Below, piece after piece: positions 1-64,000 of a stretch of 64,000 nt of DNA. The stretch spans positions 88,042,001-88,106,000 of the forward strand of contig CM059432.1 in NCBI GenBank assembly GCA_030390025.1, written 5' to 3'. Numbering within the stretch: the first letter of the stretch is position 1; each line of letters begins with the position of its first letter. The notes below the pieces were generated by a model that made no database searches, was not told the DNA's origin, and saw only the letters and a list, made by a program, of their open reading frames with translations. Made by a program: the position numbers and the translations under genes. The stretch is from Squalus acanthias (Eukaryota).

Positions 1-1354
1 TTCTCTGCTAGACTAGAGTGCTCGGATCAGAGCACTTCTTTGCACCTTTGAATCAGCCGGATCAGGATTCCTGGCAACCGGTGATCTCTGCCACATGTCC
101 AGTTCTGCACCCACAGGCATTTCTTTCTTGCTCCCAGAGCTCTTTTCTGTTACTCTGGGGTTGAAATTCATCTTTGGTGGTAGAGCAAAATTGGCGATAG
201 GAATCGGCAGCCCATTTTACACTCTGCTCGATACTCTTTTCCATTTACTTCTTGAAAAAGAATATTGGGCAGTGTAAACGGGCTGCCGATTCACTAATGC
301 CCATTTTGCGTTATCGCCCAAGACATATTTTAACCCCTCTATCACGTTGTGCCCCTGTCCAGTCCAAATTCTCAACCTCTGCTTCTTTAATGTATTCATT
401 CACTCTCTGTTGCACTTCTGGCCTCAACTCACTTCTCAGTACAGTCCAAGACTCTAGCCTGTTTTGTCTCAGTCCCAGGCCCTTGCCTACATGTTTGTCT
501 TGCTGTGACTGTGTATGAGTCTACTATGCCAGCTCATGCTTTGCTTTCTGCTCTTGGCCTTCATGTGTTTCTGGTTCCTAATCTCCTGCAGTCATGTTCT
601 GTCCCTCAGTTCCCTGAATTTCCTCCTGTATTTTCTTGGTTACGACTCCCTGAACTCACTTCTGCGCTTTATAATTACTAACTATTTCCCGTTAGCCTTT
701 GCTGCTTCTAATTTATGTTTTTATTTCCCACACCCAATTTTTCTGCACTAATGTTCCTGTTCTCAATGGCTTTTGTTTTGCTGCTTATCTTCGTTATCAT
801 TCTTTCTACCTCCCCTACTTTCCCATTCATGTCGCTGCCCCAGTGGCTGCTTAGAAGCACATGAGTTAATACTGAAGATCACTTTATAATGTATTGTTTT
901 ATTCATCCACCTATTTAGTACAATAAGGGGGTAAAAATAGTAAGATCACATATCCCTTTAAACAATGGCCTCACTGTGTCATGGCAATGAGAACTTCCAT
1001 GGTTGTTAGTGCATATCTGATATCTGCCACTTTTGCACACTGTGAAGCAATTTTCAGCAGTAATGTAAAAGTGGCACTATAACTGTGGAGTTAGGTCCCA
1101 ATGTGACTCTACCCGTACTCTTGAAGCATTCAAAATTTATGATCTGGGTGCCAAGTTCTGTGCATATGTATAAGTAAGCATGCACAGAGCTCTCTTATGC
1201 TCTGCTGGTTTGCTCAGAAAACAACTGATTATTTTATGTCAACATTTTTGATTGATTAGTAATGTTACATTTTTAGTTTAAGTAATTCTGCTAGAAAAAT
1301 CAGTATCATCCAGCAGTGTCTCCAAACTATTTTTTAAAACTTCTTTCTATGCAG

Positions 1355-1473
1355 ACGTGGGATATTGAACTGGAAAGGTCTTCGGAAGCTTGGGCTGCAG
1401 ACTGCCGATGGGAACATGGACCTGCTTACCTGCTACCTTCTATAGGGCAGAATCTGGGTGCACACTGGGGCAG
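1355..1473 (+). CDS. CRISPLD1: CRISPLD1 exon (CAP domain) [39 protein letters not shown](R)
   Basis: ttctatgcag| acceptor, |gtattg donor, 119 bp, phase 0->2. Confidence 0.93.
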
Positions 1474-4400
1474 GTATTGTATGCAATACCTGACTGAGAT
1501 AAATTAGATTGAGATATGTTAGTTTTTGTCTGCAAAGATTACTTTTTATTTTTAATTTTAAATCCACAGATACCGACCTCCTACCTTTCATGTTCAAGCA
1601 TGGTATGATGAAGTTAGAGATTACATGTATCCTTATCCTCAAGAATGTAACCCTTGGTGTCCCTTTAGATGTGTTGGTCCAGTATGCACCCATTATACTC
1701 AGGTATGCTTGAGTTTAAATAAAATCTTTAATGTGGTTGCTATTTTTTGTAAATGTTTTCAATGGTAAGTGGTTTTAATTGTAAAAAGAAATGCTTGAGA
1801 CTGGGTGGCACAGTATTTTAACATGCTGCCTCATTCACCTCTAAGACATAATTCAAAATCCAGCCCATGTAATGAAAGACTCCTCTTTCTGTTGTGTAAA
1901 ATAAACCTACATGAAATTAGTTTGGTCAGACTCAATTTGGGCTCACAACGCAAAACTGACACTAAATTGGCAATCACACTATGCTAGGCAGTGTGGGAAA
2001 TGGAAATACTGTATTGGTACAGGAGAGAGATGCTCTCCTGAGGCTGAGACTAAAGAAAGAAAGAAATAATTTAATTTATATAGCAATCTTCACATTCTCA
2101 GGACATCCCAAAGCACTCTACAGCCACTGAAGTACTTTTGAAGTGTAGTCGCTGTTGTAATGTAGGAAATGCGGCAGCCAAATTGCACACAGCAAGGTCC
2201 AACAAGCAACAATGTGATAATGACCAGATAATCTGCTTTTGTGATGTTGGTTGAGGGATAAATTTGTCCAGGATTCTGGGGAAAACTCCTCTGCTCTTCT
2301 TTGACTAGTTCCATGGGATCTTTTAGGTCCACCTGAGAGGGCAGATGGGACCTCGGTTTAACGTCTCATCTGAAAGACGGCACCTTCGATAGTGCAGCAC
2401 TCCCTCAGCACTGCACTGGAGTGTCAGCCTGGATTATGTGCTCAAGTCTCTGGAGTGGACTTGAACCCACAACCTTCTGATTCAGAAATGGGAGTGTTAC
2501 CAACTGAGACAATATTAACAGAGAGAAGAGGGAGCTTTATCTTGCATCTGACTGATATATCTGATCTGGTAATGCTTGATGCAAAGTGCCTAAAATAAAG
2601 AAACTGTTCCACTTCTAGTGCTTAGATCCATTATCTTGATGAATACACAGAAAAAGAAAAAAAAACTTCTGTTGTTTTCTCTGACATAAAGCAACATTAT
2701 TTTTCATATCTGTCATTAATTAATTAACGTTCACTTTAAGTTTCCTGCAAGCCACCAAAAGTGCTATAATAGAACTTTTTTACAGCCTCCTAAAACTTAA
2801 AAGGGTCAGTTTCCTCTCCTTTGTGGCTGAGGAACACTCACCTTCCAGGCGCAAAGCAGCTCCCTTTACATTGCTCAGAGATTTCCTGAGAATCCCCTGA
2901 GGGGGGGCAGAGCGATTACACACCAAGAAGGCACAGCGATACAAAAGAAGCAGGAGAAGGTGTAGCCATTCCTCCTGCCGCATTTTCCTCACCCAAAGCC
3001 CATTTTGCAGGCCACTCAGAAGTGGGCCTTGGGTCCTGCGCTAAGCCGCTCTCAGAATTGATCATCAAAGTCGGCACACTATAAGGAGATGGAGCCTGGA
3101 AAATGGTAAGTATCTTTTCTTTACAGGTACTGGACACCATCTTTGGGCCTGGAGGCCTTCTGGCTATTGTTTTTACTGAATAATTGTCAATAACTGTGAG
3201 ATCATGTGATCCAGTTATTATAGTTGGCTTGGTATGATTATGAATACTTCTTGTCAGTACCTCTGTTAATGTGAGGGTATTGCTGGATGCATTATGACTT
3301 TTTTAATATATTGTCTTCTAGGTAGTATGGGCAACAAGTAACAAAATTGGCTGTGCTATTAATTTATGCACAAACATGAACATCTGGGGCCAGGTGTGGC
3401 AAAAAGCCATCTACTTAGTTTGCAACTATTCTCCTAAGTGAGTAAAGCTAAAAGAACTAGTATAAGTAAATATGTATTCTGTTAGTATATTTGAGAGAAT
3501 TGGTGTAAAATTGTATATCTTTTTTAAGGTAGTATATTGTGTCTTTGATCAACTAAATACTAAATATACATTTATATACTGGCTATAGAATTTCCTGATA
3601 ATCGAATGTAAATTATTTTGCCAAAATTTTGTACAATTGATGTCACAATTATTAATCCTGCAATGTGAACATAATTACACGTCAAATATATGAGGCATAC
3701 AGATAGATAAGAGTTTGTACTGAAAACCACAGCCAGCACAGATATTGACTCCAAAACTAGATAAAACTATTCCAAAGAATTAAAACAGTGTAAATAATCA
3801 GTATCAGGGAGTGAGGTCCATGCTGTAAAAAAAGAAAGAAAGACTTGCATTTATGTAGCTCTTTTCACAACCTCAGGATGTCCCAAAGCGCTTTACAGCC
3901 AATTAAGTTCTTTTGAAGCATAATCACTGTTGGATATAGGAAATGCGGCAGCCAATTTGCACATAGCAAGCTCCCAGAAACACTCTCCTGCTCTTCTTCA
4001 AAATAGTGCCGTGGGATCTTTTACATCCACCTGAGAGGGCAGACGGGGCCTCGGTTTAATGTCTCATCCAGAAGACGGCACCTCCGACAGTGCAGGACTT
4101 CTTCAGTCCTGCACTGTAGTGTCAGCCTAGATTTCTGTGCGCAAGTTTCTGAAGTGGGACTTGAACCCACAACCTTCTGACTCAGAGGCGAGAGTGGTAC
4201 CCACTGAACCACGGCTGACACGATAATGTAATCTTGAGGTGCAGAGGACTGTTATAACTACGCAAATTTCATTTTCTGGGTTCTGATAATCATCTGATCC
4301 TTTCAATTACATTACTGTCTTGTAATTACTCCTTGATATTCTCATTATAACTACTTACAACAATTTAATTCAGGCTGCTACATATGAGTAACAGACGTCC

Positions 4401-7400
4401 CTGGAATTTGAATCTGTAACCTTTATCGATGACTATTTCCCCACTTGATTTGTTATTTGTAAAAATTGATTCTCATAACTGCACCAACTCACTCATTTTA
4501 TACCTCCAGTCAATGATTGGACTGAAAAAGAACTTTGAAGAATGAGTGAGAAAAATTGATTTATAGTTGTACATTTTAATAATCTCTAAGAATACGTTGT
4601 GTAATATATTCTATTCCTTCAGAAAATGTGACATTTTTCTATATGTATCTTATTTTCAGGGGGAACTGGTGGGGCCATGCTCCTTATAAACATGGGTCTC
4701 CCTGTTCTGCCTGTCCTCCTAGCTATGGGGGAGGCTGTAGAGATAATCTGTGTTACAAAGGTATGTGCTATTTAGCTTTCTTTGCAAAATAAATCTATGA
4801 ATATTGTTTATAAACTATGACATAAATAACCCTTTACACCTATGCTACACCAGAGTGTGTGGATATCCTAAACACTGACCTTATTGTAAACTCTGGTCCT
4901 GAATGCATATTCAACTGTTCTATTTACATTTGTGTTTGACATGCGAGTGGAATGTGGATTAAAATATCACAAATGTATGGGAAAAATTTTGAGTCTTGTG
5001 GGTTTAGGCAGATGCACCAGGAATGGCATGAATCTGTAAAAATAATGGATCATCGGAGTATGGAATGCTTTGCCACAGATAGTTTGTTGAGGTAGAGACT
5101 TTTGCACCTTTTAGAATCATAGAGTGATAGAGTCATAACGGCACAGAAGGAGGCCAGTCGGCCCATCGAGTCCGTGCCGGCTCTCTGTAGAGCAATCCAG
5201 TCAGTCCCATTCCCCCACTCTATCCTCGTAGCCCTGCAAGTGTATTTCCCTCAAGTGCCTATCCAGTCTCCCCTTGAAAACATTGGGTGTCTCCACTTCC
5301 ACCACTTCCGTTGGCAGTGAATTCCAGGTCATCACCACTTGCTGCGTAAAAAAGTTTCCCCTCACTTCCCCCCTGTATCTCTTGCCCAAAACCTTAAATT
5401 TGTGTCCCCTAGTCCTTGTATCATCAACTAGTGGGAACAGCCTTTCCCCGTCTAGCCTATCCAAACCCGTCATAATCTTGTACACCTCTATCAAATCACC
5501 CCTCAACCTCCTTTGCTCTAATGAAAACAAATCCAGCTTCTCCAACCTGTCCTTGTAGCTAAAATCCCCCATCCCCGGAACCATTCTGGTAAATCTGCTC
5601 TGCACCCTCTCAAGGGCCTTCACATCCATCCTAAAGTGTGGTGACCAGAACTGGACGCAATACTCCAGTTGTGGCCTAACCAGCGCTTTATAAAGGTTCA
5701 GCATAACTTCTCTACTTTTGTACTCAATACCTCTATTTATGAAGCCCAAGATCCCAGATGCTTTGTTAACCATCCTCTCAATATGTCCTGCCACCTTCAG
5801 GGACCTATGCACATTAACTCCCAGGTCCCTCTGTCCCTGCACACTCTTTAAAACTGTGCCATTAAGTGTATATTGCCTCTCTTCCTTCTGCCAAAATGCA
5901 TCACCTCACACTTCTCTGTATTAAATTCCATTTGCCACTTGTCTGCCCATTCTGCTAGCCTTTCAATGTCTTGTTGCAGTCGATTGGCATCATCATCACT
6001 GTTTGCCACACCCCCAAGTTTGGTGTCATTGGCAAGTTTAAGGGCAAGTTGGATAAATATTTGAAACAAAGCTAAATATAGGGCTGTGGGGAAAGCGTAG
6101 GGCAGTGGAATTAGTTATGGATTGCTTTAGTAAAGAGCCGGCACCGACACAATAGACTACATGGCCTCCTTTGGGGAACTTTAAACTTCCATGGATTGCC
6201 TCTTAGGCTTGCATGTAGGCCTTTTTTATATGATACCTAGGGGTAGAATTGGTATGTGTTGCACCTGTTTTTCGGGTGTAATGTGTTTTTCTGAGTGTGA
6301 GGAATTCCTGGCATTTCAGGATTGCTAAGGATACATTGGGGAGATTTAAAATTTAAGGGTCTCATAGCACTTCAGAAACCAGTAAATTTAAAAAATAAAT
6401 TTAAGCTTCAACCAGCACCAACACCACACTATGCTGTGGCAAATATACCAGCAATTTCTCTACCTCAGCCTGAGGTAGAGAATACTGCTGGGAGCCTACC
6501 ATAAATATGATGATGATCTATTGGAGTCAGGGTGGAATGAGACAGGTGGGTGTCATGCCTGCCCTACCACCGATCAGGCTGAATTACCGACAGATTGAAA
6601 AATACAGGTCTTTCGTTTTATACATTGAATTAACAAGTACAAATTGTTTTAAGTGTATTGGGCAATTATTGTGAGGTTCCACACAACCAGTGAGGATCAA
6701 CCACTGCATGGAATTTTTCTGTTTATTCATTTATGGGATGTGGGCATCGCTGACAAGGCCAACATTTATTGCCCATCCCTAATTGCCCTCGAGAAGGTGG
6801 TGGTGAGCTGCCTTCTTGAACTGCTGTAGTCTGTAAGTTGAAGGTACTCCCACAGTGCTGTTAGGGAGGTAGTTCCAGGATTTTGACCCAGAGACGATGA
6901 AGGAACGGTGATATATTTCCAAGTCAGGATGGTGCGTAACTTGGAGTAGAATTTGGAGGTGGTGGTGTTCCCATGCGCTTTCTGCCCTTGTCCTTCTAGG
7001 TGGTAGAAGTCGTGTGTTTGGGAGGTGCTGTCGAAGAAGCCTTGGCGAGTTGCTACAGAGCATCTTGTAGATGGTACACACTGCAGCCACAGTGCGCTGG
7101 CGGTGAAGGAATTGAATGCTTAAGGTGGTGGATGGGGTGCCAATCAAGCAGGCTGCTTTGTCGATGGTGTCGAGCTTCTTGAGTGTTGTTGGGGCTGCAC
7201 TCATCCAGGCAAGTGGAGAGTATTACATCACTCTCCTGACTTGTGCCTTGTAGAGGGTGGAAAGGCTTTGAGGAGTCAGGAGCAATGTTCCCTGTAATTT
7301 TTTCTCATGCGTGGTCCCTTTAACTGGCTGCGTGGCCATTTCAAATTTTTGTGCATGTGCGGTTTCTCCATGTGAAAGCCGGTGAGCAGCCTGTGCAGGA

Positions 7401-10400
7401 CCTCCAGACTGCTGCGGGTGCGCAGCCACACAGCTTAGCTGGAATGTTGGTCACTCGCTGCAGAATACCCAGCCTCTGACCTGCTCTATAGCCACAGTAC
7501 TTATGTGGCTGGTCCAGTTAAGTTTCTGGTCAATGGTGACCCTTAGGATGTTGATGGTGGAGGATTTGGCGATGGTAATGCCATTGAATGTCAAGGGGCG
7601 GTGATTAGATTCTTGCTTGTTAGAGATAGTCATAGCCTGGCACTTGTGTGGGCAAATGTTACCTGCCACTTATCAGCCCAAGCCTGAACGTCGTTCAGGT
7701 CTTGTTGCATGCGGGCATGGACTGCTTCATTATCTGAGGAGTATTTATGTGGCTGGTCCAGTTAAGTTTCTGGTCAATGGTGACTCCCAGGATGCTGATG
7801 GTAGGGTATTCGGCGATGGTAATCCCGATGAATGTCAAGTGGAGGTGGCTAGACTCCCTCTTGTTGAAGATGGTCATTGCCTGGCACTTCTAATAAATTC
7901 AGATTTCCTCTGCAGTGGGCGGTTTCCAGTTTCAGTGAGTCATCTGGAGACCTTTTACTTCTGGCTTATCTTCCTCTCCTAACTTCAGCTAACACCTTAC
8001 GCATACATATACTGTTATGCTGTATTTCTTTAAACTGTCACGATCATTGTCAGACTACCATCTAAGCTGAGTTATGAGCAGATTCTAACACTACTGTTTA
8101 CAGACATCTTTCTCCTCCAAAATTTGTCTTGCTTTTAGTTTTAAACTAACTTCTAAAATCTGGGGAAAACCTTCCCTTTTTAATTTATCAAGATTAGAAA
8201 CATTATTAGGGTAATCTAATCCATTAAAGCATTCATTCAAACTATTCATGCACCAGTCAACTTCAGCTCATAGCATTGTCCGCATCAATAGGGTACATTT
8301 TGTGAGGCCCAATGTCACCTGTGGTGTCTTGGATGCTGTCAGTACATATCAAAAAATCACAGTTGTGCTGCCTGCAGTTTCCCATCCACTGAAATAAATA
8401 ATGTGGCCTTGCCAAATTTACCTTAATAATGTTAGTGCCAAGGGTGCACAATGAATGGCTGTTATCTGATGAATTCTTCTTGTTCATCAGGGTTTTTCCA
8501 GTTTCAGTAGTTGAAGAAGTTTTTAAAACCTTGTCAGCAAAGTATTTGTAGCGGAATTAACCCGACAGTGGCAGGTTGGCAACAGCTTTGCTACAACCAA
8601 TAATTAGGTTGGGTTGCTGACTTAACGTTTTGTACGATGTGTGAGATTTCTCATGCTAATTTCTATGCGGAAGTATACATCAAGTGAAATAAAAACAGAA
8701 AAAGCTGGAAATACGCAGTAGGTCAGGCAGCATCTATGGAGAGAGAAACAGAGTTAACGTTTCAGGTCGATGACCTTTCATCAGAACTGAAAATGTTACA
8801 GATGTAACAGGTTTTAAGTAAGTGCTGAGGCAGGGAAAGGAGGGATGGGATGAAAGAACAAAAGGGAAGGTCTGTGATAGGGTGGAAGGCAGGAGTGATT
8901 AAATGACAAAAGGGATGATGGTACAAGACAAAAGGAGATGGTAATGGGACAAGTAAAGAAACAAAAGATGAGTCTAGAAGAGGTGTAAATGGGAATGGCA
9001 GAATCATCAACAGCTGCCGTCCGAAAAAATGGGTGAGAGGTTATGGTCTGAAATTGTTCAACTCAATGTTGAGTCCGGAAGGCTGTGCCTAATCGAAAGA
9101 GGAGGTGCTGTTCCTTGAGCTTGCGTTGAGCTTCATTGGAACAGTGTATGAGGCTGAGGACAGAGAAGTCAGAGTGGGAGTGGAGCGGAGAATTAAAGTG
9201 ACAGGCGACCGGAAGCTCAGGGTCACGCTTGCGGACTGAATGGGGGTGTTTTACAAAGCGGTCACCCAATCTGCGCTTGGTCTCTCCAATGTAGAGGAGA
9301 CCGCATCGTGAGCAGCGAATACAGTATACTAAATTGAAATAAGTACAAGTAAATCGCTGTTTCACCTGGAAGGAGTGTTTGGGGCCCTGGACGGTGGGAA
9401 GGGAGGAGGTAAAAGGGCAGGTGTTGTATCTCTTGTGCTTGCATCAGCAGGTGCCGTGGGAAGGGGAGGGGGTGTTGGGGGTGATTGAGGAGTGGACGCA
9501 GAGGGAACGGTCCCTTCGGAATGCTGAAAGGGGAGGGGAAGATGTGTTTGGTGGTGGGATTACACTGGAGGTGATGGAAATGGCGGAGGATGATCTGTTG
9601 AATGTGGAGGCTGGTGGGGTGGAAGGTGAGGACAAGGGGAACCCTATCATGGTTCTGGGAGGGAGGGGAAGGGGTGAGAGCAGAAGTGCGGGAAATGGAA
9701 CAAACACGGTCGAGGGCACTGTCAACCACGGTGGAGGGGAATCCTTGGTTGAGGAAAAAGGAAGACATATCGGAAGCACTGGTATTGAAGGTGGCATCGT
9801 CAGAACAGATGCGACAGAGACGGAGAAATTGGGAGAATGGAATAGGGTCCTTACAGGAAGCGGGGTGGGAGGAAGTGTAGTCAAAGCAACTGTGGGAGTC
9901 AGTGGGCTTATAGTGGATATTGGTTGATAGCCTATCCCCAGAAATGGAGACAGAGAAGTCGTGGAAGGGAAGAGAAGAGTCAGAGATGGACCATGTAAAG
10001 GCAAGGGAAGGGTGGAAATTGGAAGCAAAGTTGATGAAATTTTCCAGTATGAAGCGAGAGCAGGAAACAGCAACAACACAATCATCAATTTACCAGAAAA
10101 AAAGGTGAGGGAGGAGACCTGAGTAGGACTGGAGCAAAGAATGTTCCACATATACTATGAAAAGGCGGACATAGCTAGGACCCATGCGGGTTCCCATAGC
10201 AACACCTTTTATGTGGAGGAAGTGATTGGAGTCAAAGGAGACGTTGATCAATATGAGAACAAGTTAAGTCATGCGGAGGAGGGTGGTGGTGGATGGGAAC
10301 TGGTTGGGGCTCTATTCAAAGAAGAAGCGGAGCGCCCTCAGGCCGTCCTGGTGTAGAGGGGATGGAGGTGGAGAGGGATTTGATGTCCATGGTGAAAAGG

Positions 10401-13400
10401 AGATGGTTAGGGCCAGGAAACTGGAAACTGTTAAAGTGATGGAGGGCGTCGGAAGAGTTGCGGATGTAGGTAGGAAGAGACTGGACAAGGGGAGAAAACA
10501 TAGATTCGAAATAGGAAGAAATCAGTTCCATGGGGCAAGAACAGGCTGAAACGATGGGCCTACCAGGGTAGTCCTGTTTGTGGATCTTGGGAAGGAGGTA
10601 GAAGCAGGCTGTGCGGGATTGGGGGACCATGAGGTTGGAGGCCATGGAGGGACGATCTCCAGAGGAGATGAGGTCAGTGACAGTCTTCGAAACAATGGCT
10701 TGATGTTCGGTAGTGGGGTCATGGTCCAGGGGGAGGTAGGATGAGGTGTCGGAGAGTTGACGTCCAGCCTCTGCAAGGTAGAGGTCGGTTTGCCAAACAA
10801 CAACTGCAGGTTTGATGACAATGTTTGGGTTGGATCTGAGAGAACGGAGTGCTGCAAGTCCAGACGGAGGTAGGTTGGAGTGAGTGAGGGGAATAGAGCA
10901 ATTGAGACAGCTGATATCATGCCTGCAGTTCCCAATGAAAAGATCTAGAGAGGGTAAGAGGCCAGAGGGATGGTTCCAGGACGGGAGAAAGGGTCCGCTG
11001 TGCGGGTGGAAGACTCCTGGTCAAAGAAGTGGGTGCCGAGGCGAAGGTGATGGAATAAGAGCTTAGCGTCATGCCGAGCTCGAAATTCATTGAGGTGGGG
11101 GCGTAAGGAGGTGAATCTCAAGCCTTTGCTGAGGACTGATCATTTGGGTCAGAGAGGGGAAGGTCAGAGGGGATAGTGGAAACATGGCAGGGGGAGAAAT
11201 TGGAAGAAGGGATGGGGTCAGAGGAAAGTGAAGGGGAAGAAGGTTCAGAGAGGTGTTGGTATCCAAGAGTTGTTGAAGCTTGCAATTCTTGACACCTGAA
11301 AGGAAGGAAAAAAGTTTTTTGTGAATGTAGTTAGGAATCACAATAATAATAGCAAACTAAAGTAAACTTAACTGTGCAAAAATTGGGTATGCCCCCTTTG
11401 GAGCGCTAACTTCGCCGGGCCTGAAAAAGTTAGCGCCCCTGCACCCGAAATTCGATGGTAGCACCCCAAACAGGAGGCGGGGTGCTACTGGAAGCGCTCC
11501 CCCTCCCTCTTGGGGTCTCCAGCCCAATATCGCGGTGCTACATGCTGCAGCGCCACACACACATCATGCATGTGTGTGCCAGATTTCCAGGGAGCTGCCA
11601 TGACTCATTCATCCTGCGCCAGTCCACCCTCCCTTAGCTCTTCGCACCTCCGACCAGACTTACTGGCTGGCTGCTTGGAGACGAGGGGTATCCACTGAAG
11701 ATGTGGCTGATGACACCCTTGAGGAGGCCAAGCAATGAGGCTGAAGAGTGCGACAATCAAAGCCAGATGATGACGAGATGTGTAATAGAGCAAGCAGTCA
11801 GGATGTTGAAGATGCGCTTCAGATGCCTGGACAGATCTGGAGGAGCCCTTCAATACGTACCAGCCAGGGTCTCCAGAATGATCATCGTATGCTGCGCTCT
11901 GCACAACAGAGTGCAGCAGCGAGGATTGGAGTTGCAGGAGGAGCAAAGCGCAGAACTCAGAGCCTCTTCGGAGGAGGAGGAGGAGGAGGAACCTGAAGTG
12001 GACATGGCACCAGCAGTGGCGCATATTGCTGCTCGGGAGGCCCGGGATGGCCAGATTTAGTTAATTTGCACCAGTGCACCCATCTGGCACCCAGATGCTG
12101 AACCAACTCCCCCCCCCCACCCCCCCAACCAACACCACAAAGCAGTCCTAAAATGCCCAAACCATTTCTGTCACACACACACACATTGCTCGAAGTTAAG
12201 TAATGTCTTACCATTCATGCCAACTGACAAGGCCATTTTCCAAGTAGCAGGCAAAAATTTTAACCCAACAGCCTAAGTGGGAAGCTGTAGTGGCTTTCTG
12301 GCCAGGTGCAGACAGCAGGGAAGAAGATCAGGGCCAGAAGAGGCGCAAACAGGTAAGTTTCTTTACTTTACTTGTTGGGCCAGGAGGAGCTGGAGTGCTC
12401 CTCTGAGACACAAGGAAAGCTCAGGGTTAGGCCTCCCCTGCCACGGCCCTGCCCCCTCCCCCTCCCCTTCCTGATTGTGAGACCCCTGTGAGACAGCCCT
12501 GGCAGCTGATCCTGTCATCTACCAGGTGACGGTGAGGGGCTTTGTGATTTTCCAACGAGAATCCCCCCCTCCACTCCCTGGAACGGATGGGAATTTGGCC
12601 AGCGAGAATTAAAAGAGGCCTAGACATTAATCTCAAATGGGTGTCATTCTGCCGTGGGTGGCGGGAAATTAATCAGCCAGTGCAGTTTCCTGCCAGATCC
12701 AGACCTCAGCCTTTATTTTTTTTCATTTTACTTTTCTTTCCTGTATTTTACCCATGCTACTCACCAGATAAGGATGGCCCGGAGACCAATTCCTAAGCCT
12801 TTGTTAATGCTGCTCCTACTTGGTCTGCAGGTTTCCCTGTTTTTATAGGGAAGAAATACTCTGTGCTAGACTGACAGCATCCACAGCAACATGGTTGAAA
12901 TAAACTCATGATTTGGAGAATCACTTATGCAAACCCAGATCCTACATTCTGTAGCAGAGTATTCGAACTCCAGTGTGTCACTATCCTAGTGTATATGTGC
13001 ATTCGTCTCTAAAGAAGAGAAAACATTTTGTGTAGCACCTTATTGTATTGCTCAGGAAAGTTTCAATTTTTTTTTAATTCTCAAAAGACCAGCATTTATT
13101 GCCCCTCCCTAGTTGCCCTTGAGAAGGTGGTGGTGAGCCGCCTTCTTGAACCACTGCAGTCCGTGTGGTGAAGGTACTCCCACAGTGCTGTTAGGGAGGG
13201 AGTTCCAGGATTTTGACCCAACGACAATAAAGGATCGGCGATATACTTCTAAGTCAGGATGGTGTGTGATGGTACAATGAATTACTTTGAAGTACAGTGA
13301 TTGTTATATCGGTAAACACAGGAGACATTTTGCACACAGCAAATTTCCACAAACTGCAGTGAGATGAATGATCAGTTTTTGATGGTGTTGATTGAGGCAC

Positions 13401-16400
13401 AATGATGGCTGGGTCACTAGGAGAACATCCTATTCTTCTTCTTTACATATTGTCAAGGGAATTTTAGTAGAACTGGCAGAGGGTACTTTAAATTAATGTT
13501 TCATCCTAAAGGCAACATTGCGAACAATGCAGTACAGCACTGCAGTTTCATCTTAGTTTATGTTCAGTGCAAGACTAGGGTTTAAACTCATAACTCGGAG
13601 ACTGGAGTACTGCCAACTGAGCCACACTAAAACTGTTCTAATATAATCACTACCTAGAAATAGTTGAAATCAAAGTTAATCCACACATTTTTCTTCTTTT
13701 CTCCTATATTTCATGCTTCTTTGACCTAAAATGATAAGTATTGAATAGTCTAGGCCCACACCAAAGCACTGTCTGATTAAACCCTGGTTTAGTAAAAATG
13801 CATTATTGTTAATGCTTTCTCTGACTGACATAAAAACTATAGGGAACTCACTTTCTACTATTGCAGGCATTTGCATGGCTCCAAAGGACAGCCTTTAGAA
13901 TGTAATTTAAGAAAACTTCAGGGTCTGTCTATTCATTTCTTTCCATGTTTCAACTTGAAGCGGATGGCACAGATCACCATTATTCTCCTTCAGAACCAGA
14001 GGAAGAAACCAATGAGGTTGAGAGACAGAGAACAAAAACTCAGGAAACGCAATCAAAAGCTCGAACACGGACAGACTCCTCAAGGACAGAACACCTTGAC
14101 ATGAATGAGGTTATAAATACCCAACAAATGTGTAAGAACAACTTAAATACTCTAATACAAAGGCAAAATACTGCAGATGCTGGAAATCTGACATCTAAAT
14201 GGAAAATGCTGGAAATACTCAGCAGGTCAGGCAGCATCTTTGGAGAGAGAAACAGAGATAACATTTCAGGTTGTTGATCTTTCGTCAGAACTGAAAAATG
14301 TTACAGATGCAACAGGTTTTAAGCAAGTACAGAGGCAGGGAAAGGAGGGGTGGGAGGAAAGAACAAAAGGTCTGTGATAGGGTAGAAGGCAGGAGTGATT
14401 AAATGACAAAAGGGATGATGGTGCAAGGCAAAAGGGGGTGGTATTGGGACAAGTAAAGAAACACAAGATGGGTTCAGAGCAGCTGAAAATGGCAACAGCA
14501 GAATCATTACCAGCATCTGCTGTCCGAAAAAATGGGAGCTGTGGTTATGATCTGAAATTGTTGAACTCAGTGTTGAGTCTGGAAGGCTGTAAAGTGCCTA
14601 AATGAAAGATGAGGTGCTGTTCCTTGAGCTTCCGTTGAGCTTCATTTGAACAGTGTAGGAGGCCAAGGACAGAAAGGTCAGAGTGGAAGTGGGACGGAGA
14701 ATTATGATGGCAAGCGACCGGAAGCTCAGGGTCACACTTGCAGACTGAACGGAAGCGTTCCGCAAAGCGATCACCCAATCTGTGTTTGGTCTCCCCAATG
14801 TAGAGGAGACTGCATCGTGAACAGCGAATACAGTATACTAAATTGCAAGAAGTACAAGTAAATCACTGTTTCACCTGGAAGGAGTGTTTGGGGCCCTGGA
14901 CGGTGGGAAGGGAGCAGGTGAAAGGACAGGTGTTACATCTCCTGCGCTTGCATGGGAAGGTGCCGTGGGAAGGGAAGGGGTGTTGGGGTGATGGAAGAGT
15001 GAACCAGTGTGTCGCGGAGGAATGGTCCCTTTGGAATGCTGAAAGGGGAGGGGAGGGAAAGATGTGTTTGGTGGTGGCATAGCGCTGCTTAATACCAGAA
15101 ATGCAAGGATATACATATCAGGAAAGGATGAACAGGCTAGGTCTCTTTTCTCTTGGAAAAAGAAGGCTGAGGGGTGACATAATAGAGGTCATTAAAATTA
15201 TGAAAGGTTTTGATAGAGTGGATACAGAGAGAGTGTTTCCACTTGTGGGGAGCAGCATAACTAGAGGCCATCAATATAAGATGTCACCAAGAAATCCAGT
15301 AGGGAATTCAGAAGAAACTTCTTTACCCAAAGAATGGTGAGAATGTGGAACTCGCTACCACAGGGAGTGGTTGAAGTGAATAGTATAGATGCATATGAGG
15401 GAGAAGAGAATAGAGGGTTATGCTGATAGATTTAGATGAGGAAAGATGGGAGGAGGCTCGAGCGGAGCATAAACGCCGGTATGGAATTGTTAGGCCGAAT
15501 GGCCTGTTTCTGTGCCGTATATCCTATGTAATCCTATGTAATATACCTTTACACATGGTTGCATCAAAAGTGCCTGTTTTCAGAATTCATGAATTATTTT
15601 TGCCATTTGTGCTAAAATTGCCAAAAAATTACATTTTGCTGCTCTGTGACATGTGGAGGGCTTGGGTAGAGGAACACATTTATTGGTTGAATGTAAATTT
15701 TATTGCACTTTTGGCTGCAAAAAAGTGCATCAGCCCCAAATAAAATCTCACGGTAGAAGTAAATCTCTTTAAGAGCACAAGGCTGATTTTGCTGATAATT
15801 GAGTTCTGTACTGGCCTTGAGATATCGCAACCATTCTGCAAAATATAATAAAATCATGAAACAGATCTAGAAAAATCACATTCTTGTTATAATCTCTTCT
15901 CCAGGTCAGTTGGTGTCTTGTGAAACCAAACTGCGTGACCGATGCAAGGGGACAACTTGTAATAGGTGAGAAACTGAGACAACACCTATTTCCTATTCTA
16001 GTAAATACTGTAAACCTGATAACTGATAGTCCATCTTTCATCAGAATTCACATGTTGGTTATCCTAGACATAGCTTCTAAGTTAGTTATCTTGATTTCAG
16101 TGGCCTAACAAAAAAGAACTTGCAAAATAGTGCTTAAAAAATTACTTAATGGCCCAGAAATTAGGCTCCCTGGCTTCCCGCGGGTGCAAGGATCCCGCGT
16201 GCACCTACCTACCGCGCCTGCCGTTGACCTCTGGGCCCACGGGGACTTCGGCTCCTGGGCCTCCTGCAGCTGCCGGCGCGTAGTGCTTGTGTATCCCAGG
16301 GGCGTAGTTAGTGCGATGCATCCCCTGGGATCACGTGGGCCATGGAGAGCCAATGGCAGCAGACCATCTTTCATTCATAGATTTGACAGGAACCTGTCAA

Positions 16401-19400
16401 ATCTATGAATTGAAATCGGCCCCAAAACAACACCTAAACTTCAAATACATTTTTTAAAAAACCATCACATTTTTAAAATAACTATAAGTTATAAATTATA
16501 CAAAAATTTAAATTTTTGAAAAAATTGAAATACTTTTTAACAGTGCTAAAAATAAACTTACCTTTCTTTAAAGTATCTAAAAAAGATAAACCTGTTGAAA
16601 ATTTTTTAAAATTGTAATTAATTAACCAATTACCTTGTTAAAAACGGGTCTTGCGCCTCCTTTTTAAAAGCGCAGCTTCTTCCTTACTTACCTTCCCGGA
16701 GAAATCTGAAAAAAAACCTAAGTTCGCTGCATGCGCGCAGCCTCTCCCGCGCACGCGGTTCACCTCTCAACCCCTCCCTTCACGAGACCGGAACACAGCG
16801 CGTACTCACCCGGCAAGTGCCGAATTTTTGGCCCAATATTTTACCTGGTGCCAGTTTAAATTTATACTGACCAGCAACTACAAGGCTCATATTTAGAAAA
16901 ATATTTTAGTAGAGGTTCGAATGTATAAAGCTGAAATCCTCTGTTCTGGAAATGGTGATAGAATTGGAAACAAGTAGCCAAGGCCCGACCTTTAACCCTG
17001 TGCCACTTTCTTATTCCAGATATGAATGCCCGGCTGGTTGCTTGGATAGCAGAGGAAAAGTAATTGGAACGCTACATTATGAAATGGTGAGTAAAAGAAT
17101 ACGAGGAAAACCCCTCATCATAGTTCTGGGGTTTCTCAATTGTGTAGCTACAAATTTTGAAAGTTACTCAATTTTTCTGCATATAAACATGTTTTTATAC
17201 TGTAGTAAATGAACAATTTATGCAGAATACACACCTGAAATGTCATAACCTGTCTTTTCTACTGACAAATGCTGACTGACCTGCTGTGTATTTCCAGCAA
17301 TTTTTGTTTTCATTTAAGATTTATAGCATTTCCTATTTATTTTGATAAACAACTTATTAAATTTCTATTTGACAAATTAGTTTTATAGTTTCTTAATATT
17401 GAAAGATATTGGGAGAGAAATTCAACTCATGGCTGCCTGTTTTTCTGTCGTAAAATTGCCGTTAGATATCTAAATTTTGTGTCGTGATCTGCCGTGCCCG
17501 AACTGTGCCGGACGCCATATTGACTTGGGCGACTTTTAGCCATTCTGGAACTAGTGGAGTGAGGTATTTCGGTTCAGTTTTATATATTGAAAAACTGAAC
17601 CCATTAATTTCCATTTTTAATCACGTTCTCCAGTATCTACTGTCCCCACACAACAACACCAAAAATGAACAATTAGTGAACTCCTCTTCCTTTCCTGCAA
17701 CTTAGCCCATTAAATGTGATGGATCTGGAAAAACAAGTAGAGAGGGACAAGGGATAGCTGTTAGTGGCAAGAGTTAGCAGAGACAGATGAGTGGCAGCTC
17801 AAAGCAGCACCACTTTGTCAAGCAGAGCGTGTGAGGGAGAGAGTTCAGTGAGAAGGGAAAGGAGGATAAGTTGGCCAAGTACCCTGTGGAGCACATCCTC
17901 TAGCCAGGCTAGTTGCAACATCTTTGATGTGCCTTCTGCCCACTAGTCCTTCCAATGGGCATAAGACTTGTAGGGATGTCCTCATCTGCTCCCTGGTTTT
18001 GTGTACCAGTTTTTCCTGCAAGAAGAAAGGGAGTGTGTTAGTGTGTGGCCTGCTGAAAGGTTGTCAAGATGGGCATGTCAGGGTAGAATATTGTGAATGG
18101 TGCATGAAAGATAGTATAGGTTTAGAGAAGTGAAGGGAGTAATTGTGAGGACAGTAGCAGCTGCAGATTGTGCCAGTAGCAGCAGAAGCAGATGCCGTGA
18201 AGTGTGTAGGAGAGTGAAGGGAAGCGGGTGAGTGAAGGCTTGTGAGTGCTGGGGCTACAAGTGGTGCAGGACTAAGCAGAGAGTAAGAGAGATGTGAGTA
18301 GGAGTCTTGCCTTAGCACCTCTGGCCCGATCACTGAATTTCTTGCGACATTGCAGCCAGGTTTTGGGTGCAATGCTCCTCGCATTAATCTGCTCTGCCTC
18401 TTCTGATCACTGCTACTGGGCTAATTGCCGTGGTAATCTTCTCATCCTGTTGGCTGGAAAAATCAGTTCCCTTCTCCTGGTTACCTCCTCTATGAGAACC
18501 TGCAGAGCGGTGTCTGAAAATCAGACAAAAGAGATGTCCTTGCAGAACTTGTTTTAATCACCATCGTCACTCTATAGGAATGGCTGAAAGCAATGATTCA
18601 AAAACAGCCAAGGTGCTCTTTCCCTTTAAGGCTGCCTTTAAATGACATCACTGCTACTTGATTTCCCACCCACCTCCCCATTGGCAAACTGACAATAAAC
18701 AGCACGAGTAATGTTGACTGCTTGCAAATCCTAATCAAATGAGGCATGAGCACAAATTTGGTTCATGCTTATCGCTGACGTCATTAGAGGCGTGCACCAG
18801 CTATGTCTATTTAATGACTGTAAAATTAAAGCTTGTAAAATTAAATAAATCTGTTGGACTATAACCTGGTGTTGTGCGACTTCTCATTTAATGACTGTTT
18901 TTGGGGCAAGTTGAATTTCTCCCATCCCCACCATAGAATCATGTTTTATATCTTAGTTTGTCATCTATAATCAATTTTATATCTTTCTTTGCTTTGCCAA
19001 TAACATAGAGGTCAACTAATGGCAAAAAATCTAAATGGTGTTTAGGATATGTTAGCAAATATGTAGTGGGTTTATTATATTCTTTAATTTCATGTGTATT
19101 TTTTTTCAGCAATCAAGCATTTGTAGAGCTGCAATGCATTATGGAGTGCTGGACAATGAAGGTGGCTGGGTAGATGTTACCAGACAAGGAAAGAAACCTT
19201 TCTTTATAAAAGCCAATAGAAATGGGGTTCAATCGATTGGGTGAGTATTGGTGACTCCAATTGCAAACCATTTGTAAACCACAAAAAGAAGGCAGAGAAG
19301 TAGAGCTGCAGTTCCACACTGGGAGCGCAGGAGTGCTGAATTTTCACGTAAATTACAATCATTGTAATGTCCTTCCAGATATTTGTTCTATATAAGAAAA

Positions 19401-22400
19401 CTAGTGGCCCTGAAAATGCATGGGTTGTGACCGTGGCAGTCATGCATTAATTGAGCTTGCCGGCGCGCTTCATCACTAACTCTGCCGGAGCTTGGAGGGG
19501 GACAAGGTGGATGAGACATTTACAGGGGGCTGGAAGATGCCAGGCCCATTATGAGTGCACCTTGTGAAACTCCAGAGCCTGCTGCCACAGAGGGAATTGT
19601 TCAAGCTCTCCCACACCACCGCCGCCCCCCCCACCCCGCCCCACTCCCCGAAACCCCATGCAGTCACACCACCCTTCTGCAGATGTAATGCAGACCCACC
19701 TCCTCAGCTTTCTGTTTATAGGAGCCAAATCTAAAATTAAAAAAACCAAATTCTGTACCTTCAGGGGTCCAGGCTACTTCCCGAGCTTGAACCCCCTTCC
19801 CCCCCAGGGGCCCATTTCTGCCTTTCTGGAAGCTGGTACACCTCATATCATGAGACGTTCCAGTCTCCAGTCCTCCGCTGGGTCCCTTAAATGCTGGGGA
19901 ATCAGGGAATCCCAGTGCAGGGAGCCTTGGTTCCAACCTACGCCCCCCATCCGGGTCACCCCCCCCGTAACATACCATTATACATGTTTGCCATTCTAAT
20001 AGTAATCTTTTCCCCACAGCATTTTAGAGCTTTATTTAGTCATTAGTTGATCTTCTGTGGTGTTGCATAAGACGAAGGGCACGTTTCTGGTTTGGTAGGG
20101 TTAATTGAATGAAGGCAGGGGGCAGACAGCAGCCTTCCCTGTTGGGGTGAGGGGATGAAAATCTAGGTTGGGGCGAGGATGCAGCAGTAGGCTTCCCTGC
20201 CCAATTTTGCTTGATATCCCACCATTATATCACTCAAGTATTGTTCCGTTTGTAACTGTGAAACACATTTGTTAACAAAACATAAAAGTATGGAAAGTAT
20301 TGAATACCACTGTTAAATGTTTTAAGATCGGTAATGTAAGCCATTAGCCTTGATAATACTACCTCAGCAATACATTCACCACAACATCAGAATAATCTGT
20401 ATCTGCAAAAAATTAAAGGCAGCTACTCTCTAATATGCAATTAACAATATTTAGAATGAAAAACATCTTGCAGTACAGTGGTTTTTAGTATTACTAAAGT
20501 AGTTATTTTATAGCTGAATTGCTTCAAAAATTATTCCCTTCAATCCACTAGATTTATAAATTGAAGATCTGCATTCCTCACTATAACAAACTTACACATT
20601 TCTTCTTTTGTTTTAGTAAATATAAAGCTGCCAATTCATTTACTGTCTCTAAAGTAACAGGTTAGTTCTTTTAAAGCATATTTTAAACATTTTAATTTAG
20701 TTTATTGCAGTTATATGTATTTTAATTATTAACTATAACTTTTTTCTCTAGTCCGATCTGCTAACTGCCAGACAAGAGGACATCAAATATGCACATTCAA
20801 AAAACCAACTTCACATTGTCCGAGGTAACTGAGAATGAATGATGTACTGATTCATATTGATTATCATTCTAAAAATGTATTCTGCACTGTGTCCACATTA
20901 TTGGTTTGCCTCCCCCAACCCCCTCCCTAATCTTAGGTTTCCCATTCTCTGTGCTGTGTCTCCAACAGTACTCTTCCTGGAGTTGTGCTGCCAGGGTCAC
21001 TGGATCTGATTTCTGGGAAGTGCACAACAGTGAAGCTGCTGAACATAATATCCAGTTTTCCTTTGCTCATTCTGGAAAAGCACCTCACTTTTCAGTATCT
21101 CAGTCAGGCAGCTTTGTCGAGATTGATAACTCAAAAAATGGGAATTAAACAAGAGAATTTACAGGTTAAAATGCTGAGTATTAAGGGGGAAAAATTCAGT
21201 TGCTTTGCGCCTCCCATTAGCACCCCTCGAGGCGCTAATGGGGCACAAGGCACCTAGCGCCTGGGCACGGTGCCGCTGACACCTCCCGCGAAATTCAGCG
21301 GGAGGTTAGCGGCGGCAGTAGCCGGTAGCACCCCGTGGCGCTGCGCCTCCGGCGATGACGTCATCGCCGTGTGCTGTGCCCCGCTCACACCCCGGCTGCA
21401 AACTTGGCTCGTGCCCCCTGACCTACTGCTGGACGGTATGTCCGACAGGGTCAGGGTGGCGTTTTTGCGGCTGGGGCGGCGCAAATTAAAGGGCAGGTGC
21501 CGGGCAGCCATTTTTTTTGGGCCACCTGCCAGCACCTGCCCCCTCTTGCCTCCTCCTGCGGGGTGCCGGCCGCGATCGGTCAGCCCGGCACTCCTCTTGG
21601 TCCAGCAGGGCCCCCGCGCGGCTCCTCCCCTTTAATCAGGGGAGGGAGGCCTGCAGTACCGCGGTGCTACGTGCCGACGCGGGTAGCGCTGCTGTATGTA
21701 GCGCCACGATATTTAATGGGAGCGACCCAAGAGGGAGGGGGAGCGCTTCCAGTAGCACCCCTCCTCCTGCTTGGGGCGCTACCATTCAATTTCGGGCGCA
21801 GGGGCGCTAACATTTTTGGGGCGCTACGAAGTTAGTGCCCCAAAGAGGGCGCGAGCCAATTTTCCGCCCCAATATATCCACTACTAAATCATGTATATTT
21901 TAAATTGTTAATTTTTGGTGTTGTGTGGGGAGCATAGAGACTGGTGAACATGGTTAAAAATGGAAATTAATGGGTTCAGTTTGTCAGTATAAAACCAAAA
22001 TGTTTCACTTCACTCCTGCATGTTGCTCTGTTATTGTCACTGTTTAGTGGTTAATGATCTTACCTTTGGATCCAGACTACTTTTCTTATATTTAGCAATA
22101 TTACGCTGTTACTAGTATGATGGCTCCAACATTTCTGTGAGGTGGGGAGGATGTGGGGGAGCGCAGCAGCGCTAGGAAAACCCGGCAAGGCCGGGGACAT
22201 GGAGCTCCTGCTGAATTTAACAGCAGGATCTCATTATAATTTTATTCTTCCATTTCCCGCTCGGCAGCTAGTCAAATTGACAGGCTGGCCAGCTGCCAGG
22301 CGGGTAAAGCAGTGGCAGGAAGTCGCAGCCAGGGACCCTTAGGGATGGACCCCGGCAGTCAGGAGGGGAGCAGGCTCCAGATCGGGTCTTGGAGGGGCAG

Positions 22401-25400
22401 GGCGGTCAGCGATTGCTGAAGATCTTCTTGAGGCGCCAGGGAGAGCACTCCTGCTCCTCCTAGACCACAAGGAGTGCTGAAAAAGGGACTTGCCTTCTAG
22501 AACCGGCAGCTCCCTTCTCCATTTCACTGCCGAGTTTCCTGAGCCTTGGCAGCTGTTAACTTTAAATCAGGCACCCAAATGCACTGTGGGAGCCTGATTT
22601 AATTATGTTAATGAAGTGTCCCACCTCTCCAAGACGGGACCCTCGCACGCCACGCTATAAATAGCGGCAGGTGCATACGTGTCGGGTTGGGTTGCATTTT
22701 AAGTTTATTAGGGTTTAACCCTCCACTCCCCGCGCCCTCCCCTCCTTCCTCCTGCCCGTCGTGGGTGGGTTAATATCCAGACCGATGTGTTTCAAACTGC
22801 AGCAAACTAATTTATTTTCATTGTAATAATGTTACAAACAAAGAGCCATATTGTTCTCTTTTCTTCTCTTACTGCCTGTATCTAGCAAACAAACTCAAAT
22901 CAAGATGGTGCAATTTCAGTGTAAGGTTTCTATACAAACTAAATTTGTCAAGCAGTGAATTGTTTCTAAACTAATATAAGTGTTGAATATTTCTTTCATC
23001 CACCTCTGGTCAGTTAAAGCTTGACTCAAAAGACACAGTTATCTGTCCTGAAAGAACAAAAGGAAGGTCTGTGATAGGGTGGAAGGCAGGAGTGATTAAG
23101 TGACAAAAGGTATCATTCCCTTTTGTTCTTTCCTCCCCTCCCTCCTTTCTCTGCCCCTACACTTGCTTAAAATCTGTTACATCTCTAACTTTTTCCAGTT
23201 CTGACGAAGGATCATCGACCTGAAACGTTGACTCTGTTTCTCTCTCCACAGATGCTGCCTGACCTGCTGAGTATTTCCAGCATTTTCTGTTTTTATTTCA
23301 TATGGGAAACCTTGTTTCGCTGATTAGGATAGTGTTGTTGAAATCCGTACTGAATATTTTAGGTTGAGGGGTGTGTGATGCAATATTGCAGGTGATTACT
23401 TCTGAGTGACTATAAGAGTAAGCTTGAGGTTTGGATTAGGAATCACCTATGGATGTTTCAGAAACTACAAAGCGCTGGATTTGATCGTTCCTGTCCTATA
23501 TCTTTTTCTTCCTGCTTCATGAAAATTTAAACAAGCATTTAAAATAAAGAGGTTAGCTTAGTTTCTATTCTTTTTGAATGAAATGTGTGGGTAAAGTGAT
23601 AGGGGAGAATCCTTGAAAGCATTAAATGGGCCATCTTGGCTCAATGTCAAAAAAAATGAGCAGTGTCCCCTTTTACCTATGGTGTCCGCAGGGAGCGGTT
23701 TCTCTTTAAACAACACTGAATGCTGCATGCCTTCTTCAGCGCAATGAGAGGTACAAACTACAGTACAAACAAAATAGTTAACTTACCCTGTTTTACACCC
23801 ACACCCTCCTCCCTTCTCCTCTGATCCCTTAAAACCGGAAGTCCGATCAAACCACAAACTTCCCCGTCGCAGTCGGCAGGCTCCCCACAAATGAATGAAC
23901 AATTTGCCGAACCCTTTCTCCATCTGTAGAAATTTTGCGAGCTGGACCCGGAGCTGATTTAAAAGATTACCTCCATAGATAGGTTCCGGAGGTTTGTTTG
24001 TGTCACTTTGATGCGCTTTAAATGACAAGAGCTTGCTCCACAAGAGCTGAATGAAATGCTGTAACATTGATTGGTGAGCAGGTGGCAGGTAAATTGCTGT
24101 AATAAATACAGCAACTGTTCCGTACATGGGCTACAGGCTGACTCATTTCTTCCTCGTTCTCCTTAAATGCAAGCGGTAACAGACACGACCTTTGGCCTCC
24201 TGCTCAGCTTAGAGCCGGAAAGAGTGCATTACACCACAAATTCTCCGCACCGCTGATGTAAATTAGTTGGCAGCACCAAAATACCACTGCTGCCTGCACT
24301 TTCTCTGCGGGTGCCTGTTAGACTTGGCCGGCGCTGTTATCGACAGGTTTCCGACCTACTCGAATTTCTAGGCCCAAGAGTATGGCAGCAGATTATCAGG
24401 AGCTAGGACTAGGTCCATAGAAGTTCTAAGACTTGAAAAAGAGCATCAAGTGAAGACAAGGGCATTACCATGTCTTAATATAAATATGAAGAACATATAT
24501 AGGAATGATTTTAAAAGTAAATTGTTAAGAATATCACTTAAGTAAAGGCGACACTCATTAGGGTAGGAAATGTCCCAAAGCATTTTGTTTGAGGATTTCC
24601 TTTTGACAAAATATGGTATTTTGACAGTGAAAATCGTATAACAATATCCACAGGGCTGCCACTGCTTGCGTCAGTTTTACTTAAACCGAACTATTGAACC
24701 TATGTATTTTGCTCTCTAATTTCAGAATGTATTGTCCACAAAATTGTATGCAGGAAAATCCACATCTGGCTCGGGTTATTGGAACCCGCTTCTACTCCGA
24801 TGTAAGTAGCTGGAATACATCTTGCTAGGGGATTTGTTTCAGTTATTGTATGAAGTTCTCAGTATTGTATCATAGTTAATGCACTTTATATATAACGGGA
24901 ATCCAATTAACAGTTTTCTATGCACTACATGATAGGCTAGACATCATATCAGTCTTCGCTGATGGATGTTATGACGCTGATGCATTTTTTAACATATGTC
25001 ATTATCAAACACTTGTTGAATTACAAATTTCACACAAGACATGCACTGTGGAACTTTAAAGTTTATTGGATTATTTGTGAGTTTTCACCAAACCAGATAG
25101 AAGCACTACCGACCAGAATACAGGCCAGAGACAGGGTAATGACATCGTAGTGCTGATTCTCCAACCTATGCTGCCTTTGAATGCAGCTCCCTGATAGCAG
25201 AGCATGAGTGATAAATTTAGCATCAATATGCCAAATAAACCTGATGACAACACTGTAAAGGGATTTTAAAAGAACCTTATAACCGATTCAATGAACAGAG
25301 AAATAGTGAGCGAGGAAACCCGGATAAACCAATAACTGTAATTCTTGAGTTAACCACTTCTGTCAACTGTCTGCCGTACATAAGATTTTACTTTGCTTGC

Positions 25401-28400
25401 ATCTGACCAATAGTCAAAGTTTTCAAACTCTACCCCGTTGAAAAGAAAAGTAGCAGATGGTTCCCAGGCAATATGCACTCATGCACTCAAACATTTGCTG
25501 TGGTTTTTGGAAAATTCCAGCTTATCATTTTTTTAAATACTTTGTGATGCCATAAATTGTTCCTACAATGTATTCTAGGAAGGATGCCACCACTGGTACC
25601 AACTAGTGCTCTGCATCTGGGCTACAACACTTTCCAGAGAGCTTGGACTCAAAAACCAAACCGATATTTATTTATTATTAATTTTGTTTGCCAAAATTCT
25701 GTGGAAAGTTTTACAGTACAGGTACAGAGAACAAGGGAGCCACAGTGATGCCATCCTTTCCAGCATGAATTTAATGAAGGAAAGTAAGTCATATCCATGG
25801 GTGGCGAAAACATGTAATGTTGCAAGTGGGAGTTCCACATTACAACATCATGGGTAAGAAATTGAAATTTACCATTTAAAAAAACCAAAATAGAGGTAAA
25901 TTTTCACCTTTAATGTTTTTGTTTTACCTTTAGCGTTCTTGGTGCAAAGCTTTACCCAATTTGCAGGATTTTACGTCCATTAAAATTGAGCGTGCTCAGA
26001 TTCTCGATATACATTTGCAGCACTTGAAGCTTTGCACCAGAAGTGCAAAAAATAACCACTTACCCCACGGTAAAGTTTCCCTTTTAAATCTGAGAAGGTA
26101 TCAATCATACACCTATGCAATAATACTGTACAATAGTAATGTGTAAAGCAAATAAGACTTTGATGACATTTATTCAGTGATATTTATTATAGTAAGCATT
26201 CCAATATCTTATGCCAGTTCAGCAGGTCCAAGGATTTTCAAACATTTTATTATATGATTCAGGGAGATAAACCACACTTTTAGTTATAGCCCAGAATCTC
26301 AAACTCCTTCGAAACATTGGCAGTCATATGACAATATTGTCCCTGTTAAAAATCATGATTGTGACTTTTTACTAACTGCATGTGCAAGATTTGCACATAT
26401 GCATTTGCTTTAAAATGGTGTTAGTGATTTCTGAGTAATTGCGTATGCGCAAACTTGCACATTAACTGTTTTTCCTGTTGCTCAATTTGCCCCACAGTGT
26501 AAACAGTGGGCCGTATTTTGAGACCCCTACGGGTGCGTACGAGGTGCACACGTGCCCGTAGGGGCTGCACAAGTTCCAGGTTTAGGCATGCGAAGCGAAT
26601 GCGCTGAAACCCAGCACTTGCGATCTGTCAAGAATCTTATTGACAGATCCTCCGCATCCCTGGGAAAAGGGCATCCGCGGGTGGAGAGTCGCGCTATTTG
26701 TCCAACTTCCGCCCGCTGAAAGGCCGTGGAATTCTTACGCCTGGTAAAAGCAGGCATAAGGCCTGCTTTTACCAGCATAAGAGTTTTAAAAAATAGAAAA
26801 ATAAAATTTTATCACTCACTTATACATTAGAAACCCTGTCCAATAAGGTAAGTTTATATTTAGCCCCGTTAAAACATATAAAAAAAATTTTCAAAAATTT
26901 TAATTTTGTTTAAAATATTTAATTAAATGCCATTTTAATTAATTATATATATGTAATTTAAAAAAAAATATTTCATGTGTTCGTGTATTTTTTAAGTCAT
27001 CCCCATTCATAGTCATGGGAGAGCCTGGGTGCAGCCGTGCACCTCTGTGCAGTGATTGCCAGTGTTTGCAGAACCTCAATGCTGTAGAACAGACAGCACA
27101 AATGCCAAAATAAAGTAGGCCATGGTCCCTTTAAGGAAACCGGCTGATGACGCGTCATTGAATGACGTCATCAGACCCGCTTCCTTCAATTGGCTGGCAA
27201 ACGCACTGGGCGGGCTTAACAAGCCCAATCAGGGGAAATCATTCTACACAGCGGGCTGGAGCCGGCAGCGGGGTTGGGAGCTGCCACCGACGTCGCCCGC
27301 CACGGACCCGCCGAGGTTGGGGAAATCGTGGCCTAACTTTCTGAATCATATAAAAACATTTTATTACTTCAGTAAGCTCTACAGTTGGTTCTTGAATGAT
27401 GATCCCCTGCTCCTCCTTTCCCCACAAAAATTCTACAAATGGGCCTTTTCTTGAATGGCCACCATTTTCTGAGTGAAATTCAAAGGAGAATGATGAATTG
27501 AACACAGTAATAATCTGGAATATGTGACCCATGAAACACTAAACAGTGTAAACGAGTTCACAGCACAGTGTTAAAGAAGGGCTATGTAAGGTAGTATGAA
27601 TTGTTTATACTGGTTTACAAAATACATCAAAATGCACATAGATACTAGGAATGACACTGCAGCATAGGAAAATAACTGTACATTAAAGTTTGACTGGAAC
27701 ACAGATTTCTTTTGTTCAAACACCATTGCATAACTTCATCAGAAATGCGCCAGAATACGCAACGAAGTTATGGTGGTACAGTGGCAGAAAGTTTGAGGAA
27801 ATTCACAGTCTACGTTTTTGAATTCCGCTTCTCAGGAGGAAGCCACTGGCAGCGAAATTCGGCTCCGTAGCACCCGGTTTTTCGACGATACGGGTGCCGT
27901 TTTGGGTCCAAAATGGCATCTGTGCCATGCGTGCACACTTCTGGTGCGGGCCGTGCCGGACGCCATTTTGGTGAGCTCGTTAGTGCGGGCGCTGGGAGTG
28001 TACACCGGAAGTATGCATAGTACACAGATTGTGACGTCAGTCAGTGTGTAACGCTGATTTGATGCCAGAGCTGCCATTTTCGACCTCAACGCTCCAGCTA
28101 ACGCCTTCTCTTAAACACGCAGAGCTGAACATGCGTTCAGCAGCAGGAAGGACCCCCCCACCAGTGCTATTTAAAGGGATCATCAACTGCTTTCAGGTTA
28201 GTTGCTGATTGATTTCTACTGGCTCTTGGTGAGTTTGTAGAAGTGTTTGGTGGTTTGTTATCTTTGAATTACTGAATTCTCCAGGGAGTGGTGTAGCAGG
28301 TTACCTCTAGGCTTCTGCTCAGACCAGTTGCTCCCAGACATGGGTGCAGTAGTTTGTATCCACCTTGGCCTGTAGCATGACAGGGAGAATGAGCAGAGAC

Positions 28401-31400
28401 AACACAGAGGTGATATCCACTCAGGATCTTTAGGGAGCAATTCTCCAACCTCAACCTCAGTGAGGAACAGTGTATGCGATGTCTCCGCTTCACTAAGGAG
28501 GTGCTCACTGAAATCTGCCACCTGTTGCAGGCGGAACTGCAGCCTCAGAGCAGGGCGAGGACTGCATTGCCAGTGGCTGTGAAGTTGAGTGTAGCCATGA
28601 ATTTTTATGCGTCGGGCTCCTTCCAGGCTGGAGCAGGCAATATTTCCAACATCTCCCAGTTTGCTGTGCACTGTTGCATAAGGGAATCTCTGTATGCAAA
28701 CAGAGCTGAATACATTTCATTCTCTCTTGCCAGAAAGAAGCAGGCGGAGTGAGCATGCGGCTTTGCCAGGACAGCAGGCTTCTCCATGGTGCAGGCTATC
28801 ATTGACTGCACAGACATCGCTTTGCGGGCGCCGCATGTGAATTCAGAGATGTAACCCAACTGGAAAGGATTCCACTCCCTCAATGTCCAGCTGATGTACG
28901 ACCATACTCAGTGCATCATGCAAGACAATGCTGGGTATCCTGGAATCGGCCATGATGCCTTCATTCTGCGGCAGTCCGCTATACCATCTGTATTTGAACC
29001 ACCAAGACAAACCAGAGGCTGGCTATTGGGCGACAAGATCTATCCGCTGACCACCTGGCTCATGACTCCGGTGCGCAACCCAAGCACAAGTGGGCAGCAT
29101 GCATATAACGAAAGCCATGCTGACACATGGAATGTGATTGAGCAGACCATTTGCGTGCTTAAACAACACTTCCACTGCCTGGACCACTCTGGAGGAGCCT
29201 GCAGTATTCGCCAGAGCATGTTGAAGGTGGCAGGGCAAGTTGAGAAAGCAGTTAAAAAGGCTTATGGGATCCTGGGCTTTATGAATAGAGGTATAGAGTA
29301 CAAAAGCGTGGAAATTATGATGAACCTTTATGAAACACTGGTTCGGCCTCAACTTGAGTATTGAGTCCAATTCTGGGCACCATACTTTAGGAAGGATGTG
29401 AAGGCCTTAGAGAGGGTTCAGCAAAGATTTACGAGAATGATTCCAGGAATGAGGGACTTCAGTTACGTGGATAGACTGGAGAAGCTGGGGTTGTTCTCCT
29501 TAGAGCAGAGAAGATTGAGAGGAGATTTGATAGAGGTGTTCAAAATCATGAGGGGTCTGGACAGAGTAGATAGAGAGAAACTGTTCCCATTGGCAGAAGG
29601 GTTGAGAACCAGAGGACACAGATTTAAGGTGACTGGCAAGAGAACCAAAGGCGACATAAGAAAAAACTTTCTAACTCAGCGAGTGGTTAGGATCTGGAAT
29701 GCACTGCCTGAAAGGATGGTGGAGGCAGACTCAATCATGGCTTTCAAAAGGGAGTTAGATAAGTATCTGAAAGAGAAACATCTGCAGGGCTACGGGGAAA
29801 GAAAGACTTGCGCCTTTCACAACGACCAGATGTCTCAAAGTGCTTTACAGCCAATGAAGTACAGTCACTGTTGTAATGTGGGAAACACGGCAGACAATTT
29901 GCACACAGCAAGGTCCCACAAACAGCAATGTGATTTTGACCAAATAATCTGCTTTTGTTGTGTTGATTGAGGGATAAATATTGGTCAGGACACGGGGGAT
30001 AACGCCCCTGCTCTTCTTCAAATTAGTGCCATGGGATCTTTTACATCCACCTGAGAGAGCAGACAGGGCCTCGGTTTAACGTCTCATCCAAAAGACAGCA
30101 CCTCCGACAGTGCAGCACTCCCTCAGCACTGCACTGGAGTGTCAGCCTAGTTTTATGTGCACAAGTCCCTGGAGTGGGACTTGAACCCACAACCTTCTGA
30201 TTCAGAGGCAAGTGTGTTACCAACTGAGCCACAGCTGACACTGTGAAAGGGTGGAGGAGTGGGACTAGCTGAAGTGCTCTTGCAGAGAGACGGCACGGGC
30301 TCGATGGGCCGAATGGCCTTCTTCCGTGCTGTAACCATTCTATGATTCTATCTGGAGTCTATTTTTAACACCTCTCACTCCTGCACAGGATACAAGATGA
30401 GTTCATCACTATCGCCTAATAAATGATTTCTATTCCATGTTGCAACCGTAATTGTCCCTGTATCTACTTTATTGATATTAGCGTGGCCAGTGCTCCTCTG
30501 GACGCTACTCTCTTTTTCCTTCTAAGCTGAAAATACACTGTCCTAAACGCTTCATTCTCTTTACGTCCTCATTGTTTTGGTATGAAGACTCACTGCACAC
30601 TCTTATATTTTGACTTATTTTGCACAATGAAGTTAAGATACCAAAAGCAAGCAGCAGTTCCACTTTCAAGTATATTGGTTTGTTTTGGCTTTCTAACATA
30701 ATTTCAAATCCAAAGTGCTTTGTGTTTCCTGATGCTTGTGATTGAGGGGTGAAGCCGCATAGAGACAAATTTATTTCATATATCAATTATTTTTTACATT
30801 TTATTTACCCCCAGAGATCCAGTATTTGCAGAGCAGCAGTACATGCCGGGGTCATTCGTAATCATCAAGGAGGTTACATTGACATAATGCCAGTTGACAA
30901 GAAGAAACATTATGTTGGCTCGTACCAGAATGGAATATTCTCCGAAAGGTTGGAACAATAATCTAAAGCAGCAGACTTAGTCAGATGCCAAAGTTAATTT
31001 TCGAACAGCAGAGCTTATTGAACTTATTGGCTGGAGAGAAAAACATAAACAGGCTGAAACAGTCTGTCCCATCCCAATGTTGTGCAAAGTAATTAATGAA
31101 TTCAGTGGAGGGTATGGTATGCAGAACTGCCTGGCTCCTGTAAGCTGATAAAACATATCCCCCTAAAAGCTGCTTACTAATACAGCATCACAACAAATTT
31201 TGCTTTTTATAACTGTTGTGTCTGTTCTTCATAGACCAATAGCAAATACTATAGGATGAATTTAGGGATTCATTCATTATTGAGTTTCTTAATATCGACT
31301 TTGGAATCATCCTGAATGTTATTAGTTTTTTTAATCCATAGGAATTAAATTCTGATAAGGATTCCAAATCCTATTGCACATAAATGTACTCCACATATAG

Positions 31401-32321
31401 TGCAAGGATCTTAAAAAAAGATTCCTATGAACATTCTAAAAGTGTGTCCACTGTAATTAATACACTAAGAAGCAGGGAGAAATACTACTATCAGCAGTAA
31501 AGAAAACAAGTTTGAAAAAAATCCAAGTTAACTGTATCTACACGAATATTCTTATATTAAATAACTGCATTGCTAATATTAATGCAAATGACTCCAGTAA
31601 TAAGGTCTATCACCACAGTCAATCCTGTAGATCACCAGCCAGGCAGTTTTGGATACTGATCAGGAGGTTTCACTCACTGTTAGCAGTAGAGGTTTTTTGG
31701 TGGGGAAGGGGAGAGCGAGGAAATGCTGATAGAAATACAAATACCCTCTTCTAGGTAAGTCTTTTTAATTTTTAATTTTTTTTTCAACATAGCTGGCTGA
31801 GGTAGCTCATTTTGAAATTATTCCTTCCTAAAGAAATATCTGCTTTAAGTACAAACTACAGTGCACAGAGTCTGTATTCAAGCTCTGCCCACACCTTCAT
31901 AGCACAAGAAGCTAAGCCGATGTCATTATTGTCTGGCACTAAGAACTAGTGTCAACTAAACTGACAATGGCCTAGCCTCAACTTGTTCAAAATTCTTATT
32001 AGTGCTATATACACAATATGACATTAGACATGTGAATATCCTCCTTACAATATTTTAGAAAGTTGCTTTTATTTGAAAGTATTTTCCTTTAGTAGATTTG
32101 TTGCATACAGAGACTTTTTTTAAGTTTGAGCCTTTCTAATAAATGAACAGATACTTTTGGAGTATAAAATTAGATTACTTACTACAAGAAATAGGATGTT
32201 GTAACTTTAGAATCAATTATTGGAAGACGACTTAATATTTAACAAATGTTTTTTTCTCTTTTCTTTTAGCCTTAAAAATCCACCTGGAGCAAAAGCATTC
32301 AGAATATTTGCGGTCATTTGA
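1355..32321 (+). CDS. CRISPLD1: CRISPLD1 (cysteine-rich secretory protein LCCL domain-containing 1), multi-exon gene, 5'-partial; 13 coding exons in window
   Basis: Spliced translation [13 protein letters not shown]...[24 protein letters not shown]...[16 protein letters not shown]...[21 protein letters not shown]...[14 protein letters not shown]...[14 protein letters not shown] is colinear with my recollection of vertebrate CRISPLD1 (closer than CRISPLD2); all junctions GT-AG with consistent phases. Confidence 0.93.
1570..1702 (+). CDS. CRISPLD1: CRISPLD1 exon [44 protein letters not shown]
   Basis: ccacag| and |gtatgc, 133 bp; CAP signature HYTQ. Confidence 0.93.
2053..2510 (-). mobile_element. 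tRNA-derived SINE, SacSINE1/DeuSINE-like
   Basis: Minus strand begins with tRNA-like head (box B GGTTCAAGTCC), shared core and (CTTT)n tail; similar copies at 3828, 13270 and 29797. Confidence 0.75.
3322..3437 (+). CDS. CRISPLD1: CRISPLD1 exon [38 protein letters not shown](K)
   Basis: cttctag| and |gtgagt, 116 bp; CAP motifs VVW..S..IGCA and LVCNY.P. Confidence 0.93.
3828..4220 (-). mobile_element. tRNA-derived SINE, SacSINE1/DeuSINE-like, internally deleted
   Basis: High similarity to 2053-2510 and 29797-30241. Confidence 0.75.
4660..4760 (+). CDS. CRISPLD1: CRISPLD1 exon [33 protein letters not shown]
   Basis: ttttcag| and |gtatgt, 101 bp; cysteine-rich hinge. Confidence 0.93.
5111..6036 (-). 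mobile_element. CR1 LINE 3' fragment (RT C-terminus + 3'UTR)
   Basis: ORF 5201-5842 [19 protein letters not shown]...LERVQ.RFTRM...[12 protein letters not shown]; (CTATGA)-like tail repeats; interrupts an older + strand CR1 remnant (~4990-5110 / ~6037-6200). Confidence 0.9.
6722..7890 (-). mobile_element. LINE 3' fragment (L2/CR1-group RT C-terminus) with internal duplication and nested MITE
   Basis: Peptides [33 protein letters not shown]; segment ~7500-7645 repeated at ~7745-7890. Confidence 0.8.
7283..7449. mobile_element. small hAT-like MITE nested in LINE
   Basis: Imperfect terminal inverted repeats CAATGTTCC ... GGAATGTTG interrupting the LINE sequence; no clean 8-bp TSD. Confidence 0.4.
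8690..11340 (-). mobile_element. Penelope-like element (RT + GIY-YIG endonuclease), frameshifted
   Basis: GIY-YIG motif [27 protein letters not shown] motifs FYLLPKIHK...[15 protein letters not shown]; terminal repeat with hammerhead. Confidence 0.9.
8752..8788 (-). ncRNA. minimal type I hammerhead ribozyme in Penelope terminal repeat
   Basis: AGUU-CUGAUGA-A-AGGUC-AUC-GACCU-GAAAC-GUU-AACU: complete catalytic core, stem I, stem II and palindromic stem III. Confidence 0.8.
11375..12058 (+). mobile_element. Harbinger remnant: terminal sequence fused to C-terminal half of HARBI1-like transposase
   Basis: [45 protein letters not shown]...IVCCALHN; 11375-11520 is the reverse complement of ~21720-21865. 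Confidence 0.8.
13075..13628 (-). mobile_element. L2-like LINE 3' tail joined to a degenerate Deu-type SINE
   Basis: 13085-13270 matches 6760-6940; 13270-13628 is a diverged match to 2053-2510. Confidence 0.65.
13961..14131 (+). CDS. CRISPLD1: CRISPLD1 linker exon (A)[22 protein letters not shown]...NEVINTQQM
   Basis: cttgaag| and |gtaaga, 171 bp, phase 1->1; EEETNEVE motif conserved in CRISPLD proteins. Confidence 0.85.
14157..15081 (-). mobile_element. Penelope-like element 3' fragment (GIY-YIG region + terminal repeat)
   Basis: Closely similar to 8690-9560; degraded hammerhead at ~14256-14292. Confidence 0.88.
15087..15541 (+). mobile_element. CR1 LINE 3' fragment
   Basis: [23 protein letters not shown]; tandem ATCCTATGTA tail. 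Confidence 0.85.
15905..15965 (+). CDS. CRISPLD1: CRISPLD1 exon [19 protein letters not shown](R)
   Basis: tctccag| and |gtgaga, 61 bp. Confidence 0.9.
16151..16834. mobile_element. Harbinger-type non-autonomous element (MITE)
   Basis: TIR GGCCCAGAAATT / AATTTTTGGCCC, 3-bp TSD AAT, CpG-rich ends and AT-rich core. Confidence 0.65.
17020..17086 (+). CDS. CRISPLD1: CRISPLD1 exon [22 protein letters not shown] (LCCL1)
   Basis: attccag| and |gtgagt, 67 bp. Confidence 0.92.
19110..19240 (+). CDS. CRISPLD1: CRISPLD1 exon [43 protein letters not shown](G) (LCCL1)
   Basis: ttttcag| and |gtgagt, 131 bp; LCCL motif SSICRAA.H.G. Confidence 0.93.
20617..20660 (+). CDS. CRISPLD1: CRISPLD1 exon [14 protein letters not shown]
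   Basis: gttttag| and |gttagt, 44 bp. Confidence 0.88.
20752..20824 (+). CDS. CRISPLD1: CRISPLD1 exon (V)[23 protein letters not shown](R)
   Basis: tctctag| and |gtaact, 73 bp. Confidence 0.88.
21185..21870. mobile_element. Harbinger-type MITE (CpG-rich)
   Basis: TIR GGGGGAAAAATT / AATTTTCCGCCCC; ends match 11375-11520 and 42890-42940. Confidence 0.7.
22122..22783. mobile_element. degenerate Harbinger-type MITE
   Basis: GC-rich block flanked by GAT direct repeats with weak TIRs. Confidence 0.45.
23048..23300. mobile_element. Penelope terminal fragments in inverted arrangement
   Basis: 23050-23110 same orientation as 8853-8912; 23115-23300 is the reverse complement of ~8690-8865. Confidence 0.75.
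23197..23233 (+). ncRNA. minimal hammerhead ribozyme (Penelope-derived), intronic and sense to CRISPLD1
   Basis: AGUU-CUGACGA-AGGAUC-AUC-GACCU-GAAAC-GUU-GACU. Confidence 0.6.
24726..24801 (+). CDS. CRISPLD1: CRISPLD1 exon [25 protein letters not shown] (LCCL2)
   Basis: atttcag| and |gtaagt, 76 bp. Confidence 0.92.
26508..27334. mobile_element. Harbinger-type MITE
   Basis: Ends GGGCCGTATTTT / AAATCGTGGCC; AT-rich core resembling that of 16151-16834. Confidence 0.45.
27848..29218 (+). mobile_element. Harbinger element left part with disrupted HARBI1-like transposase, truncated by CR1
   Basis: [55 protein letters not shown]; in-frame stops. Confidence 0.88.
29219..30350 (+). mobile_element. 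CR1 LINE 3' fragment, interrupted by SINE
   Basis: KKAYGILGF...LVRPQLEY...[20 protein letters not shown] tail at ~30337-30350. Confidence 0.9.
29797..30241 (-). mobile_element. Deu-type tRNA SINE nested in CR1
   Basis: Matches 2053-2510; CR1 sequence resumes at GAAAGGG on the far side. Confidence 0.8.
30815..30948 (+). CDS. CRISPLD1: CRISPLD1 exon [44 protein letters not shown](S) (LCCL2)
   Basis: ccccag| and |gttgga, 134 bp; LCCL motif. Confidence 0.92.
32270..32321 (+). CDS. CRISPLD1: CRISPLD1 last coding exon [16 protein letters not shown]
   Basis: long polypyrimidine tract + ttttag|, TGA at 32319-32321; matches CRISPLD1 C-terminus. Confidence 0.92.
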
Positions 32322-32771
32322 TTCCAGTGAGAAAAGAATACGTTAGTGCAGGACTTGGAAGAAGCAAAGGAAAGTGTTTCAACTATTTCCTGTGCTTTTT
32401 GCTGAGTTGTGATATTGGCAGAAACAGTTTAATCCATTACCAACCAAAAATTTCTGTACCATATATTGAAAAAGAGTATCGCTGAACTTCGGAAACACAG
32501 CTAAGAGGTACTTAGTAAGTTAATAATAAAACTGCCACATTTTTAATTATACTTAATACATTTACACTTCTAAAATTACTGTTATCTAACAGAATGCTGC
32601 TAACTCAATGACACAACCAAAAAAAATAAAAAATAAAGTTCAAACTGAAAACCAAGATTAGGTAGGATTAACCTAATGCTTTGAGAACCTGGCAGTTACT
32701 CCTGCAGGCCAGGAAGTAAATCAATTATAATACTGTATTATTGGTAGAAATGATCAGCTTGTAGAGACAAT

Positions 32772-33484
32772 GGGGGAGATATTGGAACTCATTGCACCCG
32801 TTTTTTGGGTGAAAAAAGAGCATTGGGGAGACAAACTTTGTCGCATGATCTCTTGCACCTGATCTCCCCCGGAAGTGCGCAAACTGGCAAAATGGAAGCT
32901 AGTGACTTCTAAGTGGTGCCCACCTGAAACAGGCAGTAGGCGCCTTGAATATGCAAATTGTGTTCCTAATACCTGTTTTCGGACTCCATACCAAATTTGT
33001 CATCAACTGAGCAGAGCTTGCCCCTCGCATGCTCTACCCAGTTGATCTAGGTCTTCAGCGACCTAATTAGTAGTCCTTAAAGAGACCATTGGAGGCCCCC
33101 ACAAAAAGGGATGTGAACTTTTTTATAGTTTCATATCTGTGAAACCAGGTGGATTAGGAGTACTCCTTCTGTGTCCACTAAAGTACTGTGGGCCGTTGCC
33201 AGCTCGGGCTCACCACCCCCCCCCCCCCCCCTTCCGGTTTGCCTCCCCCACCCTCTCAGGATTTACCTGCAGGCTGGCTTGGCGTTGGAGCTGGCTGAAT
33301 TTCCTGAGGCCCCAACCTGTGAGCAACATTGAGATGCTCGATTGGCGTCTGCAGCAGATGAGGCCTGAGGCCCAATTTCAAGCGGGCCTCAGGCAATGGC
33401 TTTGGGCGCGTGCTCACTTCACCTATTTCGCACTATTCCAATATTCGTGACATCAGTTATCGGCACTATTCCAATTTCTAGGCC
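32772..33484. mobile_element. degenerate Harbinger-type MITE downstream of CRISPLD1 stop
   Basis: Ends GGGGGAGATATTGG / CCAATTTCTAGGCC. Confidence 0.45.
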
Positions 33485-34161
33485 AACATGGTAAAATCCA
33501 GTATATAAATCACACTTTCACACCAGCATTTTTAAAGTCATTAAATGAAATTCCAAGCAAAATTAGCGTAGTTTATGCACAGGTGGGACATATAACCTAG
33601 ATTATAAAGTACTACTTTGGAAAATAAGCTAGCACATTTACATTCCATGTTTTGGTATGTGAAACATGGTATAAAGGTGATGTTAGTTTCTATTAAAAAG
33701 AACTATATTGCTTACAGACCACAAAGCTGTTGAAAATTATTTATGTTATTTTATTATCATGGTAAAATTTCCTTTTGTACTCATAACTTTTAAACATTTT
33801 ATGGAATCTGTCTTTCAAACAATGCTGTCTGCCATTTTGTATCTCTACTACCTCAGATACTGTACTTGGTTGTAGTATATGTGCTTACACAGACTTTTTT
33901 TCAAATCTGAAAATGCATCCTCTCAAATATTTTGAATTAAAGACCCTGTAAACAGTAAATGTTGCACTGTTGTTGTTCTGTTTGTCTTCCATCATTGTAC
34001 ACAGGAAAGGATCTTTTTACTCTCCAGAGGCAGTTTTGTTTGCCTATAGCCATATTTTTGAGAAAAATAAAATGAATTAGGAGAATAATAAATTCAAGTC
34101 TTTTTAGATTATTTCAAACATGCTATTTTAGTAAATCTGTGAAAACCTAGATACACATGAA

Positions 34162-34600
34162 GGGCTGGATTTTGAATGACCCATGGAGTCGGGTTTGGAG
34201 GCGTGTGGGGGGTTAAATTTGCGGGGTCGGGGTTTCCGACTCCATCCCGCCTCCACACAATTTTGACATAATCAGTCGCAGGGTTCCCGACTCCGTCCCG
34301 CCTTCAAGAGGCGGGAGAGGCCATTAAAGCCCTTAACAAGCTCTAAATTGGCTCTGTAATGCCATTTTGAAATGCTGTAGCTAGTTTAACCCTCTTCTGA
34401 CGTGAAGCACGTCTGGTGTGAAACACTCCAGTGAAACCTGGCGGGAGCACAAGTGGATAGCTGACTATCGGCTGCAGGTCCACTATTACAACGGAGATGT
34501 GATGAAGGTAGTAGTAGTATTAGGTGTGAACGCCGCCTCTGATGCTGCTGCATTGAATGTCTTGAGAGACTGCCTGGGAGGACTTGCTTGGCAAAAAAAT

Positions 34601-34631
<31 letters not shown>

Positions 34632-34923
34632 CTACACACCCCCCCCCACCCCCATTTTTGCATCCAGGTCCACCCACATCAAAAGCCAGGCAGGTCCTCT
34701 CTCACCAACAGTCTCTGAGACTAGCCAGTCAGCAATGATGACATCATCAGAGGCGGCTTTCAGACTGAAAACACTAATTAGTTCATGGGTTCCCACATGC
34801 TCCAACTCAATTGCCCAATTAAGTGAAAATTGCATCAGGCATCCACATTAATCTGGAGTCGGGGGGGAAACACGAAATGCGGATTACACGACCCCAACCC
34901 GACCCCAAGACAAAATCCAGCCC
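34162..34923. mobile_element. Harbinger-type MITE
   Basis: Perfect 13-bp TIR GGGCTGGATTTTG / CAAAATCCAGCCC with 3-bp TSD GAA. Confidence 0.8.
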
Positions 34924-35332
34924 GAAGAGTTTTCACTGCCATTTTAAATATTTCTGATTATAAATTATTTTTGGTGAGGTCTACGTGGGCTATTCAGCTG
35001 TGTGTCACTGTGTCTGTCTGTAACTCTTGGATAACAGTTGTAATTATCTTCCCTACACCAATACAGTGTGTCGAAGACTGATTGCGTCAAATGTTCAAAT
35101 TTCTATGTAAATGTGTCTGATAGTGTTAAAACATTTAAAGTTCTATGTTAATGTGCCTGTTTGTGCTTCTCTATCGCTTGTAATAGCTGGTTTGAAAACT
35201 GCCAACCAGTTGTATCTGAATCTTGTACCCCATTTGTTAACAGTCTTTATTAAAATCATAAAGAAATGTTACAATAGTGTTGAGGTTACTGAAAATATTT
35301 ATTGTATGCCGCTAAATTTGTACAGTTCTAAA

Positions 35333-35338
35333 AATAAA
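35333..35338 (+). terminator. candidate distal poly(A) signal of CRISPLD1
   Basis: AATAAA followed by a GT/T-rich stretch at the end of AT-rich sequence downstream of the stop; several more proximal AATAAA also exist, so the site used is not determined. Confidence 0.3.
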
Positions 35339-36282
35339 CAGACCTATTAACATCAAGGCAAAACTTGGTGGTTTTTAATTTATAACACTGCTGAGAAGAA
35401 GAAGGAATGGGTCGATTTTAACTCGCCCTGCCCAGCGGGAACAGGCCAGGAGGCTGTTAAACTCGATTGAATTTACTTATTCCCCGTTCCCGTTGTAATT
35501 AATTTAGAGGGCTGAGGCACCTGCAGAAAGCAGCCAGGTGACTCGAGAATGCATGAAAACCGGGGTCTCATGATGTAATTAGGACCCCAACGCGATTAAA
35601 GCTTGGTGGATCAGAGGCCCCGCTCAGCGGTCAACCCACTGAGTAAAACTTTGCAGGATTGACTTCAGGGATTGACTGACTGGAAGTACTGTTTGAAGGG
35701 ACTCTTAGCTGCAGGCACACTGAACATAAGGATCTGCATGCTATTGTGCTTAGTAGAGTTCCAAGGGATTTTTTGAGATTGGAAATACTATGGCAGCAAA
35801 ATTCAGCACCTTAGCAGGTCGGTTTCAGCAAAAAAATGGCGGCCGCCTCACTTCCACCCACTTCTGGCACGGGCCGCGGCAGCCGCCATTTTTGTCAGGT
35901 CGGTAGCGCGGCCGTTGCTTGCATTCGCCAGAAGAATGCAAATCAGTCAGATCGTGATGTCAGTCAGCGTGCAACGCTGATTTGGCGCACAATCTGCTAT
36001 TTTGGACATCTCCGCTTGACTGCACACCCTCTCCAAATCACGCACAGCTGAACGTGTGTTCAGCTGCACGTGCGACCCCTCACCAGTGGTATTTAAAGGA
36101 ATCATCAAGAACTTGCAGGTGACTTGCTTTCTGATATCTACAGGCTCTGCATAAGTTTGAGCAACTGTTTGCAGCTTTCTACAGTTATTTGAAGTTGGTG
36201 AGATGACACGGAGTGGTGCTGCAAGTGAAGACGGCCTTGCTTCTGATTTCAAGGGTTCTGCTCAGACCACTTGCTCCCAGTC

Positions 36283-37345
36283 ATGGGGGCTCTATTTGCA
36301 GTTCCCCTCGCACTGCAGCATGACAGGGAGATGGAGCAGAGGCAGCAAAGAAGAGGAGAAGCTGCTCACAGAGGGATGCAGAGGGGCAGGAGGGCTCTCA
36401 GCAGGAGGTCTTACCCACCTAGGGTCTTCCGAGAGCCCTACTCCTACCTGCACTTAAGCCAGGAGTATGTATTCGGAGGCTCCACTTCACCAAGGAGGTG
36501 GTCACAGAACTCTGCCACCTCTTGGAACCAGACCTGCAGCCTGAGAGCAGGGTGACGACAGTGCTGCCAGTGGCCCTCAACGTCACCGTAGCCCTGAATT
36601 TTTTCACCACCGGATCCTTCCAGTCTGCAGTAGGAGACATAGCTAACATCTCCCAGTTCGCCGTCCATCGCTGCATCCGGGAGGTCATAGAGGCTCTGTA
36701 CTCCAGGAGAAGTGACTTCATTGTCTTCTCTCTGAACAGAGAAAAGCAGGAGGAGCGCGCATGTGGCTTTGCCAGGATAGCGGGCTTCCCCATGGTGCAG
36801 TGCGCCATCGATTGCACACACGTGGCTTTGCGGGCACCGTATACCAATCTGAGATGTACCGTAAACGCAAAGGCTACCACTCACTTAATGTGCAGTTGGT
36901 GCACGACCACGCCCAGCACATCATGATGGTGAATGCCCAATATCTTGGCAGCAGCCATGATGCCTTCATCCTGCGCCAATCTGGTGTGTCAGCAATCTTC
37001 CAGCCACCACATCAAACCCGAGGGTGGCTGCTCGGAGACAAGGGCTATCTGCTCGACACCTGGCTGATGACTCCCCTCTGCAACTCCACCACTCATGGCC
37101 AGCAATCATATAATGAGAGCCATGCTGCCACGAGGAACCTCATCAAGCAGAGCATCGGAGTGCTAAAGCAACGGTTCCGCTGCTTTGACCGCTCGGGAGG
37201 AGCCCTCCAGTACACGCCGGAGCGGGTGTCCCATTTCGTGGTGCTCTGCTGCACCCTCCACAACTTGGCCATCATGAGGGCCCAGCCCTGGCCACCACGG
37301 GTTCTGCGACCACCTCAGGAGGAAGAGGAGGAAGGGAGGAGGTAG
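36283..37345 (+). pseudogene. Harbinger (HARBI1-like) DDE transposase with two frameshifts
   Basis: AIDCTHV, KGYHSLNVQLV, GSSHDAFIL, LLGDKGY, WLMTP, LKQRFRC...CCTLHN across three overlapping ORFs. Confidence 0.88.
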
Positions 37346-39211
37346 GCAGCAGATCCCCATTCCGGACGGGCTGTTCATGAGAGCCTCATCAGAATCGGGT
37401 TCCCCTGAATGAAACCCCAAATCCCCGTTGCTCATCACTTTCCCACCTTACCATCCCTCTGTCACAGAACAGCACCGTGTCTTCTTGGGCACAAAGCTGT
37501 AATGAGAGCCACCACAAAATAAACATTCCAAACATAATTTATAAATGAATCAATGCAATACTACGTAACAAAGTCAACTAATCATCCTTGTGCATGCCCT
37601 TAGGGTCTGTCTTTCATGTTCCTTTGCGTATCCTAGTGCTCCTATGCAGTACCACCCCTAGTGGCTGCAGCATGGCTGGTGGAAGGCTGCTGACTTTCAA
37701 TGGAGGAGACTGCAGATGGCCTTGCAGGACGATCTCAAGCAGCTCTGCACCTAGAAGGCCCGGCTGTAGACTGCACCACCTCGGCATGGGCGGCAGCAGT
37801 CTGGGCTGGCTGGCTGACAGGCAGCAGCAAGGGCACTGGCGGAGTGGCAATGGTGGGAGCACGAATGCTGTCATCCTGAGAGAGGACAGCAGGTTCTTGA
37901 TCCATGGAGCCACTGCCTCTCCCCCGGGGTGGTGCCTCAGCATTCCTAGCCATCTGTTAGAGCACAGATTGCTGGACTGCTGTGAGACCTGCAAGCCCCT
38001 TTCCATACTCATAAACCCAGCCACGATGGCATCAGTCTGAGCTTCCGTGGTAGCAAACTAAGCCTGCATGGGAGCAGTCTGAGCTTCCACTGCAGCACTT
38101 AGACATTGGGTCGCTTCTGCTTGTGCTGCAGTGGAAGTGCGACATCGCCCATCACACCCAGCATCAAGGTTGGGCCCACAAGTGTTCTAATGGAGTTGCC
38201 CATCACTCCATCCTGGAAATCATGGGATCCAAGCTCCGTTCAAACCCCATGCAATGTTGGAGCCGGACTCCTCCATGCTCCTTGACACTGACAAGAGGCT
38301 CTCTGGCAGGTCTGCCATTGCACCTACCATTTCTGTGTTTATGCCCATCACCCTTCTTCTGAAGGCCGTCCCATTGAAGTCATCATCTGAATCCTGTGCA
38401 GCAGAACCCATGTGCGAATGGAGAGCTGGCACCTGAGCTACCCTTTCCCCCTGTCCTGGTTGCAGCCCACTAATGCCCGGTGACTCACCACGTGCTGATC
38501 CCACCTCTATACTACCCTCTAAAGTTCGCGCAGTGCCATTTTCTAAGCTGGTACCTGGGAGTATCAGATCGAGTGATGGTGCCTCTTCTTCTCCTTCTCT
38601 CTCCTCTATTAGTTCGAGGACAGGCTGGGCTGCTGGCAGTTCTTGGGTATCTGAAAGGAGAAAAGCACAAGGATCAGGTTGTGGTGAGGGAAGAGGAAAG
38701 CAAGAGGTGCATGGTTACACTATCAGCAGCTTGTAAGAGACAAGAGAGTGTGGAATGAGGGGGAAGTGGGATGGGAGAAGAAGGATTAGGAATGAGCATA
38801 CCGTCATCAGCAATGCTTTCAAACTCTCTGCTCGCCACGGCCTCAGTGACGACCCCTCCAATGATCTCCAGCACCGTCTCCTCCAGCACAGTAAGGTTTT
38901 GAAGACATGCTTCCTCCTGTCTGTCTGCTCCTGCTCAAGGCAGTAGTGAGCCACCTTGGCCTACAAGAGGAGGGGAAGTGTGTCAGTGAGTATGGTGCAA
39001 TGTGTTTGGGTGATGTGCCGCCCATGATTGAATAGCTGGCAGTGTGTGCAAGGAGTGAGATGTGGGTGTGAGTCTTGCTGCAGTGGTAAGTGTGTGAGGG
39101 TGAGATGAAGCTATGATTGTGAGGTATGAGTCGTGATTGCTAGAGATTGTTGGTAGGTGAGTGATGGGGGTGTGGTGCATTGAGCAGCGTGTGAGGCTAG
39201 TGGTGCAGTTT

Positions 39212-39635
39212 ATTTTTTCTTATTCATTCACGGGATGTGGGCATCGCTGGGAAAGCCAGCATTTATTGCCCATTCCTAATTGCCCTTGAGAAGGTGGCGG
39301 TGAGTGGAGAACCACCTTCTTGATAACTGAGTGGCTTGATAAGCCATCAGAGGGCAGTTAAGAATCAACACATTGATGTGGCTCTGGAGTCACATACAGG
39401 CCAGACTGGGTAAGGACGGCAGATTTCCTTCCCTAAAGGACAATAGCGAACCAGAAGGGTTTCTATGATAATCCGGTAATTGCATGGTCACCATTACTGG
39501 TACTAGCTTTCTTTAAATTCCAGATTTATTTCATTTAAATTCCCCAGCTGCCATGGTGGAATTTGAACTCCTGTCTCTGGATCATTAGTCCAGGCCGCTG
39601 GATTACTAGTCCCATAACATAACCACTATGCTACC
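39212..39635 (-). mobile_element. tRNA-derived SINE (second family) with L2-like tail, nested in Harbinger
   Basis: Minus-strand head GGTAGCATAGTGG...GAGTTCAAAT; 3' tail nearly identical to LINE end at 6722-6810. Confidence 0.75.
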
Positions 39636-40309
39636 TGATAAAGTTTGTGGGATATGGCGTTTGAAGATGCATTTACTCACCTTGACCACTCATGTGAGGT
39701 CCTTAAACTTCTTGCGGCACTGGATCCAGGTCCTGGGGCAACACACATGGCACTGATGGCTTGGGCTACCTCCTTCCACTGCCTTCTGACGTTCTGCCGG
39801 GAAAGCTTCCTGCCCCCCGTGGATAGAGGATTGGTCTTCTTCTGTGTACCCCCAGGACTAAGACCTCTAGTGCTATATCAGAGAAGTGCCTACCATTTCT
39901 CTTCCCTGTTGCGACATGGCTGCATCCAGAGTGACAATGAGGTGCTTCTGCAACAAAGCACCTCCCCTTTAAGAAGTGCAGAGAGCCTAGGCAAAATTTT
40001 ATTGGCCAGTAGACTGCATACGATATTGGCCCCACTCTTGAGCGCTGAGCCAACCAGCAGCGCATTTAGCACTGAGCTCAGCAGCTCCAATCATTATAAA
40101 GAGCAAGCAGCATCAATTTTGTGTGCTGCCTGTACCACTTTGAACGGGTGCGGGCACATCACGCTTCGCGCTGCCCGCGCCCGTTTTCGGGCCGAATCCA
40201 ATTTCACTCCCAAATCTCCTGTGCTGCTGCGATTTTAAAAAAAAACTGCTCTTCAAGATCTTCAATTACTTTACTCCTTTGATACTGTTTAAGATAAATT
40301 GAACATAAT

Positions 40310-41170
40310 GGGGGTAATTTTAACTTTGATTGCCAGGCGAAAAATGGGTGATAGCAAATTGGTAGCCCGTTTTACAAATCGTCCAATTTTCTTTTCCTTT
40401 GCAATTGACTTGTACGGGGGTGATTTTGTGACTGGGGGCGCGTTGGAGGCGGGACTGCTGCTTGTCGGGTCGATGTCCCGCCTCCATTGATTTGTGGCCA
40501 ACCCACGCTATTTTCCCTTGATTGACCTTGTTAAACCCGCCCAGTGGGCTTAGCAGGCCAATTAAGGGAAAGCCGGTTGCAGAGCACGTCAACGTATGAC
40601 GTTTCATCTGTCAAAAATTTTTGACAGATGAATTGTCATCGTTTGACAGCATACAAGACCTCATCAACCTTCTTTCTTTTACAGAAATGAGATGGTTGTT
40701 GCATATGAGAACACAGAGGTTCGAGACTCTCCGCATACAAACCGACTGAAGCCTGCAGGAAGAAACAAAGGTAAGTACATTTTTAAAAACACTTTGCACT
40801 TACCTCAGATACTCACCTCTACACTCTTGCACCCATCACTTACCTTCACACCACACTTTTGCACCCCCCCAACCCCCGCAGGCCCAGTACTTGCCTCGCT
40901 GAGCTGGCGTGTTTTGGAGCCTTCGGGAAGCCTGCACTTGTGAGGGCAAAAAGGGGATAATCCTATTTTCTGTTAAGAGGCAGTTAATAGGCTTTAATTC
41001 CTTCCCGCCTCCAAGGAGACGGAACCTGGCGCGGGACGGCTACCCGCCTCCTGGGAAGATGGCATGGAGATGGGTTGGGGTTGGGTTGGGCACCCGCCCC
41101 CAAATTCTGCCATTTTCCCGGCAGTTCTGCCTCCATACCCGCCTCCCCAGGGCTGGCAAAATCGCCCCCC
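40310..41170. mobile_element. Harbinger-type MITE
   Basis: Ends GGGGGTAATTTT / AAAATCGCCCCC. Confidence 0.5.
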
Positions 41171-42744
41171 AAGTTTGTGTTGAGTTTACTGATCCCAACT
41201 GGCAGTATGGGACTATTGATTTGAGAGGGGCGCTGTAATCAGCCAGGGTTATTACTCCTGATCTTAACCCAGTGACGTATGCTGGAAAGTAAGCGTGTGT
41301 GGACACCAGGTGAGGACAAGATTGGGCTCAGCAGCTATGATGCCATCAGGTTGAATAGCCTGCCTACATGATTACATAGGCTCACGAATTAAGAATAATC
41401 ACTTGGGAGAGATACCAATGGCTGCCGTTATCGGTGGAATCATACTCCAGAATCAGTCAATGTTTTTGGCAGAGAAGTGTAGGAAATTCTGAAAGAAGAA
41501 GAAAATTAATTCAACATTTGAAAGTAGTCCTGGCCAAACTGTCTCTCAACGGCTTCGATACCTCCCATTGAATATAGTAGGAAGGAGGCTGAGCCATTCA
41601 GAGCAGGAAACTGGATTCTGCATTGCCATCCCCAGCCTCCCTATAAGTAAGAAGATGGCAGCTGCAATCAAAATACATTTTAAAATTGGGAGACGGAAGA
41701 AAGCAGTGGGTGACACACTGGCCTTTCACCTCCATGGACTGAGTTTCCAATCCAGCCCGGAGTGATGGGATGAAACCCACAGCATAAACTGGGCAAGATC
41801 CTGACTTTGTGCAATAGTGTAAAATAGATGATAGCGAATCGGCAGTCTATTTTGCATCTCCCCTGATTTTTCTTTCCATTGATTTTAATATGCAACTATG
41901 TGACAAGCAATACTGACCCAGCAAACCAAGCTTTGAAAGAAAAAAACTACCCAAAGACCAAGAAGGCCTTACAACTATAACCATTTGCGTGTGTGTGTGT
42001 GTGGGTGGGGGGCATGTAGTCTAGAATGGTGACTCCATATTTCCCAGGCAAATCTTGGGGCCATGCAGGCCTGGTAAATTTAAATTATTTTTGATGGCTT
42101 ATTGAGGCTTCCGTCTGCTCTCAGTGATAGCAGATCTCCAGTGATCCAGCACAACCTGACTACAAGAAACTGGGCTGTGCGACTCTGGCACAGAGTAAGT
42201 AACGGACTACTCCCAGGATTTTCCAACCTCTCTCTCATTTGCATCCAATTACAGTCACCTTTTCAGCGTGCATCAGATTGGCCTTGGTTGTGAGGCTCCC
42301 AGTGGACCAGTAGCCTCTGACACTTACATTTAATGTTCACAACAGGCACGTACCCACGGTGTGGCTTATGCCTTCAAGAGAGATGGGGAGAGGAGAAAAT
42401 TGGTGCGAGAGAGAAAAAAGCTGTTACGTGAACCTTTCAAATTCACTTTACTAGCCTGATTCACTTACATCTGTGAAATATTTTAACATTTCCAAACCCT
42501 CAACCAACATGGTAGAATATTTTGTTCCAGATATAACTTGATTTATTTTATCAAGCAGGTCATGTGCATAATATTTTTTGCAAAAGACTGGCCAAGTTGA
42601 ATTTCCACACATTTAATAGGTACCTTGTTGTGAGACTGGGAATGACTGAGATTTATTAAGTTCAAGGTAAGGAAGACAGCAGGAATATATTCAGGATAGA
42701 AGTGTGGAAGGGTGATTTTGGGATTTGTTACACAAAGACACTGA

Positions 42745-42940
42745 GGGGGAGAAATTCGGTATCGCCTCGTTTGGGGCGCAATTATCGGCCGGGCGCAAAC
42801 TTTAGTGCCTGGCGCTAATTATCGCCTCCGACTGCAAACTTGGCTTCTATTGCCCCTGGAGGGGATTGGAGTGCTAAATCAGGTGTTACACACCTCTTAG
42901 GGCGCTAACGGGAGGCGCAAAGCAACCAAATTTTTCCCAC
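42745..42940. mobile_element. short Harbinger-type MITE
   Basis: TIR GGGGGAGAAATT / AATTTTTCCCAC, TSD TGA; one end matches 21185-21235. Confidence 0.65.
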
Positions 42941-43221
42941 TGAAGATTTGATGAAAAGATGGCCCTTTTACTTTCAACAACGTCTAAGTTTGTAAGTATG
43001 ATTTAAAAAAACTTCTCAATTCATATAGATGTTGTTAAAAGACACATGCGAAGAAATTTTGTGAGAGCCATACAATTGCTCATGCCTTATTTAATTAAAA
43101 TTGGTAAGCTACCAGCACTACTCGACCTCTTCATTGGTAGCTTGCCTAATGGGGAGGATGGTAAATCGGGCATCTCTGACGCCATTTAAATTCAGCCTGT
43201 GCCTCATCAAGTGTAGCGACA

Positions 43222-44214
43222 GGAGACTAGAGAGTAGGGATAATGGGCAGGTACTCGAATTGGCAGGATATGACTAGTGGTGTCCCGCAGGGATCTGTGT
43301 TGGGGCCTCAACTATTCACAGTATTTATTAACAACTTAGATGATGGCATAAAAAGCCACATATCCAAATTTACTGATGACACAAATATTGGCGGCATTGT
43401 AGGCAGTGTAGATGAAAGCATAAAATTACAAAGGGATATTGATAAATTAAGTGAACGGACAAAACCGTGGCAAATGGATTTCAATGTAGGCAAATGTGAG
43501 GTCATCGACTTTGGACCTAAAAAGGATAGAACAGGGTACTTTCTAAATGGTGAAAAGCTAAAAACAGTGGAGGTCCAAAGAGACTTGGGGGGTCCAGGTA
43601 CATAGATCATTAAAATGTCATGAACAGGTACAGAAAATAATCAAAAAGGCTAATGGGATGCTGGCCTTTATATCTAGAGGACTAGAATACAAGGGGATAG
43701 AAGTTATGCTGCAGCTATACAAAACCACACCTGGAGTACTGTGAGCACCACACCTTAAGAAGGATATATTGGCCTTGGAGGGAGTGCAGCGTCGGTTTAC
43801 CAGAATGATTCCTGGACTCCAAGGGTTAAATTACGAGGCGAGATTACACAAACTAGAGTTGTATTCCCTAGAATTTAGAAGGTTAAGGGGTGATCTGATC
43901 GAAGTTTTCAAGATATTAAGGGGAACAGATAGGGTAGATAGAGAGAAACTATTTCTGCTGGTTGGGGAGTCTAGGACTAGGGGGCATAGTCTAAAAATTA
44001 GAGCCAGACCTTTCAGGAGTGAAATTAGGAAACACTTCTACACACAAAGGGTGGTAGAAGTTTGGAACTCTCTTCCGCAAACGGCAATTGATGCTAGATC
44101 AATTGTTAATTTTAAATCGGAGATTGATAGCTTTTTGTTAACCAAAGGTATTAAGGGATATGGGCTAAAGGCGGGTATATGGAGTTAGGTCGCAGATCAG
44201 CCAAGATCTCATTG
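43222..44214 (+). mobile_element. CR1 LINE 3' fragment
   Basis: SGVPQGSVLGPQLF..FINNL...[20 protein letters not shown]. Confidence 0.9.
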
Positions 44215-46834
44215 TAGCCCCAGCACTCACAAGCCTTCCATCACTCTCTTGCAATCACAGCAGCACACTTCACTACTCCTCCTTCTGCTGCTACTGGAAC
44301 ATTCTGCACCTGCTACTGTCCTCACTATTACTTCCCTCACTTCCCCACACCTGTGGCATCTTTTACACACCATCCACACTATTCTACCCTAACACACACG
44401 TCCTCTGAACATCTCACTAGGCTTCCACTAACACACTGGTTTCTTTCATGCATGAGAAGCTGTCACACAATAGTAGTGAACAGGAGGAGGGCTACCACCC
44501 ATCCATGTCCTGTTCCCACTCGAAGAAGAGGGCATGCACATTGTGGGCAGGGGACATGTCAGGAACGTGATGATTAGCAAGGCTGGAGGACATGTTCTGC
44601 AGGGTTTCTGGACATCTCTTGTTCCCTTCTCACTGAAATCTCACCCTCACACACTATGCATGACAAAGTGCAGCTGCTTTGAGCAGCCAGTCATCTCTCT
44701 CTGCTTAGCCTTGCCCATAACTGCTAACCCTTGTTGCTCGCTTCCATTTCAAGTGCATCAGCAGCAAAGGGCCCAGAGGCTGCAGAGTAAGAGAAGGAGA
44801 GCACATTAGAAGAAGAAGTGTCGCTTGACCTTACAGTTGCAGGCACCAGTTCAGAGAATGGCACCTATTGTAGTTCAGAGGATCGGTTAGAAGGCTCTGC
44901 ACCATGAGGTTCACCCAGCACAAGTACGCAGGAGTAGGGCAGAGAGATAGGATGGCCCAGGAAGTAGCTCACCAGAGGGAGAGTTCGCATCCTAGCCCTG
45001 CTGCTGATGGCACAGATCATAGGCCCAGCCTATTGAAGAACACAAAGGGGAATTCACACAAAACTTCTAAGTGCACTGGGCTGCCTGCCAGCGAGCTTGC
45101 GCACAATGGCAGAGGGCATGGAGGAGTTCAACCCCAACTTACAGAAAACCGTCACCAGGGGTTTGCATAAGGGTGATTTTTAGTTCTCTATTATTAAAGG
45201 TCTGGAACAATGAATGAAGAGAGTTGAATCATCTTGATATTGTTAACTTTTTCTTACATTGCTGTTGTCTTAACATTTCTAATAATGTAAGTGCAACACC
45301 AAAGAAGGTATGCACTTTGATAACATTTACATGGTGAATGTAAGGTCCTTGATGAGATGGTAGAAGGGACTGTTGGTGCATTGGGAGGGGAGGGACTATT
45401 CAACTGAATCACTCCTAGATGATTTGCTGCTGCAGAGCTTTCGCTGGCGATATTGGTAGCTCTTCCTCTTTGTCGGCATCCTCAGATTCCTGCTGACATT
45501 CCTGCGCCCTCTTCGATAAGCATCTCCTGGTCTGTGCAGTCTTTCTTGCCAGTGTTGCTCCTCCTCAACCTCCAGCCCCAATAGTCGACCCAGCAGAACA
45601 CACATTATAACACTAATTGTGCTGAAGGCCAAGCAGAGAAAGACTCCTGGACCTCCAAAAAGTGACTCCGAAAAAAGTTTGAACACTGATACTACAGTCA
45701 AAATAGCCAAAAATATCCCACAAGCCCACGAGCAGCACAAAATGACTAACCAGCGACTTAGCTGAACGGAGGCGAGGATGCCTTTAATAGTGTTTCTGTA
45801 GCCTTCTTCCCGACTGTTCCCACCATGATTTGTTGGACGGGCTTAAGAATGAGCGAATCAGGCACCCACACAAACTAATATCACAAAAGGGGCTTAAAAC
45901 AGGCGAAGGAACCTAATTTTAATATTTGAATTGGCAGAACGCTTCTGTCAGATGGCTGCCCGTGATGCCTAAAATTTACCCGAACCAATATGACAGTTGA
46001 TGCACTTCCAGCGCAATTTGCACGTACGCGAGCAATCAACATCCGCAATTCGCAAGAATCCGCAATATTTAACACTTGGTTTAAGCCCAAAAAATGGGCA
46101 GAGCGAGGCCCAATTTCTCCCTCAGAGGGTAGTAAAATCTCAATGTCTCCGCAAATGACTAAATCAAGAGCAGCCTGGACCTGTTAAGTATTTATTTGCA
46201 CAATATAACTGGCAGTAATTCATGTTAACATCATTTTATTTAACAACTTACACCATGCAAAGTAAATGTTGTAGGAAAAAAGGACTCATGGGGGAAGACT
46301 TCCTCTGAGTATTTTATGTAGTGAAATCATAAATGTGTTTCTAAGGAATGGGTATTGGAATCTACCACAGCTAGCTCAGAGGGAACATTTTCACTCTTCT
46401 GGATCATTATTATTTTGAATGTTTAACAAGAGAAAGCAGTGCAAGATATTTTGGGGGCTTTGGGATGAGAAAGAAATTATATTTGATTTGTATATAAATC
46501 AGGATAAAATATAATTTTACTCTTTTTAAGATGATCATTCAGTAACAGCCAGGTGTACATCATTTAGTTATCTGTCCAGAACGTTGAATAATCATTTGCA
46601 ATTTGGGTCATTCAGCATCACAATTTCATACACCTCAGGCACAAGTTCATGGTGAATAATTCAGCACCAAAAATCCCCCATTAAATCACCTTAGAAAAAG
46701 TTTGAGCAACTTAGTGTTAACAGCTTTTCATTCTGACTTATTATTATTACTATTTCTGAAATGCAGGTCATTATTAAGGTTGAAAAGAGTAAGATAAATG
46801 AAGAAATGGCGATGCCAAGCTTGATGTGGCAGTA

Positions 46835-47170
46835 CAGGTTGAGCGTCCCGAATCCGGCAACCTTGGGACCGAGGCTGAGCCGGTTTTCGTGTTTTTCCAG
46901 ACTTCGGAACGTGTTTCTGATGTCCGAAGTCCGGAAATGCCCGAGCCCAGGTTGCAATATTTCCGGACTTTGGACATCAGAAACACGTTCCGAGTCCGGA
47001 AATGCCTGGGCCCAGGTTGCGATATTTCCGGTTTTTGGTTAGCCTCCCTTTTGGTGTCCAGATTCCGGAACATTTTACGGATTCCAGAAGACCTTGCCAC
47101 CAATCATCCCGGAGTTTGGATTCCGGAATATTCCGGATTCCGGAACTCCTAATTTTGGACGCTCAACCTG
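46835..47170. mobile_element. Tc1/mariner-Tigger-like MITE
   Basis: 14-bp TIR CAGGTTGAGCGTCC / GGACGCTCAACCTG flanked by TA TSD; many TCCGGA subterminal repeats. Confidence 0.8.
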
Positions 47171-47222
47171 TATTCACCTCTGCAACAGTATTCAATGATG
47201 TGGTGAGCAATGTGGACAGTAT

Positions 47223-50200
47223 GGGCTAAAAATTCGATAGCCCCCAAAAACGGGCGAGGGGCTTGTGATGCGTGGTTAACCCATGGCTGTTCAAAGTAAT
47301 ACAGGCAGCATGCAAACTTGGTGCTGTCTGCTAATTTAAATGATAGTGACGTGCAGCCCAGCTCTACATGCGCTGCTAAGTGGCTGCATGCTCAGCAGGG
47401 GCCCAAGTTCGTGCCAGCACTTCGTAAAGCCAGCCTGCACCTCTTAAAGGGGAGGTGCAGTTTGACGAGACCAAGTGCTGGAAGTCATTCCAGAAGGCAG
47501 TTTCAACTGGGAAACAGTCAGCAATGGCATGACAGGCCAGAGAGAGGGCTCCAAGGTTCTCAGACACAGCACTGGAGGTCTTAGTACAGGAGGTGGAGAG
47601 AAAGAAAGAGGTCCTGTTTCCACAGGGGGTCAGGAGGCCTCCCAGACAGACACTGCGAAGGCAGTGGGAGCAGATAGCCACAGAGGTTAGTTCCAATAGT
47701 GTTGCCCTGAAAACCTGGATGCAGTGCCAGAAGAAGCTCAATGACCTCAAATGAGTGGTCAAGGTCAGTGAATGCATCTTCAAATGCCATATTCCACAAA
47801 CTGCACCACTAGCCTCGCACACTGCTCAATTCACCACATCCCCATCACTCACCTACCAACAATCTCTATCTATCACAACTTATACCTCACATTCTTATGC
47901 TCCATCTCACCCTCACACACTTACCACTGCTGCAAGCCTCACACCCACATCTCACAGCTTCCACACACTGCCAATTATTCAAGCATGACAGCCACATCAG
48001 TGAAACACATTGAACCACACTCACTGACACACTTCCCTCTCTCTGGCACACAACCGTAGGCAGCGGCAGCTAACTGGAGGGGGGCAGATGTGCCTCCATA
48101 TCCTGCTCCCATGCGAGGAGACGATGCTCGGCATAATTGGAGTGGCTGTGAATGAGGCTGTGGCCAGCGGTGGCGCTGAAACCATTGAAGATGACAGTAT
48201 GCTCAAACCTAATCCTCCTTCTCACATCCCGCTTCCCCCTCATCCCACAATATCTTGTGACTTACAAGCTGCAGATGGTGTAAGCACGCACCTCTTGCCC
48301 CTCCCCTCACCACAACCCTACCCTTGTACCTTTGTCATTTCAGAGACCCAAGAAATTCAACCTGGCCAGGCAGTGGTCGAAGAGGAAAAGGAAAGTGATA
48401 ATGAAGAAGAAACACCATCATTGATCTGACACTCTCAGCCACCAGCTCAGATATTGCGTGGACTTTAGAGGGTAGCTTAGAGATGCGACCTGCACATGGT
48501 GAGTCACCAGGCATGAGATTTTTTTAATTGATTCATGGGATGTGGCAAGGCCAGCATTTATTGCCCATTTGTAATTGCCCTTGAGAAGGTGGTGGTGAGC
48601 CGCCATTTCAGAGGGCAGTTAAGAATCAACCACATTGCTGTGGGCCTGGAGTCACATATAGGTGAGACTGGGCAAGGACGGCAGATTTCTTTCCCTAAAG
48701 GACATTAGTGAACCAGATGGGTTTTTACGACAATCCGATAGTTTCATCGTCACCATACTGATACTAGCTTTTTATTCCAGATTTATTTAATTAACTGAAT
48801 TTAAATTCCCCAGCTGCCGTGGTGGGATTTGAATTCATGTCTCTGGCCTCTGGATTACTAGTCCAGTAACATAAAAACTATGCTATCGTACCCCGAGTGG
48901 GCTGTAGACAGGGCAGGGGGAAAGGATAGCACAGGTGCCAACTCCCTGGAGGGTGAGGTCACACACGAGTTCTGCTGCACAGGACTCAGATGGGGCGGCC
49001 TATAGAACAAAGCTCAAGGATATGCACAACTAATTGCTTGGTGTATTGACAAGCCTGCCAGAATGCCTGAATGAAATGTCAAGGAGCATGGAGGAGCTCA
49101 GCTTGAACTTGCACAGGGCTTTGCGCAGAGCTTGGAGCCCATCCTTCCAAGCCTGGAAAGGTTGGCAGATCCATTAACGCACTTGTGGACACAACCATCA
49201 TTCAGCGTCTGATGGCTGATGGCTCAGCTTCCACTGCAGCACAAGCAGAAGCCACCCACGTCTGAGTGCTGCAGTGGAAGCTCAGACTGAAGTCTTGCAA
49301 GCTCAGCTTGTTGCCACGCAAGCACAGTCTGCTGACATCATGGCTGCGGTTAGCAGTGTTAAAAGGGGCTTGCAGGCTGTCACAACATTGCAGCAATCTG
49401 TCCTCCAGCAGATTACTAGGATTGCTGAGGCGCCGCCCCGGTGGAGTGGCAGTGGCTCCATGGAGCACGAACCTGCTGTCCTCTCAGGATGACAACATTC
49501 GTCCTCCCACCACTGCCACTCCACCAGTGCTCTTGCTGCTGCCTGTCAGCCAGCCAGCCCAGACTGCTGCCACCCATGCCGAGGTGGTGCAGTCCACAGC
49601 CGTGCCTTCTAGGTCCAGAGCTGCTCGAGGTCATCCTGCAAGGCCATCTGCAGTCTCCCCCACTGAAAGTCAGCAGCCTAACACCAGCCATGCTGCAGCC
49701 ACTGGGGCAGCACTGCATAGGAGCACTAGGACAGGCAAAGGCACTTGGAAGACCAGCACTAAGGGACTGCACAAGGGTGATTAGTTTTTGAACTAAATAT
49801 TGTAATTGTTTGATTCATAAAATTGGTTTGGAATGTTTGTTTTGTGGTAGCTTTCATTTCAGCATTGTGGCCAAGATGACGCTGTGATGGTCTGTAACAG
49901 AGGGAAGGTAAGGGGCGGGACTGTTGGTGAATGGAGAATTGGGGTTGCATTCACTGGTACCGCAGTCAGATGAGTCAATCACGGACAGCCCGGGCAGAAA
50001 GACACTGTTTGGGTTGCCTCCTCCCTTCCTCCTCTTTTTCTGCTTCCCCCTCTTCCCCTTTCTCCGCCTCCTCCTCCTCCTCCTCAGCTGGTCGCCGTAT
50101 GCCTGGTGGCAAGGGCTGTGCTCTCATGATGGCAAGGAGCATGCAGCAGACCACAGAGAATCTTGAGACCGCTGTCTGAGTACTGCAGGCTCCTCCAGAG

Positions 50201-51588
50201 TGGTCCAGGAAGCGGAAGCTTTGTTTAAGGAAGTCAATGGTCGGCTCTACCAGATTCCGTGTGACAGCATGGCTTTCGTTATATGCTGCTGCCCACATGT
50301 GCGTGGGTTGTGCACCGGTGTCATGAGCCAGGTGGTCAGCGGATAGCCCTGTCATCCAGTAACCACCCTCTGGTTTGTCTTGGTGGCTCAAATGCTAATG
50401 TAACAGCGGACTGCCGCAGAATGAAGGCATCATGGCTGCTGCCAGGATACCAAGCATTGACCTGCATGATGAGCTGAGTATGGTCGCACACCAGCTGGAC
50501 ATTGAGGGAGTGAAATCCCTTCCGGTTGCGGTACATCTCCAAATTGAGATGCGGCGCCCAAAAAGCGATGTGCGTGCCGTCAACAGCACGCTGCACCATG
50601 GGAAGCCTGCTATCCTGGCGAAGCTGCGTGCTCGCTCCGCCTGCTTCTCTCTGGCAAGAGGGAATGAAATATATTCAGCTCTCTTTGCATACAGAGCTTC
50701 ACTCACCTCCCTTATACAGGAGTGGACGGTGAACTGGGAGATGTTACAGATGTCGCCTGCTCCAGCCTGGAGGAGCCCGACGCGAAGAAGTTCAAGTCCA
50801 CGGTCACCTTTACAGCCTCTGGCATTGCCGTCCTTGCCCTGGACTGAGGCTGCAGGTGGCAGATTTCAGTGAGCACCTCCTTAGTAAAACAGAGATGTTG
50901 CACACACTGTTCCTCACTGAGGTTGAGGTAGAAGAATTACCCCCTGAAGACCCTGGGTGGATATGGCCCCTTGCTGGGAGCGCTTCTCACCCTCCTCCTC
51001 CTCCCTCTTCTAGCAGCTTGTCCTGCTCTGTGTCGCCTCTGCTCATTCTCCCTGTCATGCTGCAAGCCAAGGGAGATAGAAACTACTGCACCTGTGTCTG
51101 GGAGCAACTGGTCTGAGCAGACCCCTTGCAAGGCAGAACCAAGTCCTTGAGCACATGCCACACCACTCCTTGCAGACTTTAGGCAACTTTAAAGAAATCT
51201 AGAAAACACCAAACACTCCTACAAACTCAGCAACTGCTAGTAGAAATCAATCAGCAACTAACAAGTAAGCAGGTGATGATTCCTTTAAATAGCACTGGTT
51301 GGGAGTTCTTCCTGCTGCTGCATGTTCAGCTGTGCGAGGTTAAGAGAGGACGTTAGCTCTAGCATTGAGGTTGAAAGTGGCAGCGCTGCCGTCAAATTTA
51401 ACGTCCCACTCTGCGTACTCTGCATACTTCTGGTGCACGCTCCCAGCACCGACACTAATGCATTCACCAAAATGGCGTCCAGCGCGGACCGCACCAGAAG
51501 TGTGCGCGCTGCTCGAATGCCATTTTCGACCCAAAACAGCACCCATAGCGCCCAAACAATGGACTCTACGCAACCAAATTTCTAGCCG
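47223..51588 (-). mobile_element. full-length two-gene Harbinger transposon (transposase -, Myb/SANT gene +), inactivated
   Basis: TIR GGGCTAAAAATT / AATTTCTAGCCG, TSD TAT; Myb/SANT exon 47524-47763 (APRFSDTALEVLV..V...W.QIA.EV......TW.QC.KK.NDL); transposase ~49975-51095. Confidence 0.88.
48516..48893 (-). mobile_element. tRNA-derived SINE (second family) nested in Harbinger
   Basis: Matches 39212-39635. Confidence 0.75.
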
Positions 51589-53847
51589 TATTACTTTGAT
51601 TTATGTATTATAAATTAGCCATTGATGCTGTTTTGTTTACTATATAAATTGCAATCCAGCTGAAGAAAATCTTACCAAAGACCCCTTCCCCTGGTCTGAG
51701 CAGCAGTTGAACTATTATTAAAACCTAACTTGGAGGGTTCAATCTCATACACAATTGAACCATCCAGATTGAGACTTAGATAACTTCACGTTTGAATTTG
51801 AGCACTTGTATTAAATGAATGTTGATCTTTACCTAAAACATTTTCTCAGGCTTTAGGCTCATGTAAATTAGCCTTCCTGACATAAATACTACATCTGTAA
51901 AATTCAAGAGAACTATTTAAAATTGATTCCTCAGCCCGCAGTGAGTGTTCAACCTTTGATATTATTACAGTTTTGAAATATTATTGTACTGTTTCATCTG
52001 AAGCTTAAAAACATTCCACCTGCTTAACTCCTCTTCACCTCAACACCCTAAGTTAAATGCTATCTACTTCAATATTCAGATGCGCAGTAGTGTCACTTGG
52101 CAGGTTATGAATGTTTTCCTTGCCTTCTGTAGTTTCAGGTGACACTGATCTGTATCTGACCATCAGGAGGCTGTCATTGTTTCCCCAGCCAGGCAAAATG
52201 CTCTATTTTCATTGGGTGTTTGGCTAGTACCCCAGCCAAAAACAATTGCGATTGTGTTGCTGTGAAGCTGCTACCATTAATAAACTATGCCGCTTGTTCT
52301 GTAGCCTTTTAACACAATACTGTCGGAAGTACCTTTAACTTATTATTTTGGCTATTTACTTCTTAGGAAAACATCACAGTAAGTGAGATTCTCACAGATA
52401 ATGGTAAAGATAAGGCAGTAAACCCAGTGTATCCAGGTCCCGGAGAAGTTTACGGCTATTCAATAGACTCCTGCCAAAGTTATGGTGGGAATCAACGGGA
52501 AAGGCTGAGCAATTTTGTTCCCAGGATTTTAATCAAATATTTTTTTCTATTTTCACAGGAGAAATCAAGAAATCTTTTATAAATAAAGCTCATAGGGAAG
52601 CACTTCGTTTTTGCTGTGGGTTATGAAGAGGTCGAGGGCATAGTCCTGATGCCAGTTTAGTGACTGCACGTCTACACAATTGTCTGTGATGCAGCACACC
52701 ACAATCTTCTCTGTTTCCTTCATTCCCAAGGGAGTTATGCTTACCCATTCTTAGCTTGTAGCCTCCTTTCCTGCACATCCATCAAAGCAATAGGGAGTAG
52801 AGGGAGATGATAATGTTGATGATGATGATGAGGAGGGGGAGGATGAGAGACAGAATTTCTTCCTCATCGATTATGAGGATGATTAAAACAAGGAACATGA
52901 TAATGAAGAGGGAGAGGAAGTCAAGCTCAGGCCTATCCATGCGTCTTTGGACCAATGTCCTGCCCATGTTCCTCTGCCACAACATCCTCGATAGTAACCC
53001 TTGCATCCCTTGCTTTATCACTGCCACACATCAGCTCAGATACTTGCACCCAGGGGGAATTAAATAGTGTTAGTGAGGATGTGGCACTGGATGATTCACA
53101 GAGCACGAGGGAGTAGGAGGAGTGGGTGATCTATGGAGGTCAAGGAAAAGGCCGTCGCTTTGGAGTTGTGGAACCCAGATCCCATGGGTACTCACCTGAA
53201 AAGAAGGATATTTACGGAACATCGCACCTACCTGCAGGCTCTGCGATCAGTATCGAAGATGCATCACAACTGACGGATATGACTCTCGAGTCTACATCTC
53301 TCATTTGTGGCAACAACAGGGAAGCATTTTTTTTTCTTTGCGGGCAACAATGGAGCATATGACAGCTTCATTGGAATCTGCAGAAGACCCCCACTTAAAA
53401 ATCAGTCAGTGACCAGTCAGTGCCTCCATCTCCATGAAAGTCCAGTCTGCCCAGTAGCAGCTGGGGACGGAAGAGACAGCACCCTGCGTACCGGAATGCA
53501 GTCTGCAGTTTCTCAGGGCTTTTAGGATCTGATAGCTGCCATTTGGTCCATGAACCTGCTTTTCAGTGAGGACACAGATCCAGGGCCCGGTGGAATGATG
53601 ATGGCTGGTGTCCCCTGCCTGATATGGCCTGACAGGACAGCAGCATGTGTGAGGCCTCCAGCTTGCTCCCTCAGTGGCATGCAGGAAGTGACACGCAGGA
53701 AGTGACACCAGGCTGCCCCAGACAGAAACTCCAGAGATGCAGCCAGCTGTGGCTCTCTCCCTGGAGCAAGCTGCAATGAGATAAGGGCCATCTCGGTCCA
53801 CAACCCTTTAGTAGGACAAGAGCAGCAAACCCCCTCTTGCAATACTA

Positions 53848-54146
53848 GAGGTGGGGAGGAGGGGGGGAGGAGGTGGGGGGGGGGAGGAAGGTGGGGGGGG
53901 AGGGAGGTGGGGGAGGAGGGAGGTGGGGGAGGGAGGTGGGGGAAGAGGGAGGTGGGGGAGGAGGGGGGAGGAGGGAGGGAGGTGGGGGAGGGAGGTGAGG
54001 TAGGGAGGTAAAGGGGGAGGGAGGTGGGGGTGGGAGTGAGGGAGGGGGGGAGGTGGGGGAGGGGGAGGTGGGGGAGGGGATGAGGGAGGGAGGTTTGGGT
54101 GGGGGTGGGAGGTGGGGTGGGGGAGGGAGATGGGGGTGGGGGTAGA
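53848..54146 (+). repeat. G-rich low-complexity tract (GGGAGGTGGGG-like units)
   Basis: ~300 bp of G/A/T with essentially no C. Confidence 0.9.
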
Positions 54147-55276
54147 GGTGGTTCAGTATCTCCTGGTGGTCTCACACTGCTTGTTGGGAACTCAACAGGA
54201 AGATCATAGGAGGGGCCAAATCACATTAAGAAACTCAGGAGTGTTGATTTTGGGGTGGAAAACTGCTGTAAATGGATTCGGTTCCAGTTTACTGCGCCCT
54301 TCCCTCCCCCCAAAGTGATGCCCCAATTTTACACAGATATAATGGACCTGGGATATAATGAACTTTAAAAACAGCTCCCACTGGCTACATTATCATCCTT
54401 GAAAAGAATGCTTTTGAAAAGCGTTTTTCTTTCAATAGCTCTTTCTGGAAAATGTCTGATAGCATTGGGCCAAATTGTTACTTCATTTCTGCAACACAAT
54501 AAGTAGGAAGAATATTTTGTGCACTGAATGCAAATGGGGCATGGTGGAAAATGGGAGAAAAAACCTTCTCGGAAGTCAATGTACAAATCTGATCAATGTG
54601 CTCATTTTATGGAAATAAAGAAAATAAATGATTCTCATTAGTGATTGTGAGGAAAATAATATCTGCTATATATTCACAGGAACATAGAAACAGGAGCAGA
54701 TGATTCAGCCCCTTGAGCCTGGTCCACCATTCAATTAGATCATAGCTGATCTGAAGCTCAACTCCATTTACCCACCTTTGCTCGATGGGCTAAAAATTCA
54801 GGGGCTTTACGCTACCCGTTCCCATCAAAAAATCGTGAAAAGAGGGCGGCCTGCTGCTTTTTCGCCAGCTGGTGGCGGGTCCTGTGGCGTCCTCCATTGT
54901 TCCACCCCCGGCAGAGCTGTCGGTAAGATCCATCACCCTGCACAGTAAAATGAGGGAGCGGTGACGTCGGTCGGCGTGCAACAGCGACTTAACGTCACCA
55001 CGGCGAACTTGAACCTTTGTGCTGAATTCAGCGCTGGGTCCTAAACTCACCATGTAAACACAGCGTTCAGCAGACTGACAGAGGCGTTGTCAGCACCTCT
55101 TAAAAGGGACACACACATCTTTCAGGTAAGTTTGTATTTAAGCATTTGGACTGGTTTTTTTTGATTTTACTGAAGTAGTGGCTTGCTGCAATATATGTTA
55201 AAAGTTTTTTTTAGTGTGTAGCGAGTGCAGCTGGATGCTTGCAAGGCCTCAGGTGGTAAAGGAAGGCCTCTGAGAA

Positions 55277-55401
55277 GACAGAAAAAGCTGCAAATACTCA
55301 GCAGGTCAGGCAGCATCCGTGGAGAGAGAAACAGAGTTAACATTTCAGGTCAAGATGCTGCCTGACCTGCTAATTATTTCCAGAATTTTATGTTGTCATT
55401 T
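55277..55401. mobile_element. Penelope terminal fold-back fragment immediately left of the ERV
   Basis: AGCAGGTCAGGCAGCATC ... GATGCTGCCTGACCTGCT inverted pair, matching 8700-8770. Confidence 0.65.
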
Positions 55402-55980
55402 TTGTAGAATTCGCAATATATCGCGATTTTATTAATAAGGAGAAAACACAGAGTCTCGTTCAAACAGCTTTTATTTCAGCAGAATGCTGTCAGGTTTCTC
55501 AAAGTGGACACAAGCAGCCTGTAAAATGGCCGCCGCACCTCGTGACAGAACATTCTAGACTTTTCGACAGGCAGACAAGATGGCGTTCCAATAAACATTT
55601 GTGCAAGATCGATTAAGATTCAGCACAGTGAAGATAATACACGAGACATTATGGGTTTGCAGTATACACATAAATACTGAAATCGGTCTCCCAGGTACGA
55701 ATAAAAGCTATTGTACCGAGTAATCAAGGGCCCATCCAAAAGACATTAATATGTAAAATCCCAACGACTCTACGATGAGAGAGCCGTTAGCAGGTAGTTA
55801 TACAAAACACTTGGAAGCCCCAAAACCCCTCCAGGGAGAACACCGACCGATTTAACAATGGGAGAAATATTAACAGGTACTCAGACAGTTACGAGTAGCC
55901 CCGAAACCCATTAAGAACGGAGATCACCCATACAAGACATTTGAGCGCCAAACTCAAACAAAAGAAAGGACATTAAGGTT

Positions 55981-56012
55981 GGGCGGGAAACGGAAGATTT
56001 TGTACTATAATT
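55981..56012 (+). promoter_or_regulatory. candidate LTR core promoter
   Basis: GGGCGG (Sp1 box), CGGAAG (ETS core), TATAAT, then pyrimidine-rich initiator-like sequence ~25-30 nt downstream. Confidence 0.45.
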
Positions 56013-56221
56013 ACAAGCTCCAACCGTCCATCTTTCTCTTATTCTCTTATCCGATCGACTCGTAACCTCGTGGCTGCTCCTGTGTTTTTGACTCGTAGTC
56101 TTGTTCCTGCTTGCCTGGTGCCTCTTTGAAAAAGACTGTTGAACTTTCTGATCCGTTCGGATCTACCTCGTGTCGCGTAACGAAGACCTATGTTGGTAAC
56201 TGGCATCGGAACCAAAGGCCC

Positions 56222-56258
56222 GAGATGAGATGAGATGAGATGAGATGAGATGAGATGA
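56222..56258 (+). repeat. (GAGAT)7 microsatellite inside LTR
   Basis: Direct reading. Confidence 0.9.
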
Positions 56259-57052
56259 GAAGAGAGGAAGACCATACTCATCGCCACGGTCAGTAAATCC
56301 CGACCGTGCCTGTAGGTCGAACAGCCAAGTTTTCCTTGCCAGGAAGACTTCTTTGAACTTGCAAGAACGGATCGTCAAAGATGATATTGACTGGGCTGTA
56401 TTCGGAAAGTACCTGTTAAACCAACCAACACAGATCTTCATCACAGCAGACGGTCCAGCCTGCTAGCCGGAGCAGAAGCAAGTAAACAAGTGGGACCAGG
56501 AGACCTCCTGATCGACACGTGGGTGCTGCGGTGAAAAACATCCGATCAGCTATTCGGAATTTCTCCGAGTTATCACGAGTGGTGAGCATGAGTCTCGAAA
56601 TCCTACGAATCTAGCTAGGACAGATATTGATAGGGGAGGGTTTAAGTATTAAGGATACTTGTAATGTGTGCCCCTATTTACGGTGTGTCGTTCGTTCCTC
56701 GTTTCCCTAGGATCAGCTATATAACTGCTTGTAAGATTGTACTGTCATTAATCTGTGCTTATGACATGTATTTCGTAATCTTAAATATCATGCAATAAAG
56801 ATTTTCCATTTCGTACCATTCAACCGAGTCTACATGAGTTTCATCTCCATTACTGCTCTCGCATCTAAGTCCAGTGTCTAGAACCATAAGGGCGAGTGAT
56901 TCGAACCACTCACAGGTGTGTCTAGTGCTCCCAGACTGGCTGGAGACCAGAACAGGCAACAAGGCCTAAACCCGCACTGACATACAGGCTGCACAGAGCC
57001 GCGTGAATCTCACAGGCTGCGAGACACGCAGGGTCAGAATCCCTTACAGAAA

Positions 57053-58861
57053 ATGGCGACCGCGGCAGGACACTGGCAGCGAGAGGGTAGTGTGTTAGAC
57101 TTTGGAATGACTGTACGAAATGTTATGCAGGAAAAGATAGCAGATTATGTGTTCGGAAAGGTTAATCTAACTAAGAAATGGATAAGTGAATTGTTAGCGG
57201 ATAAAAGCCCGCTAGAGGCAGCCGAAAGGTGGACAGATAGTAAAGAACATAAAAAGACACTCGAGAAAGCAGTCTGGCTTATGTGTTACAAAAGGCAGGT
57301 TCAGATTTCAAACCAGACCATTACAGCGCTAGTAGCTCGAATCAGTCATTTAGAGGGAGAAATGGATGAGAAGGTTTCTGGAGGGGAAATGCTCATTAGG
57401 AATTTAAGTGCGTTGCACCAAGAACGCCGGGAAATCTCCAGTCACCATAAAACAAGGATAGATTACCTCGAGTGTCAGGTCACTGAGGCAAAGTTAAATG
57501 AGAGCAGGTTAAAGGAACTATGTGCCCGCCAAGCTGCCCAGATAAGAACTCAGGAAGAGAGCTTAACGGGGGTTAGGGCGGCATATAAGTTGGCCCTTGA
57601 GGATAAGTTTCAGGGAGCCGATCATAGCGCCTGCCAAAAAGAGATAGAGCACCTCAAAAAGGCCGTGAACAAAGCGCACGGCATGGTGTGCCTTATCAGT
57701 CCGTCAGCACACCAGCCGCTAGTAAGTGAGAAGTTTAAGAAATCCCCACCAAGTAAAGCAGAGGAAGTAGTAGCCACTGCGCCCTCCGCGCCACCCAGCT
57801 ATTCGGAAACCTGGGTTAGGGAGGAAGCAATGGAAGAAACGAAAGAGCCCATTGAGAAAGAAGTGGAAAAGGGACCGTTGTATCCAGTAACGGGTATTAA
57901 AAGGGGCCCAAACAGAAACGGTGGGGAAGAACCAGGGGATCTCCTCGGACAGCTTGTGTTGCCTCACAGCTCACACCAGCTGAGAGTTATGATAAATCAC
58001 GTACGGAAGCTGACCGAGTCAGACGGCCCTTCCGTACATTTCAGAGAAGTTGAGCAAACCGCAGCCATTAACGGCTGCGATGATGGGGAAACAGCAAAAA
58101 TGCTGTTGTTTTCGTTAGGCAGTACAATCCTTCAGTGTCTCTCAGGCGAGAGCAAGAGGGGAACCAAGACTTATGAGGCATTAAAGAATGAGGTCCTGGA
58201 AGTGTTGGGGGCGGACGATGAAGGTCCGTTTGCTAGAGTGGGACAGACAGTGCAGATGGAGGGAGAACCCCCGAAGGTTTTTGCCGACAGGCTGTGGCCA
58301 GTATATGAGCGCAGCTGTCTAGGTGCGCCCGAGCGCGAAGATGTGGAAGGCGCCGGTTTAGCTCATTGGCTTAGGTGCATAATAGCCAACAGTTTACCAG
58401 CCATCAGAGAGCAGGCAAAAGCATGGTTTGATCCCAATGACCCCAACATTACGGAAGAGTCGGTCTTGAATCGACTCACGTTAGGATATCGCAATATAAG
58501 GGGTATGGCAACACGTCCCCTTAAGGGAAAAGTACATGAGGTACGACCCGCAGCCCCGTATCAAAGAGAGTGGCATCAGGAGGGTAATCGCGCCCCACAG
58601 GCAAGTAATGCTTGTTACGGGTGTGGGAAGACAGGGCACTGGCGCAAGCATTGCAGGAACCCTTGGAAAGATTCCAAGGATAAAAATCCCGCGGTCCGAG
58701 CCCAGGCGCCTGTCCCGGCTAGGGAAGCTAATGCACCCACCCCTCCCGACGACCTCGAAGTAGTGTTAGGAGCCATGCGCAATCTATTGAGTGCACATGG
58801 AAAGGTGGCTGTCGCAACCGGCCCCGTAGGTGCCGCAGGACCGTCTAATAGTACCCCATGA
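57053..58861 (+). CDS. gag: Gag polyprotein (602 aa)
   Basis: Intact ORF; N-terminal coiled-coil-like region, PSAPPSY late motif, CYGCGKTGHWRKHC zinc knuckle (58613-58654). Confidence 0.9.
   Translation: MATAAGHWQREGSVLDFGMTVRNVMQEKIADYVFGKVNLTKKWISELLADKSPLEAAERWTDSKEHKKTLEKAVWLMCYKRQVQISNQTITALVARISHLEGEMDEKVSGGEMLIRNLSALHQERREISSHHKTRIDYLECQVTEAKLNESRLKELCARQAAQIRTQEESLTGVRAAYKLALEDKFQGADHSACQKEIEHLKKAVNKAHGMVCLISPSAHQPLVSEKFKKSPPSKAEEVVATAPSAPPSYSETWVREEAMEETKEPIEKEVEKGPLYPVTGIKRGPNRNGGEEPGDLLGQLVLPHSSHQLRVMINHVRKLTESDGPSVHFREVEQTAAINGCDDGETAKMLLFSLGSTILQCLSGESKRGTKTYEALKNEVLEVLGADDEGPFARVGQTVQMEGEPPKVFADRLWPVYERSCLGAPEREDVEGAGLAHWLRCIIANSLPAIREQAKAWFDPNDPNITEESVLNRLTLGYRNIRGMATRPLKGKVHEVRPAAPYQREWHQEGNRAPQASNACYGCGKTGHWRKHCRNPWKDSKDKNPAVRAQAPVPAREANAPTPPDDLEVVLGAMRNLLSAHGKVAVATGPVGAAGPSNSTP
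57054..57071 (+). promoter_or_regulatory. primer binding site (tRNA-Ser-like)
   Basis: TGGCGACCGCGGCAGGAC 5 nt after ...TTACA; TGG complements tRNA CCA and the rest resembles tRNA-Ser 3' ends. Confidence 0.55.
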
Positions 58862-59869
58862 CTAGAACCCGCGCAGCCCGTCTACCTGTGTCCGCTTAGC
58901 TATGATGCGTGGAAGCGACCTTTGGTGGAGATGGAGGTAGAGAAACAGAGGGGTAGTTATTTGTTGGACACGGGAGCTTCTTGCACCATAATCCATACAG
59001 ATAGCCCTTTTGACTCGCCGCTATCTACCAGGGTCCCATTCACGTTAGCGGGGTTCACAGGAAAAGAACAGGCTGGCGCGTTCTCCCTTCCGCTATCCAT
59101 TCGTTTGGGAGCACTTCACCTTAAGTGGAAGTGTATACTGATGGAATGGCAGGAGGGGGGTGGAAGAGGTATTCTCGGGTCTGATCTTCTATCGGGACAC
59201 GGGATCCTCGTGGACCTCAGAAATCACTGTCTCTGGGGGGCTAAGGGTGAAAAAGGCGAGGTAGTAGTGATTCCGGGGGAGGAAGAAACAGGGGTCCTGT
59301 GTACCGTACAGCCATCCGGAGGCTACGACCTCAGGCTTATGGTCGCAGATGTCCCAACGGACATGCAAACGTACGTGTCAGATAATATGCACGCGTTTGC
59401 AACCCACAAGCACGATTGTGGGAGGGTTATCGGGTTTGAGGTCAGCGTAGATGGGGACCCCATGACCCGACCCCAAAAGCAGTATAACTTCCCCAAAGAA
59501 GCAGAACCCGATATGGAGACAGCAATGTCCTCCTTGGTGCAGCAGGGCGTGTTGAGGCCGATAGCCACACACGTGAACTCCCCATTATGGCCGGTTAGGA
59601 AGCCGGATAATTCGTGGAGAGCCACGGTGGACTACAGAGTCCTTAACAGTAACATTCCCGCCTGCGCGCCCACGGTAGCAGCAGTTGCTGACCTAATAGG
59701 GAGCATCCCAGCGTCCGCGACCACGTTCACGGTGCTGGATATCTCGAACGGTTTTTGGTCCATCCCGCTGAGGCGAGAGGACCAGTACAAGTTTGCCTTT
59801 ACTTTCAAGGGACAACAGTACACATGGAACTGTCTGCCACAGGGTTTCCACAATAGCCCCAGTATTTTT
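58862..59869 (+). CDS. pol: Pol 5' part (protease + RT N-terminus), in frame with gag after the UGA
   Basis: LLDTGAS, ILGSD, NSPLWPVRKPD.SWR..VDYR.LN, LDISNGFWSIPL, LPQGFHNSP. Confidence 0.9.
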
Positions 59870-62800
59870 CCATCAGTGTATGGCAGGAAGTTTAAAGGAG
59901 TTTAGTCAGCCCAATCAGATAGTGCAGTACGTGGATGATTTGCTCCTATTTACGGACTCAAGGGAGGAGCATGGACCACTACTGGACGAGTTATTGGAGC
60001 TGCTAGCGAGAAAGGGTTTAAAAATAAATCCTAAGAAAGCACGTATCGGTCAGCGGGAAGTAAAATTCCTGGGACTGACCATACGCGCTGGGGAAAGAGC
60101 CATAGACAAAGCGAGGAGGGAGTCGGTGCAAGAATTACCGATTCCCAACAACATAAGGGGTGTGAGGTCCTTCTTGGGACTGACCGGTTACTGCAGGGAC
60201 TTTATCGAAGACTATGCGGCCACAGCAGCGCTGCTCCTCCGACTCCTCCATAAGGGGGTGGAGTGGTCTTGGGACGAGGGCTGCCAAGCAGCCTTCGAGA
60301 AGTTAAAAAGGGATCTGCAGACCGCGCCAGCCTTAGGGGCCATAGATGGGGGGAAGGAGTTTTTCCTGGAGGTAGCTGCCAGCGGAGACAGCTTGAGCGC
60401 TGTGCTGCTCCAAGAGCGTCACGGCAAGCTGAGGCCGGTTGTCTATTCATCCAGGGTGTTAACGGATGTGGAGAGAAGTTTCTCCAATTGCGAAAGGCAC
60501 CTTTTAGCCACGCATTGGGCTGTGAAAAGATCAGCGATCTTCACAGGGCTCTCTCCCATCACTCTCCTCACACATCACACACCAACTAAGATGCTTCTGG
60601 ATGGGAGGATTAAAGATGGGACCGTAAGCAGCGCGCGCATTGCGCGCTGGACCCTTCTTCTTTCCCAGATGGATCTTAAAGTAAAAGGTCTTTGCGAGCC
60701 CAGGCTTGCGGCCAATTTGGTATACCCCGGTACAGCCCACCGGTGTTCGGTGGAAGGGGTGTGGGACATCAACATAGGTTTACGGGCCGGGATACATCCC
60801 ACTGGGTGCGAGATTTATGTTGATGGGTCTAGCACAGTATCTGCTGGCGAACGACTCACGGGGTGTGGAGTTTATGACCCTGCGGCAAACCTTGCCCTGG
60901 CGATCAAGCTCCCCAGCACCATGAGCGCGCAGCAGGCTGAGCTGTCTGCCGTGGTGTACGTTGTTACCCACCCAGACATTTTCCCAACCCCATACACGAT
61001 TTGCTCGGACAGTATGTTCACCTGCAATTCGTGTACGGAATACCTGGCCATTTGGTCCCGCCGTGGATACACCTCCGCGGACGGGCGACCTTTAACGGTG
61101 AAGCCCTTGCTGGAAAAGATCTTAGCAGCAGCAGTAGGGGAGGAAGGAGAGATTTTCATCCATAAGGTGAAAGCTCACTCCTCCACAGAGCCCCGTGGGG
61201 AGGGCAACCAGCAGGCGGATGCGCTAGCCAGGGAAGGTGCCCGCAACGGCATTTTCTGGGACCCCTATGGGACCAGACCCATAGCAGCGATCCAAGGCAG
61301 GGACGGGAATCCCGGGAACACCAGGGTAGCATTGCCCCTAGACCTTAAGACCGTCCAAACCCAGGATCCCGCCCTAAAAGCAGTCCTAAAAACCATTGCT
61401 GAGGGGAGGCAGGTAGAAGGTCCGTACAGTACGGCAACCCTCTCAGTTAAGGAAGGCATGCTGTTCCGCGAGGAGCAGTGGGTTGTGCCGCAGCAGCACA
61501 GGAGGGAATTCCTCCAGTTGGCTCACGAGGGACCAGGGGCAGGGCACCCCGGGCCCGAGGTTACCTGGCAACGGGTAGAGCAAGCGGGATGGTGGCCAGG
61601 GCTCAGGGAACAAGTCCGCGAGTTCTGTGCAAACTGTCTTGTGTGCGCTGCAAACAACCCAGACCCCCAGAAAAGGAAGGTGCCCATGGAACACGTAAGA
61701 AGGGTAGAGGGACCATGGCAGTCGATACAGATCGACTATATAGGACCCCTGCCCACCACCCAGGGAGGTTATAAATACTGCCTCGTCTTGGTGGATGTGT
61801 TTTCCAAGTGGATGGAAGCCTTCCCCTGTCGAACAGCTACGGCACTGGGTACTGCAAAAATCTTGGTCCGGGAAGTGTTCTCGCGGTGGGGACTTCCCCG
61901 TTTTGTGGAGTCAGACCAAGGGAGTCATTTCACCGGCCAGGTGATGCAGAACACCCTCATGCTTTTGGGCATTGAAGGGAAGTGGCACGTAGCACACAAT
62001 CCCCAGTCATCCGGGATTGTTGAACGCATGAACCGGACCCTGAAGGAGAAATTGAGGAAAGAGACTAGGAACTCGCCCCAAAAATGGGCGGAAGTTCTGC
62101 CTTTAGTCCTCATGGGGGTCCGGGCCAGTCAGTCAAAAAGTACGGGGTACTCCCCGCACGAGGTGATGACTGGGAGGCTCATGCGAACCCCCACCCATGT
62201 GCTAGCGCCGGTGCTCACTGAGGGTCAGCTCCAAGAGATAAGCAGGGACAAGTTCGCCCAGACTCTCTTGGAGCGCCTGAAGCAGGTTTATGAGCAGGCG
62301 GCTGGGAACATGGGAAGGCAGCATCAGGGCAATCGCCTGCTGCTGGAACCCCGCAAAACGCGGGAGTGGGAAGTAGGAGACCAGGTCATGGTCAGAAACT
62401 ACGCCAGAGTAGGGAGTCTGGAACCACTGTATATGGGACCCTACAACATTGTAGACAAGGCGAGTCCCATGGTATACGCCGTAAAAGTACCTCGGCGCAC
62501 TAAGTGGTTCCACGTAAACCAATGCAAACTGTACAAGCCAGGTGCGCAAGGGAAAACCACAGCGGTAAACCCTGCCAGTGGGGAAGCACAGCCCCAGGTA
62601 GGACCACAAGGCACACAGGCAGGCATAGCAGCTTGCATCAGGGGAGGGGACATCCTGGAAGATCATGAAGCCTTTTTGTGGAGTTGGGAGTCAGATGAGG
62701 GAGAATTCCGGGAACTCGAGTCAGATGAGGATAGTGATGAAGACGAGTGGTTTTTGGGGAACGGTCCCATTTTAGGTATAGGGAGGATACGGGCTGCAGA

Positions 62801-63383
62801 TAGAGATCCACACAGGGTGGACACACAAGCTGCAGGTCCCGAAGACAGGAGGGAGGAGCTAGGGGAGGCGGGGCCAGCCGCTGTGGGAGCACAGGGAGTG
62901 ACGGTGAGGACCCCAGAGACAGAGCCGCCCGCTTTGAACGTCCCGCCCTCGGGGGAGGCAGAGATCGCGAGTGAAGGGCCGCCTGCTGGGCCGAGCAGGG
63001 TGGAGCCACAAACTGCGAGCCCCGAGGTTAGGGAGGCGGAGTCAGCGGAGGCGGAGCCAGCGACTGTGGTGGAACCCCAGGTCGTCCCGATGGAAGTCTC
63101 GGAACCCGGTCCGTCAGTCACGGAACCCCCGCCCATGGCAACTCCCCGTAGGTCAAGTAGAGAACCCCAGCCCAGGAGGATGTGGTCATGTCCCCAGACT
63201 GCCCCAAGGCGTAGACTTAAGGTTAAGGCAACCCAGATACAGCCCGGCCCCATCGCAGCAGCAACAGGCTGCGGCAGATCAGAGGAAGGAATCAGTGCAG
63301 CAACAGGCTGCGGCAGATCAAAGGGAAGGGTCAGTGCCCTCCCACCGTCGGGAAGAGCTCGCAGCAGCCTTCTCAGAATTTAA
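59870..63383 (+). CDS. pol: Pol 3' part (RT YVDD, tether, RNase H, integrase, long C-terminal tail) after +1 frameshift
   Basis: YVDD 59928-59939; IYVDGS...AQQAEL...SDS...HKVKAH...GNQQADALA; H-H-C-C, IDYIG, SDQGSHF, ERMN, GPY. Confidence 0.9.
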
Positions 63384-63510
63384 AGGGGCCGCCCTGAGAA
63401 CGGGCGGCACTGTATAGTAATAAGTTTTAAGTTTTAAGTTCATAGTTCAAGGTTAAGTTTATAGTTTTAATAAGGTTAAGATTGTAGTGTTTTTAACAGA
63501 AAACGATAAA

Positions 63511-64000
63511 ATGATGGGAGCTTTAAAGATAGGTTTAGTTAAAGTTTATTCAGCGAACGTTGAAGTTTACGTGAGGCGAGGTCAGGGGACCCGCTCACCC
63601 TTCACAAAAGCCAGAGACTCTTGCGAGGCTGGCTACCTCATTCTATCTGATCACAGGAACCAAGGAAGGATGGAACGAATTCTAGTATTGCTCGCGGCAA
63701 TCGGATGTGGATTGGCCTATCGAGGCCGCACCAAGGATGTCGTGGTGTTTGGATGTTCCGGGGACACGGCCCCCATCGCGGTGGATGGGACCGGAAGACG
63801 GGAGGCAGAGGAGACCAGCACCTATTTCCACAAGGGAAGGTGGCCAGGATGGCTGGGAACGAACTCAACGGAGTATTCTAGCACATCGGGGTTTGCCTAC
63901 AAAGAGACTTCTTTAATGTGCCCCAAAGTAAGGATCATCGCACCCAGGATCAGCGTCACCGTCGGCAAACGGATTTGTTTGACTTGTAGTGGGAATGTCC
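63511..64000 (+). CDS. third ORF in env position (secreted/membrane glycoprotein), 3'-partial; possible start at 63511 or 63670
   Basis: Open from ATG 63511 to the window end without a stop; MERILVLLAAIGCGLA signal-peptide-like segment at 63670; NST sequon; splice-acceptor-like sites at 63499 and 63656. Confidence 0.75.
   Translation, partial: MMGALKIGLVKVYSANVEVYVRRGQGTRSPFTKARDSCEAGYLILSDHRNQGRMERILVLLAAIGCGLAYRGRTKDVVVFGCSGDTAPIAVDGTGRREAEETSTYFHKGRWPGWLGTNSTEYSSTSGFAYKETSLMCPKVRIIAPRISVTVGKRICLTCSGNV

Follow-up and report, generated by a model that had tools for sequence, protein, structure and literature searches.

Structure of the provirus

The end of the window (the whole 64,000-nt stretch of Squalus acanthias DNA analysed here) is occupied by a recently integrated provirus, 12.7 kb long when complete, which starts with its 5′ LTR at position 55403 and runs past the window end. 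All features described below lie on the forward strand, and those beyond the window are given in the coordinates of a downstream extract, L011, whose base 1 is window position 63301. The 5′ LTR (1,646 nt, TG...CA, 55403..57048) carries a TATA-like box near 56718 and AATAAA at 56794, and would divide into a U3 of about 1.3 kb and a U5 of about 0.23 kb. Its partner, 2.5 kb past the window end (1,638 nt, L011:3176-4813), is preceded by a polypurine tract (L011:3164-3174). A 4-nt target site duplication, TTTT, flanks the element at 55399..55402 and L011:4814-4817; another provirus (L005/L006) and a single LTR (L002) are likewise bounded by 4-nt repeats. The primer binding site (PBS; 18 nt, 57054..57071) lies 5 nt past the LTR and is complementary to the 3′ end of host tRNA-Arg(TCG) plus CCA.

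An earlier note, made from the window sequence alone, had reported an LTR-like region, a PBS and retained CpGs and had proposed a recent insertion. Downstream extraction recovered the full env, polypurine tract, 3′ LTR and right-hand duplication, and bears these claims out. The two LTRs are 4 substitutions and a single 8-nt indel apart (divergence 0.0024) and the provirus is very young; the observed/expected CpG ratio is 0.63-0.87 in the element versus 0.40 in the 55-kb flank.

The gag and pol genes and their junction

The AUG of gag (602 aa, 57053..58861) overlaps the PBS, with an alternative start at Met25, and the gene ends in TGA-CTAG. Codons 7-24 are possibly coding: the frame is open over them and the AUG is kept in 8/8 loci, but Met25 is also kept, and the synonymous excess is small. 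The product comprises a coiled-coil-like N-terminal half, late motifs (PSAP at residue 244, with an overlapping PPSY), a capsid-like region and a single CCHC knuckle (CX2CX4HX4C at 521); the gag previously described is present, with its knuckle and late domain.

In frame with gag after the TGA, pol (58862..63383) encodes, in order, protease (DTG), RT (YVDD), tether, RNase H, integrase (HHCC, core and C-terminal SH3-like parts) and a low-complexity tail of ~270 aa. Pfam matched the protease, RT, tether, RNase H, HHCC and integrase core; the pairing of tether and RNase H agrees with the dual RNase H read from the window, and the motifs LDISNGFW, LPQGFHNSP and IDYIGPLP are all found. A single frameshift at about 59,865-59,870, corresponding to the one extra base noticed earlier, interrupts the gene. 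It is private to the window copy, which as assembled would be unable to produce full Pol. The in-frame stop that joins the two genes is a family trait, being TGA-CTAG in 29/29 copies, with TGA at the junction in 100/100 matches listed, of 190. UGA-CUAG is a known leaky readthrough context.

The envelope gene

The third, signal-peptide-bearing ORF proved to belong to the element: it is a 783-aa env upstream of the 3′ LTR, whose first 110 codons lie in the window (63670..64000) and which continues to L011:2721. Between env and the 3′ LTR there is no ORF of at least 100 aa. Env consists of a hydrophobic N-terminus (signal peptide), an F-like core (residues 245-710) with RQRR at 327-330, a transmembrane segment (734-752) and a short tail. 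The residues that follow RQRR show just a mild hydrophobicity (0.51), and the ISD and CX6CC marks of gamma-type envelopes are absent.

Searched by itself against Pfam and PDB sequences, Env returned no significant match, only weak Ig ones. The structure model used for fold comparison (pTM 0.44) was matched by Foldseek to the F proteins of RSV and hPIV3 (E 1e-11), and by VIA to NDV F (Z 9.8; rmsd 20.8, 383 aligned) and foamy Env (Z 8.1; rmsd 5.7, 273 aligned). As modelled, the shark Env is thus of a paramyxovirus-F-like fold. A single-sequence AlphaFold model was dropped (pLDDT 34). Residues ~79-175 probably form an Ig-like domain, each single test of which is weak (an E of 0.46 in Pfam, a VIA Z of about 5 and a block pLDDT of about 30-63), with Ig_3 matching 3/38 members of the Env alignment at E up to 1.

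Relatives of this env span sharks, skates and frogs. Those of Rhinoraja, Pristiophorus and Scyliorhinus reach 58-75% identity, which along with the genome size of 3.71 Gb favours a cartilaginous fish as host, as the earlier note had proposed. Comparison with the Env of snakehead retrovirus (SnRV) gave an HHalign probability of 93 over 288 columns (21%), and the shark profile scored it at 12.2 bits, a value reached by 0/300 shuffles; judged by sequence, the two envelopes are homologous. The N-terminus of SnRV Env also looks Ig-like by eye in its cysteine/tryptophan pattern. Our literature search did not find this homology, or the F-like nature of SnRV Env, stated in print ("snakehead" and "SnRV" occur 0 times each in PMC11468914, and "snakehead" 0 times in PMC12583693).

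Phylogenetic placement and relation to SnRV

In an RT tree of 43 rows (a 77-row set minus 34 rows judged near-redundant), the element falls inside the canonical retroviruses with support of 100/99. All trees were built without CmiERV-I, fish foamy-like ERVs and class II retroviruses. SnRV is not the sister of the element in any tree computed, and sits apart from it in the integrase and RNase H trees.

As we read it, the element is a recently integrated canonical retrovirus of cartilaginous fishes, simple in type and related to SnRV (clade Huo, class III), which multiplied mainly by Env-dependent reinfection; we give this reading a probability of about two in three. The shark element and SnRV have in common the RT motif LDISNGFWS (RT identity 43%), a single CCHC knuckle in Gag, a stop codon that separates gag from a pol in the same frame, and a PBS that starts TGGCG; the SnRV primer we take to be tRNA-Arg. 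They differ in the junction stop (TGA versus TAG in SnRV), in the pre-gag leader (almost none versus about 235 nt) and in the 3′ORF-type accessory ORF of SnRV, of which the shark element has no counterpart of at least 100 aa; accessory ORFs and complex splicing are characteristic of SnRV. Its 1.65-kb LTR, short Env tail, signal peptide of its own inside the env ORF and thousands of endogenous copies also set it apart, and a BLAST search of its Gag against SnRV Gag gave no significant match. LDISNGFW occurs three times in the supplement to PMC7947760, the two displayed occurrences both being SnRV. SnRV-like ERVs constitute clade Huo in the available portions of PMC6001957 and PMC12193657, the latter giving a single known exogenous member.

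A published relative in a cartilaginous host is CmiERV lineage I of the elephant shark, grouped with SnRV in the tree of PMC4422223. Its DNA, inspected by eye, encodes LDISNGFWS and LPQGFHNSP as well as a CCHC knuckle, and has TGA at the gag-pol junction, as in the shark element. According to the same source, as far as it is accessible, CmiERV-I differs in its PBS and in its gamma-type Env, which carries the immunosuppressive motif LQNRMALD, where the shark Env is F-type; it is also defective and dated to 75 My, against an LTR divergence of 0.0024 here. Homology to SnRV Env, which CmiERV-I lacks, is not among the published criteria for SnRV-like ERVs. The earlier note held that the mix of features in the shark element fits no classic genus. 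The mix is real, but a CCHC Gag with an in-frame stop is the pattern of SnRV and CmiERV-I, so at the level of lineage the element in part matches an ERV lineage already catalogued from cartilaginous fishes, from which it differs in env. XtERV-S of Xenopus, as described in the available text of PMC8278194, is alike in its class III backbone, TGA between gag and pol, PSAP and recent intact insertion, and unlike in being ERV-L-like, with a dUTPase, a Ser primer and a gamma-type TM.

It is rather unlikely that the element represents a separate, unnamed deep canonical lineage of sharks, skates, frogs and coelacanth, one that shares the Arg primer, the CCHC knuckle, readthrough and an F-type Env with SnRV as ancestral traits but lies outside its clade. 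The distribution of env relatives suits this, as does an 8-row RT group (95/95) that joins the element with frog and coelacanth ERVs and excludes SnRV; these are the closest RTs outside the shark family, at 51-52% identity versus 43% for SnRV. The RT backbone is, however, a polytomy in which SnRV is unplaced, hence its exclusion is not demonstrated. With a second set of taxa the support for the group falls to 91/87, and CmiERV-I, with the same RT motifs, was placed with SnRV in the published tree (PMC4422223, as available).

Copy number and selection on env

Searches of the 3.71-Gb genome counted 2,816 env, 2,217 RT and 5,308 LTR starts, and tandem as well as pol-less gag-env copies exist. Our literature search found no published description of the family; a survey that reportedly mined invading ERVs in 2,004 vertebrates could contain it. 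Among 20 env copies taken in sequence along one contig (C1), 19 are full length and 12 are open for at least 770 aa; they differ from the window copy by 0.6-5.9% (mean 3.2%). Shared variants comprise 144 synonymous versus 30 non-synonymous changes (pN/pS 0.06), and private ones 114 versus 56 (pN/pS 0.15). The env of this family is under strong purifying selection. For gag/pol, values from close copies only (27/29) were 0.30, 0.10 and 0.36 for shared variants. One run presumed to be RNA covered 29/30 bins; its contigs are those of a high-copy repeat, so this is no proof of expression.

Because pN/pS is as low as 0.06 for shared env variants, the data suggest that the family spread by reinfection. 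An unlikely reading leaves the classification as it is and has the copies arise mostly by intracellular retrotransposition or duplication, env being too young for decay. The copies are indeed young, some are tandem or pol-less, and the mammalian megafamilies described in the available part of PMC4102558 lack env; but the env differences are mostly synonymous, even the private ones, which neutral copying would not yield. Thousands of young copies with a strongly constrained env are the opposite of those env-less mammalian families.

On the preferred reading of an SnRV-related, reinfecting virus, the LTR would drive a single genomic RNA, on which Gag translation would begin at, or at most 55 nt from, the primer site and Gag-Pol would be made through UGA readthrough. 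Env would be translated from a spliced RNA, with a candidate acceptor just 5′ of 63670. Furin is predicted to cut it at RQRR, the modelled F-like core would carry out membrane fusion, and the Ig-like head may bind the receptor, the weakest step of the scheme. Germ-line reinfection via Env would be the main route of multiplication, pol-less gag-env copies being helped in trans. The young, multi-copy family provides natural variation in which constraint on Env, on the UGA readthrough signal and on the nearly leaderless gag could be mapped.

Against this scheme, env may have been kept under purifying selection while the virus was free, ahead of repeated germ-line entries.

Relation to foamy viruses, lokiretroviruses and Ty3/Gypsy elements

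The earlier description of the element as deep-branching, and neither foamy nor Ty3/Gypsy, agrees with the RT tree and the AU test. A foamy-like ERV (clade Tu), of the kind of ERV-Spuma.0-Sca of the catshark, is a very unlikely identification. Such a family, of 293 elements, has been published from that host (PMC10699275, in the portion available), and the Env profile matches foamy Env (PDB 8rm1, E 0.004); foamy viruses also have an F-like fusion core (structures 8RM0/8RM1; PMC11468914, in part) and a long U3, as the long shark LTR does. The AU test, with mammalian foamy viruses only, nevertheless rejects a grouping with them (p=0.02). By definition foamy Gag lacks a CCHC knuckle and foamy pol has both a reading frame and a start of its own (PMC8278194), whereas the shark element has a CCHC Gag, a readthrough pol, an Arg primer and no accessory ORFs of at least 100 aa. 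The one foamy RT compared is 32% identical, and the supplement to PMC7947760 gives the foamy RT motif as LPQGFLNSP.

That the element is a lokiretrovirus or a sister of that group, reaching cartilaginous fishes, is highly improbable. The comparison is a natural one: lokiretroviruses, as described in the available parts of PMC7947760, have gag-pol-env with dual RNase H and an F-like Env whose parts include a signal peptide, a basic cleavage site (RXKR; RQRR in the shark), heptads/coiled coil and a transmembrane segment. The shark Gag shows Ty3-capsid-like features, and its integrase is 41-42% identical to 4/5 loki integrases. All retroviruses, though, have the dual RNase H, and foamy viruses as well as SnRV have an F-like Env, which makes neither feature diagnostic. 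Under the model used for RT, the AU test rejects the grouping (p=0.0009), and loki clades exclude the element in the RT tree (100/96; database proteins that match the published RT motifs serve as its loki rows), the integrase tree (98/95; backbone open, no row for CGIN1, taken as closest to loki integrase) and the RNase H tree (4 loki rows, 98/94; 31/42 rows kept, 152 columns, weak backbone). A 77-row mixture-model RT tree (quick tree only) again places it outside loki, with the backbone not settled. RT identity to 8 loki-type RTs is 32-38%, and the loki motifs, D(V/I/L)A(N/S)GFW or DCAQGYW and PFGY (PMC7947760 supplement, in part), differ from those of the shark. At its N-terminus the shark Env is longer by about 230 residues, which contain the probable Ig domain, and no smc ORF of the loki kind was seen in the element. 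A search of the genome with a 183-aa loki RT query gave 150 scored matches, of which the best 6 all fall among canonical retroviruses.

The suggestion that the element is loki-like or a sister of loki, and with it the extension of the loki host range to sharks, is therefore withdrawn; the element is probably of a known kind, SnRV-like, of clade Huo. The host range given for lokiretroviruses in the earlier note, without cartilaginous fishes, agrees with Fig. S1 of PMC7947760 (0/6 chondrichthyan genomes, in the part of the source available).

An env-bearing Ty3/Gypsy element of errantivirus type with an F-type Env can be dismissed for practical purposes: Gypsy-env and Baculo_F clusters are among the neighbours of Env in the atlas, but two RT branches of 100/99 separate the element from the Gypsy rows and a second RNase H is present, where Ty3/Gypsy elements (Metaviridae) have a single one.

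Implications for the origin of the retroviral envelope

As an F-like Env is present both in SnRV and in a canonical lineage related to it, this fold is not a loki marker, which bears on the origin of retroviral Env. A wider proposal, which we put forward tentatively and consider possible rather than probable, is that the SnRV-related clade bears an F-type fusogen with an Ig-like receptor-binding head and that the gamma-type envelopes of CmiERV-I and XtERV-S are later replacements of an ancestral F fold. On the same tentative proposal, the about 2,000-3,000 proviruses of the shark family would form a megafamily dependent on env, which would run counter to the env-less superspreader rule; the family may still be entering the germ line, and its Gag would start within the PBS. 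The F fold is proposed as ancestral because foamy viruses, lokiretroviruses and walleye epsilonretroviruses (the last by Foldseek only) are also F-like in Env. If true, this would choose among the four scenarios of Env origin left open in the accessible text of PMC7947760.

A recent, nearly intact provirus

We suggest that the element is best filed as a family of class III endogenous retroviruses (ERVs) of cartilaginous fishes, related to snakehead retrovirus (SnRV) and carrying a predicted F-type, Ig-tipped Env. On the forward strand it starts with TG at window position 55403 and runs past the window end into a 10-kb downstream stretch (L011, base 1 at window 63301), where env extends to L011:2721, a purine tract lies ~440 nt further on and the 3' LTR occupies L011:3176-4813, giving a whole element of 12,711 nt in a source assembly of 3.71 Gb (window, G000:C8:88042001-88106000). 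Both ends are flanked by TTTT, and 4-nt repeats likewise border another provirus and one more LTR; by general retrovirology, integration would use a 4-nt stagger. The LTRs differ by four transitions over 1,638 columns, three of them at CpG sites, and by one 8-nt indel (K2P 0.0024). This corresponds to 0.6 My at a rate of 2.2e-9, 2.5 My at 0.5e-9 (the rate of PMC10699275) or 5.6 My at 2.2e-10 (that of PMC4422223), all of them overestimates because of CpG decay. The young, nearly intact ERV proposed in the earlier note is borne out, as are its 602-aa CCHC gag, in-frame stop and pol with one frame break. A (GAGAT)n microsatellite in U3 (window 56222-56263) is the same in both LTRs; among copies, LTR length differs by 5 nt.

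The primer-binding site (PBS; window 57054-57071, forward strand) matches the 3' end of tRNA-Arg(TCG) genes, and by general retrovirology tRNA-Arg would prime reverse transcription. The genome carries such genes in tandem arrays, with 431 pattern matches (Arg(TCG) at 3/3 loci scanned). Long runs of 1.6-kb tandem units with tRNA-Arg(TCG) and tRNA-Ser(GCT) genes lie at G000:C26:38.99-42.2 Mb, an abundant source of primer tRNA. The gag AUG overlaps the PBS start (window 57053-57127; AAAATGG, a strong Kozak context), an arrangement kept, with its open frame, in 8/8 other loci, including two diverged families. Almost no leader is left for a packaging signal; the long U5, or gag itself, may contain it. 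Speculatively, a primer annealed across the AUG could take the RNA out of translation and into reverse transcription.

Gag carries PSAP/PPSY and a single CCHC; in the Atlas, its middle portion has Retrotrans_gag and Ty3-capsid clusters as neighbours. Following TGA-CTAG, pol continues in frame with protease, RT, tether, RNase H and integrase; UGA readthrough would, on general grounds, yield Gag-Pol. The junction is conserved, with 190 genomic matches to that of the window copy's subfamily. The single pol frameshift, near window 59,865-59,870, is absent from 29/29 sister copies, which represent the closest subfamily because they were picked as best matches to the window copy; 19 of them have an open pol over the ~945 codons covered. 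An acidic, proline-rich tail of ~270 aa follows integrase (window 62560-63383) and contains internal 74-nt and 39-nt duplications.

Phylogenetic position

In RT homologue searches the nearest hit was one relative at 86-90% identity, followed by frog, coelacanth, turtle and ostrich sequences (39-53%) and only then by lokiretrovirus-type RTs (32-38%). SnRV Pol was also among the hits (P0210), its RT agreeing with the SnRV row of the PMC7947760 supplement; the SnRV genome (10,688 nt) and 17 foamy genomes were taken from a viral collection. The Gypsy-rooted RT tree (43 rows) placed the query within the canonical retrovirus clade (100/99), grouped with frog and coelacanth ERVs (95/95). SnRV, 43% identical in RT, was not recovered as its sister in the RT, integrase or RNase H trees.

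A grouping with the mammalian foamy viruses was rejected by the AU test (p=0.02). The lokiretrovirus-like or loki-sister placement favoured by the earlier note fared worse, as lokiretroviruses form a clade (100/96) outside the canonical one, query+loki was rejected (p=0.0009), and the query also fell outside the loki clades in the integrase and RNase H trees, the backbones of which are weakly resolved. Nor are its RT motifs those of lokiretroviruses, since LDISNGFW occurs three times in the RT alignments of PMC7947760, and the two occurrences inspected are in SnRV rows. A loki RT query found nothing above 46% identity among 150 scored matches in this genome, against 51-88% for loki RTs compared with the same query protein; the six matches fetched were canonical retroviruses. 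The earlier note's point that an intact shark member would be new for lokiretroviruses agrees with their presence in 0/6 chondrichthyan genomes in PMC7947760.

The elephant-shark CmiERV lineage I, left out of our trees, is grouped with SnRV in PMC4422223, and clade Huo, comprising SnRV-like ERVs, infects all major vertebrate lineages according to PMC6001957; an SnRV-related ERV in cartilaginous fish was therefore already known. Judged by eye from its DNA, CmiERV lineage I resembles the query in RT motifs, CCHC and TGA junction, but its env is gamma-type, unlike the F-type env of the query.

Two further basal retrovirus families with the motifs DIANGFWS and LPQGFHN occur in the same genome (L075-L080), one joining a Xenopus ERV (100/97) and the other an unnamed lineage.

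An F-like envelope

The third, signal-peptide ORF of the earlier note proved to be a 783-aa env, completed in the downstream DNA before the 3' LTR, with RQRR at 327, a TM segment at 734-752 and ten N-glycosylation sequons; neither an ISD nor CX6CC was found in it. The model from a 38-sequence alignment (pLDDT 60, pTM 0.44, best core blocks 80-94) shows a predicted F-like fold, matching F of RSV, hPIV3, NDV and henipavirus (best E 1e-11), in post-fusion forms at target-normalised TM 0.42-0.54. VIA gave Z 9.8 for NDV F, 8.1 for foamy Env and about 5 for Ig and beta-sandwich domains against residues 79-175. The 38-sequence profile matched foamy Env in PDB (E 0.004). SnRV Env is collinear with the shark protein over 288 columns (HHalign 93), sharing the CP..GP start, basic site and several cysteines, and 0/300 shuffles attained the profile score. 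F-likeness is published for foamy Env (PMC11468914, PMC12583693) and for loki Env; no statement of it for SnRV was found in the open-access literature searched. By general retrovirology, env would be expressed via splicing, furin would cleave Env and Env would drive F-type fusion; more speculatively, the Ig-like head would bind a receptor.

The homologue search found 50 Env relatives. Twenty proteins were looked up for source, 18 of them Env hits, and the named Env hits came from cartilaginous fishes (Rhinoraja, Pristiophorus, Scyliorhinus, Mustelus, Heterodontus, Heptranchias and Chiloscyllium, the last annotated 'Ig-like domain-containing') and frogs (Pelodytes, Xenopus, Mantella). By eye, the C-terminus of a frog Pol gene model (P0011) continues into a stretch with a signal peptide and Ig-like features, and a 749-aa Env (P0158) starts with a similar one, which suggests an Ig-headed Env in frog relatives. 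Predicted Envs (BFVD) of the walleye epsilonretroviruses WEHV1 (E 5e-12) and WDSV (E 3e-9) match the F-like model at low TM, and may also be F-type.

Amplification in the genome

Exact or near-exact marker matches, which are not curated copies, numbered 5,308 for the LTR start (control 1), 2,816 for an env 20-mer (control 0), 2,217 for an RT 21-mer with <=1 mismatch (control 0) and 3,524 for the PBS 13-mer (control 16), the last count also taking in other families and ~430 matches of tRNA type. The 57 top-ranking env matches were 99-100% identical, 54 of them without a stop. Among 20 copies taken in positional order along contig C1, 19 were full length (0.6-5.9% divergence) and 12 open. Their shared variants comprised 144 synonymous and 30 non-synonymous changes (pN/pS 0.06; F core 0.03, Ig region 0.17), and private ones 114 and 56. 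This selection suggests that amplification required Env, and hence that the family probably spread by Env-dependent reinfection. Mammalian megafamilies are env-less, according to PMC4102558.

Short-spaced LTR pairs (~7.7 kb) occur on C1 and also on C2 and C16. Among four pairs checked at 7.7-7.8 kb (vs 11.1 kb), three kept the env marker and none the RT marker, so that pol-less, non-autonomous gag-env derivatives probably exist. Neighbouring LTRs 12-13 kb apart have the same upstream flank at L003/L004 (C7) and L002/L008 (C14), which suggests that provirus and flank were duplicated together in tandem. Arrays of three LTRs were also seen, on C1 and C14.

Insertion surroundings

The 5' flank (window 1-55400) is repeat-rich, with pieces that we take to be CR1/L2-type LINE RT (5201-5905, 29365-29970), Penelope-like (9262-11020) and Harbinger-like transposase (36716-37345, about 50300-50870). 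A 116-nt inverted repeat (55278-55393) has the provirus at its end. Contigs of a second organism (organism B, run X6) covered 30/30 bins, the listed pieces being about 94-98% identical, and matched unique flank exactly over 219 nt; organism B is therefore either the same species, differently labelled, or a very near relative.

Follow-up and report, generated by a model that had tools for sequence, protein, structure and literature searches.

Stop-codon readthrough between gag and pol is textbook retrovirology, and UGA junctions are among those listed in the available part of a review (PMC13517186). The type II, or Beier-Grimm, readthrough signal is UGA followed by CUA or CGG (PMC13517186). In alphaviruses it is joined to a long structure: SINV has UGA-CUA with a 177-nt stem-loop at +16 and VEEV has UGA-CGG with a 126-nt one at +12 (PMC13517186), and these stems increase readthrough by as much as 10-fold (Firth et al. 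2011, PMC3159437). The same review describes the cis-elements of epsilonretroviruses and unclassified fish retroviruses as unclear. Two groups of endogenous retroviruses (ERVs) related to snakehead retrovirus (SnRV) or to foamy viruses bear on sharks: SnRV-like ERVs have been reported from the elephant shark (PMC4422223; PMC4977317), and a foamy-like clade from sharks and frogs (PMC5512871). For lokiretroviruses, the consulted parts of the describing paper do not mention readthrough, give Chondrichthyes as 0/3 in its screen and describe Env as paramyxovirus F-like (Wang and Han 2020, PMC7947760).

The window, by which we mean the whole 64-kb stretch of Squalus acanthias DNA analysed, has an endogenous retrovirus at its end. 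The gag frame (56981-58861) comprises 626 codons and closes with TGA at 58859-61. The same frame reopens directly after the TGA with CTA GAA CCC and leads into protease (DTG at 58967) and reverse transcriptase (RT). The features used below are the following.

57054..57071, + strand: primer-binding-site-like 18-mer, located as a motif, overlapping the first ATG of the gag ORF
57053..58861, + strand: gag, coding for 602 aa when read from the first ATG; coiled-coil-like N-terminus, single CCHC knuckle
58613..58654, + strand: CX2CX4HX4C zinc knuckle, 82 codons upstream of the stop
58859..58865, + strand: gag stop with type II context, TGA-CTAG
58864..59084, + strand: predicted unbranched RNA rod of 84 bp, robust core 58874-59075
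58869..58917, + strand: arms of a small stem/pseudoknot proposed in the first-pass annotation, mutually exclusive with the rod and unsupported in full context
58907..59190 (end approximate), + strand: aspartic protease, DTG at 58967, first Met at 58931
59594..60083, + strand: RT core, with a frame change near 59838-59870
60270..62003, + strand: tether (a degenerate RNase H), followed by RNase H and integrase; pol frame closed at 63383
63457..64000, + strand: env-like ORF running off the window, a guess from its position

The 18-mer probably resembles the complement of a tRNA-Arg 3' end, and the true start of gag may be the invariant Met at 57125. The gag product had no Pfam match, and the env-like ORF, with only 181 aa inside the window, had none in Pfam, PDB or the atlas. 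Within the 64-kb window there is no second copy of the element, and the tRNA scan was empty. Because its RT is frame-broken, whole Pol cannot come from this copy. A single-sequence structure model of the protease reached a pLDDT of 36. On balance, we favour the view that a multi-copy endogenous retrovirus of sharks uses this site to recode between gag and pol.

The site resembles the alphavirus nsP3-nsP4 junction, where the polymerase is made by opal readthrough in a type II context (UGA-CUA in SINV) with an extended stem-loop at +12 to +16. It differs in lying at a retroviral gag-pol junction, in the greater length of its predicted rod (~220 nt, 84 bp, unbranched) and in the location of that rod inside the protease coding sequence. 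With MLV and other gammaretroviruses it shares the in-frame arrangement of gag, stop and pol and a 3' stimulator, here a candidate, at about +12; their stop, however, is UAG rather than UGA, the following bases are GGR rather than CUAG, and the stimulator is an H-type pseudoknot rather than a rod. The first-pass annotation had contrasted the site with gamma- and epsilonretroviruses as readers of UAG. That description is incomplete, since UGA stands between gag and pol in SSSV (UGAAGA), ZFERV (UGACGA) and a frog ERV (UGAAGU), likewise retroviruses of aquatic vertebrates (PMC13517186). Unlike the shark site, none of these three has CUA(G), and the part of the review seen describes no stimulator for them.

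All coordinates given in the first-pass annotation were correct (TGA 58859-61, CTAG 58862-65, frame open to the DTG at 58967), as were its four arm sequences, CCGCGCA, TGCGTGG, CGCTT and AAGCG. CTAG makes up 0.2% of the 4-mers in the element and follows 3 of the 1238 plus-strand TGAs of the window; its presence after the gag TGA is unlikely by chance. Positions 58859-64 read TGACTA, and thus UGA plus CUA in the type II sense. An essential ORF without a usable start of its own continues in frame past the stop, and the stop is kept in the Gag proteins of relatives and, among copies, in the best 40 of 78 variant rows. The type III gammaretroviral pattern (UAG-G with a purine-rich 8-nt spacer) is absent: compared with L039 and others, the site reads UGA-CUAGAACC. 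Selenocysteine decoding found no support, as Rfam over 56000-64000 gave one chance match and no SECIS or readthrough family; the 3' end of the element lies beyond the window.

Readthrough very probably occurs at the gag UGA. Most ribosomes would terminate there and release Gag, while a few per cent would decode UGA by a near-cognate tRNA and continue, yielding protease-RT-RNase H-integrase as Gag-Pol. By analogy with other UGA readthrough, the amino acid inserted would be Trp, Arg or Cys. The signal we propose is bipartite and alphavirus-like: the type II UGA-CUAG would provide basal leakiness, and a long stem-loop, its stable base at about +12 to +16 at the mRNA entrance of the ribosome, would boost it. 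We consider this combination of UGA-CUAG and rod the best explanation overall and give it somewhat better than an even chance.

The rod was predicted over 58864-59084 as a single unbranched structure with 84 pairs (44 G-C, 28 A-U and 12 G-U), an energy of -98.0 kcal/mol (z -4.9) and a mean pair probability of 0.90. None of 300 dinucleotide shuffles reached its energy or its size, the largest shuffled structure having 60 bp. Among 203 windows of 240 nt over gag-pol it is the largest: the median is 22 bp, and the runner-up at another place has 57. Folding within 900 nt or at 20 C preserves it, and it is more stable on the plus strand than on the minus strand (-98.0 vs -81.6 kcal/mol). Counting the U of UGA as +1, the robust core (58874-59075) begins at +16, and a first helix at +6 to +10 would lie inside the ribosome when UGA is in the A site. 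The predicted fold therefore has what the alphavirus type calls for, a long stem-loop with its 5' arm at about +9 to +16.

Sequence variation gave a mixed picture of the rod. Thirteen variants fall in it among the best 40 of 78 rows, two of them at unpaired positions; pairing is kept in 6 of the other 11, with 4.5 expected (P = 0.16). In the core, which was chosen post hoc, pairing is kept in five of six such variants, with 2.9 expected (P = 0.04). The common variants 58870 C>A, 59044 G>A and 59078 G>A break rod pairs. All these variants are unphased; compensatory changes could not show. We think it likely that the rod forms in vivo, and we put its stimulating readthrough at slightly better than even. 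If it does, the shark stimulator would be longer than any in the review's table as far as available (PMC13517186), an 84-bp rod over the protease gene.

The strongest alternative is that the UGA-CUAG context alone drives readthrough and that the rod serves packaging, export or splice control, or reflects general genome structure. We regard this as clearly less probable than the bipartite signal and as the only rival of real weight. UGACUAG by itself gives at least ~1.3% readthrough, stems are needed for UGACUA only under some conditions, and PSIV reads through UGA-CUA with no stimulation from its downstream stem (PMC13517186, in part). Structure is general across the shark element (mean z -1.5 over 62 windows) and other windows fold strongly: with 25 shuffles each, the one at 61462 has a z of -5.4 vs -5.7 at the junction. 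Common variants break base pairs of the rod at +12. Against this, the largest rod within 6.3 kb begins exactly after the stop, and two lokiretrovirus loci also have a hairpin from about +16.

Those two loci came from an RT-motif scan in which the junction was left unspecified. It returned 18 loci, three with an in-frame TGA-CTA junction (L001, CTA-A; L011, CTA-G; L017, CTA-G). One further locus, L018, has TAG-GGC, four have TGA-AGG, two have TAG-AGG, and the other eight were false matches, truncated, broken or read in a different frame. From their sequences and the tree, we take the TGA-AGG loci to be mouse ERV-L-type and the TAG-AGG loci avian-type. L001 and L011 (67% identical over 96 nt) have a common hairpin from about +16 and a second hairpin behind it. 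In their 27-pair consensus, derived from the same two sequences, four pairs are changed on both sides, nine on one side and none is broken. Over 240 nt, L011 by itself does not exceed shuffles in stability (z 0.16). In L017, UGA-CUAG lacks a proximal hairpin, which favours the context acting alone, and neither L017 nor L018 has a rod.

Published lokiretroviruses added further junctions. In the part of the supplement seen, four of 17 TGACTAG matches are gag-pol junctions (Ofa, Cne, Pyo and Sau, frames judged by eye), TGA-CTA-A is found in Bsp, and CGA-CTA-A in Pfl, whose gag-pol is annotated as fused (PMC7947760). TGA-CTA is thus found in 5 of the 24 published sequences; their annotation has gag and pol fused in 10 and separate in 14, and 9 of the latter lack gag or fell outside the comparison. 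Elsewhere the yield was nil: the scan of viral contigs for loci related in protease and RT found nothing, and that of GTDB found one match, without RT. The pattern TGACTA...DTG, which is too loose, gave 120 stretches in viral contigs, and none of 121 loci tested was retroviral. In the part of the CmiERV supplement available, a short-motif look-up found no readable junction.

Pol could also be made without readthrough, from a foamy-like spliced mRNA that skips the stop (the AG of CTAG perhaps acting as acceptor) or by reinitiation at AUG 58931. Foamy viruses use a separate pol mRNA, and the closest solved RT is foamy virus Pol (114 bits vs 72 for MLV). An AG is indeed present at 58864-65, but no clear polypyrimidine tract precedes it. 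Residues 16-45 of the pol ORF align without gaps to HIV-1 protease 5-34, and the Pfam RVP domain begins at residue 17. The first Met (58931) is residue 24, within the protease, and a start there would lose protease residues 1-12. Its position is not conserved, lying 12-13 residues before DTG here and in P0001 and 3 in frog Pols. A first Met inside the protease at an unconserved position means that Pol would be entered through the stop or by splicing. As the N-terminal strand of the protease is located between the stop and the first AUG, Pol would need readthrough. Further points against a foamy-like route are the CCHC knuckle of Gag, which fish foamy-like ERVs lack in the part of the source seen (PMC5210030), and the borderline result for a clade of the window with foamy viruses (AU p = 0.046). 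We therefore judge production of Pol by either route improbable.

The first-pass annotation had placed the stimulator elsewhere, in a 7-bp stem, with a possible crossing helix, over 58869-58917. The stem is at chance level: with at least 7 bp in the same placement as the criterion, it turned up in 16% of 3000 shuffles and, within the element, at 22% of 2083 codon-spaced positions, and together with the crossing 5-bp helix in 6% of shuffles and at 10% of natural positions. The fold of the 62-nt region is no more stable than that of shuffled sequence (z = +0.34). In a pseudoknot, a loop (loop 3) must cross stem 1. As drawn, there are zero nucleotides between the 3' arm of stem 1, which ends at 58912, and that of stem 2, which starts at 58913; because these arms directly abut, the proposed knot has no loop to cross stem 1. 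With the downstream 240 nt included, the pair probability of stem 1 falls to ~0, and forcing it within the full sequence at 37 C carries a penalty of 18-20 kcal/mol. The common variant 58870 C>A breaks one of its pairs, and a divergent contig end keeps P-L-x-Y-D-A-W-K-R-P and breaks pairs of both stems (by eye). What speaks for stem 1 is its start at +11, close to MLV spacing, and its formation in truncated folds (p 0.49 over 58862-58920 and 0.91 over 58862-59040). Its appearance in RNA truncated at 58920 or 59040 means that it could form transiently. At chance level, without loop 3 and outcompeted, the region does not qualify as an H-type pseudoknot by these fold and shuffle measures. As a stimulator the small structure is unsupported; the same nucleotides pair in the predicted 220-nt rod, and a role as a transient or co-transcriptional alternative to that rod is very improbable.

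We also asked how well the stop itself is kept. All three Gag homologues found (52, 44 and 35% identity, a skate protein among them) terminate no more than one alignment column from the end of the window Gag; these are proteins only, in which the stop codon and the frame to pol are not visible. One homologue cluster contains more skate copies of the same length. Contigs from 4 of 24 listed sequencing runs, labelled as four organisms, were compared over 58500-59300. Among the best 40 of 78 variant rows of these four runs there is no change at 58859-65; a minor sense-codon variant could be among the weaker 38. The flanking positions 58857 and 58870 vary at ~27-48% of depth in all four runs, and a stop change linked to these haplotypes should rank beside them. 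One contig of run X9 is identical to the window over 58827-58913, and loose contig ends form a subfamily, with a gag tail unlike the window up to 58856 and alike from 58857.

The last alternative, that gag-pol was once fused, that TGA arose in it as a nonsense mutation (e.g. from CGA through CpG decay) and that the context is a coincidence, draws on the fused lokiretroviruses, one with CGA-CTA (PMC7947760), and on the frequent CpG-type changes in this element family, but it is largely refuted and most improbable given Gag ends that agree at 35-52% identity, the lack of a stop variant among those 40 rows and, more weakly, the lack of any fused Gag-Pol relative among 7571 long candidates. The relatives' Gag ends and the run variants thus argue against a copy-specific nonsense mutation, the outcome that the first-pass annotation had named as fatal to its proposal. 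Together with the position of the protease, they make its central claim, programmed readthrough at a conserved UGA-CUAG, well supported by sequence comparison.

Among named proteins, the nearest come from Heptranchias (83%) and a skate; the element's nearest relatives with a name are 'NYNRIN-like' proteins of sharks, frogs and coelacanth. To place the element, we built a quick RT tree of 60 rows and dropped 26 redundant or gappy rows for a careful tree and AU tests; the window contributed only the part of its RT that precedes the frame break. The element fell within Retroviridae (100/98), as part of a basal polytomy that has L018, foamy and ERV-L rows close by. We take L018 to be SnRV. Its UAG-GGC junction matches the one given in the review (PMC13517186).

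A 14-row basal clade with L018, a group named after the tree was seen, was not rejected (AU p = 0.39). A clade with gamma/epsilon-type rows was rejected (AU p = 2e-5). A clade with lokiretroviruses, of which L001 and L011 were labelled by junction likeness and L013 by the tree, was rejected as well (AU p = 0.0015), and the element is not a lokiretrovirus. For a clade with foamy viruses, represented by three mammalian rows, rejection was borderline at the AU p given above. Foamy membership was not accepted, given the Gag knuckle at 58613-54 against a foamy Gag without a Cys-His box (PMC5210030, in part).

The element has the SnRV-like arrangement of a gag with one CCHC knuckle and an in-frame stop before pol, and is a basal, probably SnRV-like retrovirus; the reported shark-frog foamy-like clade is not distinguishable here from this placement (PMC5512871, in part). 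The likeness to SnRV is close in layout: the Gag ORF has 625 codons vs 626, the single knuckle lies 82 codons before the in-frame stop, the protease DTG lies 32 vs 36 codons past it, and SnRV is the closest of the fetched loci in protease-RT (37.5%). The same group includes elephant shark CmiERV lineage I (Han 2015, PMC4422223, in part). SnRV differs in its type III-like UAG-GGC and in having, in place of a rod, a largest unbranched stem of 13 bp in 240 nt; the two Gags are weakly similar (hhalign 59%, over the coiled coil) and the tree leaves a shared clade unsettled.

Lokiretroviruses also share features with the shark element: a subgroup has a UGA-CUA junction, L001 and L011 have a compact hairpin at about +16, and they have a dual RNase H and integrase homologues named NYNRIN-like. 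They differ in that the shark RT lies outside their clade and the loki Gags compared have no knuckle. Across the trees, UGA-CUA occurs in three branches: a loki subgroup (sister to all retroviruses), the basal shark lineage and a fish ERV related to class I, which lacks a hairpin. Tentatively, and we think it rather unlikely, UGA-CUA with a 3' stem-loop at +16 could be an unrecognised ancient retroviral gag-pol strategy, possibly ancestral to UAG-pseudoknot readthrough and to frameshifting.

A full-text literature search, the scope of which left out most subscription journals, Repbase and the FLERV supplements, found no description of UGA-CUA with an extended stem-loop in a retrovirus. Term look-ups in the available parts of PMC9040795, PMC12440569, PMC5512871, PMC5210030, PMC4299795, PMC8922424, PMC10435555, PMC3159437 and PMC5009743 met no such signal, and the review's table and passages, as far as seen, contain no retrovirus with UGACUA (PMC13517186). 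What appears to be new is therefore a retroviral type II signal that resembles those of alphaviruses and has an unusually long predicted stem; it may have been noticed before.

Gag-pol readthrough has so far been dissected only in gammaretroviruses, with their UAG and pseudoknot, and the shark site would provide a concrete signal for that gap. It suggests that retroviruses and alphaviruses converge on one recoding design. There are also consequences for annotation: databases label these Pols as 'NYNRIN-like' host proteins with an internal Met start, and screens for intact ERVs may count a programmed TGA as a defect.

Two loci assigned to the lokiretroviruses by their likeness to published junctions, L001 and L011, share two tandem predicted hairpins 3' of TGA-CTA, in the interval from roughly +16 to +90, counted from the gag stop (+1, U of UGA). 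Across the 27 pairs of the hairpin consensus, which was derived from these same two sequences, four are changed on both sides between the loci and nine on one side. The available part of the lokiretrovirus paper (Wang and Han 2020; PMC7947760) seemingly gives no description of readthrough. In its supplement, Loki-Pfl carries CGA-CTA at the site of its relatives' TGA-CTA, a difference that resembles the opal/arginine switch of chikungunya virus, as listed in the table of the 2026 readthrough review (PMC13517186).

In-frame gag/pol stops were also found in ERV-L-type loci, reading TGA-AGG-GGT in four (L008, L014, L015, L016) and TAG-AGG-GGC in two (L004, L005); the term "ERV-L" is absent from the same review. 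A TGA-CTAG junction without a proximal hairpin lies near position 1030 of the reversed minus-strand locus L017, a class-I-related fish ERV whose Gag is weakly similar to that of the window (E 9e-6).

Strong predicted folding also occurs elsewhere in gag and pol of the window (61462-61661, 57962-58161, 59522-59688 and 61820-61982), with z as low as -5.4 and rods of 56-57 bp. Other features of the element are as follows.

TATA near 56720, AATAAA at 56795: LTR-like region
57053-57071, + strand: primer-binding-site-like motif overlapping the first gag ATG
62540-63383: about 280 acidic, proline-rich codons 3' of the integrase SH3-like domain
63457-64000: ORF in the position of env, containing a signal-peptide-like segment

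The sequence 5' of the LTR-like region, 55400-56640, looks like an additional non-coding viral or repeat segment, in which (GATGA)n is repeated from roughly 56224 to 56260. The database N-termini MATAAG and MATTKG are probably translated primer-binding site; gag is more likely to start at 57125, where the Met is invariant, than at the first ATG. A short direct duplication lies near 63260-63320 within the acidic, proline-rich stretch, and the env-position ORF had no match in Pfam, PDB or atlas.

Sequencing runs labelled as five organisms contained 45-76% of the sampled words of 56600-64000, and some of these runs were only 100-170 million letters in size. This word content, reached partly in small runs, suggests that the element represents a young, high-copy family common to several species.
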